The position numbers were made by a program, and so were the translations under genes. Shown one piece after another: positions 1 through 64,000 of a stretch of DNA of 64,000 bases. This DNA is from Clostridia bacterium (lineage in GTDB: Bacteria > Bacillota > Clostridia > JAAYHZ01): assembly GCA_050950825.1 (NCBI GenBank), contig JBMNIH010000004.1, positions 192,001-256,000 on the forward strand, written 5' to 3'. How positions within the stretch are numbered: position 1 is the stretch's first letter; the number at the start of each line of letters is the position of its first letter. The notes below the pieces were generated by a model. It made no database searches. It was not told where the DNA came from and saw only the letters and a program-made list of their open reading frames with translations.

Positions 1-106
1 GTGCAAAGACTTTGGCGGTATTTTTATGCACACCCTTTATTTTGGCTCTTGCCTATGGTATGATAAATTCAGGGTAGCATTTAAAGTGAAAGGATGGATA
101 CAATCA

Positions 107-661
107 ATGCCGAATCAGATAAAAGAAATCGCCGCCAGATTAAGAGAATTAAGAGACATTGCCGGCATATCAATTGAAGAGTTGGCAAAAGAATTTAACG
201 TTCCGGTTGAAACGTATAAAGAATATGAAAGCGGAGAGGTGGATATACCGGTAGGGATACTGTATCGGGCAGCCGGATTATTTAACGTCGAGCTGACGGT
301 TCTGCTTACCGGACAAGATCCTAAGCTGCATACCTATACGTTGGTTCGAAAAGGAAAGGGCGTCAATGTAGAACGCAGGAAAGCCTATAAATACCAAAGC
401 CTTGCGTATAACTTCATCCGTAAAAAAGCCGAACCGTTTTTAGTAACGGTAGAACCCGACCCGGCGAACAAGCCGGTGGAATTTAACAGCCATCCCGGTC
501 AAGAATTTAACTATTTGTTGGAAGGACGCATGATGATCTATCTGGACGGTTATGAGCTGGAATTGAACGAAGGAGATTCCTTGTACTTTGATTCCACGGT
601 ACCTCACGGTATGAAGGCTCTTGACGGCAAACCGGCAAAATTCTTAGCGATCATATTTTAA
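107..661 (+). CDS. XRE-family HTH transcriptional regulator with C-terminal cupin domain
   Basis: N-terminal HTH (IAARLRELRDIAGISIEELA) plus cupin motif HPGQEFNYLLEG...GDSLYFDSTVPHG; ATG at 107 follows an AAAGGA RBS. Confidence 0.9.
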   Translation: MPNQIKEIAARLRELRDIAGISIEELAKEFNVPVETYKEYESGEVDIPVGILYRAAGLFNVELTVLLTGQDPKLHTYTLVRKGKGVNVERRKAYKYQSLAYNFIRKKAEPFLVTVEPDPANKPVEFNSHPGQEFNYLLEGRMMIYLDGYELELNEGDSLYFDSTVPHGMKALDGKPAKFLAIIF

Positions 662-681
662 ATTCAAATAAATGTAAAATA

Positions 682-707
682 AAAGAGGGTTGGTTCCAAC
701 CCTCTTT
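682..707. terminator. Bidirectional intrinsic terminator between the convergent XRE genes
   Basis: AAAGAGGGTTGG-TT-CCAACCCTCTTT inverted repeat with A and T tracts. Confidence 0.8.
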
Positions 708-726
708 CTATATGGATGAATTTGAT

Positions 727-1248
727 TTATTTCAAATAATCGAAGATCTTTCCGTATCCGGATATGAAGTCTAGCATCGATTCTTGGTACGCCGGAAACC
801 AGCGGTCTTTTACGTAATTCTCTTTCTTATCCGCTACCAGCTTATTAAAGGTCCGAACCGTCTTTGTCAATAAATTGATCAAGTTGGAAAAGGCTTTTTC
901 GTCGATACGGCCTTTCTTGTAGTTATCGATACATTCAATCAATGCATCGTTTAACAACATCAGTTTATTCGGATCCGTCATTGCGACCTTGTCGAATTCC
1001 TTCATAAAAGCTTGTTGTTTGCTTGCCGATTCCGAAGCGGATTTATCACGAACGTTTGTCCTTCCTAAAAGGTAGTCTACGGACACGTCAAAGAAATCGG
1101 CGATTTTCAGCAATATCTCAAATGACGGTTGAGATTTGTTTTTTTCGTATTTATTCCAAGCGCCGTCCGTTACACCGATGGCAGCACCGGCTTTCTTCAT
1201 TGTAAGGTTTTTTTCCATTCGCAGCATGTATAATCTTTCACCAAACAT
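727..1248 (-). CDS. XRE-family HTH regulator with uncharacterised helical C-terminal domain
   Basis: MFGERLYMLRMEKNLTMKKAG...YEKNKSQPSFEILLKIADFFDVSVDYLLGR is a classic HTH_3; AAAGGAG RBS precedes ATG at 1248. Confidence 0.9.
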   Translation of the reverse strand: MFGERLYMLRMEKNLTMKKAGAAIGVTDGAWNKYEKNKSQPSFEILLKIADFFDVSVDYLLGRTNVRDKSASESASKQQAFMKEFDKVAMTDPNKLMLLNDALIECIDNYKKGRIDEKAFSNLINLLTKTVRTFNKLVADKKENYVKDRWFPAYQESMLDFISGYGKIFDYLK

Positions 1249-1281
1249 ACAAAAGTCTCCTTTCCAATTTTGACTTGGAAT

Positions 1282-1349
1282 AAAAAAGTCCGGTTGCATC
1301 TTATCACTCAAAAATCTCTTTTGAGTGATATTCAAGGATGCAACCGGAC
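1282..1349 (-). terminator. Riboswitch expression platform: long hairpin plus U-tract upstream of the XRE gene
   Basis: GTCCGGTTGCATC/GATGCAACCGGAC 13-bp stem with inner TATCACTCAAAA/TTTTGAGTGATA stem, followed on the minus strand by TTTTTT. Confidence 0.85.
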
Positions 1350-1420
1350 GATCATAATATCTTTCAATACCTTAGACTCCTGGCTTTGCGTCTCAACCTT
1401 TCGATTGATTTGCCAAATAT
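1338..1420 (-). ncRNA. Cyclic di-GMP-I (GEMM-I) riboswitch aptamer
   Basis: Minus strand reads GGCAAATCAATC-GAAA-GGTTGAGACGCAAAGCCAGGAGTCTAAGGTATT-GAAA-GATATTATGATCGTCCGGTTGC, with the GGCAAA, GNRA, GACGCAAAGC, CTAA and GTTGC consensus blocks. Confidence 0.9.
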
Positions 1421-1461
1421 ACAGTTTTTTAAGCTTTTATTACAATAGCTTTGTTGCTTTT

Positions 1462-1490
1462 AGAATAACAAGCTATTATCCTTTTGTCAA
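1462..1490 (-). promoter_or_regulatory. SigA-type promoter for the riboswitch-XRE transcript
   Basis: Minus strand TTGACA-17 bp-TATTCT. Confidence 0.7.
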
Positions 1491-1815
1491 TCACTTTTAC
1501 AAACCAAACGTCAATTTTTTTTATATGGTATACCGTTGGTTCATAAATATATCGAATAAAATGCTCAATTGCAAAAGTAAAATCTAGTTTGCAGAAGTAA
1601 GTTCTGTAGAAAAGTTAAAAAATACAATGCAGTTATGTTTTTAGTGCTTAAATAGTGGTAAAATTAAGGGGAAGTTAGGTATATAGGCTAAAGTTGGGTA
1701 TAGCAAACATAAGGTAGAATGAAGTCGCAGTTTTTCGCAATACTAAATTCTACCCCTCTAGGATGAGGTGATTAGATGATGTTGTATCTCGGCAAGCATT
1801 CGGTGTTACTGTTTT

Positions 1816-2007
1816 TTAGTAATCAATCGCCGAATCCGTTGGATTGAGAATTGATTGGATTTCGGCTAATTGGTTCTTCAGCAAATCCCGCTCTTCACGG
1901 AGCCGGTAGATGCTTTCCAATAGGTATTCAATGTATTCATCGGCTGAAAGAGGTATTGAGTTACCGTATTCATCAAAGAGAACATCATGATAAATCTTTT
2001 TCATCAT
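1816..2007 (-). CDS. Small accessory coiled-coil protein of IS30 copy 1
   Basis: GAGGTG RBS; overlaps the transposase stop; heptad-like LLESIYRLREERDLLKNQLAEIQSIL; present in both copies. Confidence 0.6.
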   Translation of the reverse strand: MMKKIYHDVLFDEYGNSIPLSADEYIEYLLESIYRLREERDLLKNQLAEIQSILNPTDSAIDY

Positions 2008-3313
2008 CAGACACCTCTTTCGATGACTTAAGCAAAGCCGGAGTGAGCGTAACCTCATCCGCCGGAATTTCCTTAAGACCTAATTTTTGGAGAACCATTT
2101 CTCCATAAAAGAAGCTGAATACAGCAATAGGGGGCTTGTCATTCAGCTTTTTTCTTATCAGTGAATTGATATGATTGGCCAAAAGATCAACAGAGCTTTG
2201 AGATAAACCATCAAAGGATGTTCCTCTAGGTAGAATCATGCGGATGTATTCGTGATTTCGTTCGATTTCCGCTTTTTGATGCGGAGAAGATTTTTCACAG
2301 TAAAATATTCTTGTTCGCAAGTTGCCAAAAGAATCATACTCGATGGCTGTCGGATTGGTGAACTCAGATCCGTTATCACTGAGTATGACCGGAAACAATC
2401 TCATAAAATCCTCTCTGCCGAGCAACCGGTCCAAGTAATTAAAAATATCGATGACCGATTGCGAAGTATTGTGATCTCTCAGGAAAATCAACATCAAGTC
2501 CGACCGAGTAAAGAATATCGTCAATAGAACTTTTCCACCTTTCTTTCCTTCGACCGTGTCCATCTGTACTACCGGAATATCAGGATGTTCTTCCATATAC
2601 TTTTGAAAGTCCTGATAGGTACGTCCGATACGACAACGTTTGTCTACTTTGAAAGTCAATTCGCGGCGTCGGGGTCGATATCTTACCTTTCGAGGCAGAT
2701 CAATATTACGAATGGACAGAACGCCTTGGTCGATCAGTTTGTAAATCGTTCGTTCACTGCACAGGATTTTATTGGCTTGAGATACACAAATATGATGGAT
2801 GGATTGCTTCTTTTTCACCAAAGGGGCGAGAAGTTCATCCATATACGCAAGCTCGTCTTCCGAAAAAGAAATACCCGTTCGGCTGTCGACCAAATTCTGC
2901 CGATAGCTGTCGTTGGCGGGGATAGCACGATAGAAATATTTGGACAATACACATATATCCTTTTGATTGCATCCGTTGCAGACATAAGGCGGCTTGGAAA
3001 GCTTCGGACAATGTTCTTCTTGGAAGTTGGAACATAACCTGTTGCACTTTTTGCAGAGTCTGCAAAATGATTTGCTGCAAGACATGTCGTCGCATAAGCC
3101 AAAGGTAGTGCAAGAGAATCTATGAATGCATCTATTAGGGGTACGTCCGCCGGAACCCGTAAATATCGGAACCCGATTTTTACGTATTTCTTTGGAAATT
3201 GTGGAAGGATCCTTGTCCAGATGGAGGGCTATCTGACGAAAAGAAAGCCCGTTATTCAAACCGGTATGTATGAAATTACGGTCGTCAAGGGTTAAATGTT
3301 TGTTATTTGGCAT
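1985..3313 (-). CDS. IS30-family DDE transposase with Cys-rich insertion
   Basis: HTH (SFRQIALHLDKDPSTISKEIRKN) and DDE motifs QMDTVEG / SDNGSEF / QKAEIERNHE; AAAGGAG RBS before ATG 3313. Confidence 0.93.
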   Translation of the reverse strand: MPNNKHLTLDDRNFIHTGLNNGLSFRQIALHLDKDPSTISKEIRKNRVPIFTGSGGRTPNRCIHRFSCTTFGLCDDMSCSKSFCRLCKKCNRLCSNFQEEHCPKLSKPPYVCNGCNQKDICVLSKYFYRAIPANDSYRQNLVDSRTGISFSEDELAYMDELLAPLVKKKQSIHHICVSQANKILCSERTIYKLIDQGVLSIRNIDLPRKVRYRPRRRELTFKVDKRCRIGRTYQDFQKYMEEHPDIPVVQMDTVEGKKGGKVLLTIFFTRSDLMLIFLRDHNTSQSVIDIFNYLDRLLGREDFMRLFPVILSDNGSEFTNPTAIEYDSFGNLRTRIFYCEKSSPHQKAEIERNHEYIRMILPRGTSFDGLSQSSVDLLANHINSLIRKKLNDKPPIAVFSFFYGEMVLQKLGLKEIPADEVTLTPALLKSSKEVSDDEKDLS

Positions 3314-3647
3314 GACTAGCGCTCCTTTCAAACACCGGCTTGCCGAGAAACAATAACACCACATAAATAAAATTATACTGTTGAATTCACAAGATGTAAG
3401 TACAGAAATGAAGATCTGTGGAATATAAAAAGTGTTTGTCTTATGGAGAATGTCAGTAAAGCTATCCAACCTTATGTCTATCGATAAATCAGGCAATAAA
3501 TCCGAGGACATGATAAAATGATATTTGTAAGGTTAATTTCTACATGTAGATTTGCAGGTTTAAGTTCTATAATTGTGGCACTAAGGGTAGAATTTAATTT
3601 TGCAATTCACATATCGAATAAAATCAAAAAAAATTTAATAAAAACAT

Positions 3648-3700
3648 TTGACTATGAACGATTAGTTATGATAATATTAAAATGAACTAGTAGTTCATAG
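3648..3700 (+). promoter_or_regulatory. SigA-type promoter with two operator-like sites
   Basis: TTGACT at 3648, TATGATAATAT -10 region; perfect palindrome ATGAACTA-G-TAGTTCAT at 3682-3698; related site CTATGAACGATTAGTT at 3652-3667. Confidence 0.7.
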
Positions 3701-3874
3701 AATATTGAGAATCGGGCTTAAGATTTAGGTACTGTTACGGGTCGTCACACCTTAATATAATTGCCTCCTATGTTTATATAAGGTGCAACAGTAAACCAAT
3801 GGAATACTCTTTGATAACCTGTGAAATAACCTGACAACTGTGCCTTGGGACGGGTAAACCCCGGTCCCTTTTTT
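3683..3874 (+). ncRNA. Putative ~190-nt small RNA with an anti-SD loop
   Basis: Promoter and terminator (GGGACGGG..CCCGGTCCCTTTTTT, 3847-3874) enclose no sizeable ORF; long hairpin 3730-3793 with loop TTGCCTCCTATGT. Confidence 0.6.
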
Positions 3875-3943
3875 GTCTATACACCCGGCATGTATATTTG
3901 CTATAATTTTTGGTATCAGCACGTGCAATGGAGGAAAAGGATC

Positions 3944-5701
3944 ATGAACGGAATCAATATGGATTTACCGAGACCGGAATATCCGAGACCGGATTTTGAA
4001 AGAAGCCTGTGGATGAATTTAAACGGAGCTTGGGACTTTTGTTTTGACGACGAAGATCGAGGAGAAAAAGAAGGCTGGTATAAAAAGCCCGTTGTGTTCG
4101 ACAAGAAAATCACGGTGCCTTTTTGCTACCAGAGCGAAATGAGCATGGTTCACGATACGAATATGCACGAGATTATGTGGTACCGCCGTACGATTACCCT
4201 GCCGGAAGCCTTTCGAGGCAAAAGAATTCTTTTGCATTTCGGTGCCGTCGATTACGAAGCGAAGGTTTGGGTGAACGGACAGCTTGTTTGCGTTCATCGG
4301 GGAGGCTATGTTCCCTTTAAGGTTGATATCACCGAGTTTGTAAAGAAAAAAGAAAATATTTTGACGGTGAAGGTTACGGACCGATTTGAGTGCGTACAAC
4401 CGAGAGGAAAACAGTATTGGAAGGAAAAACCGGACCGATGCTGGTATATTCCGACATCCGGGATCTGGCAGACCGTATGGCTGGAAGCGGTAGGAGAGGT
4501 ATTTATCGATCGAGTGAAATTTACACCGGATATTGACCGTAAAGACGTAAAAACGGAAATCTATTTGGATCGTTTCCCCTACGAGGCGGATTTGGAAATC
4601 GAGGTCAGCTATAAAGGAAAGCCTGTCAATCGATCCGTTCATCGACTGAAAGGCAGAATATCCGCCGTCACCCTCGATATACGGGAAGAAGACAATATCG
4701 ATGAAATTCACCATTGGACTCCGGATAGGCCGAACCTTTACGATGTGAATCTGAAATTGTGGAAGGACGGCATACTGTTGGATGAGGTAAAGAGTTATTT
4801 CGGTATGAGGAAAATATCCGTTCAAGGGGATATGATTCTTTTGAACAACCGCGTTTATTACCAAAGGCTGATATTGGACCAAGGCTATTGGAAGGAAAGC
4901 TTGCTAACGCCTCCTAGCGATGAGGCGATTCGAAAGGATATCGAATACACGAAGCGGATGGGCTTTAACGGCGCCAGAAAGCATCAAAAAATCGAAGATC
5001 CTCGGTATTACTACTGGGCGGATAAATTAGGGCTTTTGGTCTGGGGCGAGGTGCCCTCCGCTTACGATTTCAACGACGAAGAAGTGGATAATCTTTTATA
5101 TGAAACAAAAGAATTCATTAAAAGAGACTACAACCATCCTTGTATCGTAACCTGGGTTCCTCTAAACGAATCCTGGGGCGTACGAAACATTTATAGCGAC
5201 CAAAGGCAGCAGGAATTCGCCATAGCTTTGTACTTTACGATTCGTTCGCTGGATCAAACTCGCTTGATTAGCACAAACGACGGATGGGAGCAAATATACG
5301 GCGACATTTGTGCCGTGCACGACTACATGGCATCCGGTGAAGGTTTCCTGGTTAAATACGAGGATCGAGACGCCATCCTGAGCAAATCCGCCGGCAGCCG
5401 AATGATCTACTGCGAAGGAGAGGAGTACGACGGACAACCGGTTCTGATTACGGAATACGGCGGAATCGCCATGGAAACGGAAGAAGAGGGATGGGGATAC
5501 AACGGGAAGGTCAAAGACGAAAAAGAATTCTTAAGACGTTATGAAAGCATCACCAAAGCCATTATGAATACCCCGTATATTCGCGGATATTGCTATACGC
5601 AGCTGACGGACGTTTTCCAGGAAATAAACGGATTGCTTACGATGGACCGAAGATTCAAAGTGAATCCGGAAGAGATAAGAAGGATCAATCAAAACAGGTA
5701 A
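3944..5701 (+). CDS. Glycoside hydrolase family 2
   Basis: PRPEYPRP, LHFGAVDY, GFNGARKHQK, WVPLNESWG and ITEYGG motifs. Confidence 0.9.
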   Translation: MNGINMDLPRPEYPRPDFERSLWMNLNGAWDFCFDDEDRGEKEGWYKKPVVFDKKITVPFCYQSEMSMVHDTNMHEIMWYRRTITLPEAFRGKRILLHFGAVDYEAKVWVNGQLVCVHRGGYVPFKVDITEFVKKKENILTVKVTDRFECVQPRGKQYWKEKPDRCWYIPTSGIWQTVWLEAVGEVFIDRVKFTPDIDRKDVKTEIYLDRFPYEADLEIEVSYKGKPVNRSVHRLKGRISAVTLDIREEDNIDEIHHWTPDRPNLYDVNLKLWKDGILLDEVKSYFGMRKISVQGDMILLNNRVYYQRLILDQGYWKESLLTPPSDEAIRKDIEYTKRMGFNGARKHQKIEDPRYYYWADKLGLLVWGEVPSAYDFNDEEVDNLLYETKEFIKRDYNHPCIVTWVPLNESWGVRNIYSDQRQQEFAIALYFTIRSLDQTRLISTNDGWEQIYGDICAVHDYMASGEGFLVKYEDRDAILSKSAGSRMIYCEGEEYDGQPVLITEYGGIAMETEEEGWGYNGKVKDEKEFLRRYESITKAIMNTPYIRGYCYTQLTDVFQEINGLLTMDRRFKVNPEEIRRINQNR

Positions 5702-5847
5702 AACAAGGGTATTAATGAAAATGTTTTGTCCTTGTAACATAAAATTAACAAGAAAAATCGTAAAACCTCGATATCGTGATATACATTTGTCCGCGTGTGT
5801 GGTATACTGATTTAGAATACAAAATTTTACGCCAAGGAGTTGATAGA

Positions 5848-6492
5848 ATGAAGAGGTTGACGAGTATTGTTTTAGTGATAGCGCTCTTATTGCTATCTAC
5901 AGGAAGTGTACTGGCAGCATCCGTACCCGGCGCGGTTTATACGGATCAAACGGTAGATGAAATTAAAAGCATTTTGCAATCGGCACGCGTTAAGGACGTC
6001 AACTCCGATGACTGGTACGCTCCGGGTATCAGTGCGCTCATTCGTATCGGTCTAATTGCGCCTGACAGCAGCGGAAATATCAATCCGCAAGCTACCAACA
6101 ACGGGTTGGAAGCTGTTTCCATCGTTGCAAAAGCCGTAGGTATTGCAAACAGAAATGACTCGCCCGAGACGGCCTTTCAAAAGGCAAAAGAAGCCGGTAT
6201 TGTTGGCGACGGTATTACGATGCTTACCATAATGAGAAGAATTGACGTCGCTTATATGGTAGCGAAGGCGTTCAACTTGCCCTATATCTCCATTTACAAC
6301 AGGAACCTGTTCCCCTTTGCAGATTTCTTAGCATTTACTCCGGGGGAAAGAGGTATGGTTAAGGCGCTCACCGAAAGAGGAATCTTTACGGGTTATGCCA
6401 TCGGAGGCGGCAAGTATGAATTCCGTCCGAATAACACGATTACAAAGGCGGAGTTTGCAACCGTTGTTGCAAGACTAATGAACCTTATTTGA
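5848..6492 (+). CDS. Secreted S-layer homology (SLH) domain protein
   Basis: Signal peptide; KDVNSDDWY and GIFTGY..FRPNNTITKAEFATVVARL SLH motifs; AAGGAG RBS. Confidence 0.85.
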   Translation: MKRLTSIVLVIALLLLSTGSVLAASVPGAVYTDQTVDEIKSILQSARVKDVNSDDWYAPGISALIRIGLIAPDSSGNINPQATNNGLEAVSIVAKAVGIANRNDSPETAFQKAKEAGIVGDGITMLTIMRRIDVAYMVAKAFNLPYISIYNRNLFPFADFLAFTPGERGMVKALTERGIFTGYAIGGGKYEFRPNNTITKAEFATVVARLMNLI

Positions 6493-6532
6493 TGGCAATC
6501 AGCGTAAGTCAAATGATAAAAAACATAAGAAT

Positions 6533-6565
6533 AAAACCTGCTTGGTGATCCTAAGCAGGTTTTTT
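6533..6565 (+). terminator. Intrinsic terminator
   Basis: AAAACCTGCTT..AAGCAGGTTTTTT. Confidence 0.75.
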
Positions 6566-6588
6566 ACAATTGATAAGACGGAGGGAAC

Positions 6589-8880
6589 ATGAAGAAAGTC
6601 ATCGCCCTGTTCATAATCTTAACGGTCGCGGCAGGTCCCTTGTTCAGGGGTTTGTTTTTCCCTTACGAGATGTATTTGTCCTTAGCGATGCTGTCGGTAT
6701 TATGTGCATGTTACGGGATAATGAAGCTTGTAAGAAAAGAAGAGTGGCACCTTCGTTCCGTCGTTGTATACGGAGGAATCGGTCTTCTTTTGGCATATGT
6801 CATTGCCTTCGGTACGGCGGTAAACATGCGAGGAAACATCGAAGCCCTCATGCAGTATGCCGTGTATCTTTTATTGTTTATCGTTCTTTCGGATTTTTTC
6901 CATGAGCATATTCAAAACCTTCCTTGGATGTATTTCGTCCCTTTGATCGCTATCGGTTTTTTTGCGGCCATTATCGGCCTTGTAGGCTATACCCGGGTGT
7001 TTCCCGAATTGGATGTCACCGTCAACGGGAGAAGAATCGGTTCCACCCTGCAGTATGCCAATACCGCAGCCATCTATTTTCTCCTTCTAATGTCCTTTGT
7101 TATGGGGATTTTGTTGAATGTAAGGAATGTTCTTTTAAAAGGCATATTGGCGGGTGTTGCAAACGTTATGTTTATGGCGTTGTTTTTTACAAGCTCCCGC
7201 GGTGTTTTTCTCGTTGTGCCTTTTGCGGTATTGTTGGCATTGGTCATTGTCATGCCCAAAGGATATCGACTGCAGTCTTTGGTTTATGTTCTTTGTGCCG
7301 TTCTTCCATCCTTGCTGTCCATGGAAGGGTACGATGCCAACTCCCAAATCAAGAACATCGTTTCCGCCTCGAAATGGATACTTCTTTCGGGGGGAGTAGC
7401 AGGCATATCGGCCATGCTTGCGGCGCTCCTCTTTCGTATAAAAGTAAATAAAATTATACGATATGCGGCTTTGGGGCTTTGTGTGATCGGTACTGCCGCC
7501 TTTGTTTTCGTAAATCGGCAAGCTATTGTCTCGTATGTCGCCGATGTCATACCGGACCATATTTTTAAAAGGATCCGGGATATTAACTTTACCACGACGA
7601 ATGTGGTTATGCGAATTGAGTTTTTTCAGGATGCTTTGCGATTGCTGAAGGACCATTGGCTTTTCGGTTTGGGAGGAGGGGGCTTTGCTTCCCTATACCA
7701 AAGCGTTCAAAAATTGTATTATGCGGCAAGGCTGGTCCATAACCACTATTTGCAGGTCTTTGTTGAGTCCGGGATTTTAGGCATTCTTTCATTTTTAACG
7801 ATAACAATATCCGCCTTTGTTTACTTAATCGCAGCGCGGATCCGTTTGAAAGATCCGAAACAAAAGGTATATGCCGCATCCGTTTTTGTCGCCTTTTTGT
7901 CTTTGGCCGCTCATTCCGCCATCGATTTTAATTTAAGCTATACATCTATGAGCTTTATCTTCTTTTCCATGGTTGCCGTCTCCGCCGCCTATTATCGTCA
8001 TGTTAAAAAAGAGAAGGAAGCTTCCGAAGAAACGAAGCAAAACCCGGAAACAAAAACCTTTTCTTGGAGACGTGCACTCGTACCTTCCTTTTTTCTTCTA
8101 TTTTGCATACCGTTAGCCTTTTTCGGCATTCGCTATTCGAAGGCGGCTTGGTACGCCGAAAGAGGTACGGAATACAAACAAGAATTGAATTTGGAAAAAG
8201 CCGTCGAAAATTATGCCAAAGCCTCCGGGCTTGATCCTTTACAGGCCGCCAACCGTGCGGAAATGGCGGACTTGTCCTTATGGATGTCCAAAACGGTTTC
8301 TACGGAAGCCGAAAAAAGAGAATGGATAAACAAAGCCTTATCGGAAGGAGAAGAAGCCCTTCGTTTGGATCGTTATTACCCGTATTATAACCGAATTATG
8401 ACGGAAATTTATTTATTCGACGGTCAATACGAAAAAGCGGCGGAACAAGCAAAAATGCTGGTGTATGTTCAGCCCTTGGTGGATAAAAACTACGAATTGC
8501 TGGCCCAAGCCTATACGGAAGGAGCACTTGTCTTATTGAAAGAAGGGAACACGGATAAAGCGAAGGAATGGCTTTTGGCTTGCGAAGACTTGGAGGATAA
8601 CGAAAATGTGACCATCAAATCCGCTACCGCTTTTTATATGGGAAAAGCGGCGCTTCTTTTCGGAAAATACGAAAAAGCGACAGAGCTATTACAGACGGCC
8701 CGTAAAGGATCTACGGATTTACGAATCGAAAGCGATCGGCTTTTGTATATTATTAACGAAGTAACGGGGAACGAAGACCTGAATAAAAAATATGAAAATG
8801 TATTTTACATGGGGATGATTCAATCGACGCCGATGTATAAAGAGATTAAAGACATATTGGAATCCGGGCTGCTTCAATAA
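6589..8880 (+). CDS. O-antigen ligase / O-oligosaccharyltransferase-family membrane protein with C-terminal TPR repeats
   Basis: Many TM helices; STLQYANT, TSSRG, FGLGGGGF and VHNHYLQVFVESGILG (Wzy_C) motifs; helical TPR-like tail. Confidence 0.85.
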   Translation: MKKVIALFIILTVAAGPLFRGLFFPYEMYLSLAMLSVLCACYGIMKLVRKEEWHLRSVVVYGGIGLLLAYVIAFGTAVNMRGNIEALMQYAVYLLLFIVLSDFFHEHIQNLPWMYFVPLIAIGFFAAIIGLVGYTRVFPELDVTVNGRRIGSTLQYANTAAIYFLLLMSFVMGILLNVRNVLLKGILAGVANVMFMALFFTSSRGVFLVVPFAVLLALVIVMPKGYRLQSLVYVLCAVLPSLLSMEGYDANSQIKNIVSASKWILLSGGVAGISAMLAALLFRIKVNKIIRYAALGLCVIGTAAFVFVNRQAIVSYVADVIPDHIFKRIRDINFTTTNVVMRIEFFQDALRLLKDHWLFGLGGGGFASLYQSVQKLYYAARLVHNHYLQVFVESGILGILSFLTITISAFVYLIAARIRLKDPKQKVYAASVFVAFLSLAAHSAIDFNLSYTSMSFIFFSMVAVSAAYYRHVKKEKEASEETKQNPETKTFSWRRALVPSFFLLFCIPLAFFGIRYSKAAWYAERGTEYKQELNLEKAVENYAKASGLDPLQAANRAEMADLSLWMSKTVSTEAEKREWINKALSEGEEALRLDRYYPYYNRIMTEIYLFDGQYEKAAEQAKMLVYVQPLVDKNYELLAQAYTEGALVLLKEGNTDKAKEWLLACEDLEDNENVTIKSATAFYMGKAALLFGKYEKATELLQTARKGSTDLRIESDRLLYIINEVTGNEDLNKKYENVFYMGMIQSTPMYKEIKDILESGLLQ

Positions 8881-8942
8881 AAGCTATGTAGCATCCGGTA
8901 TGGAAACCGGAATGAACTTCTTAACAAAACATAAACCTTTCT

Positions 8943-9206
8943 TTATTTTTCCGTTGTTACGCCTTTTGCTTTTTTTACGATGAATAAAAGCAAAAAGGCA
9001 CCTAATGTAGCCACGATGATACTCCAAATATTAAAGCCCGTTATACCGTCAATGCCGAATAATCGCATAATCAAGCCTCCGATAAAGGCGCCGAGTATGC
9101 CGACAACTACGTTAGCGAAGCCTCCCATTTCGGAATTCTTACCTGCCAAGATGCTGCCTAACCAGCCGGCCAAAGCACCGACGATTATCCACGAGATGAT
9201 ACCCAT
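8943..9206 (-). CDS. GlsB/YeaQ/YmgE-family (transglycosylase-associated) membrane protein
   Basis: MGIISWIIVGALAGWLGS...NVVVGILGAFIGG; AAGGAG RBS. Confidence 0.9.
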   Translation of the reverse strand: MGIISWIIVGALAGWLGSILAGKNSEMGGFANVVVGILGAFIGGLIMRLFGIDGITGFNIWSIIVATLGAFLLLFIVKKAKGVTTEK

Positions 9207-9435
9207 TGAATCAACTCCTTTTTGTTCGATTTTTAGAATTTTACTTATTTTATTTTTCCCGAATGTCCGACGAATATGAATAATCGCATTATCAAATTTA
9301 TCCGGTACATTATAATTGATAAAACCATAAAAAATATTGACGAAATTTTTTAAAAACACCTATCCGATTACCGTTTTTCTTTACTTTATAGTTGTAACGA
9401 ATTCTTTTACGACTCTTGAGAAAGGAGGACCTTAT

Positions 9436-11037
9436 GTGGAAGAACGACAAAAGGAAATTATTCGGTTCGTAGAACCCGTATTCCGTTTTTGCTTAAGACG
9501 CGTTAACAATCGTCAAGATGCGGAGGATCTTGCAAGCGAAATCATACTGCATGTGCTTGACGGAATGGGAAAATACGAAATTCGCTCGTTGGAGGCATGG
9601 GTCCGGAGGATTGCATATAACCGGTATGCCGTTTTCTGCAAGAATAGAAAAAATCAACCCGAGTTATGCTCGGAAGAATTGGTTATGAACCTAGCCGATG
9701 ATTTTGATGCTTTTAATGAAGAATCAATGGACAATGAAAACGAGACGGTCTTTTACTACCTGCATACCCTTTCTTCCAAGTACAAAAATATTTTGGTTGA
9801 TTACTATATCGGCGAATTGTCGGTAAAAGAGCTTGCGGAAAAGTACGATCTTCCGGAAACGACAATTAAGTGGAGATTGAATATCGGTCGTCAAAGAATT
9901 CGGGACAGAATCAAAGCAAATTCGAAAGGAGATAACGGAATGGACAAGGTGTATAAACGAATCAATTGGAATACGAGGACATGCAACGGATCCATGAATC
10001 CCGACTCGTATATTTCGAACCAAGTATCCCGAGCCATATGCGAAGCCGCATATGAAAAACCGCTTACAATCGAAGAGATTAGCCTCAAAACAGGGCTTCC
10101 CACTATGTATATCGAAGATGCGCTGCCCCGGTTGATTTACGGTGATGCCATCGAAGAGATAAACGGCAAATACGCAACCTGCTTTATTGTCTTGCGTTTA
10201 AAAGATAAAGAACAAATGGAAAAGCAATTCGAACCTTTAATCGACAAAATCGCCGATTATTTTGAAAGCCTGTTTGCCGAATGTGCAATCAAGACGGAAC
10301 GGATGAGCTTTTACGGACACGATTGGGGAATGAAGCGGCTCGGACACATTGCTCTGCCGTTGGCGCTCCGAGAAAAGGTTCGTCGTATTAAGGACGGTAT
10401 CGAATCTCTTGCGGACGGACCCTATCCCCCGCGCAAAGACGGCGGTTACGGTTGGTTCATCGTCGAAGAGGCGGAGGACGAAAGCGATATCGGCGGCAAA
10501 TACGCTTCCGGCTGCAATATTGCATCCGGAGAGGGCGGTTGTATTTATTATTACCACATTCGTAAATATTTCCTTAACAATATTTATAACAACGGCGGGA
10601 CAAGATGGCTTGCGGCAAAAAATATACCGCAAAAATGCAAGGACGGGGTCATTCCAAAGGATGTTTTATCCGAAGACGATATCATTCGGCTTTTACAAGT
10701 AAATCTCATTAAAAAAGCGGATGACGGTTACCGATTACATTTCCCTAGTTTTACACAAGAGCAGTTTGCGGAATTTTCGAATCTGTTTCGGATTACCGAC
10801 ACCAACCTCGATAAAATGCTGACGGAACTGATTATAAGCATAAAAGAGAGCTTTTTAAGCTTTGTTCCGAAGCGTCTTTACAGCCAAATCAACCAATGGA
10901 TTTCCTGCTTTGTTCATTGCATTATCGGCTATGTAACGGATGAGCTTATAGCAAGAAATGCATTGGAAAAACCGGACGATGAAAAGCCGTTTACTTCCGG
11001 CGTATTCTTTGTGGAAGGCAAATACATAAACGTGTGA
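9436..11037 (+). CDS. ECF-type sigma-70 factor with a large C-terminal extension
   Basis: Region 2 (QDAEDLASEI, AWVRRIAYN) and region 4 (LSVKELAEKYDLPETTIKWRL); GTG start after AAAGGAGG. Confidence 0.85.
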   Translation: MEERQKEIIRFVEPVFRFCLRRVNNRQDAEDLASEIILHVLDGMGKYEIRSLEAWVRRIAYNRYAVFCKNRKNQPELCSEELVMNLADDFDAFNEESMDNENETVFYYLHTLSSKYKNILVDYYIGELSVKELAEKYDLPETTIKWRLNIGRQRIRDRIKANSKGDNGMDKVYKRINWNTRTCNGSMNPDSYISNQVSRAICEAAYEKPLTIEEISLKTGLPTMYIEDALPRLIYGDAIEEINGKYATCFIVLRLKDKEQMEKQFEPLIDKIADYFESLFAECAIKTERMSFYGHDWGMKRLGHIALPLALREKVRRIKDGIESLADGPYPPRKDGGYGWFIVEEAEDESDIGGKYASGCNIASGEGGCIYYYHIRKYFLNNIYNNGGTRWLAAKNIPQKCKDGVIPKDVLSEDDIIRLLQVNLIKKADDGYRLHFPSFTQEQFAEFSNLFRITDTNLDKMLTELIISIKESFLSFVPKRLYSQINQWISCFVHCIIGYVTDELIARNALEKPDDEKPFTSGVFFVEGKYINV

Positions 11038-11056
11038 CGTTCAATTTCGGATCGAT

Positions 11057-11113
11057 AAAAGCACGGCAAAAATCGTATTTTCCGTACGGTTTTTGCCGTG
11101 TTTACGTTTTTTT
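11057..11113. terminator. Bidirectional terminator
   Basis: CACGGCAAAAA..TTTTTGCCGTG stem between convergent genes. Confidence 0.7.
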
Positions 11114-11114
11114 T

Positions 11115-12269
11115 CTATTTGTACCGATGGAGAAGATCCATCATCAGGGTAAAGTTTTTCATAGGGGTTGCGGGAGTAATCAAATTGGAGCATCCTACGA
11201 TGGCACCGCCTAATTCCTTTGCCGCATTGATGGCTTCCATGGTTTGGGCTCTGACTTCATCTTCCGTGCCCGTTTCCAAGGTAGCGGAGCTGATTCCGCC
11301 GAGTACCGTAATATTCGGGTACTTGCTTCTTATGCTCCGTATATCCATGCCGCAAATGCAGTCCGCCTCGTAGTGGGCGTCGATTCCGGAATCGATATAC
11401 AAAGAATCGGCCACGTCCCAAAAATAGCCGTCGCTGCCGAAGGAATGAAAAATACCGTATTCCTTGCACTTGTCCGATATCCGGCGTAAGCGGGGAACGA
11501 TTTGATTTTTGAATACGGCGGGAGAATATAAAAGCCCTCGGTTGCCGGCGCAGTCTCCGCCTCCGAATACGAACTTAGAGCCTACGGCGGCAAGTACGGG
11601 AATGTTTTTTAAAGCTCTGTTCATTTGGACATCCAAATACCGATCCACCAAATCCGGCCGCAGGACGGTGGCTTCCAGCCAAATCGGCTCCGTGTTGGGG
11701 ACGGCTAAGGACAGCCCGCCGGTGTAGGTCGCTTTTTCATATTTAAAATAGGCCATGGTATCCAAATAATCTTTATAAAGCTCAAAGGTCGGATTGTATT
11801 TTTCTTCGTTTTTTTCCATGGTCAAAACGATATCTTCAAGCTTATCTACATCGTCAATGGGAGGTGCCGTGTCTTTTACGCATTGGAACAGCTCGCTTTC
11901 CGGATAGTAGCGCATAATGTAATAGGTTTGGTCGGGGCGCTTGAACAAGAAGGTGTATTCGTCTAAGCGCTCGTCCGGTTTGCGCGGATAGCGCCAATAG
12001 AAATGGCGAACCAAATCGAAATCCAGCTTCGATGCCCAATCCCATGCATCCTGTTTTGATTTTTCCAAGAATTCTTGGTGGGCTTCCTTTCCCTGCCAAA
12101 GGGCCAACGCCTCGCGATAGCGCTGAACGCCGCCTCCAACGTACGCTTCTTTTCCCAATACCTTCGATGCAAAAGCGGAGGATACGGACCCGCAGTATAT
12201 GGGAACATGATCATAAGGTTGCTTGGTATAGGCCATATAGACCCGCCGGTACGAATTCATTGCTTCCAT
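11115..12269 (-). CDS. Uroporphyrinogen decarboxylase / MtaA-CmuA methyltransferase-family protein
   Basis: GGGDCAGNRGLLYSP, HSFGSDG, VLGGIS..GTEDEVR and GCSNLI motifs. Confidence 0.8.
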   Translation of the reverse strand: MEAMNSYRRVYMAYTKQPYDHVPIYCGSVSSAFASKVLGKEAYVGGGVQRYREALALWQGKEAHQEFLEKSKQDAWDWASKLDFDLVRHFYWRYPRKPDERLDEYTFLFKRPDQTYYIMRYYPESELFQCVKDTAPPIDDVDKLEDIVLTMEKNEEKYNPTFELYKDYLDTMAYFKYEKATYTGGLSLAVPNTEPIWLEATVLRPDLVDRYLDVQMNRALKNIPVLAAVGSKFVFGGGDCAGNRGLLYSPAVFKNQIVPRLRRISDKCKEYGIFHSFGSDGYFWDVADSLYIDSGIDAHYEADCICGMDIRSIRSKYPNITVLGGISSATLETGTEDEVRAQTMEAINAAKELGGAIVGCSNLITPATPMKNFTLMMDLLHRYK

Positions 12270-12437
12270 AATGCTTTTCGCCTCTCTTTTTCCGTGTTAC
12301 CGATAATTATAACCGCCTTTGGTGTACGGTGTACATAGAGAATGATAAAAATCAATACCCTTTTATCGATTGTACCTTTAATAAAATCATGCTAACATGA
12401 TTTTTATACGGGACGGTTTTGAAGGAGAGATGTAAAA

Positions 12438-14066
12438 GTGGGTGAAAAATACATTTACACGTTCGACGAATGGATAAATTTTTTCAACGATTCGAGATGC
12501 CGGGAACGATTGGCGGAAATATATGGCGATGACGAAGCATTGATACGAGAACGCATACTTGCCTACAAGACCTTGCTTTCCCGGTTTGATGAAACCTTCG
12601 GAAAAGGAGAACAAGCGGTTATTTCAAGATCTCCGGGGCGGATCAACTTGATGGGAAAGCATACGGACCACCAAGGAGGCTACGCCAATGTAATGGCTAT
12701 CAACAGAGAAATCTTGTGTATGGCATCCCCTCGGTCCGACGACACCGTTTGCATTGCCAATACCGACCCTTTGTTTCGGAAGGCCTCTTTTTCCATATCC
12801 CAATGTTTCGGCGGAAAAGTACCCGACAATTGGTTCGAATATTTGGAGTCGGATATCGTTAAAGAATCCTTTTTCGGCAGCGAAGGACATTGGGTTCATT
12901 ATGTGAAAGGAGCCGTATTGCGTCTTCAAGCGGAATTTAAAGACAAAAAGCTTCGAGGCATGAATATGGTGTATTCCGGGAACATCCCCGTATCCGCAGG
13001 CTTGTCCGGCTCATCCGCCCTTGTTGTCAGCACTTTGGAGGCATGCACCGCGGTAAACGGTATCAATCTGTCCAAGAATCGTTTCGTAGAGCTATGCGGG
13101 GAGGGGGAATGGTACGTCGGATTGAACAACGGCATATCGGACCCTGCCGCCATGAAATATGCGGAAAAAGGACGGCCCGTGAAGCTGGCCTTTAAGCCTT
13201 TCTCCTATGTGAAGACCTTTGACTTTCCCAAGGGGTACAAGATTGTTGTAGCCGATTCCTTGATAAAAGCCAACAAGACGGGAAATGCCAAAAACACGTA
13301 CAACATGAGGGTGGCTACATACGGAATGGGAATGATCCTTTTACGAGAGCTTTTTCCCGAAAAAATGAAGTATGTAGAGCACCTGAGGGATATCCAAAGC
13401 GGACAACGAGGCTTTTCTTCCGAAGACATTTACCGTATGCTCTTGTCTTTTCCCGAGAGCATAGCTTTGAAGGAGCTTTTAGATCGATTGCCGGAAAAAA
13501 AGCGCCAAGAGGTTCACCGTTTGTTGAAGACCCATACACCTGCAATCTTTTATCCGATTCGTGGGGTGATGCTATACGGAATCGCGGAGTGTCACCGGGC
13601 AAGGCTTTGCTCCGATTTGATTGAAGAAGGCAATACGGAGGAATTCGGGCGGTGGATGTCCTTGTGCCACGACGGAGATCGGGTAGCTTATACGGACGAA
13701 AACGGCAAAATGATACCTTACAAAGAGGATGTTTCCGATTCTTATCTTTTGGAGCGGATCGAGGATCTTCAAAGCGGGGATCCGGAAAGAATCAAAAGAA
13801 GCGCTTTGGAAAGACAAAAAGGAAGCTACGCGTGCTCCGTACCGGAGATCGACTATATGGTTGACAAAGCTCTTCGCGTGGAGGGCGTTTTGGGAGCGCA
13901 GATATCCGGTGCAGGGCTGGGAGGATGTATGATGGCATTGGCAAGAAACGATGCGGTTTCGACATTGAAATCATTCCTTGAAAAGGAATATTATGCTCCG
14001 AGAGGGTTGGAGCCTCAAATTTTCATATGCTCTCCGGTGAAAGGCTCCGGTTGTTTGGTACAATGA
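12438..14066 (+). CDS. GHMP-family sugar kinase (galactokinase-like, atypical sugar site)
   Basis: PGRINLMGKHTDHQGG, PVSAGLSGSSAL and GAQISGAGLGG motifs. Confidence 0.85.
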   Translation: MGEKYIYTFDEWINFFNDSRCRERLAEIYGDDEALIRERILAYKTLLSRFDETFGKGEQAVISRSPGRINLMGKHTDHQGGYANVMAINREILCMASPRSDDTVCIANTDPLFRKASFSISQCFGGKVPDNWFEYLESDIVKESFFGSEGHWVHYVKGAVLRLQAEFKDKKLRGMNMVYSGNIPVSAGLSGSSALVVSTLEACTAVNGINLSKNRFVELCGEGEWYVGLNNGISDPAAMKYAEKGRPVKLAFKPFSYVKTFDFPKGYKIVVADSLIKANKTGNAKNTYNMRVATYGMGMILLRELFPEKMKYVEHLRDIQSGQRGFSSEDIYRMLLSFPESIALKELLDRLPEKKRQEVHRLLKTHTPAIFYPIRGVMLYGIAECHRARLCSDLIEEGNTEEFGRWMSLCHDGDRVAYTDENGKMIPYKEDVSDSYLLERIEDLQSGDPERIKRSALERQKGSYACSVPEIDYMVDKALRVEGVLGAQISGAGLGGCMMALARNDAVSTLKSFLEKEYYAPRGLEPQIFICSPVKGSGCLVQ

Positions 14067-14094
14067 GAGAAGCAATGAAGAAGGATATTTACCT

Positions 14095-15354
14095 ATGAAA
14101 AGACGAAGAATTTTATCTTGGATTGCAACGGCGGCATGGATGGCATTCATTTTTTTCATGTCCCATCAAACGGCTAACGAATCGAATGAATTGAGTGTCG
14201 GTTTATCCGAAAAAATCATAACGGTGTTAAAAAGCCTGTATCCTTCCATTCAAGAGGACGGATTTCCGCTGAATCATTACGTTCGGAAAAGCGCTCACTT
14301 TTTCACCTATATGGTTTTAGGCATTTTAACGTGCAATGCCTTATTGATAGGAAAAAGAAATGAAAAGAAAGCATACATTCAAGGCTTGATCATATGTGTC
14401 CTTTATGCCGTTTCCGATGAAATTCACCAGTTGTTCGTTCCGGGGCGCGGAGGGCAAGTAAAGGATGTCCTTTTAGACAGCGCCGGTTCTTTAACCGGCC
14501 TCTTCGTTTACGGAGGATTTCGTCGTCTGAAGGACAGAATCCGGCTATCGGAGAAAGCAAAAAAACGGCTTAAAAAATTTTCATACTTCGGACTTATTTT
14601 GCTTTTGGTTCTCTTTGTTTACATACAGAATTATACCTTGACGGTATCCGAATTCTCCATTCCGAGCCCCGTCGATAAACCGGTTCGTTTGGTCCATTTG
14701 TCCGACCTTCATAACCAAACCTTCGGAAAAGACAATGGACGATTAATTCGTAGGATTGACAGGTTGGACCCGGATATTATTGTTTTTACGGGAGATCTGA
14801 TTGATCGAAAAACCGTCAATCTTGAAGCCTGCCTTCGAACGATGAAAATGCTTGCGGAAATGGCTCCGGTATATTTTGTTCCGGGGAACCACGAATATTG
14901 GTCGCCTTTGACAAAAGAGCTTTTTGAAGGCTTAAAAAATTCCGGAGTTACGGTATTATCGAACGAGACCGTGGAGGTGGAGATAAGGGGCAATGTTTTG
15001 GAAATTATCGGGATCGATTTCGGGGCCAATCAAGCATACGATTTCGATGACACCGGAACGTCTTCTTATTGTATCCTGTTGAACCACTACCCGGAGGATT
15101 TTTGGCGGTTTAAGGGCAAGGGCGTACACTTGGTGCTTTCGGGCCACGCCCACGGAGGACAGTTTCGATTGCCCTTCGGAGGAGGTCTTTACGCACCGGG
15201 TCAAGGTTTTTTTCCCTATTACGACAGCGGTATATTTCAAGAAGACAATATGTATATGATAGTCAGCCGAGGCTTAGGGAACAGCGTTATTCCTCTTCGA
15301 ATTTTTAACAGACCGGAGATCGTATATGTTGTATTAAAGCCCGATTCGGCTTAA
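14095..15354 (+). CDS. VanZ-domain / metallophosphoesterase fusion membrane protein
   Basis: RKSAHFFTY..YAVSDEIHQLFVPGR (VanZ), then SDLH / TGDL / GNHE / GHAHGGQ (calcineurin-like). Confidence 0.88.
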   Translation: MKRRRILSWIATAAWMAFIFFMSHQTANESNELSVGLSEKIITVLKSLYPSIQEDGFPLNHYVRKSAHFFTYMVLGILTCNALLIGKRNEKKAYIQGLIICVLYAVSDEIHQLFVPGRGGQVKDVLLDSAGSLTGLFVYGGFRRLKDRIRLSEKAKKRLKKFSYFGLILLLVLFVYIQNYTLTVSEFSIPSPVDKPVRLVHLSDLHNQTFGKDNGRLIRRIDRLDPDIIVFTGDLIDRKTVNLEACLRTMKMLAEMAPVYFVPGNHEYWSPLTKELFEGLKNSGVTVLSNETVEVEIRGNVLEIIGIDFGANQAYDFDDTGTSSYCILLNHYPEDFWRFKGKGVHLVLSGHAHGGQFRLPFGGGLYAPGQGFFPYYDSGIFQEDNMYMIVSRGLGNSVIPLRIFNRPEIVYVVLKPDSA

Positions 15355-15540
15355 AGCCGCACCTATTTTGATATATTTTATAGGTATCGAAGGAAAACAA
15401 AAGTTAGTGTGAAAGAATGCATTAAAAAACCCGTTGTACATCAAGACGGCGGTAAAACTCCCGTATTCGGAAAGCGGGTACCCTTGACTTAAGGTTGCAG
15501 GAGATTTATGATTTAGAAGGCTAAAGATTTACAGCGAGGT

Positions 15541-16077
15541 TTGAAATTGAATTCGTATTGTGTATTCTGTAAAACGGGAAGCGAGCTGTCGGTCGCTGAA
15601 AAAATAAATATTATCGATAAATCCGTAAATGCCATAGCACCTACAAGGGTGATTCAGGAAAAACGAGGCGGAATATGGGTAAAAAAGCATAAAATTCTGC
15701 TGCCCGGATACGTGTTTTTGTTTTCAAACGAGGATTTGGAAACCGGTCTGATCCGCAATCTGACGGATTTGTACAAGGTGCTGAGCTATGACCGCGGTAT
15801 TCGAACCTTGATAGGAAAGGACAGAGACTATGCCATGTGGATATGGAAATACCACGGAAGCATAGACACGTCCAAGGTTTTAAAGGAAGGCAGACGGGTC
15901 AAAGTGATCGAAGGTCCGCTTTTGGATTGCCACGGCGTGATAAAAAAGCTGGATAAGCATAAAAGAAAGGTTTGGGTCGAATTTGAGTTTGACGGTATGG
16001 CACGCACCATCGTTTTATCCGCCGAATGCGTGGATCCTTCCGATACGAAAGGCGAACCGGAAGGTACGAATGAATGA
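15541..16077 (+). CDS. loaP: NusG-paralogue antiterminator (LoaP-like)
   Basis: YCVFCKTGSE, LLPGYVFL (NGN) and VKVIEGPL..KLDKHKRK (KOW); TTG start after GAGG. Confidence 0.8.
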   Translation: MKLNSYCVFCKTGSELSVAEKINIIDKSVNAIAPTRVIQEKRGGIWVKKHKILLPGYVFLFSNEDLETGLIRNLTDLYKVLSYDRGIRTLIGKDRDYAMWIWKYHGSIDTSKVLKEGRRVKVIEGPLLDCHGVIKKLDKHKRKVWVEFEFDGMARTIVLSAECVDPSDTKGEPEGTNE

Positions 16078-16283
16078 AAATGAGAAATTTTCGTCAGGTA
16101 AAACCGCAAGAACGAAAGAAAAATAACGGTAAAAACCATCGCTATCTCCTACAATGTGAATATTTCACATGTGGACTTTTACGGTGTAATCCGGTAAGAT
16201 ACTGAGTATGGTTTTCGAGCTTTGCTTTAACAAAGGACAAGGTTCATTGAAGGTAAACAACAGGTAAAGGATGTGGAATATCA

Positions 16284-17732
16284 TTGGAGACGAAGGCAAC
16301 GGGAAAGCGAGTTCTTGCTTTGGACTTGGTGGAAGCCGGCAGCTCTCTGTCTGACGGGGAAGTCAAAAAAGCAAGAGAACATCTGCCTGACGGAATAACC
16401 TCCGGAATGCTTTACAAAGACATCTTACATATCGCCTGGCCGGCGCTGATGGAATTGGCCTTGACGCAGCTGGTTTCCATGGCCGATATGATGATGGTAG
16501 GGGGGCTGGGCCACTGGGCCATATCCGCGGTAGGTTTAACCACACAACCGAAATTTCTGTTAATGACCATATTTATGGCGTTAAATGTAGGTGCAACGGC
16601 TTTGGTTGCAAGGTACAGAGGCGCCGGAGATTCCGAAAAAGCCAATGCTATTCTGCGTCAAGCATTCATAATGACATTCATCGTTTCCTTTGTAAGCTCG
16701 GTTTTAGGATTCATCTTTGCTCGTCCCATGGTAGCATTTATGGGTGCCGAAACGGAACAGACGTTAATCGAAGGCACCGTATATTTAAAAATTCAAATGG
16801 CCGGTTTAACGGTTGTAGGGCTTACCAGCACCATTACCGCTTGCTTAAGAGGTGTGGGCGATTCGAAAACCGCCATGATTTATAACTTGACGGCAAACAT
16901 CGTCAACGTATTTTTTAACTGGCTGTTGATCAACGGTAATATGGGCTTTCCGGCGTTAGGCGTTGCCGGAGCGTCCATCGCTACGGTAATCGGCCAAACC
17001 GTCGCGTTTATCATGGCAATGGTAGTTATCATTCGCGGAAAACGCTTCTTGGCTTTATCTTTTAAAGAAGGCTTCAAGCTGCAGTGGAGTCATATCAAAA
17101 GCATCATAAATATCGGTATCCCTTCCGCCATCGAGCAATTGATCATGAGGGCGGGAATGATTCTCTATACACTCACCGTAACTTCTTTGGGTGATATGGC
17201 TTATGCCATCCACCAAATCGCTTTGAACATATTGGGGATGTCCTTTATGCTCGGTCAAGCGTTTGCCGTTTCCGCCACCTCTTTAACCGGCCAATGCTTA
17301 GGCAAGAAGAGAACGGATATGGCGGAAGCATACGGACGTCGCACCCGTCGGTCGGGCATGATCGTATCCATCGTCATAGGCGTGATCTTCTTTTTCTTCG
17401 GAGGAAGTCTGACTTGGCTGTACAACAAGGATCCCTTTATTGTTGACCAGGGCGCTCAAATCATGCGCTTGGTGGCGTTTATCATACCGTTTCAGACCTC
17501 CCAGTTTATACTGGCAGGAGCTTTAAGAGGAGCGGGAGATACGAGAGCGACGGCCGTAATCTCTTTATTAACCGTTTTGGCCATACGCCCGGGTCTGTCC
17601 TTTGTGTTCATCAACTTCTTGCACTTCGGCGTTCTGGGTGCTTGGTTTGCTTTGGGTGCGGACCAGCTTCTCCGGTCCGTTCTGGTTATTGCACGCTACA
17701 ACTCCGGAAAATGGAAGCATATTAAGGTTTGA
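16284..17732 (+). CDS. MATE-family efflux transporter
   Basis: About 12 TM helices; duplicated LRGVGDSK / LRGAGDTR motifs. Confidence 0.9.
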   Translation: METKATGKRVLALDLVEAGSSLSDGEVKKAREHLPDGITSGMLYKDILHIAWPALMELALTQLVSMADMMMVGGLGHWAISAVGLTTQPKFLLMTIFMALNVGATALVARYRGAGDSEKANAILRQAFIMTFIVSFVSSVLGFIFARPMVAFMGAETEQTLIEGTVYLKIQMAGLTVVGLTSTITACLRGVGDSKTAMIYNLTANIVNVFFNWLLINGNMGFPALGVAGASIATVIGQTVAFIMAMVVIIRGKRFLALSFKEGFKLQWSHIKSIINIGIPSAIEQLIMRAGMILYTLTVTSLGDMAYAIHQIALNILGMSFMLGQAFAVSATSLTGQCLGKKRTDMAEAYGRRTRRSGMIVSIVIGVIFFFFGGSLTWLYNKDPFIVDQGAQIMRLVAFIIPFQTSQFILAGALRGAGDTRATAVISLLTVLAIRPGLSFVFINFLHFGVLGAWFALGADQLLRSVLVIARYNSGKWKHIKV

Positions 17733-18158
17733 TCAGCGGATAACCAAATCGATCCCGTTATCGACCAGGTGCTTGATGTACTCTTCTCGGCAATTGCATT
17801 GGTCATGACAGATGCAAATCACGGTTCCGATATTATCCATGATATCGTGCCGAAGAGCGTCGTATTTGACCTTGACCTTGCCGTGCTGCCGTGTGTAGTA
17901 GTACATGAGTACGGCGGTTGCAATCGATGCGATTAAGGCGATAACGTCCGGATAGGTGATATGAGGAAAAAGCTTTCCGGAGTCTTCGAAGGAAGGAAAA
18001 TAGCGTTGGTGATAACGGACGATCCATAAAAAAGGGATGGCGAAAGCAATCGAAGACAAATACAGCTTTCTTAACAAATCGTCTTTGCTTCTTTTTAATT
18101 CGATGATTTTTTCGCTTTTTTTCTGCATGATAAAACTGATTTGGGATTGGTCGTACAC
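17733..18158 (-). CDS. YpbF/DUF2663-like membrane protein
   Basis: Two TM helices, then KYDALRHDI and CICHDQCNCREEY; GTG start after GAGGAG. Confidence 0.6.
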   Translation of the reverse strand: MYDQSQISFIMQKKSEKIIELKRSKDDLLRKLYLSSIAFAIPFLWIVRYHQRYFPSFEDSGKLFPHITYPDVIALIASIATAVLMYYYTRQHGKVKVKYDALRHDIMDNIGTVICICHDQCNCREEYIKHLVDNGIDLVIR

Positions 18159-18296
18159 GTCAATACTCCTCGGAAGTTACCTCTTGCTACATTCTATTAA
18201 CGATATTGAAGATAAATGACTTTAAGTTTTATTCGGCATTCTTCTCTTTATGACGGAATATATATGGATGAGAGTTTATATCTTAAGGTTTAAACC

Positions 18297-19214
18297 ATGT
18301 CCGTTTCTAAACGTCTGGATGAAGTTTTTGAAAACTGCAAAGAGTTTCTTATCGATGAAAAGTCGAAAATCATATTTTTCAGCGATTGCCATCGCGGAAA
18401 CAACAGTTGGGCCGACAATTTCGCAAGAAATCAAAACGTTTATTTTGCCGCTATGCAGTATTACTTGACCGAAGGCTTCACTTATATCGAAATCGGGGAC
18501 GGAGACGAATTGTGGGAAAACAGAAAATTTTCCGTTATAAGAGAAGCCCACAGCCATGCGTTTTGGCTGCTTTCCAAATTCCATCAAAGAAATCGGTTGA
18601 TCATGATTTACGGCAACCACGATATGAACAAGAAAAGCAAACGTTATTTGAAAAGATGGCTGTATTCCTACACGGACAAACGGACCGGCGAAACGGTCCC
18701 CCTTTTTGAAAATATCGAAACCTACGAAGGAATCGTGTTAAAAATACGAGGCACGGATTACAGGTTTTATGTAACCCATGGACACCAAGGACAGCTTTTT
18801 AACGATAAATACTGGAAGGTGAATCGGTTTTTGGTGCGCTACTTTTGGAAGCCCCTGGAGAACTTAGGATTTATGGATCCTACCGGCCCCGGTAAAAGCT
18901 ACGAAGGCAGAGAGAAAAACGATCAAAACATCATTCGATGGATCGAAAAAAAAGATGGATCCGCCATCATTGCCGGTCACAGCCATCGGCCTTCTTTTCC
19001 GAAAAAGGGAAAACCGTTGTACTTTAACGACGGAAGCTGTGTCCATCCGCGGGCGATAACCGGTATTGAAATATGCGATGGAAAAATATCCTTGGTGAAA
19101 TGGAGTATAAAGACCAAGGACGATTACACCCTTTATATAGGGAAGGACATTTTGGAAGGCCCTGAAAATATCATACAATTATTCAAGCGAAGCGAGGAGG
19201 CCGGATCGAAGTAA
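18297..19214 (+). CDS. Metallophosphoesterase
   Basis: SDCHRG, GDGDELW, GNHD, HGH and GHSH motifs. Confidence 0.88.
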   Translation: MSVSKRLDEVFENCKEFLIDEKSKIIFFSDCHRGNNSWADNFARNQNVYFAAMQYYLTEGFTYIEIGDGDELWENRKFSVIREAHSHAFWLLSKFHQRNRLIMIYGNHDMNKKSKRYLKRWLYSYTDKRTGETVPLFENIETYEGIVLKIRGTDYRFYVTHGHQGQLFNDKYWKVNRFLVRYFWKPLENLGFMDPTGPGKSYEGREKNDQNIIRWIEKKDGSAIIAGHSHRPSFPKKGKPLYFNDGSCVHPRAITGIEICDGKISLVKWSIKTKDDYTLYIGKDILEGPENIIQLFKRSEEAGSK

Positions 19215-20628
19215 GATCCGACCTCCTTGTTTTTAAAAAATTATTTCTTGTACCGGTCTGGGCGTATAACGGACTCGCTTCTTTTTTTGTTGTAAAAATG
19301 ATTCTTAACAATCTACTTTATATTTTAATTACTATAATACTGCAAAACATAGAAAATTAAGGTTGAAAGAGCTACGAGGAGAATGATATCAAAACGTCAG
19401 ATAGACCGTATTGAGGCGAAAGGCAATGAAAAAAAGCAAGACCACGGGTTATTACATAATTTTATTCGCCGTATTTATGACGATGTCATGCAGTCAAAAT
19501 CAAAACGGTATAAAAGATAATCCGGAGCTTATTCAACAGTCACAATACAGGATGACGAGGTGGTTCGGTTTAATCAGGAGCCTTTGGATATCCTGATTTT
19601 CGGATATAATTGGGGCGTTTTAACGCAACCCTTAGATAACATGCCGATAAACCTGGCGAAGCTTTCTCAATTATGCAAGGACGAGTTGGGCTTTGAAATT
19701 CGTATTGCAAAGTGCCGGGATACTATAAATCGGAACAGTTATACAGTAGAGATAGCATCCGGTCGGAGCTTTGATCTTGTATTTCCAAAAAAATTCTTGC
19801 AAATTCAATCGCGATCCGTTGCGGATGATTTTTAGGGCAGGAAGTATCTTGATGACGGAATATATATGGACCTTTCACCCTATTTGGCGCAATTCTGTCC
19901 GGAAGCTATTCTTAATTTTGAACGATATCCGCAAATTAAGAGGCTGTGCACAATAGAAGACAAAATATATGCTATCTATGCCGGGATGCCCGATATTTAC
20001 GCCCCTGCCTTATTTGTTAAAAATGAATTCTTAGAGCAGTATAATATCGAATATATTCATGACTTTGATACTTTGTATAATATTTTGCAGGGTATATACG
20101 CGGACGGCACGGGTATGGAGGACACGGATAAAGTTCTGCTGCACAACGGAAGTAGCTTGCCGGATCTTATTATATGCAGTTCGGGGTGGCGACGATAAAG
20201 CATTACAGGTACTCCGAGGATGGAACCATCGTTCCGGAAAAGAACAATACGATTTACGGTTTTTACAACCTTGTTGCAAACTTTTCAAATAAAGCATTCT
20301 TGTGCGGCAATAAAGGATTCGATATCGGTACGTCATATAGAAATATAACGAACCGTACATTCATTCCGCCGTTTTATGAAATAGCTCCTTGACATCTGAC
20401 GATGTCAGAGACGAACTTTCAAAAATACCATATACCCAAGCCTTGTTGGATTCATGCAATAAAATGATTCAATCTATTTTCGAATCCGGTGAACCGATGT
20501 TACTGCCGTAGTAGAAATAAAGAAAGCAAATATTATTCGGTTCAATGAATTCGGATCCCAATTTTTTTATCGCTTCCGAGGAAGTATTATTGAATATATT
20601 TTATTCACATTTTAGGAATTTAACATAT

Positions 20629-22585
20629 GATTCTACTGCAAAAAGCTCATTCTTACACTCGTAAAATTACACTAATGACATAATAAAATCCAATTTATGG
20701 TATTCAATTGCGATAAACGTCCCGAATTTGGGTATCAGCTACCTCGATTCGATATCAAATCGAGGTAGTTTTCATGTGTTTTTTACCTTTTGCCTAATAA
20801 AAGGCACAATAATCCCTTTTGTTTGTCAAGTTGTTACTTTTGCATATCCGCCTTGCAAAAATTTGATAACTCGTTTTATGTTCTGCGCCATTGATAAGAA
20901 TCCGCATACAACGGTTGATTTAATCAAACCGCGTACCTTCATATTATTCAGTCCTGTGCGTTTCAACGCCGAAACGGTTCCTTCGATTCCCGCTCTCTTA
21001 CTAACGTTTTCCTTCCTGCAAGTGGCTATTTCTTCTCGTTTCCTTGCGGTTTCCATTGCTTTTTCACTGATTCTCACCACACAGTTTTTGTTCTGTTGCT
21101 TGCTGTAGCATCTGTTAAAATGCTCGCATTGCAGACAAACATCTGTTTCGAAGTATGCCACCAATTGTCCTTTCGCTCTAACCGATCGGAAAGGCATATG
21201 ACCCGCAGGGCATTTTTCAATCAATCCCGTTTCTTCTTTTATTTCAAACTCACTCACCGAGATCTTGTCCGACGGCTTCCGTCCGCACATGTCCGTCAAA
21301 TGAATTTGGACATCATTGGCTTCCGCGGCTTTGTAAACATCTTCCGAGTGAAAACCTCCGTCTATGTACATGTCGGTACATCCGGTGTTTTCTTTGACCT
21401 TTCGGATTCGCCCGCTTAATATTTCTTTGTCGCTTACAATGTTGGGCTTAACGGCGTAATCGGTAATCAATTGAACTTTGTTGTCTTTCGAGCAGGTTTC
21501 CGATACCTCAAGTACATAGCCGCTTTGCCCTTTATTGCCTTTCTTTCGATAGGTGGCGTCCTCGTCATAGGCGGATTGAAGCGAATCGGACGAGATTTCT
21601 TTGCTCTTCTTCGGTACAAGGTTACCGTTTTTATCGGTCTCCGACTGTTCTTTGATGAACCGTTCCGGTATGCGAACTTCGTCCGATTCTTTCTTGTCGG
21701 GCAGTTCCTTCAATATCTTGAGAGCTTCCGCGCTCATAGACAAAAGCGTCGTAAGCCTGCTTTCCGTATCGACGGTTCTTACCTTATGCAGCATTTCGGT
21801 TTTGAAATCCTTTTCAAGAACCTTCCCCATTGATTCGGGTCTTTGTTCTTTCGGAATGGCTTTTACCCCTTTCTCCAATACGTCGTAAGCCAATGCCAAT
21901 CGACCCGCTTTCTTGATATTGCTTACGAACATGGTCGTATCGGTTCTTTGTTCGTCGAGCGAGGTTCCCGTCAGTTTCGCAAAATTCCTCAGTAACTCTA
22001 TGAATTGACCGAATAAGAGGTTTTCGTCCTCGGGATGCTCCGTCAAATATTCATATACTCTTTCCCGAAAGTAATACAGCGTTCTTTCCGATATGTAAAT
22101 CTCGCCAAGCGTTTTCCCTCCGACGGCATAAGTCGTTTGATAATCAAGATATAGGGAATCCAAAAGATCTTGATCATTCAGATCTTTCATATACTTGATA
22201 TATTCCAAAGACAGCAATATATTCACAGGTGTATTCGGTCTGCCTGTCTTGCTGTACAATTTCGCAAAAGGTTCTTCGTTGATATGGCAAAATACATGTT
22301 CATAGAATACAGGTGCCCAAGATTTTTTAAATCTTTCGCGTGCTTTTTCATGCATCCAATCGAGACTTGAGAAAATCGGTTGTTGTTTATGTGAATCGTT
22401 TGCTCTGAACATAAAATATATCTCCGGAAAATTCAAAATATGGATTAATGAAACATATCTATTTTACCATAAAACCTGTCTCAAGTCTAGTGTTTTCAAG
22501 TGTTTCGAGGCTTTTTAAGAGCCTTTTATGAAATTTTCTAGGTACATTAATTGTATAGATTTACTTGAGTTTTTGCAGTAGAATC
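20629..22585 (-). mobile_element. IS1182-like insertion sequence
   Basis: Terminal IRs GATTCTACTGCAAAAA(G)CTCA; direct repeat AACATAT at 20622-20628 and 22586-22592 (or a 5-bp ACATA repeat if each end extends 1 bp). Confidence 0.85.
20826..22412 (-). CDS. DDE transposase (IS1182-like)
   Basis: GRPNTPVNILL, RTDTT, DEDATYRKK, YIDGGF, CPAGH..CLQC..C and KRAGIEGT motifs. Confidence 0.88.
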   Translation of the reverse strand: MFRANDSHKQQPIFSSLDWMHEKARERFKKSWAPVFYEHVFCHINEEPFAKLYSKTGRPNTPVNILLSLEYIKYMKDLNDQDLLDSLYLDYQTTYAVGGKTLGEIYISERTLYYFRERVYEYLTEHPEDENLLFGQFIELLRNFAKLTGTSLDEQRTDTTMFVSNIKKAGRLALAYDVLEKGVKAIPKEQRPESMGKVLEKDFKTEMLHKVRTVDTESRLTTLLSMSAEALKILKELPDKKESDEVRIPERFIKEQSETDKNGNLVPKKSKEISSDSLQSAYDEDATYRKKGNKGQSGYVLEVSETCSKDNKVQLITDYAVKPNIVSDKEILSGRIRKVKENTGCTDMYIDGGFHSEDVYKAAEANDVQIHLTDMCGRKPSDKISVSEFEIKEETGLIEKCPAGHMPFRSVRAKGQLVAYFETDVCLQCEHFNRCYSKQQNKNCVVRISEKAMETARKREEIATCRKENVSKRAGIEGTVSALKRTGLNNMKVRGLIKSTVVCGFLSMAQNIKRVIKFLQGGYAKVTT

Positions 22586-22619
22586 AACATATACTTTATC
22601 GGAAGTATATTCGATAAGT

Positions 22620-22668
22620 AATCCGCTGTAATATGCATGAATAGCGGATTACAGCGGATATGTTTTTT
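22620..22668 (+). terminator. Hairpin terminator after the lipoprotein pseudogene
   Basis: ATCCGCTGTAAT..ATTACAGCGGAT followed by a T-run. Confidence 0.6.
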
Positions 22669-22989
22669 ACCTATATTGTAGTATTATATGGCTTTTTTTG
22701 CTTTTCCAAAAACATTCTCCTTGCTTTCAAGAAAGGGCTCAATTGCAAAAGTAAAATCTAGTTTGCAGAAGTAAGTTCTGTAGAAAAGTTAAAAAATACA
22801 ATGCAGTTATGTTTTTAGTGCTTAAATAGTGGTAAAATTAAGGGGAAGTTAGGTATATAGGCTAAAGTTGGGTATAGCAAACATAAGGTAGAATGAAGTC
22901 GCAGTTTTTCGCAATACTAAATTCTACCCCTCTAGGATGAGGTGATTAGATGATGTTGTATCTCGGCAAGCATTCGGTGTTACTGTTTT

Positions 22990-23181
22990 TTAGTAATCAA
23001 TCGCCGAATCCGTTGGATTGAGAATTGATTGGATTTCGGCTAATTGGTTCTTCAGCAAATCCCGCTCTTCACGGAGCCGGTAGATGCTTTCCAATAGGTA
23101 TTCAATGTATTCATCGGCTGAAAGAGGTATTGAGTTACCGTATTCATCAAAGAGAACATCATGATAAATCTTTTTCATCAT
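22990..23181 (-). CDS. Small accessory coiled-coil protein of IS30 copy 2
   Basis: Same protein as 1816-2007. Confidence 0.6.
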   Translation of the reverse strand: MMKKIYHDVLFDEYGNSIPLSADEYIEYLLESIYRLREERDLLKNQLAEIQSILNPTDSAIDY

Positions 23182-24487
23182 CAGACACCTCTTTCGATGA
23201 CTTAAGCAAAGCCGGAGTGAGCGTAACCTCATCCGCCGGAATTTCCTTAAGACCTAATTTTTGGAGAACCATTTCTCCATAAAAGAAGCTGAATACAGCA
23301 ATAGGGGGCTTGTCATTCAGCTTTTTTCTTATCAGTGAATTGATATGATTGGCCAAAAGATCAACAGAGCTTTGAGATAAACCATCAAAGGATGTTCCTC
23401 TAGGTAGAATCATGCGGATGTATTCGTGATTTCGTTCGATTTCCGCTTTTTGATGCGGAGAAGATTTTTCACAGTAAAATATTCTTGTTCGCAAGTTGCC
23501 AAAAGAATCATACTCGATGGCTGTCGGATTGGTGAACTCAGATCCGTTATCACTGAGTATGACCGGAAACAATCTCATAAAATCCTCTCTGCCGAGCAAC
23601 CGGTCCAAGTAATTAAAAATATCGATGACCGATTGCGAAGTATTGTGATCTCTCAGGAAAATCAACATCAAGTCCGACCGAGTAAAGAATATCGTCAATA
23701 GAACTTTTCCACCTTTCTTTCCTTCGACCGTGTCCATCTGTACTACCGGAATATCAGGATGTTCTTCCATATACTTTTGAAAGTCCTGATAGGTACGTCC
23801 GATACGACAACGTTTGTCTACTTTGAAAGTCAATTCGCGGCGTCGGGGTCGATATCTTACCTTTCGAGGCAGATCAATATTACGAATGGACAGAACGCCT
23901 TGGTCGATCAGTTTGTAAATCGTTCGTTCACTGCACAGGATTTTATTGGCTTGAGATACACAAATATGATGGATGGATTGCTTCTTTTTCACCAAAGGGG
24001 CGAGAAGTTCATCCATATACGCAAGCTCGTCTTCCGAAAAAGAAATACCCGTTCGGCTGTCGACCAAATTCTGCCGATAGCTGTCGTTGGCGGGGATAGC
24101 ACGATAGAAATATTTGGACAATACACATATATCCTTTTGATTGCATCCGTTGCAGACATAAGGCGGCTTGGAAAGCTTCGGACAATGTTCTTCTTGGAAG
24201 TTGGAACATAACCTGTTGCACTTTTTGCAGAGTCTGCAAAATGATTTGCTGCAAGACATGTCGTCGCATAAGCCAAAGGTAGTGCAAGAGAATCTATGAA
24301 TGCATCTATTAGGGGTACGTCCGCCGGAACCCGTAAATATCGGAACCCGATTTTTACGTATTTCTTTGGAAATTGTGGAAGGATCCTTGTCCAGATGGAG
24401 GGCTATCTGACGAAAAGAAAGCCCGTTATTCAAACCGGTATGTATGAAATTACGGTCGTCAAGGGTTAAATGTTTGTTATTTGGCAT
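23159..24487 (-). CDS. IS30-family transposase
   Basis: Same protein as 1985-3313. Confidence 0.93.
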   Translation of the reverse strand: MPNNKHLTLDDRNFIHTGLNNGLSFRQIALHLDKDPSTISKEIRKNRVPIFTGSGGRTPNRCIHRFSCTTFGLCDDMSCSKSFCRLCKKCNRLCSNFQEEHCPKLSKPPYVCNGCNQKDICVLSKYFYRAIPANDSYRQNLVDSRTGISFSEDELAYMDELLAPLVKKKQSIHHICVSQANKILCSERTIYKLIDQGVLSIRNIDLPRKVRYRPRRRELTFKVDKRCRIGRTYQDFQKYMEEHPDIPVVQMDTVEGKKGGKVLLTIFFTRSDLMLIFLRDHNTSQSVIDIFNYLDRLLGREDFMRLFPVILSDNGSEFTNPTAIEYDSFGNLRTRIFYCEKSSPHQKAEIERNHEYIRMILPRGTSFDGLSQSSVDLLANHINSLIRKKLNDKPPIAVFSFFYGEMVLQKLGLKEIPADEVTLTPALLKSSKEVSDDEKDLS

Positions 24488-24820
24488 GACTAGCGCTCCT
24501 TTCAAACACCGGCTTGCCGAGAAACAATAACACCACATAAATAAAATTATACTGTTGAATTCACAAGATGTAAGTACAGAAATGAAGATCTGTGGAATAT
24601 AAAAAGTGTTTGTCTTATGGAGAATGTCAGTAAAGCTATCCAACCTTATGTCTATCGATAAATCAGGCAATAAATCCGAGGACATGATAAAATGATATTT
24701 GTAAGGTTAATTTCTACATGTAGATTTGCAGGTTTAAGTTCTATAATTGTGGCACTAAGGGTAGAATTTAATTTTGCAATTCACACTTTCAAGAAAGGTA
24801 TATAATTATAGCATTCTTTG

Positions 24821-24850
24821 TTGACGAGCATAATTATACTTTGCTATAAT
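24821..24850 (+). promoter_or_regulatory. SigA promoter for SBP copy 1
   Basis: TTGACG-18-TATAAT with an extended -10 TG. Confidence 0.7.
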
Positions 24851-24988
24851 TGCGATATGTTATTGAAAAAAACGTGCCGGATATGTGATATTCGGTTGTG
24901 ACCTTGTTAGATAAGAATTGCATCTGCTTTTTTACGGCGGATGTAAATTCAATAGATATATTAACCATTTATAAGGAGGTACTATTTT

Positions 24989-26926
24989 ATGTCTAGGCAC
25001 GTAATACGACTTATTAGTATGGTCGTGCTATTTGGTGTGATGTTTTCTATGATTGCTTGTTCCAGTTCGACGGAGCAGCCGCAAGCGACAACGACAACGA
25101 CTGCAGCGGCTACGACAACAAAAGCCGTTACAACCACGGCGGGCCAAGCGACAACGACAGCGGCTGCGACAACTACCCAAGCCGTAGAAGCCAATCCCTT
25201 TGCCGAATTCTTTGAAATCACGTGGATCGCTACGATCACAACGGATTACCAAGAAGGCGGATTCGATGAAAAGATGTTAGAAGAAAGATATAACATCGAC
25301 TTGAAACCTTGGGCTATCAGTACGTACGATCCGGAAGGAATCGCCATGATGTTGGCGGCAGGTGATATGCCCGATATCAGCCACTTGGACCACTCTCCCT
25401 TAGCGCCCCCCGCGTTGTACGAGCAAGGACTTACTCGTCTGATCAACATCGAAATGTATAAAAAATATTTCCCCTACTATTATGAATTGATGTTGCAGAA
25501 CGAACCGACTTCGATTATTCATAACAACTGCAGAAACGAAGACGGCAGCTTGTCCGACAACTTCTATGGAGTTTCCTATGTTGTAGACAACAAATGGTAT
25601 TATAACGTTCCCTTGGCTCGTTACGACTGGTTGGAAAACATCGGATTCAGCATCGACGAAAGCTTGCTGACCCCGATCCAGTTGACCGACGAAAAACTGG
25701 GTAAATACAGCGGACAAGTGTACATAACCAGTTATATTTGGAGCTTCGAAGATATGAACGAAATCTTCAGAGCTTTCACCGAAGACGACCCGGACGGAAA
25801 CGGTGAAGACGATACCTACGGCGGTGTCATATTTGACCACAGCTTTAAATCTCACTGGACGGATCTTTGGTGGGGACAATTCGGTGTCGTTTCCTCCGAC
25901 GGAAACTTCCTGTATGAAGACCCCATCACGGGCGACATCGTTCCTTGGTACGCTTATGTCGGAACCCGCGATTACATGAAGTGGGTTGTTGACATGAGAG
26001 ACAAAGGATATTTGAGAACCCTGCCGGAAGGATTCCAGAGCTTGGCGCCGCAAGGTTCTTGGTATGACAACCTGTTGGCGAACTGGATGACCGGTAAGAT
26101 CGGATACTTCTTCTGCGACAGACAATACATCTGCAGACCGGACTTCCCCGAATACTCCGACAGACAACCGCCGCAGAGCATCTGGCTCAATGCAGGTGAC
26201 GAAAATGCGACCTTCGTAACATGGCCGGTATTAGGAAACGCTTACGGTTGGGAACCGAACAACAAGTGGGGAACGAGAAGATACAATCTTGACGCTTTCG
26301 GATCGGGTACCTTCAGAACCTGGTTGGTAGGAAAACAAGTTTCCGATGAAAAGCTCGCTCGCGTTTTGACCATGTGGAATGACGCCAACTCTTCTCCTAT
26401 CGACGATCCTTACTGGTCGGTTGTACGTTTCGGTATTGAAGGCGTTCACTACAAGTGGACAGGCGAACCTTGGAACTCCAGCCGAATCACCACCGAAGCG
26501 ACCAAGATTCCTCCGCACTACAGAAGCTACGGCGGATTCATCGGAATATTCAGCTCCGGCGGACCGAACTTAATCGGTAACGAAGCTATGTCTCAATACA
26601 CAAAGATCCTGTACAGCGAAGAATGGTACAAATACTACTGTATCGAACCGATCAAGTACTGGAGCTCCGCATATGTTCCCGACGATATGATGAAGGAATT
26701 CAATGATTACTGGGCTACAATCAGTGCCGATATCAACAATATCATTGCCGACTTCCGCAATCGTTCTTGGAACGGACAGATCGCCAACTACGAAACCGAA
26801 TGGGAACAATACATCAACCGCTTATATGATGCAGGTCTTGACAAGCTTGTTGAAAACTTCTACAACAACGACAAATTTGCATACTACAAGACTCCCGACT
26901 TGGATATCATTTGGCCGACGAAATAA
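24989..26926 (+). CDS. Extracellular solute-binding lipoprotein (carbohydrate ABC type), paralogue 1
   Basis: Lipobox MIAC, Thr/Ala-rich linker, LAAGDMPD, ARYDWLE, FTEDDPDGNGEDDTYG and FGIEGVHY motifs. Confidence 0.85.
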   Translation: MSRHVIRLISMVVLFGVMFSMIACSSSTEQPQATTTTTAAATTTKAVTTTAGQATTTAAATTTQAVEANPFAEFFEITWIATITTDYQEGGFDEKMLEERYNIDLKPWAISTYDPEGIAMMLAAGDMPDISHLDHSPLAPPALYEQGLTRLINIEMYKKYFPYYYELMLQNEPTSIIHNNCRNEDGSLSDNFYGVSYVVDNKWYYNVPLARYDWLENIGFSIDESLLTPIQLTDEKLGKYSGQVYITSYIWSFEDMNEIFRAFTEDDPDGNGEDDTYGGVIFDHSFKSHWTDLWWGQFGVVSSDGNFLYEDPITGDIVPWYAYVGTRDYMKWVVDMRDKGYLRTLPEGFQSLAPQGSWYDNLLANWMTGKIGYFFCDRQYICRPDFPEYSDRQPPQSIWLNAGDENATFVTWPVLGNAYGWEPNNKWGTRRYNLDAFGSGTFRTWLVGKQVSDEKLARVLTMWNDANSSPIDDPYWSVVRFGIEGVHYKWTGEPWNSSRITTEATKIPPHYRSYGGFIGIFSSGGPNLIGNEAMSQYTKILYSEEWYKYYCIEPIKYWSSAYVPDDMMKEFNDYWATISADINNIIADFRNRSWNGQIANYETEWEQYINRLYDAGLDKLVENFYNNDKFAYYKTPDLDIIWPTK

Positions 26927-26945
26927 TGAAGTATAAGAAGTGAAG

Positions 26946-26987
26946 AAAAGCCGTACCGGAGACAACTCTCCGCCGTACGGCTTTTTT
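26946..26987 (+). terminator. Intrinsic terminator
   Basis: AAAAGCCGTAC..GTACGGCTTTTTT. Confidence 0.8.
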
Positions 26988-27022
26988 AATGCTTTTTGAG
27001 TAGGAGCCGGCGAAAAACAAAA

Positions 27023-28798
27023 CATAGAGTAAAGTTACTGTAGGGATTGAGGAATAAAATACCAGCTATAATTGAAAAGAAGATGACATCCTGTTAAGAT
27101 ATATTTAATAAACCTAAAACAAATATTCTTAAGAAAGGATGTCATCTATGTACAATAGTATAAACCATTTTATCGAATTTGGGGTAAAAAATATTGAAAA
27201 AAGGGTTAAAGATTTTGTAAGTAACGGTGGAGACTTGGCAGACTTGATCCTGAATTTAAAAGAAGATGTGTTTGAACTTATTAGAAATATCTTACAAGAA
27301 GTAATTGAAGATATGGATGATCTATTGAGAAACAATGAAGAGAGAAAAAAGTACCGGGAAATTATCAGAAAAGACGAAAACAAGATTTTAACGATTTTCG
27401 GAGAGGTTAGATATAGCAGGACATATTTTAAGCTGAAAAATGGAGGTAAACGAGAATACTTGGTCGATAAGATTATAGGAATAGAACCGCATGATAGAGT
27501 AAGTGCAGATGTCGTTATTAATGTAATAGAAGAAGCCGTTGAAAGCAGTTACAGGAAAGCGGGAGAAATGGCCACATACCTTGATGAAATCAGCAAACAA
27601 GCGGTAATGAAGAAAATACATAATCCGGAGATCATCGAGCCCGAAATAAAGGTGGAAAAAAAGAAGAAGTTGAAAACATTGTACGTCGAGGCGGATGAGG
27701 ATTATGTATCTTTACAAACCAAGTGTGTATCAAAAGAAAAGAAAGGCACAAAAAAGAAAGTCACACCGAAACTTGTTTATGTGCATGAGGGAATTGATAC
27801 GGAAAAAAGCAGCAAAAACAGAAATGTATTAAAGAATGTCCGCTATTTCGGAGAAATATGTGAAAACACGGATGATCTTTGGATTAAAGTGGCGGACTAC
27901 ATAGACGAACAGTACGATGTCGAATGCTTGGAAACCATATACTTATCGGGTGACGGAGCTTCATGGATTAAGAATGGTCTGAATTGGCTGCCAAAGAGTA
28001 AGTTTGTGTTGGATAACTTCCATCTAAAAAAATACATTAAACAAGCAACGGCTCATTTGGATGACGGAACGATACGGCAAGAACTGGAGGAAGCGATAAA
28101 CCATGCCGATAAAAACAAAGTGAAGGAGACATTTGAAAAAATAATTGAATTGACAAGCAATGATAGCAAACTGGAAACCATAAAAGGTGCAAAGCGATAT
28201 ATATTAAATAATTGGGACGGGATAAAAATAAAAAAAGACAAGGGGGCTGAAATTGTCGGCTGTAGTGCGGAAGGTCATATAAGTCATGTATATTCCGATC
28301 GTTTGAGTACACGCCCCGGAGGATGGTCTAAAATCGGTGTAGAAAAGATGTCGAAGTTATTGATCTATACAAAGAACGGCGGAAGGGTATATGACTTGGT
28401 TATGGCACAAAAGCGAAGAAAAGCAGCGGTCAAAAAACGAGAAGAACAAGAAATACTGATAAAAGAATTAAGGAGATTATCAAGCGGTTATGAGAATGTA
28501 TGGAACAGTAAACTAACGGTTCTTGCGAAAGGGCATAAAACCGGTTTATACAATGAATTGAAATGGTTAAGAGGCTTGTGTGGATAAGATTGTAGGGAAA
28601 ACCCGACTTCTTACAAAAGGTGATGTTGATGTGATATAATTGGGTAGACAACAACCACGAATACGTGAAGAGTCTGCTCCATCCGGCAGATTATATGAGG
28701 GATTCTTGCTATTAGCAGCATTCCCATAGTAGTGTTGCTCTAACAAAAATTCAGGATGTCATCTATTCATTTTTTCCCTACAGTAAGTTGACACTATC
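27023..28798 (+). mobile_element. ISLre2-family insertion sequence
   Basis: IRs CATAGAGTAAAGTTACTGTAGGGA / TCCCTACAGTAAGTTGACACTATC; 8-bp direct repeat AAACAAAA at 27015-27022 and 28799-28806. Confidence 0.9.
27148..28587 (+). CDS. ISLre2-family (UPF0236) transposase
   Basis: TIFGEVRYSRTYF, YVEADED, GDGASWIK, LDNFHL and GCSAEGHISH motifs. Confidence 0.92.
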   Translation: MYNSINHFIEFGVKNIEKRVKDFVSNGGDLADLILNLKEDVFELIRNILQEVIEDMDDLLRNNEERKKYREIIRKDENKILTIFGEVRYSRTYFKLKNGGKREYLVDKIIGIEPHDRVSADVVINVIEEAVESSYRKAGEMATYLDEISKQAVMKKIHNPEIIEPEIKVEKKKKLKTLYVEADEDYVSLQTKCVSKEKKGTKKKVTPKLVYVHEGIDTEKSSKNRNVLKNVRYFGEICENTDDLWIKVADYIDEQYDVECLETIYLSGDGASWIKNGLNWLPKSKFVLDNFHLKKYIKQATAHLDDGTIRQELEEAINHADKNKVKETFEKIIELTSNDSKLETIKGAKRYILNNWDGIKIKKDKGAEIVGCSAEGHISHVYSDRLSTRPGGWSKIGVEKMSKLLIYTKNGGRVYDLVMAQKRRKAAVKKREEQEILIKELRRLSSGYENVWNSKLTVLAKGHKTGLYNELKWLRGLCG

Positions 28799-28814
28799 AA
28801 ACAAAAAATCTCTA

Positions 28815-28843
28815 TTGACTATAATGTGTATGGATGTTAGAAT
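28815..28843 (+). promoter_or_regulatory. SigA promoter for SBP copy 2
   Basis: TTGACT-17-TAGAAT with an extended -10 TG. Confidence 0.7.
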
Positions 28844-29031
28844 AAGGTAAGTGTGTGATATAAATGTCCAATATGTAAATAGTATTATTTGATGACGGGA
28901 ATTAATATATTAAATAAATACAGTAATTTATAGAGAAAAAAATAGAGAGAGAATTTTAATAAACAGGAATTCACATTTGCAATGCAAATGTCAGTTCAAA
29001 ACTAAATATTATATAATAAGGAGGAACTATT

Positions 29032-30969
29032 ATGTCGAAGAACATAATACGTCTGCTGAGCGTGTTCGTATTAATTGGTGTGATGTTCTCGATGATTGCA
29101 TGCTCCAGCTCAACCGAAACCCCGGATGTGACGACCACAACCGCAGCTGCAACCACGACAACAAAAGCCGCTGTTACGACTACGGCAGGGCAAACGACGA
29201 CAGCTGCTGCGACAACTACCCAAGCTGTAGAAACAAATCCCTTTGCCGAATTCTTTGAAATCACGTGGATCGCTACGATTACAACGGATTACGTCGAAGG
29301 TGGATTTGACGAAAAGATGTTAGAAGAAAGATATAACATCGACTTGCAACCTTGGGCTATCAGTACGTACGATCCGGAAGGAATCGCCATGATGTTGGCG
29401 GCAGGTGATATGCCTGATATCAGCCACTTGGACCACTCTCCCTTAGCGCCCCCCGCGTTGTACGAACAAGGTCTTACTCGTCTGGTTAACATCGAAATGT
29501 ACAAGAAATATTTCCCCTACTATTATGAATTGATGTTGCAGAACGAACCGACTTCGATTATTCATAACAACTGCAGAAACGAAGACGGCAGCTTGTCCGA
29601 TAACTTCTTTGGAGTCTCCTATGTTGTAGACAACAAATGGTATTATAACGTTCCCTTGGCTCGTTACGACTGGTTGGAAAACATCGGATTCAGCATCGAC
29701 GAAAGCTTGCTGACCCCGATTCAGTTGACCGACGAAAAACTGGGTAAATACAGCGGACAAGTGTACATAACCAGTTATATTTGGAGCTTCGAAGATATGA
29801 ACGAAATCTTCAGAGCTTTCACCGAAGACGACCCGGACGGAAACGGTGAAGACGATACCTACGGCGGTGTCATATTTGACCACAGCTTCCGTTCTCACTG
29901 GACGGATCTTTGGTGGGGACAATTCGGTGTCGTTTCCTCCGACGGAAACTTCCTGTATGAAGACTCCGTCACGGGTGACATCGTTCCTTGGTACGCTTTT
30001 GTAGGATACAGAGACTACATGAAGTGGGTTGTTGACATGAGAGACAAAGGATATCTGAGAACCCTGCCGGAAGGATTCCAGAGCTTGGCGCCGCAAGGTT
30101 CTTGGTATGACAACCTGTTGGCGAACTGGATGACCGGTAAGATCGGATACTTCTTCTGCGACAGACAATACATCTGCAGACCGGACTTCCCCGAATACTC
30201 CGACAGACAACCGCCGCAGAGCATCTGGCTCAATGCAGGCGACGAATCGGCGACCTTCGTAACATGGCCGGTATTAGGAAACGCTTACGGTTGGGAACCG
30301 AACAACAAGTGGGGAACGAGAAGATACAATATGGACGCTTTCGGTTCGGGTACCTTCAGAACCTGGTTGGTAGGAAAACAAGTTTCCGATGAAAAGCTCG
30401 CTCGCGTTTTGACCATGTGGAACGACGCGAACTCTTCTCCTATCGACGATCCTTACTGGTCGGTTGTACGTTTCGGTATTGAAGGCGTTCACTACAAGTG
30501 GACAGGCGAACCTTGGAACTCCAGCCGAATCACCACCGAAGCGACCAAGATTCCTCCGCACTACAGAAGCTACGGCGGATTCATCGGAATATTCAGCTCC
30601 GGCGGACCGAACTTAATCGGTAACGAAGCTATGTCTCAATACACAAAGATCCTGTACAGCGAAGAATGGTACAAATACTACTGTATCGAACCGATCAAGT
30701 ACTGGAGCTCCGCATATGTTCCCGACGATATGATGAAGGAATTCAATGATTACTGGGCTACAATCAGTGCCGATATCAACAATATCATTGCCGACTTCCG
30801 CAATCGTTCTTGGAACGGACAGATCGCCAACTACGAAACCGAATGGGAACAATACATCAACCGCTTGTATGATGCAGGTCTTGACAAGCTTGTTTCGGAC
30901 TTCTACAACAACGACAAATTTGCATACTACAAGACTCCCGATTTGAACATCATTTGGCCGACAAATTAA
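29032..30969 (+). CDS. Extracellular solute-binding lipoprotein, paralogue 2
   Basis: Same length (645 aa) as and near-identical to 24989-26926. Confidence 0.85.
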   Translation: MSKNIIRLLSVFVLIGVMFSMIACSSSTETPDVTTTTAAATTTTKAAVTTTAGQTTTAAATTTQAVETNPFAEFFEITWIATITTDYVEGGFDEKMLEERYNIDLQPWAISTYDPEGIAMMLAAGDMPDISHLDHSPLAPPALYEQGLTRLVNIEMYKKYFPYYYELMLQNEPTSIIHNNCRNEDGSLSDNFFGVSYVVDNKWYYNVPLARYDWLENIGFSIDESLLTPIQLTDEKLGKYSGQVYITSYIWSFEDMNEIFRAFTEDDPDGNGEDDTYGGVIFDHSFRSHWTDLWWGQFGVVSSDGNFLYEDSVTGDIVPWYAFVGYRDYMKWVVDMRDKGYLRTLPEGFQSLAPQGSWYDNLLANWMTGKIGYFFCDRQYICRPDFPEYSDRQPPQSIWLNAGDESATFVTWPVLGNAYGWEPNNKWGTRRYNMDAFGSGTFRTWLVGKQVSDEKLARVLTMWNDANSSPIDDPYWSVVRFGIEGVHYKWTGEPWNSSRITTEATKIPPHYRSYGGFIGIFSSGGPNLIGNEAMSQYTKILYSEEWYKYYCIEPIKYWSSAYVPDDMMKEFNDYWATISADINNIIADFRNRSWNGQIANYETEWEQYINRLYDAGLDKLVSDFYNNDKFAYYKTPDLNIIWPTN

Positions 30970-31016
30970 CGATTAAATACGAAATTAAATTTGACGCTTA
31001 GATACATTCAATATAT

Positions 31017-31054
31017 AACCGTACCGGAAGCTTTCCGCAGTACGGTTCTTTTTT
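31017..31054 (+). terminator. Intrinsic terminator
   Basis: AACCGTAC..GTACGGTTCTTTTTT. Confidence 0.8.
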
Positions 31055-31127
31055 GCTCTTTTATCGAAGGCTTTTTTCCGGTATCATGGGCTTATACGAA
31101 TGAAAAATAACAAAAGGAGGTATGATC

Positions 31128-31352
31128 ATGCCTGACTATTCTTTGATTTGCACGGAGTGTGAAGAAAAATTTTCGTTTTTCGGAACTTGGAAAGAACGCC
31201 AAAAGGTCGTTTGCCCGAAATGCGGGTCTTCAAAAATCGAGCAAGTGTTTTCCGCGGAAGGCAGGGTAGGGCTACGACAAATTCATAAAACGAAAGAACA
31301 AAGCTGTCCCATGTCCCAAGGCGGGGGATGTGCCGGATGTAAATTTCGATAA
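31128..31352 (+). CDS. FmdB-family zinc-ribbon protein
   Basis: MPDYSLICTEC..VCPKCGS..CAGC; AAAGGAGG RBS. Confidence 0.85.
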   Translation: MPDYSLICTECEEKFSFFGTWKERQKVVCPKCGSSKIEQVFSAEGRVGLRQIHKTKEQSCPMSQGGGCAGCKFR

Positions 31353-31451
31353 AGACAAAGCAAGAGCATGGACCGATTTTCCTTCTCTTGAATTTTTCGC
31401 TTCCTTCTTATATACTTTACATTTAGTATTGTAAAGATAGGAGGCAACGGT

Positions 31452-33272
31452 ATGGAAAAAACAGAAGAAGTTCATGCTTTAAAGGCAATTGTAAAAGACA
31501 ATATATTATTAACCGACGGTGCCATGGGAACCTATTATGCCGTGCAGCATAACGGGTATCCCATGTCGGAATTTGAAAATATCGAGCATCCGGAAATAAT
31601 AAGAGGGATTCATCTTGCTTACGTGGAAGCAGGAGCAAAATTATTACGTACCAACACATTTGCCGCGAATTGCAAAACGTTAAATACCCAAGCCGACGAG
31701 CTTATAAAAATCATCAAAGCCGGCTACCGAATCGCCCGAGAAGCGGCGGCGGATCGAGACGTTTTTGTTGCCGCGGACATCGGCCCTATCCCCGAGAACA
31801 CGGATCCTGCACCGGGGCCGGGGAATGAAAAAAACAGATTCGACGAATATATCGAAATAATCGACGCCTTTTTGGAAGAAGGAGCGCGGATTTTCTGGTT
31901 TGAAACCTTTGGAAAACCCGACGATATTGAATTTTGTGCCGAGTACATCAAAAAGGCTTGTCCCGTCTCATTTATAAACGCCCAATTTGCATTTGACAGT
32001 ACGGGATACACTCGAGAAGGAGTTTCTCTTTCCACTATCCGTACCAAAATGGCTGAAAACCCCCGTATTGATGCGTGGGGCTTCAATTGTGCCATGGGAC
32101 CCGTACATATGCTTTCTTTAATCGAAGGATTGCCCGTAGAAAAAAACTTTATCTTATCGGCACTTCCCAACACCGGCTATCCCGTGATCAAAAACCAAAG
32201 AACGGTGTATCCTTTGAATCCGGAATACTTTGCCGACCGGGTGATGAAGATCGTGGAAGCCGGAGCGAAGATAGTAGGCGGCTGCTGCGGCACCACTCCG
32301 GAACATATAAAGGCCATATCCAAGCGTTTGTACGAAGCGAAATACAAGGTCAGTACAGCGGTAAAAGAAAAAAAAGAAGTCGTGGATACCGTTCCTTATT
32401 CGGCGAATTCTTTTAAAGAAAAGCTGGATAGAGGAGAAAAAGTGATCATGGTGGAATTGGACCCGCCTTTTACATCGGACACCGCTTCCATGCTGCAGTC
32501 GGCGGAATACATCAAGGATTTGGCCGATGCCATTACGGTAGCCGATTCTCCTTTAGGAAAGGTCCGAGCGGATTCTTTGATGGTGGCCTCTCGTATCAAA
32601 AGAAGAACGGGTATCGACGTTGTGCCTCATTTGTGCTGCCGGGACAAAAATATTGTAGGATTAAAATCCGGCATTTTGGGAGCCCACGGGGAAGGCATTC
32701 GGAATATATTGGTCATAACCGGAGACCCTTTGCCGGGAAATGAAAGAGCCGGTGCGAAAAGCGTTTTCAATTTGAACTCAAAGGGTCTGATTTCGTTAAT
32801 CAATGAAATGAATAACGAGCTTTTTGCAAATTCCGAAATCTATATCGGTGCCGCCATCAATCCTAACGTACCGAACTTTGATGCCCAGCTTCGAAAAACC
32901 GAGGAAAAAACGAAGGCCGGGGCACGCTTCTTTTTGTCCCAGCCGGTATATTCCGATGAAGCGGCGGAAAATTTGCTCCGCGCCAAAAAAGAATTGAAAG
33001 TGAAAATCATCGCCGGCATATTGCCCATTGTAAGCTACAACAATGCCGTGTTTTTAAACAACGAAGTTCCGGGAATCGTGGTACCGGAAGAATATATTCG
33101 TCGGTTCTACCAAGGCATGGACCGGGATGAAGCCTATAAGGTCGGCGTGGAGATTGCTTTGGAGTGTATCCGAAGAACCGAAGGACTGGACGGCGTTTAC
33201 TTTATGCCGCCCTTTAACCGTGTTACCATGATAGCCGAAATCATTCGAAAAATGAAAGCATCGAAACGTTAA
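31452..33272 (+). CDS. yitJ: Bifunctional homocysteine S-methyltransferase / methylenetetrahydrofolate reductase
   Basis: DGAMGT, GFNC and GGCCGTTPEHI, then VELDPP, HLCCRDKN and FLSQP (MTHFR). Confidence 0.9.
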   Translation: MEKTEEVHALKAIVKDNILLTDGAMGTYYAVQHNGYPMSEFENIEHPEIIRGIHLAYVEAGAKLLRTNTFAANCKTLNTQADELIKIIKAGYRIAREAAADRDVFVAADIGPIPENTDPAPGPGNEKNRFDEYIEIIDAFLEEGARIFWFETFGKPDDIEFCAEYIKKACPVSFINAQFAFDSTGYTREGVSLSTIRTKMAENPRIDAWGFNCAMGPVHMLSLIEGLPVEKNFILSALPNTGYPVIKNQRTVYPLNPEYFADRVMKIVEAGAKIVGGCCGTTPEHIKAISKRLYEAKYKVSTAVKEKKEVVDTVPYSANSFKEKLDRGEKVIMVELDPPFTSDTASMLQSAEYIKDLADAITVADSPLGKVRADSLMVASRIKRRTGIDVVPHLCCRDKNIVGLKSGILGAHGEGIRNILVITGDPLPGNERAGAKSVFNLNSKGLISLINEMNNELFANSEIYIGAAINPNVPNFDAQLRKTEEKTKAGARFFLSQPVYSDEAAENLLRAKKELKVKIIAGILPIVSYNNAVFLNNEVPGIVVPEEYIRRFYQGMDRDEAYKVGVEIALECIRRTEGLDGVYFMPPFNRVTMIAEIIRKMKASKR

Positions 33273-33338
33273 TGAAAAGGAGGAAAACAGGGCTTAAAAC
33301 CGCAATTTTTTCTCGAGGTTTTACCCTTTTGGCTTTTT

Positions 33339-35753
33339 ATGAATAAAAACGATTTGGATAACCTGCTGCGAAGCCGCCCGATCTTGCTGGACGGGGGATA
33401 CGGATTTCGATTCGCCGAAAAAGGAATGCCGGATAACGCTTGTCCGGAGGATTGGGCTTTAAAGCATCCCGAAATTTTAAAAGAAATCTACCGAGAATAC
33501 ATCGAAGCCGGGTCGGATATCATCTATACCTTTACATTAGGGGCCAACGAGTCCAAGCTATCCGATTACGGTCTAAAGCAAAAAGCTTTTGAGTTGAACT
33601 ACGGCCCGGCAAGGCTTGCGAAGGAAGCGGCTGAGGGACGCGTTTTGATAGCGGGCGATATCGGACCTACCGGAGCGGGAATTAAACCCTTAGGGTCTTT
33701 GAACTTTGAAGAAGCGGTCGATATTTACAAAAGACAGGTAAATGCGCTCTTGGAAGGGGGCGTGGATCTTTTTGTCATAGAAACCATGATCGATATCCAA
33801 GAAGCCCGTGCCGCCGCCCTTGCCATTAAGGAGACGTGCGACCTTCCTTTTATCGCTTCCGTCACTTTCGAGAAGAACGGACGCACCGTAGGGGGGACTT
33901 CTCCGGAAGCGGCCATGATCATCATGCAAAGCCTCGGTGCAAGTGCCGTAGGAACCAATTGCGGAGCAGGTCCGGATTCTCTTCTTGAAATCGTGAAGAA
34001 GATGAAACAAGTAGCGAAGGTGCCGGTGATTGCCAAGCCTAACGGGGGAATTCCTCGCTCGGTAAACGGAAAGACCCGGTACGATACGGATCCTGAAAGC
34101 TTTGTAAAAGGCTTTAAGCCTCTCCTTGATGCAGGGGCGTCGGTGGTCGGAGGCTGCTGCGGAACCGACGGGAAGTTCATCCGAGGATTAAAGGGCTTGC
34201 TAAAGGATGCGTCCTTTGAAAAACCGGCCTTTCATGGTGGCTGCTTGGCTTCCGGAACCGATGCTTTTATTTTTGATGGAAACGATACCGGGCTTATTAT
34301 CGGCGAAAGAATCAATCCCACCGGGAAAAAGAAGCTTCAAGAGGAATTGGCGTCCGGCCGTTTCGATCTGCTGATGGAATTAGCAAGAATACAGGAGAAT
34401 GCCGGAGCTCAAGTTTTGGACGTCAATGTAGCGGTGCCCGGATGCAACGAAGCCGATATTATGACAAAGGCCGTGGAGAAGTTGTCATGGGATATAAAAG
34501 TGCCGTTGTGCTTGGACTCCGCCGACCCGAAGGTTTTTGAGAAGGCTTTGCGGATATATCCCGGAAGAGCTCTGGTCAATTCGGTGTCTCTTGACGGAGA
34601 AAAAACGGATGCTGTTTTATCTGTGGTGAAAAAGTACGGTTCCATGACGATTTTGCTGCCGTTAAGCGGTGCCAGATTACCGAAGAGCATAGAAGAAAAG
34701 CACGAGAATATCCGGAAACTGGTGAAAAGAGCAAAAGAATACGGATTGTCGGAGGAAGACTTCATGGCGGATGCATTGACCATGAGCGTTGCATCCGTTC
34801 CGAAGGCCGCCTTGGATGTTTTGGATACCGTATCCTATTGCAAAGAAAAAGGATGGTTTTCCATAAGCGGGCTGTCGAATATTTCTTTCGGTATGCCGGA
34901 AAGAAAAACAATCAACGCTACCATGATGGCTATGGCCATCCAAAGAGGTCTGAATTTTGCCATCTCCGATCCTACCTGCGACCGAACGATGAACGCGGTT
35001 TATGCCGCCAAGCTTTTAACGAACAAAGATCCGAACGGAGCGGAATACATTAAGAACGTAAGAAAAATAAACGACGATAACACCCCTCGGCAGCAGACTA
35101 CGGAAGATAGGGAAACGACGGAAAAAGAAAAAGATACTCTTTACAACTGTGTTTTAAAAGGCCGATTTGAATCCGTCATCGAAGAGGTACAAAAAGGATT
35201 GGAAAAAGGGTGGACACCGGAGTTTATCGTGGAAGAAAGGCTGGTTCCGGCCATACAAGAAGTAGGGGAGCTGTATGAGAAAAACGTATACTATTTACCC
35301 CAATTGATCGCTTCTTCCAATGCCATGAAAAAAGCGGTAGACTATTTGGAGCCTTTTTTAAGAAAGGAATCGAAGGAAGGCAAAAAACCGGTATGCATTA
35401 TGGCAACGGTAAAAGGAGACATCCACGATATCGGTAAAAATATAGTGGCCTTAATGCTTTCGAATAACGGATTTCACGTTATCGACCTGGGAAAAGACGT
35501 AGACTCGGGAAAAATCATCGATGCCGCTTTGAAGCATAAAGCGGATATTATCGGTTTATCGGCTCTGATGACCGTTACCATGCAAAACATGAAGGAAGTC
35601 ATCGAACTGAAAAATAAAGTCTGTCCTTTAGTAAAAGTGATGGTAGGCGGAGCCTGCGTAACCCCGGAATACGCGCAAGCTATCGGAGCGGACGGCTATG
35701 CGGAGAATGCCGCCCAAGCGGTAAAGGCCGCGAAAGAGTTATTGAAGAAATAA
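33339..35753 (+). CDS. metH: B12-dependent methionine synthase lacking the reactivation domain
   Basis: Hcy domain GGCCGT, pterin domain IGERINPTGKK, B12 motif GDIHDIGKNIV. Confidence 0.9.
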   Translation: MNKNDLDNLLRSRPILLDGGYGFRFAEKGMPDNACPEDWALKHPEILKEIYREYIEAGSDIIYTFTLGANESKLSDYGLKQKAFELNYGPARLAKEAAEGRVLIAGDIGPTGAGIKPLGSLNFEEAVDIYKRQVNALLEGGVDLFVIETMIDIQEARAAALAIKETCDLPFIASVTFEKNGRTVGGTSPEAAMIIMQSLGASAVGTNCGAGPDSLLEIVKKMKQVAKVPVIAKPNGGIPRSVNGKTRYDTDPESFVKGFKPLLDAGASVVGGCCGTDGKFIRGLKGLLKDASFEKPAFHGGCLASGTDAFIFDGNDTGLIIGERINPTGKKKLQEELASGRFDLLMELARIQENAGAQVLDVNVAVPGCNEADIMTKAVEKLSWDIKVPLCLDSADPKVFEKALRIYPGRALVNSVSLDGEKTDAVLSVVKKYGSMTILLPLSGARLPKSIEEKHENIRKLVKRAKEYGLSEEDFMADALTMSVASVPKAALDVLDTVSYCKEKGWFSISGLSNISFGMPERKTINATMMAMAIQRGLNFAISDPTCDRTMNAVYAAKLLTNKDPNGAEYIKNVRKINDDNTPRQQTTEDRETTEKEKDTLYNCVLKGRFESVIEEVQKGLEKGWTPEFIVEERLVPAIQEVGELYEKNVYYLPQLIASSNAMKKAVDYLEPFLRKESKEGKKPVCIMATVKGDIHDIGKNIVALMLSNNGFHVIDLGKDVDSGKIIDAALKHKADIIGLSALMTVTMQNMKEVIELKNKVCPLVKVMVGGACVTPEYAQAIGADGYAENAAQAVKAAKELLKK

Positions 35754-35850
35754 AAATTTGTGACCGGGGATTAGAAGCCGTTCATTCGGCAGCCGTCTTT
35801 TACGGTTAAACGACACCGACGAGGGAAAAACCGAGTATCCGATCAAAGGG

Positions 35851-36726
35851 CTATCGATCAAGAAGATTTTTCTTCCGATACGCGGAAGGAGAATCTTCTT
35901 TGTATTTTCGAAATGCTCTCGAAAAGTAGTTGGCATCGTTAAAACCGGTGGATAGAGCGATATCCGTAATGCTCATATCCGAATTCAGCAATAGCTCCTC
36001 GGCTTTTGCGATTCGATACAAGGTAATGTATTCTCCCGGCGATTTCCCGATGGCCTTTTTAAATTCGTGGCAGAAATGGTATACGCTAAAGCCGCATTGC
36101 TCCGCAAGAACCTCCAACGTCAGCTTATCGGTGTATCGATTCTCGATATAGATTAACGCGTTTTTCAGCTTGTCAAACATTTTCTGCCGATGATTGCATT
36201 CCTCCGGAGTCAATATATTCTCGATGTGTCTTCGCAATAAGGCCGTCAGCAAATGGTATGTGGATCCTTTCACCGCAAGCTCGTAGCCCGGTTTTCCGGA
36301 TTCAAATTCCGTTATGATGTTTTCGATGCAATTCACCACTTCGCGGTCGTTTTGGATTTTGTTTTCGAATCGGTAAAGGTTGCGGACAATGGGCTCAATG
36401 TATTTGATTTCGCATATATCGATGACGTTTCCTTTTAAAAGCTCGGTACTCATATCGATGCAGTAGTAGACGACTTCGTTGTCAATACTTTCGCCTCTGT
36501 GAAGCTCGTTTGCATTGATTACCACAACATCTCCGGACCGAACCTTAATACTTTCCGTTCCGCATTCTATGATAGCGGTACCCTTTGTGAAATATAAAAT
36601 TTCCAGCACTTCATGCCAGTGGCTGTTGAAAATGCTGCCTGCATAATGGAAATTCTTCAATGAAACTTGAATGGGAAAGTGTTGATCCTTTATGTACGCT
36701 TTTTCATATAACGAGGGCTCTTGCAT
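35851..36726 (-). CDS. AraC-family regulator
   Basis: Cupin HWHEVLEI; HTH IALSTGFNDANYFSRAF. Confidence 0.92.
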   Translation of the reverse strand: MQEPSLYEKAYIKDQHFPIQVSLKNFHYAGSIFNSHWHEVLEILYFTKGTAIIECGTESIKVRSGDVVVINANELHRGESIDNEVVYYCIDMSTELLKGNVIDICEIKYIEPIVRNLYRFENKIQNDREVVNCIENIITEFESGKPGYELAVKGSTYHLLTALLRRHIENILTPEECNHRQKMFDKLKNALIYIENRYTDKLTLEVLAEQCGFSVYHFCHEFKKAIGKSPGEYITLYRIAKAEELLLNSDMSITDIALSTGFNDANYFSRAFRKYKEDSPSAYRKKNLLDR

Positions 36727-36886
36727 TCTTTTTTATCCTTTCAAATTCATTATACAGCAAGATTGTGCTAACATTCAACAATTACATTAATGTATATTAT
36801 GGATTTTGTCAATATAATAAGGTAAGGGAAAGTATTATTGATAATACTATGTCCTATGACATATGATTGACGAAAGGGGTATGTTT

Positions 36887-38101
36887 ATGGGTAAGTTAGC
36901 AATAACCGGCGGACCGAAATTACGTACAAAACCGTTTCCTCAGTGGCCGGTCTATGGAAAAGAAGAAGCGGATGGATTGCTGCGAGTATTGGAGAGTCAG
37001 AAATGGGGAACCTTAGGACCTGAGGTTGCCAAGTTTACCGAAAGATTCTGCAATTACCTGGGTGTAAAACATGGCGTTGCGGTTACCAACGGAACGGCTA
37101 CAATGGAAGTTTTGTTAAGGGCGAAAGGAATCGGATTCGGAGATGAAGTGTTGGTTCCGCCTTATACATTTGTAGCCACTGTTTCTGCTGTTATTTGCGT
37201 TGGCGCTACCCCTGTTTTTGTAGATATTGAAGAAGATACGTTCAATATGGATCCTGACAAGCTGGAACAGGCTATTACTCCGAGAACAAAGGCTGTTATC
37301 CCGGTTCACGTAGGAGGAAGACCCTGCGATATGGACAAGATTATGGCGATAGCAAATAAGTATAATCTGTTCGTTATCGAAGATACGGCCCATGCCCACG
37401 GATCCGAGTGGAAAGGCCAAAAATGCGGGTCTTTGGGAACGGCAGGATCTTTCAGCTTCCAAGCCAGCAAGAACTTGACGGCAGGGGAAGGCGGATTCAT
37501 TTCCACCAACGATACCGATCTGTTTGAAATGTGCTGGTCCATCCACCACTGCGGAAGAGACTACAAAGGCACCGTATGGTATGGACATCCCTATATCGGA
37601 ACCAACGCCCGTATGACCGAATGGCAAGCGGTTATTCTCAATGCACAGTTAGACCGTATGGATAGCCAAATTGAAAAGAGAATGGAAAATGCCAAATATT
37701 TGACGGCCCGTCTGAACGAGATCGATTGCATTCAAACGGTAAAAGAAGACGAACGCATCACAAGAAACTCCTACCATCTGTTCTTATTCAAATACTTGGA
37801 GGAAAATTTAAAGGGCTTGCCTAGAGATAAGTTCTTGAAAGCTTTGAATGCGGAAGGTATTATTGCTTCCCCGGGATACACCTGTTTGTACAAGATGCCC
37901 ATGCTGATGACCGACCAAATGAAGAAGATGACAGGCAGCAGCATTGATTACTCCAAGGTATATCTGGAAACGGCGGAAAAACTTACGGAAAAGCAAGGCG
38001 TGTGGACAACACAGAATGTTCTTTTAGGCGAAAAAGAAGACATGGACCAGTTCGCCGATGCGATTATCAAGATTGTTGAAAACGTTGACGAAATTCTTTA
38101 A
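36887..38101 (+). CDS. DegT/DnrJ/EryC1/StrS PLP aminotransferase (RifK/BtrR-like)
   Basis: FPQWP N-terminus, TNGT, EDTAHAHG and SFQASKNLTAGEGG motifs. Confidence 0.9.
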   Translation: MGKLAITGGPKLRTKPFPQWPVYGKEEADGLLRVLESQKWGTLGPEVAKFTERFCNYLGVKHGVAVTNGTATMEVLLRAKGIGFGDEVLVPPYTFVATVSAVICVGATPVFVDIEEDTFNMDPDKLEQAITPRTKAVIPVHVGGRPCDMDKIMAIANKYNLFVIEDTAHAHGSEWKGQKCGSLGTAGSFSFQASKNLTAGEGGFISTNDTDLFEMCWSIHHCGRDYKGTVWYGHPYIGTNARMTEWQAVILNAQLDRMDSQIEKRMENAKYLTARLNEIDCIQTVKEDERITRNSYHLFLFKYLEENLKGLPRDKFLKALNAEGIIASPGYTCLYKMPMLMTDQMKKMTGSSIDYSKVYLETAEKLTEKQGVWTTQNVLLGEKEDMDQFADAIIKIVENVDEIL

Positions 38102-38146
38102 ACATCGAAATCAGTATAACTAAAGGAAGGCTTTATTATTAAAAAA

Positions 38147-38198
38147 GGATGTGCATCGACTGAAAGAAAGTTTTGGCCGATGCACGTCCGCCCTTTTT
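38147..38198 (+). terminator. Probable terminator
   Basis: GGATGTGCATCG..CGATGCACGTCC, then a T-run. Confidence 0.6.
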
Positions 38199-38445
38199 CA
38201 AAACCGGGACAAAAGCACAAAAGTAAAAAGAAACGTTCATAAGTTGACTAGGGGACAATAAATTTCGCTTCAAGCTTTACTTTCATCATCATTAAATATA
38301 AAAAACGGATGTATAGAAAAATAACAACGAATTTTTGGAAAAGAAAGGCGGTGACAAGCTCGATTTTCCAAATGGGAGACAGATTTTATCTCCTGCGGCA
38401 GAAAATATATAAAATATCGGTAAATATGAAAATCGGGTGTGGTAT

Positions 38446-39507
38446 ATGAAAAAAATGAAAGTCGGAATTATCGGTACAGGAAATCTTGCCGAGCTGCATA
38501 TGAAAGCATACAGGAAAAATCCGGACGTCGAAATTGTAGCGGTATGCGATTTTAATTTGGAACGAGCCAAGCAAAGAGCCGAACAATTCGGTGCAAAAGA
38601 AGTCTACCAAGATTACAAGGACATGCTGTCAAAAAGCGATATTGATGCTGTCAGTGTCATTACTTGGAATAATACCCATGCCGAAATAACCGTCAACGCA
38701 TTGAATGCAGGAAAGCACGTTTTATGCGAGAAGCCTCCGGCATTGAATGCTCTTCAGGCTTTGGAAATGGAAAAAGCGTCGCAATCGGCCGGTAAGCTTT
38801 TAATGTTTGGATTTGTGCGGAGATTCGAAGAAAAAGCGAAGCTTTTAAAGCAAAAAATTGACGACGGCGAGCTGGGTGACATTTATTACATCAAAACCGG
38901 ATACTTAAGAAGAACCGGAAACCCGGGAGGATGGTTTGCGAATAAGAAGATATCCGGGGGAGGGCCTCTTATCGATTTGGGCGTCCATATGGTGGATTTA
39001 GCCATGTTTCTCATGAACAAGCCGAAGCCCGTTTCGGTTTTCGGTGCTACCTTTAATAAAGTGGGCAATATGGCAAACATAAAAGGCGTTTCGGCTTGGA
39101 AAGCCGCCGATTATCGGAATGACGGCATCAATGACGTGGAAGATATGGCGGTCGGAATAATCAAATTTGAGAACGGTTCCTGTATCCATTTGGAAACCAG
39201 TTGGACATCACATATTAAAAAAGACGTTACGTATCTTGAGGTCTTCGGATCCAAAGGAGGCGCCAGCCTGGAACCGGATTTGGAGATCTATACCGCAGAC
39301 CGCAGCTACTTGACGGATATCAAGCCGGTATTAAAGAGCGGATTTGATTTTGACGCTTGCTTCTCGGAAGAAATTGATCATTTTGTCGATTGCGTGCTGC
39401 GAGGAACCCCGTGTACATGTTCGGCCAAAGACGGAGTTACAATCATGAAAATATTGGATGCGATATACGCTTCCTCGGAGACCGGTCAATTAATCGAAGT
39501 AAAGTAA
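38446..39507 (+). CDS. Gfo/Idh/MocA-family oxidoreductase
   Basis: GIIGTG, GKHVLCEKP and GGGPLIDLGVH motifs; exact start uncertain. Confidence 0.9.
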   Translation: MKKMKVGIIGTGNLAELHMKAYRKNPDVEIVAVCDFNLERAKQRAEQFGAKEVYQDYKDMLSKSDIDAVSVITWNNTHAEITVNALNAGKHVLCEKPPALNALQALEMEKASQSAGKLLMFGFVRRFEEKAKLLKQKIDDGELGDIYYIKTGYLRRTGNPGGWFANKKISGGGPLIDLGVHMVDLAMFLMNKPKPVSVFGATFNKVGNMANIKGVSAWKAADYRNDGINDVEDMAVGIIKFENGSCIHLETSWTSHIKKDVTYLEVFGSKGGASLEPDLEIYTADRSYLTDIKPVLKSGFDFDACFSEEIDHFVDCVLRGTPCTCSAKDGVTIMKILDAIYASSETGQLIEVK

Positions 39508-39523
39508 AAGAAAGTGAAAAAGT

Positions 39524-40456
39524 ATGAAAATTATATACGCAACGGACATTCATTATGATATAACCCCTGAAAAACCGCACTACCCGTATGCTATAAGAAA
39601 TTTGAAGATTTTTTGGGATTTGCTGAAGGAAAAGATGAAAACCTTTGATCTTTTCATCGGAGGCGGGGATTTAACGGTAAAAGGACCTGCTTGTTTGGAA
39701 GAATTGGCAGGCTTCAAAGAAATTGTGGAGTGTATAACGGATCGATACATTGTGACTCCGGGGAATCACGATTTATGCCCGATAAAAGGGATGGAAAAAA
39801 GGTATCCCGGGGTGGAAGAGTATGAATACATGGAGCTTTCGGAAACCAATTTTGCAAAGGTCTTCGGGGACAAGGGTTTGCTGTATTCCGAGATGTTTTC
39901 GAATGTAAGATTGGTTGCATTTGCGGTCCGAAACGAAGATCCGGACAACCAATTGAAGCGATTGGAGCAAGAATTGAAAAAGCCGGGCAAAAAATTGGTC
40001 TTTTCCCACTATCCCGTTTTTCAGACTCGAAGAGGCGGTTTTTGCGCAACGTGGGATTACAACCGGATTCGCGACGTTAGAGAAAAGATTGCATACCTTT
40101 TGGCGAAGCCGGAGCATCAAGTTGTCTGCTATTTTTGCGGTCATCAGCACATAAACAGTACGGTTCCCATGACATTAAAAGAAGACGGAACGCCGCAATT
40201 GGAATTGCTAGAAAATCCGAAAACAATGACCGGTCTGCAAATTGAAACGGGAGCGGCTACACAAGCCACCTGCTGCTACAGAGAAATCGAAGTGAAGAAT
40301 GACCGGATTTTTATTACCTTAAAACAACTGCCCGGGATCAACGAATTGGCGGAAGGCGTTATGTGTGCGGACCGATCATTTGACGATGCCCATACGGATG
40401 TCTTTTCCTATCATATGGGAAACGAAGAAGAAAGAAATATAGTCATACCATTATAA
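39524..40456 (+). CDS. Metallophosphoesterase
   Basis: TDIH, GGDL, PGNHD, SHYP and CGHQH motifs. Confidence 0.85.
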   Translation: MKIIYATDIHYDITPEKPHYPYAIRNLKIFWDLLKEKMKTFDLFIGGGDLTVKGPACLEELAGFKEIVECITDRYIVTPGNHDLCPIKGMEKRYPGVEEYEYMELSETNFAKVFGDKGLLYSEMFSNVRLVAFAVRNEDPDNQLKRLEQELKKPGKKLVFSHYPVFQTRRGGFCATWDYNRIRDVREKIAYLLAKPEHQVVCYFCGHQHINSTVPMTLKEDGTPQLELLENPKTMTGLQIETGAATQATCCYREIEVKNDRIFITLKQLPGINELAEGVMCADRSFDDAHTDVFSYHMGNEEERNIVIPL

Positions 40457-40487
40457 ATCCTTACGGTAAAACGGAAAAAAATGCATT

Positions 40488-40513
40488 AAAAAAGGCTGTC
40501 CTCGGACAGCCTT
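40488..40513 (-). terminator. Terminator of hpf
   Basis: AAAAAAGGCTGTC-CTCG-GACAGCCTT. Confidence 0.75.
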
Positions 40514-40546
40514 CGTTATATCAATCTGTTTGAATTGCAAGATGTC

Positions 40547-41086
40547 TTACATTTCCGGTTCGATTAACCCGTAGTTTTTATCCTTTCTTACGTATACAAC
40601 GTTCACTTCGTCGGTTTCCGCATTTTTAAACATGTAGAACTGGTGCCCTAGCAGGTTCATCTGCAAAATCGCTTCCTCGACGGACATGGGCTTCATGGGG
40701 AACTTCTTGGTTTTTACGACTTTATAATCAAGCTCCTCATCCACAATTTCATGACTCAACGTATCCGCGTCGTAATCGGCAATAGGCAATTTCTGATGCA
40801 AGCGTTTTTCCAGACGGGTCTTGTTTCGTCTGATTTGTCTTACCAGAATATCCACCGCTTTATCCGTTGCCGTCAGCAAATCGGATTCAAGGGTTTCGGC
40901 TCTGAAAATGATGTCGCGATAGGGAATCGTGACTTCGAGATTCATTTGGGATCTGATCTTCGACACGGTGACATTGATTTCGGTATCGTCTTTGAAAAAC
41001 TTATCAAGCTTTGATAACTTTTTCTCAATCATGTCTTTGGCCGCTTGATGAACATCAACATTCTTCTTTGTGTAATTAAATCTCAT
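40547..41086 (-). CDS. hpf: Ribosome hibernation promoting factor (long HPF)
   Basis: KKLSKLDKFF..RQIRRNKTRL..KPMSVEEAILQMNLLGHQF. Confidence 0.95.
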   Translation of the reverse strand: MRFNYTKKNVDVHQAAKDMIEKKLSKLDKFFKDDTEINVTVSKIRSQMNLEVTIPYRDIIFRAETLESDLLTATDKAVDILVRQIRRNKTRLEKRLHQKLPIADYDADTLSHEIVDEELDYKVVKTKKFPMKPMSVEEAILQMNLLGHQFYMFKNAETDEVNVVYVRKDKNYGLIEPEM

Positions 41087-41514
41087 GATTTCAGTCCCCT
41101 TTCATAAGATATTTTGTTATTGTTTTATCCATTATTATACTATCCGTTTTTGAATAAAATAATAACAATTTGTGAATCTTTCAATTTCATTATAACATAG
41201 CTTATTCTCACGTACTATTGCAAATCGTTATCATTGATATTAATTTTATCATCGCTTGCTTTTGTTATCCGTGACTTTGTCACAGGAGACCGGTCGGAAT
41301 ACAAGTTTACGAAAAACGGGTAATTGTGCTAAAATGAAGGAGTTCGGACGCATGAATTAGAATAATCCGGTAATAATTTGTCATATATATTAAAGCCGGA
41401 GATTTACATAAATGCGAAAAGGGTCAAGGCAAAATCGTCGGTTTGTTTCTAAGTACGGGAAAGGAGTAAGGCAAAGGCCTTCCGCAAGGGGATGAAGGAT
41501 TTGCTTACAAGGAT

Positions 41515-43146
41515 ATGAAAAAAAGATTTCTTATGATTTTTATTGTGATCGGAGTCTTGCTTGTGTCGAGCATGGCTTCGGCGGCCGATTTCGATATAAA
41601 GGAGTTGTTTACCGAGCAAACCATCCGGGATCTTAGCCAAGGGGAGAAAGTCAACTTTTCAAAATGGAACCGCATTGTGGTTTCCTTATCGGAAATGGAA
41701 ATTAACGATATCATTATCGATAAGCTTCTAAAGAACTATCTCGAAGCAAACGGAGAATTGTTGCCTAAAAACACGAAATTTCATTCGGCCGTATTTGACA
41801 CGGAAAACGCAACGCTGAACGTAGCGTTTCTTTACGGCTTTTTAAAAATACGATGCGATACCCAAGTAAGCATCGATACGGCGGATGAAAACGCCCTGTC
41901 TATCACGGAGCCCAAGTTAAAAATATGGGGGATTCCCATCCCGCGATTTATAACCCGCCTTATCTTGAAAGACATGGATTCTTACAGAATAAGCTACAAA
42001 GAGATTACCGGACCCGATTTTCCGATTCTTATCAATAAAATTCGGTTTGAAAATAAAGCATGCTTGGTCGAAATGGAATTTCCCGAAGAAAAGGCGGTGG
42101 ATATTTTAAAAACCTTGGTACCGGACAAACCGGTGGAGCTTCTCAAGGACAAGAATATCTCCGACTTGGTGGATTTGGACCAATTGTCCGATATCCGATT
42201 CTACATTTCCGAAGACACGGTCAACCGCATTTTTAACGATCAATTGTACGCTTATATAGAAGGCGGTGATACGGTCATACCGGAAGGGCTGCAAATCAAG
42301 CAAGTGTGGGTATCCTTAAAGGACCGGCTGTTAAAAGCGAATATCAACTTTCACGGCTTTCAAATGATTGTTCAGATGGAATTTACTCCTTACTGCCAAG
42401 ATAATGTGGTAGGAATTGATATCGGTGAAATGTATTTGGACGGACAGCAAATCCCCTCCGCCTTAACGGATGTTTTCGACGAGTTTACCAAGAATGTTCG
42501 GTTCGACTTGGCAAAGGCCGGGTTACCGTCTTTCATTCGCCTCAAAGGCTTGAATTTATTGGAGAAGGAGCTGGAAGTGAATTTATCCGTGGACCTGTTG
42601 AACAGAGAACCCGTTACCATAGACCGGCTGGAGGTTTTGTTGGGATCCGGCGTTCACGATCCGAATGCCTTCTTCGAATACTTTGCGCCTACCTCCGCTT
42701 TATCCGATGCCGTTGAAAAACTATTGGACATAGAACGGATTCGTCTTGCCGTCGACCGTATCATCACCGAAGCGCCCATTCCGAAAGGTTTGGATTTGTT
42801 GATTAACAAAGACCTTGTGGATGTGGAGGATGTTTCGTTGGATATCGCAGACCGATCGATTCGCTTGACTATAAAGGTATGGAATCTTCCCATGGAACTT
42901 AAAAGCAAATTTTCGCTGACCTCGGAGGAAGGACGAGTGAATCTTGTTTTCTATGACATCAGCCAAACGTTAGACGGCCAAGGGGTTCCTCCGCATGTAA
43001 TGTCGCAAATCACAGGGGAAGGTGTGGTATTTACCGCCGCTTTTCATGAGATTTCTGCGTTTTTATGCATGGATGAGATCGTTGTTCAAAAGCTTGCTTT
43101 GGAAGACACCGGTTTGGTGATTCGTTTTCATATGGATGAAGCATAA
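41515..43146 (+). CDS. Secreted hypothetical protein with apparent internal repeats
   Basis: Signal peptide ending ASA; 543-aa ORF. Confidence 0.75.
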   Translation: MKKRFLMIFIVIGVLLVSSMASAADFDIKELFTEQTIRDLSQGEKVNFSKWNRIVVSLSEMEINDIIIDKLLKNYLEANGELLPKNTKFHSAVFDTENATLNVAFLYGFLKIRCDTQVSIDTADENALSITEPKLKIWGIPIPRFITRLILKDMDSYRISYKEITGPDFPILINKIRFENKACLVEMEFPEEKAVDILKTLVPDKPVELLKDKNISDLVDLDQLSDIRFYISEDTVNRIFNDQLYAYIEGGDTVIPEGLQIKQVWVSLKDRLLKANINFHGFQMIVQMEFTPYCQDNVVGIDIGEMYLDGQQIPSALTDVFDEFTKNVRFDLAKAGLPSFIRLKGLNLLEKELEVNLSVDLLNREPVTIDRLEVLLGSGVHDPNAFFEYFAPTSALSDAVEKLLDIERIRLAVDRIITEAPIPKGLDLLINKDLVDVEDVSLDIADRSIRLTIKVWNLPMELKSKFSLTSEEGRVNLVFYDISQTLDGQGVPPHVMSQITGEGVVFTAAFHEISAFLCMDEIVVQKLALEDTGLVIRFHMDEA

Positions 43147-43335
43147 AGAAAGTTTACTTTACCGGTATAAAAACGGGTAGAAAATCCATTTGTCTTTTTC
43201 GACATTTTTCGGTTAAATGATGTTTTCTTTTTCAACGATTAATGGTAAAATACTATACGGTTGAAACGATCTTGTATACATCATACATGTAAAAGGTCTG
43301 CTGATTTAAAGAATTATTTTACGGAGGTATTACAT

Positions 43336-43509
43336 ATGGCATATTTTATTAGTGAAGATTGCATCAGCTGCGGTGCTTGCGAATCGGAATGCCCTTCATC
43401 CGCTATCTCGGAAGGCGACGGCATCTACGTTATTGATCCCGATGAATGCATCGATTGCGGTTCTTGTGCTGATGTTTGCCCGGTAGGCGCACCTCAAGAA
43501 GCGGAATAA
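43336..43509 (+). CDS. fdx: 2x[4Fe-4S] ferredoxin
   Basis: CISCGACESECP and CIDCGSCADVCP; GGAGG RBS. Confidence 0.97.
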   Translation: MAYFISEDCISCGACESECPSSAISEGDGIYVIDPDECIDCGSCADVCPVGAPQEAE

Positions 43510-43597
43510 ATCGGAACTATTGAAACGCACCCCACAGACCGGAGAATCCGAATTTGTCCGGATATTCGGTCTTTTTATCCGTTAAGAATAGCAGGAT

Positions 43598-43638
43598 ATA
43601 TAAAAACCTCAGAAAAGGAATTCTGAGGTTTTTATATG
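43598..43638. terminator. Bidirectional terminator
   Basis: ATATAAAAACCTCAGAA..TTCTGAGGTTTTTATAT. Confidence 0.8.
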
Positions 43639-43796
43639 TTATCTGCTCTTTTTTGAAATAACGTGAAATTTGTAATCCGGTTTTACGGTGTCTTCCAAAA
43701 GTACATGGGAGGATGTACTGTTCCTTTCATGTTTGGAAGCGATGGATTCTTCTATGTGAGTTGCTTCTTGTTGTTTTTCAAAAGGCTGTCTTTGCT

Positions 43797-44015
43797 TCAT
43801 CGGTCACGCACTTCCACGGCTTCGTCCCTGAATAGAAGACTAATGGAATACAAGCCTGCTATTCCGATGATGGTATAGATGGCGTTGCTCACAAAAGAGG
43901 CTTGACCGAATATCTGTGCCACCAAATCGAATTGAAATAATCCGACCAACAGCCAGTTGATAGCGCCAATAATAACGAATACCAACGCAACTCTATCTAA
44001 AGGTGTTCTGCTCAT
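43797..44015 (-). CDS. DUF378 membrane protein
   Basis: LDRVALVFVIIGAINWLLVGLFQFDLV. Confidence 0.92.
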   Translation of the reverse strand: MSRTPLDRVALVFVIIGAINWLLVGLFQFDLVAQIFGQASFVSNAIYTIIGIAGLYSISLLFRDEAVEVRDR

Positions 44016-44141
44016 AATGTGCTCTCCTTTATAACATTTTTTGCAATTTAAAATTGCTTGTTCACCCGTTATTTTAACCAATCCGAATCTTTTCATACTT
44101 TTAATGCATTTTTAAAATAAAATAAATTTTAAAAAGTTAAT

Positions 44142-44253
44142 AAAAAAAGGGCTTTTTACAGCCCTTTATATCAACAACTTTCTGCAAAGATTTTCATGAA
44201 CTATCTATTTTGCTCATGCGTCCCTTTGCGGAAAGTTGACCGCGAGAATGCCA
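44142..44253 (-). ncRNA. Putative SigK-dependent hairpin small RNA
   Basis: CACA-16-CATATTA promoter at 44260-44286, 64-nt hairpin at 44175-44238, terminator at 44142-44167. Confidence 0.45.
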
Positions 44254-44410
44254 CTAACATAATATGTGAAAAAAGCTTTGATTGTGAATAAATCGTATTG
44301 AAATCCCTTTGAAACAATTTTCGGCGGTACGACATATACTAATGTGATGCGGGCGATTGCATATTTTGTTTTGCACTTTGTAATAATAAGGGCGGAGAGG
44401 ATGTGAACAA

Positions 44411-45259
44411 ATGAAGCGTATCTGTATAAATGCCGGATCGTATGGAATGTTTCTTTTCCGATATATCCTGTTGGAATTCAAAAAACAGCTGTCTGATGAA
44501 GAACCGATCATTTATTTAGAGAAGAGCCAAGACGATCAAGAATATGTCATAGTGGAAGAATTGGAAAACGGCGATGTGGATATATTGTCCGACATCCTGG
44601 TTCAATATATTTTTAAAATTTACCAGCCGGAGATCATTGGCAGCATCATCGGTAACTTAAGCGGTTTTTACGATTACGCCGACCGGTATCAAATATTGGA
44701 TAAGACGAAAGGGAAGCTGGTTTTTTATCAGGATAAAATTCCGGATTACCAAAAAGCGGCGCATTCGAATATTGTGGAGCTGCTTCATACCCAAGGCATA
44801 TTTAATATCGAAGGCTTTATTGTATTCAGGCTGAAGGAATACATTTTTTTCTTGAGGAAATTGGTTGAAGAAGCCATGGACGATTTTCTCAGCGAAAAAG
44901 AACATGCGGAATTTATGAGAATGCTAGCCTATTTTGTCGATATGCAGGAACCTCGAACGGATACGGTTCATATTGTTCACGACGGAGATTGTTGCTTTAA
45001 TCTGTACGACGCGGCAGGTAACCGATACTATTTCCACGACCAAACGACGTTGATTGAAAATATTACGCTGCGAGACGAAGCGATCGATGTATTGATCGGT
45101 ATGCTGATATCTTTATTACCGGAAAGGATCATCATCCATCAAAATCAAAAACGTCAGCAGCTTTCGGATATTTTGACCGAAATCTTCTCCTACCGAGTGG
45201 AGGTATGCAATAAATGTCCCGACTGTACGCTTATGAAAAACGTGCTCATAAAAGGATGA
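44411..45259 (+). CDS. ytxC: Putative sporulation protein YtxC
   Basis: NIEGFIVFRLKEY..EKEHAEFMRMLAYFVDMQEP..C-x2-C-x2-C. Confidence 0.88.
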   Translation: MKRICINAGSYGMFLFRYILLEFKKQLSDEEPIIYLEKSQDDQEYVIVEELENGDVDILSDILVQYIFKIYQPEIIGSIIGNLSGFYDYADRYQILDKTKGKLVFYQDKIPDYQKAAHSNIVELLHTQGIFNIEGFIVFRLKEYIFFLRKLVEEAMDDFLSEKEHAEFMRMLAYFVDMQEPRTDTVHIVHDGDCCFNLYDAAGNRYYFHDQTTLIENITLRDEAIDVLIGMLISLLPERIIIHQNQKRQQLSDILTEIFSYRVEVCNKCPDCTLMKNVLIKG

Positions 45260-45483
45260 AAAGAATACACAAAAAAGGCAGTTACGTTAGAGTTTTTTTA
45301 GCTTACGATGCACTGCTTATGGTTTATCTATCTATGATAAGCACTATCGGAAGTTTCTCCTGTAGAATTAATAGGCTACGACGACATCGAAACAGGAATT
45401 TCTATTGCTAACAGTAGAAAACCTGTGACTTAAATTAAGTAGGGAGGTTAACATCATATCTGATCTAATCATATTGGTTCCTC

Positions 45484-45627
45484 TTATGTCATCCGGCCAT
45501 TGGTAATGCGTTCAATATACCCCTGTTTGCAAAGGACACCAACATCGGAGTTGCTAAGGCCGGCGACAATAAAATCCGCTGTCTTCGCAATACATCCGAC
45601 TTGATTGCATAGGTAATATTTTATCAA
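45484..45627 (-). pseudogene. Fragment resembling the N-terminus of an AbiEi-type (type IV TA) antitoxin
   Basis: Translates to CIAKTADFIVAGLSNSDVGVLCKQGYIERITNG; truncated, no clear RBS. Confidence 0.4.
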
Positions 45628-45687
45628 TTAAAAAGAGACTGTGCACTATTTTTTCTTAGTGCAACAGCCTCTTGAGCCCTTGAGCCA

Positions 45688-46455
45688 TTATTCTTTCATC
45701 ATTTTATTGCAAAAATCGAGGCTTTCCTTTAAGCAATCAAAGGGACACTCGTCGTAGCAGTGGTCTTGTTCGACGGGAGCCCATTCGACCGCCGTTTTTT
45801 TGCAAGCTTCAAAGATTTCCTTCCAAGGGAGATTTCCTCTTCCGATAGGTGTCATAATTTGCTCGTTGTTTTTTACGCCCATATCTTTGAAATGGATTAC
45901 TTGCATACGTCCGTCGACTTTATATATCCATTCTACAGGAGATGCGCCTCCGGATTGTACCCAATAGGTATCGATTTCGAATCCGAATTCCGGTGCAGAT
46001 TCTTCGAAAAGAATATCCATCATGGTTCTGCCGTTAAATTTCTCAAATTCAAAACGGTGGTTGTGGTAAATAAATTGAAGTCCCTCGTCCGCCAACTTCT
46101 TTGCATGAACAGAGAACTCTTTTGCAAAAGCGATGCAGCCTTCTTCCGAACCTCTGTAAGCAGCGGGCATTCCGCCGATACCAACGTATTTACAGTCCCA
46201 AAGCTTATGCTCTTTTACCACCCGGTCAAACTCATTGGCGATGGCTTCCGGACTGATGTGGGTTGCACAAATTTTTAAACCGTATTCATCGGTAATTTCT
46301 TTGAGTTCCACGGGATCGATTTTCCCTAATCCGGAAATTTGAACGGCGGTGTATCCCATTTCGCTTACTTTTTTCAAAGATTTGCGAATATCTTCCGGCG
46401 TTTTCATGTAATCTCTCAACGTATACAGTTGAGCCGCAACAACAAAATCTTTCAT
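45688..46455 (-). CDS. Sugar phosphate isomerase/epimerase (xylose-isomerase-like TIM barrel)
   Basis: AQLYTLRD, YHNHRFEF, EIDTYWV, HFKD and VEQD motifs. Confidence 0.9.
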   Translation of the reverse strand: MKDFVVAAQLYTLRDYMKTPEDIRKSLKKVSEMGYTAVQISGLGKIDPVELKEITDEYGLKICATHISPEAIANEFDRVVKEHKLWDCKYVGIGGMPAAYRGSEEGCIAFAKEFSVHAKKLADEGLQFIYHNHRFEFEKFNGRTMMDILFEESAPEFGFEIDTYWVQSGGASPVEWIYKVDGRMQVIHFKDMGVKNNEQIMTPIGRGNLPWKEIFEACKKTAVEWAPVEQDHCYDECPFDCLKESLDFCNKMMKE

Positions 46456-46584
46456 GCGCGAACACTCCTTATATAAGAAATTTGAGCACAATAACAGTAT
46501 ACATGATTTTCCTTGTCATTTGTAGTATAATGTTGAAAAGCAAAAAAAGAATATGACCTTTGTTCAAAGAAAGTAAGGAGAATT

Positions 46585-47097
46585 ATGACGGATACCATCA
46601 AAGAAGCGGTTACGTACGAAGATGCCAAAGCGTTAAGCCGATTGGCATTTAAAATTTGGCGAGAACACTACACCCCCATTATCGGAAAAGATCAAACCGA
46701 GTACATGTTGGAGAATTTTCAATCGGAAGAAAAGATCTTCGATTCCATGCAAAACGGTATGGTTTACTACATGGTTTTTTGTGACGATATTTTATGCGGT
46801 TATGCCGCCGCTATGTACACGGACCGGGACAATTCGGTTTTTTTGAGCAAGTTCTATATCGAAAAATTGTATCGAGGAAAGGGATTATCCAAAAAGCTTT
46901 TGGAGAAGGTGAAGAATTTTGCCTACGGTCGGAAAGCTCAAAGCATTTGGCTTACGTGCAATAAATACAATTCCCTTGCTTTGAGCGTGTATAAAAAGTT
47001 AGGATTTGAAATCATCGATTCCATCGAAACGGATATCGGAGAAGGCTACATTATGGATGACTATGTTCTTGAAATGAAGCTTTCGACTTCCCCGTAA
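46585..47097 (+). CDS. GNAT N-acetyltransferase
   Basis: YRGKGLSKKLL..WLTCNKYN..YKKLGF. Confidence 0.9.
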   Translation: MTDTIKEAVTYEDAKALSRLAFKIWREHYTPIIGKDQTEYMLENFQSEEKIFDSMQNGMVYYMVFCDDILCGYAAAMYTDRDNSVFLSKFYIEKLYRGKGLSKKLLEKVKNFAYGRKAQSIWLTCNKYNSLALSVYKKLGFEIIDSIETDIGEGYIMDDYVLEMKLSTSP

Positions 47098-47231
47098 CCG
47101 GGTACGAAACAAGGATGTAAATATATGTAAAATAAGAGATGAAGCTCTTGTACGAGAGCTTTGCCATATGCTAAAATGAAAAATACAAATCGGGATTTTT
47201 ACGTAAATACGAATTAACGAAGGATATAAAG

Positions 47232-48056
47232 ATGTATGTAATCGGATTTGTCGGTCCAAGCGGTACCGGTAAAAGCCACAATGCCACTTGGGTAGCCAAC
47301 GAAAAAAACGTTTCCTTAATCATAGACGACGGATTGCTGGTCCGTAAAAACAAGGTTTTGGCGGGAAAGTCCGCTAAAAGAGAAGAAACCCGAATAGGAG
47401 CGGTACGCCGTGCTCTTTTCATGGATGAAGAGCATGCCAACGAGGTAAGGGAAGCTATTGCCAAAACGGGTGAAGATCGAATTTTGGTATTGGGCACTTC
47501 GGTTAAAATGGTGGACCGTATCGCCGAGACGTTAAGATTGCCGAAGCCGGACGAATACGTATTCATAGAACAAGTGGCAACTCTCGAAGAGATCAACAAG
47601 GCTTTGACGGTAAGAAACAGCCAAGGCAAGCATGTGATACCGGTTCCTACCATGGAGATAAAAAAGGATTTCTCCGGATATTTTATCGATCCGTTAAACT
47701 TTTTCCGACGCTCGAAAGGAAGAAGGGAGCCGGAAAAAACCGTGGTTCGGCCTACCTACAGTTATTTAGGTAAATACACCATATCGGACTTAGCCATTTA
47801 CCAGCTCATCGAATATTCCGTTAACAAAGTGGAGGGCGTAGGAAAAATCAACAAGTACCGCTTTGTGAACCAATCCGAAGGACTGTATATTGATATTGAA
47901 ATCTCGGTTTTATACGGATACAACATAAAGGAAATTTTAAGACAGATTCGGGAGAATGTGATTAAAAACATCGAAAACAATACCGGGTTGAATGTGTACA
48001 GGCTGACCGCCAACGTAAGAACCCTGATCGTGCCAAAGCCCCAAGGCAAGGTATGA
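47232..48056 (+). CDS. P-loop NTPase fused to an Asp23/Gls24 domain
   Basis: GPSGTGKS; IIDDGLL; C-terminal Asp23-like region. Confidence 0.85.
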   Translation: MYVIGFVGPSGTGKSHNATWVANEKNVSLIIDDGLLVRKNKVLAGKSAKREETRIGAVRRALFMDEEHANEVREAIAKTGEDRILVLGTSVKMVDRIAETLRLPKPDEYVFIEQVATLEEINKALTVRNSQGKHVIPVPTMEIKKDFSGYFIDPLNFFRRSKGRREPEKTVVRPTYSYLGKYTISDLAIYQLIEYSVNKVEGVGKINKYRFVNQSEGLYIDIEISVLYGYNIKEILRQIRENVIKNIENNTGLNVYRLTANVRTLIVPKPQGKV

Positions 48057-48126
48057 TGCTGTTTTAGGTCCCTCGAAGGTCTCCGTGAGGATGTCCCGGG
48101 AAGTCAAAAAAAATATAAAATACGTA

Positions 48127-48155
48127 TTGACAATTTAATTTGCCGCTGTTACAAT
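48127..48155 (+). promoter_or_regulatory. SigA promoter of the tRNA cluster
   Basis: TTGACA-17-TACAAT. Confidence 0.8.
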
Positions 48156-48187
48156 GAATAAGCATCTTGCACATGACATAAAGTCGT

Positions 48188-48264
48188 GGCGGCGTAGCTC
48201 AGTTGGCTAGAGCATGCGGTTCATACCCGCAGTGTCATTGGTTCGAATCCGATCGCCGCCACCA
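48188..48264 (+). tRNA. tRNA-Met (CAT)
   Basis: Cloverleaf, anticodon loop TTCATAC, encoded CCA. Confidence 0.95.
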
Positions 48265-48270
48265 TTTCAT

Positions 48271-48345
48271 GGCCCATTGGTCAAGTGGTTAAGACATCGC
48301 CCTTTCACGGCGGTAACAGGGGTTCGAATCCCCTATGGGTCACCA
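48271..48345 (+). tRNA. tRNA-Glu (TTC)
   Basis: Cloverleaf, anticodon loop CTTTCAC, encoded CCA. Confidence 0.96.
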
Positions 48346-48347
48346 AC

Positions 48348-48423
48348 GGGCGCTTAGCTCAGCCGGGAGAGCACCTGCCTTACAAGCAGGGGGTCATAGG
48401 TTCGATCCCTGTAGCGCCCACCA
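48348..48423 (+). tRNA. tRNA-Val (TAC)
   Basis: Cloverleaf, anticodon loop CTTACAA, encoded CCA. Confidence 0.96.
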
Positions 48424-48488
48424 AAACTGTATTCGGAATGAATACGGTTTTTTCTTTTTTTTGCAATAATCGATATAAGGAGACGACA

Positions 48489-49550
48489 ATGTATCCTCTG
48501 GTTTTCAATGACGTATTCAAAGACTACATTTGGGGCGGGAGAAACTTGGAACGGTGGGGGAAAAAGCTGCCCGACGGAATTACGGCGGAGAGCTGGGAAA
48601 TTTCTTGTCATCCGGACGGGCCCAGCGTTGTAAATAACGGCGAATACAAAGGCGTGAAGCTTGCGGATTTGGTCTTTCGATTCCCGGTAGAAATGATGGG
48701 TTCGAAAATGGCGAACCGTTATATCGATTTTCCCTTATTGGTAAAATTAATCGATGCGCAAGAAAAATTATCGGTTCAAGTTCATCCGGACGACGCTTAT
48801 GCACGGCTTCATGAAAACGATAACGGAAAAAACGAGATGTGGTACATTTTATGGGCGGCACGGGATGCGCAGCTCATATTGGATGTGAAGGAGAATACGA
48901 ACAAAGAGCGTTTTTTGGAATGTCTTGCCCGAGGAAATGTCGAAGAGATTCTTCGAACCGTGCATGTAAAAGAAGGAGATGTGATTTACATACCTTCGGG
49001 ATTGGTACATGCGATCGGCTCCGGAATCGTTTTGATTGAGATACAGCAAAATTCCAATGCCACCTATCGGTTATACGATTACAACCGAAAAGGAAAGGAC
49101 GGGAAACCCCGACCCTTGCATATCGACAAAGCATTGGACGTAATTGATTTTCAAAATGCCGGAAGGCGACGTATATTTCGCGGTTTGACCATACCGGGTC
49201 CCGGCCTTACGCGAAAAATTTTATCGGCGTCTGCATACTTTTCGGCGGAAGATTGGTATCTTCAAACTCATACCGTTATCGAAACCAAAAAAGAACGGTT
49301 TTATTTATTTACTTGCCTGGAGGGAGAAGCCCTCGTGAAATGGGAAGAAGTATGTGTTCCCGTGAGAAAAGGAATGTCTTTTATGATACCGGCACTATGC
49401 GACCGCACCGTGATCGAAGCAAATAAAGGAGGATGCCGTCTGATTATTTCTACGGTTCCGGATATCGAGAATGAAATAATCCGGCCTCTTCTTGATGCGG
49501 GATACGATGAAAACGTCATTTTGAACGAAATTCCGGGAATTCGACTTTAA
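48489..49550 (+). CDS. manA: Class I mannose-6-phosphate isomerase
   Basis: KDYIWGG, AESWEIS, LSVQVHPDD and EIQQNSNATYRLYD motifs; AAGGAG RBS. Confidence 0.92.
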   Translation: MYPLVFNDVFKDYIWGGRNLERWGKKLPDGITAESWEISCHPDGPSVVNNGEYKGVKLADLVFRFPVEMMGSKMANRYIDFPLLVKLIDAQEKLSVQVHPDDAYARLHENDNGKNEMWYILWAARDAQLILDVKENTNKERFLECLARGNVEEILRTVHVKEGDVIYIPSGLVHAIGSGIVLIEIQQNSNATYRLYDYNRKGKDGKPRPLHIDKALDVIDFQNAGRRRIFRGLTIPGPGLTRKILSASAYFSAEDWYLQTHTVIETKKERFYLFTCLEGEALVKWEEVCVPVRKGMSFMIPALCDRTVIEANKGGCRLIISTVPDIENEIIRPLLDAGYDENVILNEIPGIRL

Positions 49551-49619
49551 ACGACTAAAAAATCAATTGAAAAAAATATATTTGATTTCACGATATGATT
49601 ATGGTAATATCATGTGTGT

Positions 49620-49671
49620 CGTTCCTTGCTCTACATTCGAATTGTAGGGCCGTTTAGTCCGGGAGGAGGTG
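49620..49671 (+). promoter_or_regulatory. S6:S18 ribosomal protein leader
   Basis: TCCTTGCTC..GGGCCGTTTAG..GGAGG with the conserved CCG, directly upstream of rpsF. Confidence 0.65.
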
Positions 49672-49677
49672 ATATCA

Positions 49678-49965
49678 GTGTTGAGAAGCTACGAAACTAT
49701 ATTTATCGTTAGCATGGAATTGGATGAAGAAAAGCGTAATGCAACTGTAGCCAGAATTAAGGAAATTATCGAGAAGGATGCTCAGTTGGAAAGCTTTGAC
49801 GAGTGGGGAACAAGAAAACTCGCTTATCCGATCAATTATCAAAAAGAAGGGTATTATGTATTGGTAAAGTTTAAGGCCGATCCTGCGTTTATCGAGGAGT
49901 TGGAAAGAAACTATAGAATTACCGATGATATACTCAAGAGTATCGTGATAAAAAAAGATAAGTAA
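49678..49965 (+). CDS. rpsF: 30S ribosomal protein S6
   Basis: YETIFI..WGTRKLAYPI; start GTG 49678 or TTG 49681. Confidence 0.97.
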   Translation: MLRSYETIFIVSMELDEEKRNATVARIKEIIEKDAQLESFDEWGTRKLAYPINYQKEGYYVLVKFKADPAFIEELERNYRITDDILKSIVIKKDK

Positions 49966-49977
49966 GGTGGAATCATA

Positions 49978-50424
49978 ATGAATAAGGCAATATTAATGGG
50001 ACGACTGACAAAGGATCCGGATCTTCGCTATGCCGCAACAAGTTCTACGGCATGGGCTTCGTTTACGTTAGCCGTGAACCGAAGATTCGCTAAACCGGGA
50101 GAAGAAAGACAAGCCGACTTTATTAACATTGTTGCTTTCGGAAAAACCGCTGAGTTTTGTTCAAAATATTTTAAAAAAGGCCAGCAAGTTGCCGTTATCG
50201 GCAGAATCCAAACCCGTTCATGGGATGACCAAGACGGAAAGAAAAGATATGCAACGGATATTGTAGCCGAAGAAGTATACTTTGCGGACAGCAAACGTAC
50301 AAGCTTCGACAGCGGCGATGCGGGTGAAAGATTTGAGCAGACTCCTTTTCCGAAGCAAGATTCGGACACCATGCTTGATGACGACTTTTTCAGTGATGAC
50401 GACGACAATGACGTACCGTTTTAA
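49978..50424 (+). CDS. ssb: Single-stranded DNA-binding protein
   Basis: MNKAILMGRLTKDP; acidic C-terminal tail ending DVPF. Confidence 0.97.
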   Translation: MNKAILMGRLTKDPDLRYAATSSTAWASFTLAVNRRFAKPGEERQADFINIVAFGKTAEFCSKYFKKGQQVAVIGRIQTRSWDDQDGKKRYATDIVAEEVYFADSKRTSFDSGDAGERFEQTPFPKQDSDTMLDDDFFSDDDDNDVPF

Positions 50425-50471
50425 TGTACCCGTATAACAACATTCGGATTTGAAAGGAGGTAGGGTATACA

Positions 50472-50729
50472 GTGGATAGCAAAAAACAAGCTCGGAGCGA
50501 AAACCCCGCTGCACGCTACAAACGTCCTCGAAAGAAGGTATGCAACTTTTGTGTAGACAAATTGGAAATTGATTATAAAGACGTAAATCGTTTATCGAAA
50601 TATATTTCCGAAAGAGGTAAAATTCTTCCCAGAAGAATGAGCGGAGTATGCGCGAAGCATCAAAGAGAGCTCACAAGAGAAATTAAAAGAGCAAGACAAA
50701 TTGCGCTTTTACCTTTCTCGAAAGACTAA
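50472..50729 (+). CDS. rpsR: 30S ribosomal protein S18
   Basis: [24 protein letters not shown]. Confidence 0.97.
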
Positions 50730-50902
50730 GAATAAAAGAAACATGAGGCATATCGCAAAAGATGATGCCTCTTTTTTATGCCTTTTTATTTCATATTCAC
50801 CGAACCGGAATATTTCTCAAACAGTATGGGAAATAATGGAATTCAGTTATAATGGGGTTAAGGATCTTACCTGATCCGTGTCGAAAAAGGAAGGTGGATG
50901 TG

Positions 50903-51217
50903 ATGTCGATTTCGTCAAGACAGAGTCTTGATATTATGTATAAGATGAACGAAGTGGATGTATTGAAAACGAAAATATTAGCTTCCATAGCCAATCTTTA
51001 CGACAATATGACCCCGGGAAATTCGGATCCCGACGAATTGGCCGATGCGTTAGGCGATGTGGTATTATATACATTCCTATTGGGAAAGAAAACCGGGTTT
51101 GACTTTGATCGGGTGCGAGAAGAAGCCTGTCATAAAATAAGGCTGTTGTTAATCAGCGATTATACGGACGTTTCGAACGACGATTTGTGTTTGTTAGCTC
51201 AATATCTAGGCGCATAA
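50903..51217 (+). CDS. MazG-like family protein
   Basis: LADALGDVVLYTFLLGKKTG; usual position after rpsR in clostridia. Confidence 0.75.
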   Translation: MSISSRQSLDIMYKMNEVDVLKTKILASIANLYDNMTPGNSDPDELADALGDVVLYTFLLGKKTGFDFDRVREEACHKIRLLLISDYTDVSNDDLCLLAQYLGA

Positions 51218-51481
51218 AGGATTTGTGCCATAAAATCTCCTCATAATAAGTTTGCGGTAAAGGGTACAGTTTTTCGACTGTACCTTTTGCTTTGCTCTGG
51301 ATTCAAGCGTCCTCCTTCCGGCGGGAACCGTGACCTTTTCACGGTCAATTGATTCGTTGCATGGAAAAAGGTATAATGATATAATTAATTTGTCCCGGTA
51401 ACAAAGTGAATATCGTTTTACAAAGGATAAGACCAGGGCGGTTTTGTCGGTAAAAGGATGTATTACGGATGGAGGTTTTCT

Positions 51482-51931
51482 ATGAAGGTTATTTTAAAAG
51501 CGGATGTTAAGGGCTTAGGAAAAAAGGATGATTTAATCGAATGCAAGGACGGTTATGCCAGAAACTACTTGTTTCCTCATGGACTGGCCGTACCGGCAAC
51601 CCCGGAAAACCTTGGTATTATGAATAGCAAGAAGAAGGCGGAAAGTGAAAAAGTAACAAGAGAAGTCCAACAGGCAAAGAACATGGCGGCGCGATTGCAA
51701 GGCCAAACCGTTGTTATCGATGCATCCGCCGGAGAAAAAGGCAAATTATTCGGATCGATTACCAACAAAGATATTTCGGACGCGATCAAACAGCAATTGA
51801 ATATCACCGTGGATCGAAAGAAAATCTTAATGGACGAAAACATCAAGAGCATCGGGGAACATAAGTTAACCGCAAAGCTATATACCGGAATCGATGTGGA
51901 ATTTATCGTTTCGGTTCGTGCGAAAAGTTAA
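51482..51931 (+). CDS. rplI: 50S ribosomal protein L9
   Basis: [23 protein letters not shown]. Confidence 0.97.
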
Positions 51932-51949
51932 TAAGGTAGAAGGTTAAAA

Positions 51950-53287
51950 ATGATGGATAAAGCTGCAGGCAGGATACCTCCTCAAAACATAGAAGCCGAA
52001 CAAGCGGTTTTAGGTTGTATGCTGCTGGACCAAAGTGCCGTATATACGGCGGTAAATATATTGAAGGATACGGACTTCTACAGAAAAGACCATGGGGAAA
52101 TATTTAACGCCATGCTGTCTTTGTTTATGGAAAGCCAGCCTATCGATGTTATTACCGTTGCCGATCGACTAAAAGCACGAGGAATTCAGAAAGAAACCGG
52201 GGGAATCGAATATTTGGCCACGCTGGTAAACATGGTGGAAACCAGCGCCAATGCCGAATATTACGCAAGAATCGTAGAGAAGTGTTCCATACTGAGAAAA
52301 ATAATTACGGTTTGCGTTAAAAATGCGAATTTGGCATACGAGGAAACGGAGGATTATTCCTCCATTTTAGACGCATTGCAGCAGGATGTGCTGAGCATAT
52401 CCATGGGACGAGAGTCCGGCAGTGTGGTACATATTCGTTCGGTGCTTAACTCCACCATGGATATGCTGGATATGCTGTCCAGAAACGAGGGAGAGGTTTC
52501 CGGCATCCCCACAGGCTTTACGGATTTGGACAATTGTTTGAACGGACTCCACAATTCGGATTTGATACTGGTAGCAGGAAGACCCGGAAGCGGAAAAACC
52601 TCTTTTGCATTGAATATCGGGCAATATGCGGCAATACATAAAAACAAATCCACCGTTGTGTTTAGTTTGGAGATGTCCCGGGAACAACTTGTAAATAGGA
52701 TCATATCGACGGAAATTCATCTTGACAACAAAAAGTTGAAAACCGGAAATCTGTCTAAGGCCGATTGGTCGAATATGATTACGCTTATGGGTAAGCTTGC
52801 CGAAACACCTTTGTACATCGACGATACGGCCGGTATTACGGTAAATGAAATAAAAGCGAAATGCACTCGATTAAAAGCCCAAGGAAAACTGGATTTGGTT
52901 TTAATCGACTATCTTCAACTGATTACCGGTCCGAAAAGGGACAACAGGCAGCAGGAGATTTCGGAAATCTCCCGTGCTCTGAAAATCATGGCAAAGGACC
53001 TTAATGTTCCGGTAATTACCTTGTCCCAGTTAAGTCGTGCTCCCGAAACCCGAGCGGACCACCGGCCGATGCTGAGCGACTTGAGAGACTCGGGAGCCAT
53101 TGAGCAGGACGCGGATATCGTTTTATTCCTGTATCGAGACGATTACTATAATAAGGAAAAGTCACAAGAGCCGAATGTGGCCGAGTGTATTATAGCAAAG
53201 CATCGAAACGGCGAGATCGGTACCGTCAAACTCCGATGGTTCGGGGAATATACCAAGTTTGCCAATTTGGGAGACAGGTTTCAATAA
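51950..53287 (+). CDS. dnaB: Replicative DNA helicase
   Basis: PPQNIEAEQ, GRPGSGKT, IDYLQL and LRDSGAIEQDAD motifs. Confidence 0.97.
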   Translation: MMDKAAGRIPPQNIEAEQAVLGCMLLDQSAVYTAVNILKDTDFYRKDHGEIFNAMLSLFMESQPIDVITVADRLKARGIQKETGGIEYLATLVNMVETSANAEYYARIVEKCSILRKIITVCVKNANLAYEETEDYSSILDALQQDVLSISMGRESGSVVHIRSVLNSTMDMLDMLSRNEGEVSGIPTGFTDLDNCLNGLHNSDLILVAGRPGSGKTSFALNIGQYAAIHKNKSTVVFSLEMSREQLVNRIISTEIHLDNKKLKTGNLSKADWSNMITLMGKLAETPLYIDDTAGITVNEIKAKCTRLKAQGKLDLVLIDYLQLITGPKRDNRQQEISEISRALKIMAKDLNVPVITLSQLSRAPETRADHRPMLSDLRDSGAIEQDADIVLFLYRDDYYNKEKSQEPNVAECIIAKHRNGEIGTVKLRWFGEYTKFANLGDRFQ

Positions 53288-53308
53288 GAAATACGAATTG
53301 AGTGTAAT

Positions 53309-54724
53309 ATGCGTAACATTGCGGAACATGTCCTTAAAACGATAGAGAAGTACTCAATGGTCCATCGAGGCGAAACCATCGTGTGCGGCCTTTCCGGGGG
53401 GCCGGACTCGGTTTGCATGCTCCATATTCTTCATAGACTGAAAGATTATTTGGGAGTGACGCCGGTTGCGGTGCACATCCACCACGGTATCCGAGGAAAA
53501 GAAGCCGAGGAGGATATGCTTTTTTCGGAGAAATTTGCAAAAGAGCTTGGAGTGGAATTTATAACACGGGCTTTTAATGTCCCCGAGTTGGCAAAGCAAC
53601 TTAAAATTTCCGAAGAAGAAGCCGGACGAAGATTACGGTACGATACCTTCAGAGAAATCGGGAAAAAGAAGGCGCCGTATAAAATTGCGGTTGCCCATAA
53701 TGCGAACGATGTGGCGGAAACCTTTCTTTTCAATTTGGCAAGAGGTGCAGGTTTAGAGGGTTTATGCAGCATCAAGAGGGTCAATGAGGATATCATTCGG
53801 CCTTTGTTGGATGTATATAAAGATGAAATTATGGAATACCTGGACCAAAATCGACTTGGCTATCGAATCGATAGCACCAATCTTGAATGCGATTATACAC
53901 GGAACAAAATACGTAACCGGTTGATTCCGGAAATGAATCGGGTTTTAAATACCGATATCGTGTATAAAATTTTGCAAACGACCGATGTGTTGGAAGACGA
54001 TTTAGTTTGGCTAAAAGAATCCGGTAAAAAAGCATACGAAGCATGTACGACGGTTATTGACGGTCAAAAGGAAATCGACTGTACCTTATTTAATGAATAC
54101 CCTTTGGCTTTGCAAAGACAAATGATCCGGCTGTATCTTCACGAATGTACCGGTTCTTTGGACGGTTACGGCAGCTACCATGTGAACCGGTTGATTGAGC
54201 TTACGAAAAGCGAATCGCCTATATCCACGGAGCTTCCGAATAAATATTGGGCCATATATCGATACGGGCGGCTTTATATTGGAAAAAACCAAATTCAAAA
54301 AGACACATATTTTACGGAGATTTCTTTATCCATACCCGGAGAAACGGAAAGCGCGAACTGGAAGATTTGCTCCGAAATATTGGAGGCGGACCATAAAACG
54401 GACTACCGTAAGATGGCCGGAAAATATGTTCAATTCTTTGATTTTGAAAAAACCGGACCTTGCCTAAAGGTCCGCTACCGAAAAGACGGCGACGTTTTTA
54501 AGCCGATCGGATTAAACGGAACAAAAAAATTAAAAGATTATTTTATCGATAATAAAATTGAAAGGGAAAAAAGGGCAAAAATACCTTTGATAGAAGGTCC
54601 GGAAGGCATTTTATGGGTTGTCGGTTGCGGGCGTTCGGATTTGGCAAAAGTAACCGATCAAACCGAAAAAGTGCTTAAACTGTCCTTCCAAGAAACGAAA
54701 GGAGAAACGACGGATGCAATATAA
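53309..54724 (+). CDS. tilS: tRNA(Ile)-lysidine synthetase
   Basis: SGGPDS, AHNANDVAET and RNKIR motifs. Confidence 0.96.
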   Translation: MRNIAEHVLKTIEKYSMVHRGETIVCGLSGGPDSVCMLHILHRLKDYLGVTPVAVHIHHGIRGKEAEEDMLFSEKFAKELGVEFITRAFNVPELAKQLKISEEEAGRRLRYDTFREIGKKKAPYKIAVAHNANDVAETFLFNLARGAGLEGLCSIKRVNEDIIRPLLDVYKDEIMEYLDQNRLGYRIDSTNLECDYTRNKIRNRLIPEMNRVLNTDIVYKILQTTDVLEDDLVWLKESGKKAYEACTTVIDGQKEIDCTLFNEYPLALQRQMIRLYLHECTGSLDGYGSYHVNRLIELTKSESPISTELPNKYWAIYRYGRLYIGKNQIQKDTYFTEISLSIPGETESANWKICSEILEADHKTDYRKMAGKYVQFFDFEKTGPCLKVRYRKDGDVFKPIGLNGTKKLKDYFIDNKIEREKRAKIPLIEGPEGILWVVGCGRSDLAKVTDQTEKVLKLSFQETKGETTDAI

Positions 54725-55271
54725 CGACGACATTGAAAGGGTTTTGATAGATAAAGAAACGATCTTAAAAAGAGTGAAGGAATTGGGAGCCGAAATCACC
54801 CGCACATATGAGGGGAAAGAGCTTCTCGTGGTGGGCGTATTAAAGGGCGGTTTTATCTTCATGGCCGATTTGGTTCGAGAAATCCGGTGCAAATTGCAAT
54901 TGGATTTCATATCGGTGTCCAGCTACGGCAATTCTACCGAGTCTTCCGGTATTGTAAGGATTATAAAAGACATTGAAACCAATATCGCAAACAAGCACGT
55001 TTTGTTAGTGGAAGATTTGATTGATACGGGATTGACCTTGTCCCATTTGAAGCAATTGCTATACACGCGTAAGCCCGCGAGCATTAAAATATGTACCATG
55101 TTCGACAAACCTTCCCGAAGAAAGATCAATTTGGAGGTTGATTTTATCGGATTGGAAGTACCCGATTATTTTATTGTAGGATACGGATTGGATTACAGCG
55201 AATCTTACCGTAATTTACCGGAGGTTTGCGTATTGAAGCCGGAAGTTTATCGTAAAAAATGTGAACAATAA
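54714..55271 (+). CDS. hpt: Hypoxanthine phosphoribosyltransferase
   Basis: VLLVEDLIDTGLTL; VGYGLDY. Confidence 0.96.
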   Translation: MQYNDDIERVLIDKETILKRVKELGAEITRTYEGKELLVVGVLKGGFIFMADLVREIRCKLQLDFISVSSYGNSTESSGIVRIIKDIETNIANKHVLLVEDLIDTGLTLSHLKQLLYTRKPASIKICTMFDKPSRRKINLEVDFIGLEVPDYFIVGYGLDYSESYRNLPEVCVLKPEVYRKKCEQ

Positions 55272-55477
55272 TTTAACAATAGGTTAAATCATTGTTTTAT
55301 TAAACCGATTATGCTACTATGAATAATGAAACTTTACTGTGAATTTGTACGAATTATGACGACAAATGCCGGTTTACGATATACGTGTTTTATTCGTTTT
55401 ACGGGAACAATAAAGGCAATCCTATACGGATATTTCGAATTTGAAAGACCAACCCTTTCATGAAGGAGGGAAAAATA

Positions 55478-57292
55478 TTGAAGCATTTTAAGGGATTAAC
55501 ATTTTATATAATACTACTGATCATAATATTATTCATACTTAGCATATTATGGTCGGATACGGCACCCGGAGTGATGAAGTATTCCGATCTGATATATCAA
55601 TTAGAAAACAATAACGTAGAAAGCATCGTAATAAACAGTACGTATGCCGATGTGAAGCTGTTTTCTCCCGGGCCGGACGGTAATTTGGAATATGTGGTAA
55701 ACTTCGGCTCCATAGAGAATTTTAGTACCATGTTGGACTCTTACTACAAATCGGAAGGCGGATTCTCCTATTTTTATGCACCTGAGAAAACGGCGCCGTG
55801 GTGGCTGTCTTTGATATCGCCGCTGATACTCATTGTGCTGTTTGTACTGTTTTGGGTATTTTTTATCCAGCAAGCCCAAGGCGGAGGCGGCAGCAAGGTC
55901 ATGAGCTTCGGCAAAAGCCGAGCTCGTTTGATGAGTGACGAGGACAAGAAAAAGACATTTGAAGACGTGGCGGGAGCGGAAGAAGAGAAAGAGGAATTGG
56001 CGGAAATAGTCGAGTTTCTAAAACACCCATCCAAGTTTATTGATGTGGGCGCAAGAATTCCGAAAGGTGTTCTCCTTGTAGGGCCTCCGGGAACCGGGAA
56101 AACGCTTTTGGCAAAAGCGGTAGCAGGCGAAGCCGGCGTCCCCTTCTATACCATCAGCGGATCGGATTTCGTTGAAATGTTCGTCGGTGTCGGTGCTTCT
56201 CGTGTTCGTGATTTATTCGACCAAGCCAAAAAGAATTCTCCTTGTATCGTGTTTATCGACGAAATCGATGCCGTAGGACGCCACAGAGGTGCAGGCTTAG
56301 GAGGCGGGCACGATGAAAGAGAGCAGACATTGAACCAATTGCTGGTTGAGATGGACGGATTCGGAGTAAACCAAGGGGTTATCGTATTAGCCGCTACCAA
56401 CCGACCGGATATTTTGGACCCTGCCCTTTTAAGACCGGGACGATTCGACCGCCGAATTTACGTAGGTATGCCGGATATTAAGGGAAGGGAAGCCATTTTA
56501 CGTGTTCATGCGAGAAAGAAGCCCTTGATGCCGGAAGTGGATTTAGGCGAAATCGCCAAGATTACGCCGGGATTCACCGGTGCCGATTTGGAAAACTTAA
56601 TGAACGAAGCGGCAATTTTGTCGGCGAGAAAGAATAAGAAGGAAATCGGAAACGCGGAAATAAAGGAAGCCATATTTAAGGTTCAAATCGGTCCTGAGAA
56701 GAAGAGCCGAGTCATATCCGAGCATGAAAGAAAGCTGACGGCTTATCATGAGGCCGGTCATGCCATTGCCGTACGTGCCGCATCCACTTTCAATAAAGTG
56801 GATAGAGTAACGATCATTCCTGCCGGTGCCGCAGGCGGTTATACCGTATTTAAGCCGGACGAGGACAAAAGCTTCTATACGAAATCGCAGTTGATGGAAG
56901 GGATCATTGTCGCCTTAGGAGGAAGAGCCGCCGAGGAAGTGGTGTTAGGCGAAATCAGTACCGGAGCGGGAAATGACCTGCAGCAAGCGAATAAAATCGC
57001 CCGAAGCATGATTGTGAAGTTCGGTATGAGCGAAAGATTGAGCAACCTTGTCTTTAACGGCGAGGAAAGCGAAGTATTTATCGGAAGAGATTTTGGACAT
57101 ATACGAAATTACAGCGACGAATATGCCGCTATGATCGACGAAGAAGTCAAAGCCATTATCGACAATGCCTATAGCAAAACGGTACAGATCATGAAGGAAA
57201 ACATCAACAAGTTGAAAGTCATCGCCGAAACGTTGCTGCAGAAGGAAAAAATCGATGGTGAAGAATTTGAAGAATTGTTTGCAAGCGCATAA
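55478..57292 (+). CDS. ftsH: ATP-dependent zinc metalloprotease FtsH
   Basis: GPPGTGKT and HEAGH motifs; TTG start after AAGGAGG. Confidence 0.97.
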
Positions 57293-57321
57293 TAAAATGA
57301 AAATAAATGAAAATGAATAAG

Positions 57322-57343
57322 AAGAGGCGAAAGCCTCTTTTTT
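57322..57343 (+). terminator. ftsH terminator
   Basis: AAGAGGC-GAAA-GCCTCTTTTTT. Confidence 0.85.
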
Positions 57344-57383
57344 ATTTGCTAGCTATCCGATGATGAAATTCAATCTCATCCAT

Positions 57384-57413
57384 GAATAAAATCCTGCCAA
57401 ATTATTAATAATA
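57384..57413 (+). promoter_or_regulatory. SigG-type promoter of spoVT
   Basis: GAATA-18-AATAATA; spoVT is a known SigG target. Confidence 0.65.
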
Positions 57414-57447
57414 ACCATATACATTAACAATATGGAGGTAACGATAC

Positions 57448-58002
57448 GTGAAAGCAACGGGTATTGTAAGAAGAATAGATGACCTTGGCAGAGTGGTTAT
57501 ACCGAAAGAAATTCGAAGAACTTTGAAGATTCGAGAAGGGGATCCTTTGGAAATATTTACGGACAAAGACGGCGAAGTCATTCTGAAGAAGTATTCGCCT
57601 ATCGGAGAATTAGGAGATTTTGCCGTTCAGTATGCCGAGTCCCTTCACAATGCTTCAGGGCACATTACTTGTATTGCGGATCGTGACAGTATTATTGCCG
57701 TATCGGGCGATAATAAAAAAGATTATTACGCCAAACCCTTAAGCGAGGAATTGGAGCGTGTTATTCAAGAAAAACAGACCGTAGTCGTATCTTCGAAAGA
57801 GGAAAAACCGTTGAGTATATTCTCGGGAGATACGAACACGAAAAAGTATTCCTCACAAGTAGTTGTTCCTATTGTAGCGGAAGGCGACCCTATCGGCGCA
57901 GTAATTATGCTTTCTACCGACCCGAATGCGAAAATGGGCGAAGTGGAAGCGAAATTAGCCCAATCGGCGTCAGGATTTTTAGGAAAACAAATGGAACAAT
58001 AA
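57448..58002 (+). CDS. spoVT: Stage V sporulation protein T
   Basis: KATGIVRRIDDLGRVVIPKEIRR plus GAF domain ending FLGKQME. Confidence 0.96.
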   Translation: MKATGIVRRIDDLGRVVIPKEIRRTLKIREGDPLEIFTDKDGEVILKKYSPIGELGDFAVQYAESLHNASGHITCIADRDSIIAVSGDNKKDYYAKPLSEELERVIQEKQTVVVSSKEEKPLSIFSGDTNTKKYSSQVVVPIVAEGDPIGAVIMLSTDPNAKMGEVEAKLAQSASGFLGKQMEQ

Positions 58003-58188
58003 TAATTAAGCAAATCAAAGTGCAACCTCAGAAAAAGTGCCCGGTAAACGATGAAATTTACCGGACACTTTTTTGTTTTTCTTAAAAACGGTATACCCCT
58101 TATACGGAAGTTTATATAAGAAAGGAATTTTCAATTCGAAGGTTATGGTGTATGATATCTTAAAGCATAAGCAAAAAGGAGAGACATT

Positions 58189-58911
58189 ATGCATCTTCGT
58201 TTCATGAGTTACAATATTCAACACGGTTTTGATTATGTAAGAAAAGACCGAATCGATTTGTCATTGACGGCGGATGTTATTCGCCGTTATGATTCCGATA
58301 TTATCGGCTTGAATGAGGTGAGAGGGCAAGGCGTTATTCCGGAGTATTTCGATCAAGCAAAAGCTCTTGCCGATATGTTAGGATACTACTATTATTTCGG
58401 TCCTTCCATTGTATTTCCGGAAAGAGGGCCTTACGGAAACGCCATTCTTTCAAAATACCCTATAAAGCATGCCGAAGTTATTCCCATACCGGACCCGTCG
58501 GTAAAAGACGAAGACACCTACTACGAAACCCGGTCCATTCTCAAAGCGGAATTTGATATCGAAGGCTGCAGAGAATTTACGGTTTACATCTCTCATTTCG
58601 GTCTGGCAAAAGCCGAAAGAAAAAATGCCGTGGAAACCTTGTTAAAAGTACTGGAAAACCAAGAAAAGCCCTGTGTTTTCATGGGTGATTTGAACATGAC
58701 TCCGGACGATATGCTTGTAAATGCAATATCGGAAAAGCTGAAGGACACGGCCGTTATATTCCGTGAACCGCTTCTTAGTTTTACGTCGGACAAACCGACG
58801 ATCAAGATTGATTACATGTTTGTGAGCAATCACATTAAAGTACATTATGCCGACATTCCGCCGGTTGTTGTTCACGACCACCGCCCCTACATTGCACATA
58901 TTGAAATTTAA
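58189..58911 (+). CDS. Endonuclease/exonuclease/phosphatase-family protein
   Basis: MSYNI, GLNEV, GDLN, IDY and DHRP motifs. Confidence 0.9.
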   Translation: MHLRFMSYNIQHGFDYVRKDRIDLSLTADVIRRYDSDIIGLNEVRGQGVIPEYFDQAKALADMLGYYYYFGPSIVFPERGPYGNAILSKYPIKHAEVIPIPDPSVKDEDTYYETRSILKAEFDIEGCREFTVYISHFGLAKAERKNAVETLLKVLENQEKPCVFMGDLNMTPDDMLVNAISEKLKDTAVIFREPLLSFTSDKPTIKIDYMFVSNHIKVHYADIPPVVVHDHRPYIAHIEI

Positions 58912-59054
58912 AAAACCGGCTGTATGGTTTTCGGATCAAAGGGGAATAAATATATAGCGAAAAGTATCATTCCGTATCAGGATGAATAGAATGAAAGGTT
59001 GATATTGCCAAAAAATTGGAATTATATTTCATCGATTTTTTTGCTGTCAACAAC

Positions 59055-59083
59055 TTGACACGATCATGTATTCGTGTTATGAT
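59055..59083 (+). promoter_or_regulatory. rRNA operon promoter
   Basis: TTGACA-17-TATGAT; boxA-like CCTTGAAAA at ~59112, repeated in the ITS at ~60914. Confidence 0.75.
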
Positions 59084-59269
59084 AAGCATCCACTCACACG
59101 AGTGGACAGAACCTTGAAAAATGAACAGTGTATTGAACCCGTCAAACTTAAGCTTGAAAAAGCGAGAGTTTAACATTTAAAAGTAAATCCAAAGTGCGAG
59201 AAAATCGCACGGGACAAGAAGTCTAAAAAAGACAGGACAAACAAGAGACCCGAAGAGGGTTTGAAGATT

Positions 59270-60816
<1,547 letters not shown>

Positions 60817-61152
60817 AGATTGACGACGGAAGAAATTTCGCCGTAATCGTATAAGGTCGATTGACGGTTCAATACACTTGTTTCATTAAAAAGGCAAACG
60901 CGCAAGCGATCGCACCTTGAAAACTGCATAATGCGTCAAAAGGTTCCATGAAGAATGGAACCGCGACAAAAAGGAAGACAAAGAGAGTTAAAACGAGAAG
61001 CCGAAATAAAAAACGGTAACGAGTGACTCACTGAGTCTGCAATTTTATCGAAAACGACAAAAAAACAATGCTGAAACAATGCTAAAAAAACAATCAGGAA
61101 AAGCGACGAGCTTGGGACAATCAACCTATATGAAATGATGGACCAAAGGAAA

Positions 61153-64000
<2,848 letters not shown>

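Follow-up and report, generated by a model that had tools for sequence, protein, structure and literature searches.

A c-di-GMP-I riboswitch preceding an XRE-type regulator gene, and a candidate operator shared with a flagellar operon promoter, in a Clostridia bacterium

The locus lies near the start of the window, the whole 64,000-nucleotide stretch of Clostridia bacterium DNA that was analysed. Leftward, a promoter and a c-di-GMP-I riboswitch precede the gene of an XRE-family regulator; rightward, a second promoter precedes a short RNA without an open reading frame (ORF) and a glycoside hydrolase family 2 (GH2) gene; an insertion sequence separates the two promoters. The features, with window positions and strand, are:

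681-708 (-): terminator-like hairpin 3' of the XRE gene, a 12-pair stem and then a T run
727-1248 (-): XRE-family regulator gene, 173 aa; Pfam HTH_3 (PF01381), E 5.4e-12
1279-1349 (-): expression platform, an intrinsic terminator; arms 1349-1337 and 1300-1288, U-tract 1287-1279
1336-1424 (-): c-di-GMP-I riboswitch aptamer; RF01051 covariance model, 72.2 bits, model positions 1-87 of 87
1462-1490 (-): promoter preceding the riboswitch and XRE gene, TTGACA-17-TATTCT with TG
1539-1544: isolated GTTCAT half-site between both promoters, also in the sister species; function putative
1563-3610 (-): IS30-family insertion sequence, 2,048 bp; transposase 1985-3313, small ORF 1816-2004
3648-3677 (+): divergent sigma-A-type promoter, TTGACT (3648), then GATAAT/TAATAT with TG
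3682-3698: palindrome ATGAAC-N5-GTTCAT, candidate XRE operator, roughly +1 to +17 relative to the divergent promoter
3682-3875 (+): ORF-less RNA, about 175-195 nt long, from a predicted start near 3682 to the end of the terminator at 3875
3748-3785 (+): anti-Shine-Dalgarno hairpin, 13-15-nt loop with TTGCCTCCTAT (3761-3771)
3762-3875 (+): segment homologous, by local alignment, to the 3' untranslated tail of a dead fliI in the sister species
3847-3875 (+): intrinsic terminator, GGGACGGG/CCCGGTCCC and T6, folded as a hairpin by ViennaRNA
3878-3907 (+): promoter of the GH2 gene, TATACA-18-TATAAT with TG
3944-5701 (+): GH2 gene; Pfam Glyco_hydro_2_N, Glyco_hydro_2 and Glyco_hydro_2_C

The IS30-family element is flanked by a 14-bp target duplication, ATATCGAATAAAAT, at 1549-1562 and 3611-3624, and its inverted repeats (1567-1586 and 3588-3607) are 90% identical. 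The transposase matches NF033563 at 86.3 bits, against a cut-off of 80, and HTH_38 with an E-value of 7.3e-18. There are three copies of the element, 99.6-100% identical, the second of which has a 13-bp duplication, and the element is absent at the orthologous site of the sister species. This copy is a recent insertion which parts two promoters and has left both intact. The preliminary description had seen a compact divergent unit once the element was removed, and the sister species carries just such a unit without the insertion sequence.

The aptamer scores well above the RF01051 gathering score of 35 bits and is the only match to that model in the genome; no class II c-di-GMP riboswitch was found in the genome, which is estimated to be 97% complete. 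In the cmscan alignment the aptamer takes the two-hairpin form, with a GAAA (GNRA) tetraloop on the first hairpin, both helices paired and zero non-canonical pairs flagged, and ViennaRNA folds the same two hairpins. Stem P3 of the aptamer and the terminator share nucleotides, since the 3' side of P3 (1348-1342) falls within the 5' arm of the terminator (1349-1337). The terminator and the ligand-bound form of the aptamer would therefore rule each other out, an overlap that suggests an ON switch. Folded alone, the terminator hairpin reaches -35.2 kcal/mol and the aptamer -17.3. In all three aligned riboswitch-XRE leaders, the one in the window and two more from the sister species, the terminator arms are kept while the interior varies, and the -35 and -10 of the promoter are likewise kept in the sister species. 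RNA contigs covering 712-1438, which is the leader and the whole XRE gene, were present in two metatranscriptome runs, and those of this unit stop at 712. The promoter, aptamer and terminator described upstream of the XRE gene are thus all present; the accompanying prediction, that high c-di-GMP turns the gene on, fits the leader anatomy, which suggests such a switch in the predicted folds.

The XRE protein consists of an N-terminal helix-turn-helix (HTH) and a lineage-specific helical C-terminal part. The HTH_3 match covers residues 6-60 at 46 bits (curated cut-off 23). In the AF2 model the HTH (residues 1-60, pLDDT about 90) is a five-helix Cro/C1 fold, and four C-terminal helices are modelled less confidently. 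Foldseek aligns P22 c2, the 434 repressor and SinR to the model over the HTH only (about 60 residues, rmsd 0.6-1.3 Å); for the C-terminal 110 residues of the model it found no confident structural match. Identity to the sister-species ortholog is 66%, paralogs are 43-44% identical overall, and the recognition helix A30-K36 (AWNKYEK) is invariant in all five family members. Full-length relatives are very rare in a collection of 5.8 billion proteins. Cro/C1 HTH proteins of the SinR, P22 c2 and 434 type are typically dimers on palindromic operators.

A rightward promoter overlapped by palindromic sites had been described, and the sequence bears this out: inverted repeats at 3652-3667 and 3685-3700 overlap it, and a half-site, ATGAAC, at 3654-3659 adjoins its -35. 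The promoter is 80% identical to that of the sister species over 69 nt. In its entirety the promoter scan was not above chance, with 14 sites where shuffled sequences gave 9.4 ± 2.9. The exact palindrome occurs twice in the 3.55-Mb genome, where 0.32 copies are expected; of the 13 sites with at most one mismatch, only these two are non-coding, and both adjoin XRE-family genes. The sister species has retained the arms but has a different spacer, and a search of its sequence located no exact copy of the palindrome at another site. The other exact copy lies on contig C3, in the promoter of a flagellar operon with the order cheY (response regulator)-flgB-flgC-fliE-fliF-fliG-fliH-fliI. This promoter is alignable with the divergent promoter of the window along its whole length and adjoins an XRE paralog whose recognition helix is identical to that of the window protein; the XRE paralogs lie among che genes, two HD-GYP-type genes and one GGDEF gene. 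Judged from this alignment, the divergent promoter of the window and the flagellar operon promoter are paralogs. Comparative support has therefore been gained for the palindrome as a candidate site of XRE action, as had been supposed, from its conservation in the sister species and from its two exact copies beside genes of the family.

The sister species has, under the control of the orthologous promoter, a fliI-like ORF which is truncated and catalytically dead. It is 43% identical to FliI and scores 257.9-259 bits against a FliI equivalog cut-off of 629.8, its Walker A motif is changed from GSGVGKST to NSVENEDR, and it is cut short at profile position 194 of 213 and finishes near residue 344 of 444. 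The order of promoter, tail, terminator, GH2, SLH and Wzy_C-like genes is the same in both species. Neither the paralogy with the flagellar promoter nor the dead fliI in the slot of the RNA had figured in the preliminary description. Neither flgB nor an intact fliI was detected in the sister species, yet it has two riboswitch-XRE units, whose sole role there therefore cannot be flagellar control. Searches led by the XRE protein gave one relative among 121 stretches of a genome collection and seven among 596 metagenome stretches. Two of the seven are apparently the sister species and one is the window organism; three adjoin transposase, integrase or recombinase genes and are without riboswitch or palindrome. 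As to the synteny of riboswitch, XRE gene and divergent RNA that had been proposed as a check, the unit recurs in the sister species, where the slot of the RNA is held by the dead fliI, and the riboswitch-XRE-palindrome arrangement was not found in a third species in these 121 and 596 stretches. With the arrangement in two species only, its conservation has little power.

The short RNA, proposed earlier as a rightward ORF-less transcript of about 190 nt at 3683-3874, is made. Metatranscriptome contigs cover it (X16, 3693-3867; X15, from 3699; X19, 3728-3969), although such contigs give no strand, true ends or abundance. In parts of the insertion-sequence interior RNA depth falls to zero while that of the DNA run remains 15, which speaks against the RNA runs being DNA alone. 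No ORF of at least 40 aa was found on the plus strand of 3686-3844. A promoter, a terminator and the discrete contig 3693-3867 would suit an independent transcript, while other contigs, of unstated strand and ends, read through. The terminator hairpin was not listed by a simple terminator scanner, but two of its seven pairs are compensatory with respect to the sister species. The RNA sequence is unique in the genome. Only its last ~115 nt, from GCCUCCU to the terminator, can be aligned with the sister species, in whose 3' tail GCCUCCU (GCCTCCT in the DNA) is also found; this alignment scores 50, against 23.3 ± 4.3 in shuffles, none of 300 of which reach 50. Since the slot taken by the RNA is that of the dead fliI in the sister species and only this 3' tail is conserved, the RNA is read mainly as a flagellar-operon leftover: it is probably for the most part the remnant of a duplicated flagellar-operon fragment, or else it has some other role.

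These observations point to a c-di-GMP input module in which the riboswitch would turn on a lineage-specific XRE repressor of flagellar-type promoters, with the short RNA as a relic, a reading to which we give about an even chance. The promoter at 1490-1462 would transcribe the leader and, without ligand, the terminator at 1349-1279 would form. With c-di-GMP bound, P3 would hold the 5' arm of the terminator and transcription would enter the XRE gene, the ON polarity following from the predicted structure. An XRE dimer would then bind ATGAAC-N5-GTTCAT at about +1 to +17, with a further half-site at the -35, where it would be expected to block RNA polymerase. Because the C3 promoter has the only other exact palindrome and adjoins an XRE paralog with the identical helix, high c-di-GMP would most likely lower flagellar transcription by way of this protein. 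The divergent promoter would meanwhile emit the short RNA, as a leftover of the duplicated fragment, and part of this transcription would continue into the GH2 gene.

Against the relic reading, GCCUCCU in the RNAs of both species and the anti-Shine-Dalgarno sequence in the loop hint at function. The RNA could be a trans-acting or 3'-tail-derived regulator with an anti-Shine-Dalgarno seed and targets other than yitJ, and so a second output of the XRE-controlled promoter. The conservation of GCCUCCU and the next ~110 nt while the upstream content differs, the position of the motif in a hairpin loop in the window, and the discrete X16 contig would all suit such a role. However, the terminator hairpin alone emerges as a structure common to both species. 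The fold of the RNA is not exceptional: its z-score lies between -2.2 and -2.4, and that of the sister-species counterpart is -0.86. There is no Rfam match, searches of 40 relatives and of a plasmid collection turned up no similar DNA, and target prediction did no better than controls. On balance we think a regulatory RNA of this kind unlikely. A composite, in which the sole riboswitch would feed the XRE repressor, and this in turn both a flgB-type promoter and a gene-stripped duplicate emitting a conserved anti-Shine-Dalgarno RNA as post-transcriptional output, seems a doubtful proposition.

Alternatively, the RNA may be a cis-acting leader, with read-through into the GH2, SLH-protein and O-antigen-ligase-like genes, by which c-di-GMP would tune the envelope via XRE. 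Contigs X15 (3699 to beyond 6000) and X19 do bridge 3868-3925 and so run across the terminator into GH2, and the gene order is common to the sister species through the Wzy_C-like gene. On the other hand GH2 has its own promoter, conserved at 72% over 39 nt in the sister species; X16 contigs end at 3867 and resume at 3926; a contig covering two genes is no proof of a single transcript; and an alternative antiterminator structure was looked for in the RNA and not found. A cis-acting role is in our judgement unlikely.

It might also be that the XRE protein is a local repressor of mobile-element type, the palindrome on C3 serving its neighbouring paralog alone with no cross-talk. The best NCBIfam match of the protein is indeed a phage RstR-type repressor, under its cut-off, more distant members of the family adjoin TnsA-like, integrase and recombinase genes, and the overall identity of the paralogs is low. 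The five identical recognition helices, the identical palindrome arms at both sites and the full-length alignment of the two promoters make so restricted a role quite improbable.

The preliminary description had gone further and proposed that the loop of the RNA blocks translation of yitJ, such that XRE repression at high c-di-GMP would free methionine and methyl-cycle genes. Positions 3761-3771 of the loop do match ATAGGAGGCAA at the ribosome-binding site of yitJ (31437-31447) as its exact complement, with 11 nt perfectly paired and 17 of 18 if one mismatch is allowed. Among the four genomic copies of the 11-mer only that at yitJ is a ribosome-binding site, and with a duplex energy of -24.5 kcal/mol yitJ ranks second of 7,159 candidate start regions; the RNA, moreover, is transcribed and has its own promoter and terminator. 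The match is nevertheless not above chance. The top-ranked target is dnaK, 15 of 22 flank-shuffled controls have a best target at or below -24.5 kcal/mol, and 26-38% of arbitrary N3-CCUCC-N3 words are perfectly complementary to at least one start site of the genome. Within the window the 11-mer occurs twice, against a shuffle mean of 0.96, and at least two copies are reached in 25 of 100 shuffles. In the one relative available, the sister species, GGAGG is missing from the yitJ start region, AGAAGATGGGAAGCAATGACATG, which also fails to match that species' GCCUCCUUU element. The complementarity thus stands while the link from the RNA to yitJ and methionine is unsupported, and the cascade is very improbable. 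An anti-Shine-Dalgarno loop would be expected to match one nearby gene by chance in about a third of cases.

Control of motility by c-di-GMP in Gram-positive bacteria is known mainly through direct riboswitches of flagellar operons and PilZ-type proteins. The module favoured here would, if correct, be an indirect control of the flagellar operon in deep-branching Clostridia, the dedicated repressor adding an amplifying, protein-mediated layer, and would give a biogas-reactor lineage of uncultured type a simple regulon of one RNA switch, one protein and two operators. This differs from Cd1 (Cdi-1-3) of Clostridioides difficile, a class I riboswitch in the flgB leader through which c-di-GMP lowers expression of the early flagellar operon, as an excerpt of PMC6366702 has it. 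Cd1 is an OFF switch inside the flgB 5' UTR, whereas the flagellar operon on C3 is without a riboswitch, the single class I match of the genome lying elsewhere; the switch in the window is apparently ON and would act indirectly via a repressor protein. Vc2 of Vibrio cholerae, likewise a class I riboswitch, lies in the leader of tfoY (VC1722), a regulator gene with an effect on motility, and the nucleotide thus reaches a protein regulator by way of an RNA switch, according to PMC12564702 and the title of a work cited in PMC6366702. A passage of the latter states that neither V. cholerae class I riboswitch acts via control of transcription termination, whereas the terminator in the window would compete directly with the aptamer; the regulator in the window, furthermore, is not TfoX-like but an HTH protein of XRE type that has a candidate operator, and the lineage is a Gram-positive one of Clostridia. 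Bc2 of Bacillus thuringiensis, a class I riboswitch at the cap gene, controls an adhesin gene and not a transcription factor. As PMC6414698 describes, the C. difficile HTH protein RstA controls its own expression via an inverted repeat overlapping its promoter, and it also represses the flgB promoter by binding to it; the -35 of that promoter is overlapped by imperfect inverted repeats. A large protein of the RRNPP type, RstA carries TPR and quorum-sensing domains and has no riboswitch input, unlike the 173-aa XRE protein with its different helical tail, and protein-collection and structure searches detected no relation between the two beyond the HTH.

The locus may also be taken as a record of circuit change, in which a flagellar promoter and its regulator would have been duplicated, the cargo would have decayed and an insertion sequence would later have split the control region. 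What is left of the cargo is the dead fliI in the sister species and about 130 nt in the window organism.

The XRE gene lies behind a c-di-GMP riboswitch leader, the parts of which were located as follows.

1336-1424, minus strand: complete c-di-GMP-I aptamer (Rfam, 72.2 bits against a gathering score of 35)
Arms 1349-1337 and 1300-1288, U-tract 1287-1279, minus strand: long terminator-type hairpin 3' of the aptamer, from the fold
727-1248, minus strand: XRE open reading frame of 173 amino acids with an HTH_3 domain (Pfam), its ATG at 1248 and a Shine-Dalgarno sequence before it

The window spans positions 192001-256000 of contig C4 in a genome of 3.55 Mb in 11 contigs. This aptamer is the single match to the class I c-di-GMP riboswitch in the genome, and no class II c-di-GMP riboswitch was found in this assembly, whose completeness is estimated at 97%. 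The fold of the 201-nt leader gave a z-score of -5.35 against shuffled sequences, with 0 of 200 shuffles as good. The 3' strand of aptamer helix P3 (1348-1342) is contained in the 5' arm of the terminator, so that aptamer and terminator are mutually exclusive; taken singly, the terminator hairpin has a folding energy of -35.2 kcal/mol and the aptamer one of -17.3 kcal/mol. Stabilisation of P3 by the ligand would withhold the terminator arm, and from its structure the leader appears to have the layout of an ON switch. ATGATCGTCCGGTTGCA and its returning arm are kept in all three riboswitch-XRE leaders (one in this genome and two in the sister species, G001), while the interior of the hairpin varies. 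Transcription was assessed from four runs, read as contigs over positions 1-6000: X9 (DNA) and X15, X16 and X19 (metatranscriptome RNA). X15 and X16 each gave one contig at 712-1438, spanning the XRE gene and its riboswitch leader. On the other side of the XRE gene, and convergent with it, lies a gene for an HTH_3 and cupin regulator (107-661) which shares a bidirectional terminator (681-708) with it; this gene, too, is kept in the sister species.

An insertion element now separates this leader from the divergent promoter, and the features relating to it are these.

1563-3610: IS30-family element with 20-nt inverted ends (transposase NF033563, 86.3 bits against a cut-off of 80)
1816-2004, minus strand: small open reading frame of 62 amino acids inside the element, without a Pfam family
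22737-24785: second copy of the element, 100% identical, flanked by a 13-bp duplication, CTTTCAAGAAAGG

The copy at 1563-3610 is flanked by a 14-bp direct duplication of ATATCGAATAAAAT and is absent from the orthologous site in G001, so that removing it before reading the locus, as the preliminary description had done, was justified. The 13-bp duplication at the second copy indicates that long duplications are normal for the element. There are three copies in the genome, 99.6-100% identical, and the third, on contig C7, lies beside a target sequence resembling 1549-1562, which suggests a target-site preference. No contig among the four runs bridges 1562 to 3625, although this does not show that an IS-free allele is nonexistent. 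The highest RNA contig depth in 1-6000 is found by far inside the element, at 1687-2086 (184 in X15, 35 in X16 and 27 in X19), whereas the depth over the transposase body is near zero.

Beyond the element, the divergent promoter is closely associated with a palindrome.

3648-3677, plus strand: divergent promoter, TTGACT at 3648, 16-18 nt, then GATAAT/TAATAT, with TG upstream (promoter scan)
Abutting the -35 of this promoter: ATGAAC half-site
3682-3698: palindrome ATGAAC-TAGTA-GTTCAT, about the transcription start of this promoter

Against an expectation of 0.32, the 3.55-Mb genome has two exact copies of ATGAAC-N5-GTTCAT. Allowing up to one mismatch gives 13 sites, of which only these two lie outside long open frames. 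The other copy belongs to contig C3, where an XRE paralog follows 318 bp downstream. The opposite strand there reads TTGACATGAACC...GTGATAAT...ATGAAC-CAACT-GTTCAT, and this sequence can be aligned to the window promoter over its full length. Downstream of this C3 promoter are, in order, a response-regulator gene, flgB, flgC, fliE, fliF, fliG, fliH and fliI; on its other side lie cheB, cheR, an MCP gene, cheW, cheA, two HD-GYP-type genes, a third XRE paralog and a GGDEF gene. The third paralog sits between the two HD-GYP-type (HD_5) genes, with the GGDEF gene close by (12397-14606 and 16569-17726 of L017, the C3 stretch), and c-di-GMP turnover genes of both types share this cluster with the che and flagellar genes.

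The recognition-helix residues AWNKYEK are identical in 5 of 5 XRE family members. Furthermore, the G001 palindrome has unchanged arms and a different spacer (CATGA), the pattern expected of a protein-binding site. We infer that the XRE family binds ATGAAC-N5-GTTCAT; at +1 and -35 of the divergent promoter the protein would act as a repressor, and the riboswitch-controlled XRE could also act at the C3 flagellar promoter. Full-length relatives of the protein are very rare: a collection of 5.8 billion proteins gave 63 matches among 113 candidates, and only five clusters besides its own cover at least 82% of the query. Only the HTH is modelled with confidence by AF2, and a Foldseek search with this model, which returned P22 c2, 434 and SinR across some 60 residues, accounted for no more than the HTH.

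The arrangement was compared in G001, the sister species within the genus, assembled in 310 contigs, and in G002, from a second genus of the family. The neighbourhood in G001 matches that of the window, with the cupin-HTH gene, XRE gene (66% identical), riboswitch (71.4 bits), promoter and divergent promoter and, further on, genes for GH2, an SLH protein and a Wzy_C-like protein. Identity to the window is 70% over 271 nt on the side with riboswitch, terminator and promoter, and 80% over 69 nt at the divergent promoter with its palindrome. A second unit of riboswitch and XRE gene in G001 (riboswitch 64 bits, 51% identity) adjoins fliJ, fliK, flgD, flgE and a fragment of cheA, and has genes for an AraC-type protein and a methyltransferase beside it as well. 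The combination of riboswitch, XRE and divergent unit is present in the sister species but was found in no further species in the genome collection and metagenomes, where the matches were the sister species, this organism or distant XRE-family members. The latter are next to genes of TnsA-like, integrase and recombinase type, with neither riboswitch nor palindrome, so that repressors of mobile elements may be the origin of the family. G002 has no XRE ortholog (best match 38% identity, HTH only) and no XRE gene adjoining its flgB. Its single c-di-GMP-I riboswitch (82.2 bits; 1501-1587, minus strand, of L031, a stretch of contig C88) is upstream of an open reading frame at 308-1072 (minus strand), the product of which we read, from its sequence, as MerR-like; transcription factors under riboswitch control may thus recur in this lineage.

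The RNA expected from the divergent promoter, which would end in a terminator at 3847-3875, is ORF-less as first described: no open reading frame of at least 40 amino acids was found on the plus strand in 3686-3844, and by eye the only ATG frames are of 3 and 11 codons, without a Shine-Dalgarno sequence. X16 yielded a 175-nt contig, 3693-3867, with a separate contig beginning at 3926; X15 a 2,792-nt contig that starts at 3699 and runs through the terminator to beyond 6000; and X19 a contig at 3728-3969. The RNA runs drop to a depth of 0 over parts of the inside of the IS at which X9 keeps 15, an argument against simple carry-over of DNA. Since contigs lack strand, true ends and abundance, the transcript is supported rather than mapped. 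One X16 contig leaves out 472 nt of the GH2 gene (3990-4463; GG..GG ends, its shorter side being only 20 nt); an artefact of assembly, or a contig from another organism, is the probable cause.

In Rfam searches over 600-4100 (E up to 10) the RNA region matched no family, giving only noise (Ysr197, 12.4 bits), and its fold is modest (z -2.2 to -2.4). The stretch 3625-3943 occurs once in its own genome; blastn against 40 further genomes of the family and class, and against the plasmid collection, found no match to it. In G001 the orthologous promoter is followed by a 336-aa open reading frame with 43% identity to FliI of this genome (residues 9-344); its Walker A motif is destroyed and the C-terminal ~100 residues are absent. 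The last ~115 nt of the RNA (3762-3875, GCCTCCT to terminator) align with the G001 tail past the stop codon of this frame (score 50 against 23.3 +/- 4.3 for shuffles, 0 of 300 as good), and 2 of 7 terminator pairs are compensatory; a consensus fold of both 3' tails gave the terminator only. The 5' ~60 nt of the RNA aligned neither with the G001 5' UTR (89 of 300 shuffles as good) nor with the frame (112 of 300), and a search for FliI coding remnants in the RNA and the G001 3' tail gave no significant match on the RNA (lowest E 0.073, and that on the wrong strand, then 2.6). As judged by this comparison, the RNA takes the place of a flagellar gene copy that has decayed. Deletion of the fliI-like gene in the window's genome is favoured over its gain in G001, because the divergent promoter is itself a paralog of the flagellar promoter. 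We regard the RNA as a real transcript that is most likely a relic, with part of the transcription continuing into GH2. The truncated frame is also the best FliI-family match in G001 (257.9 bits against a cut-off of 629.8), and this genome's FlgB as query found no flgB there, a weak negative in so fragmented an assembly; tentatively, loss of the flagellum seems to be under way in the sister species.

The preliminary description had instead proposed that the RNA silences yitJ and with it methionine synthesis.

31452-33272: yitJ, homocysteine methyltransferase and MTHFR domains, with metH next to it

The loop at 3761-3771 is indeed a perfect complement to 11 nt at the yitJ Shine-Dalgarno sequence, and in our reading the pairing could be extended to 17/18. 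At up to one mismatch the 11-mer has 2 matches in the window against a shuffle mean of 0.96 (at least 2 in 25 of 100 shuffles), and 26% of all N3-GGAGG-N3 words, or 38% of AT-rich ones, are found at some candidate start site of the genome. By duplex energy with the RNA, yitJ (-24.5 kcal/mol) ranks second of 7,159 candidate start regions, behind dnaK (-25.7); with shuffled flanks around CCUCC, 15 of 22 controls reached -24.5 or better and 5 of 22 reached -25.7. The G001 yitJ ortholog (71% identical) has a start without GGAGG and no match to that species' GCCUCCUUU. The complementarity exists yet is not beyond chance and carries no weight, and the link to methionine synthesis is not supported. 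No SAM riboswitch was found before yitJ/metH at the Rfam gathering threshold. Just upstream of yitJ is a small open reading frame (31129-31352) with zinc-ribbon-like CxxC...CPxC motifs, its position kept in the sister species.

The sequence observations first made at this locus are thus largely confirmed; control of the XRE by c-di-GMP and of the divergent promoter by the XRE are plausible on comparative grounds that have since been gained, and flagellar-type promoters are a better-supported output than methionine synthesis. The full model, from c-di-GMP riboswitch through XRE repressor to flagellar-type promoters, we consider evenly balanced, our confidence being moderate because the comparison covers two species and the RNA data are at contig level. 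Its components have published precedents: Vc2-tfoY, Bc2-cap and Cd1 (PMC12564702, PMC6366702) and RstA (PMC6414698). In Vc2-tfoY a c-di-GMP riboswitch likewise precedes a regulator gene; Bc2-cap is a class I ON switch acting by read-through, the direction that the structure suggests here. Cd1 is a class I riboswitch directly on the flgB operon, whereas control here would be indirect, via an XRE-type repressor. RstA is an HTH repressor with inverted repeats at its own and the flgB promoters, where the present locus has a candidate operator. What appears to be new is the combination, in which a genome's single riboswitch feeds an XRE-type repressor and the candidate operator marks both a flagellar promoter and its gene-less duplicate. 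In literature whose coverage excludes most subscription journals, no paper was found in which a c-di-GMP riboswitch precedes an XRE-type regulator linked to a flagellar promoter; this is not proof of absence.

Elsewhere in the window, two open reading frames of equal length, 645 amino acids (24989-26926 and 29032-30969, the latter scanned and without a Pfam family), have a UPF0236-family, transposase-like gene (27139-28587) between them; the pair appears to have arisen by recent duplication about this mobile gene.
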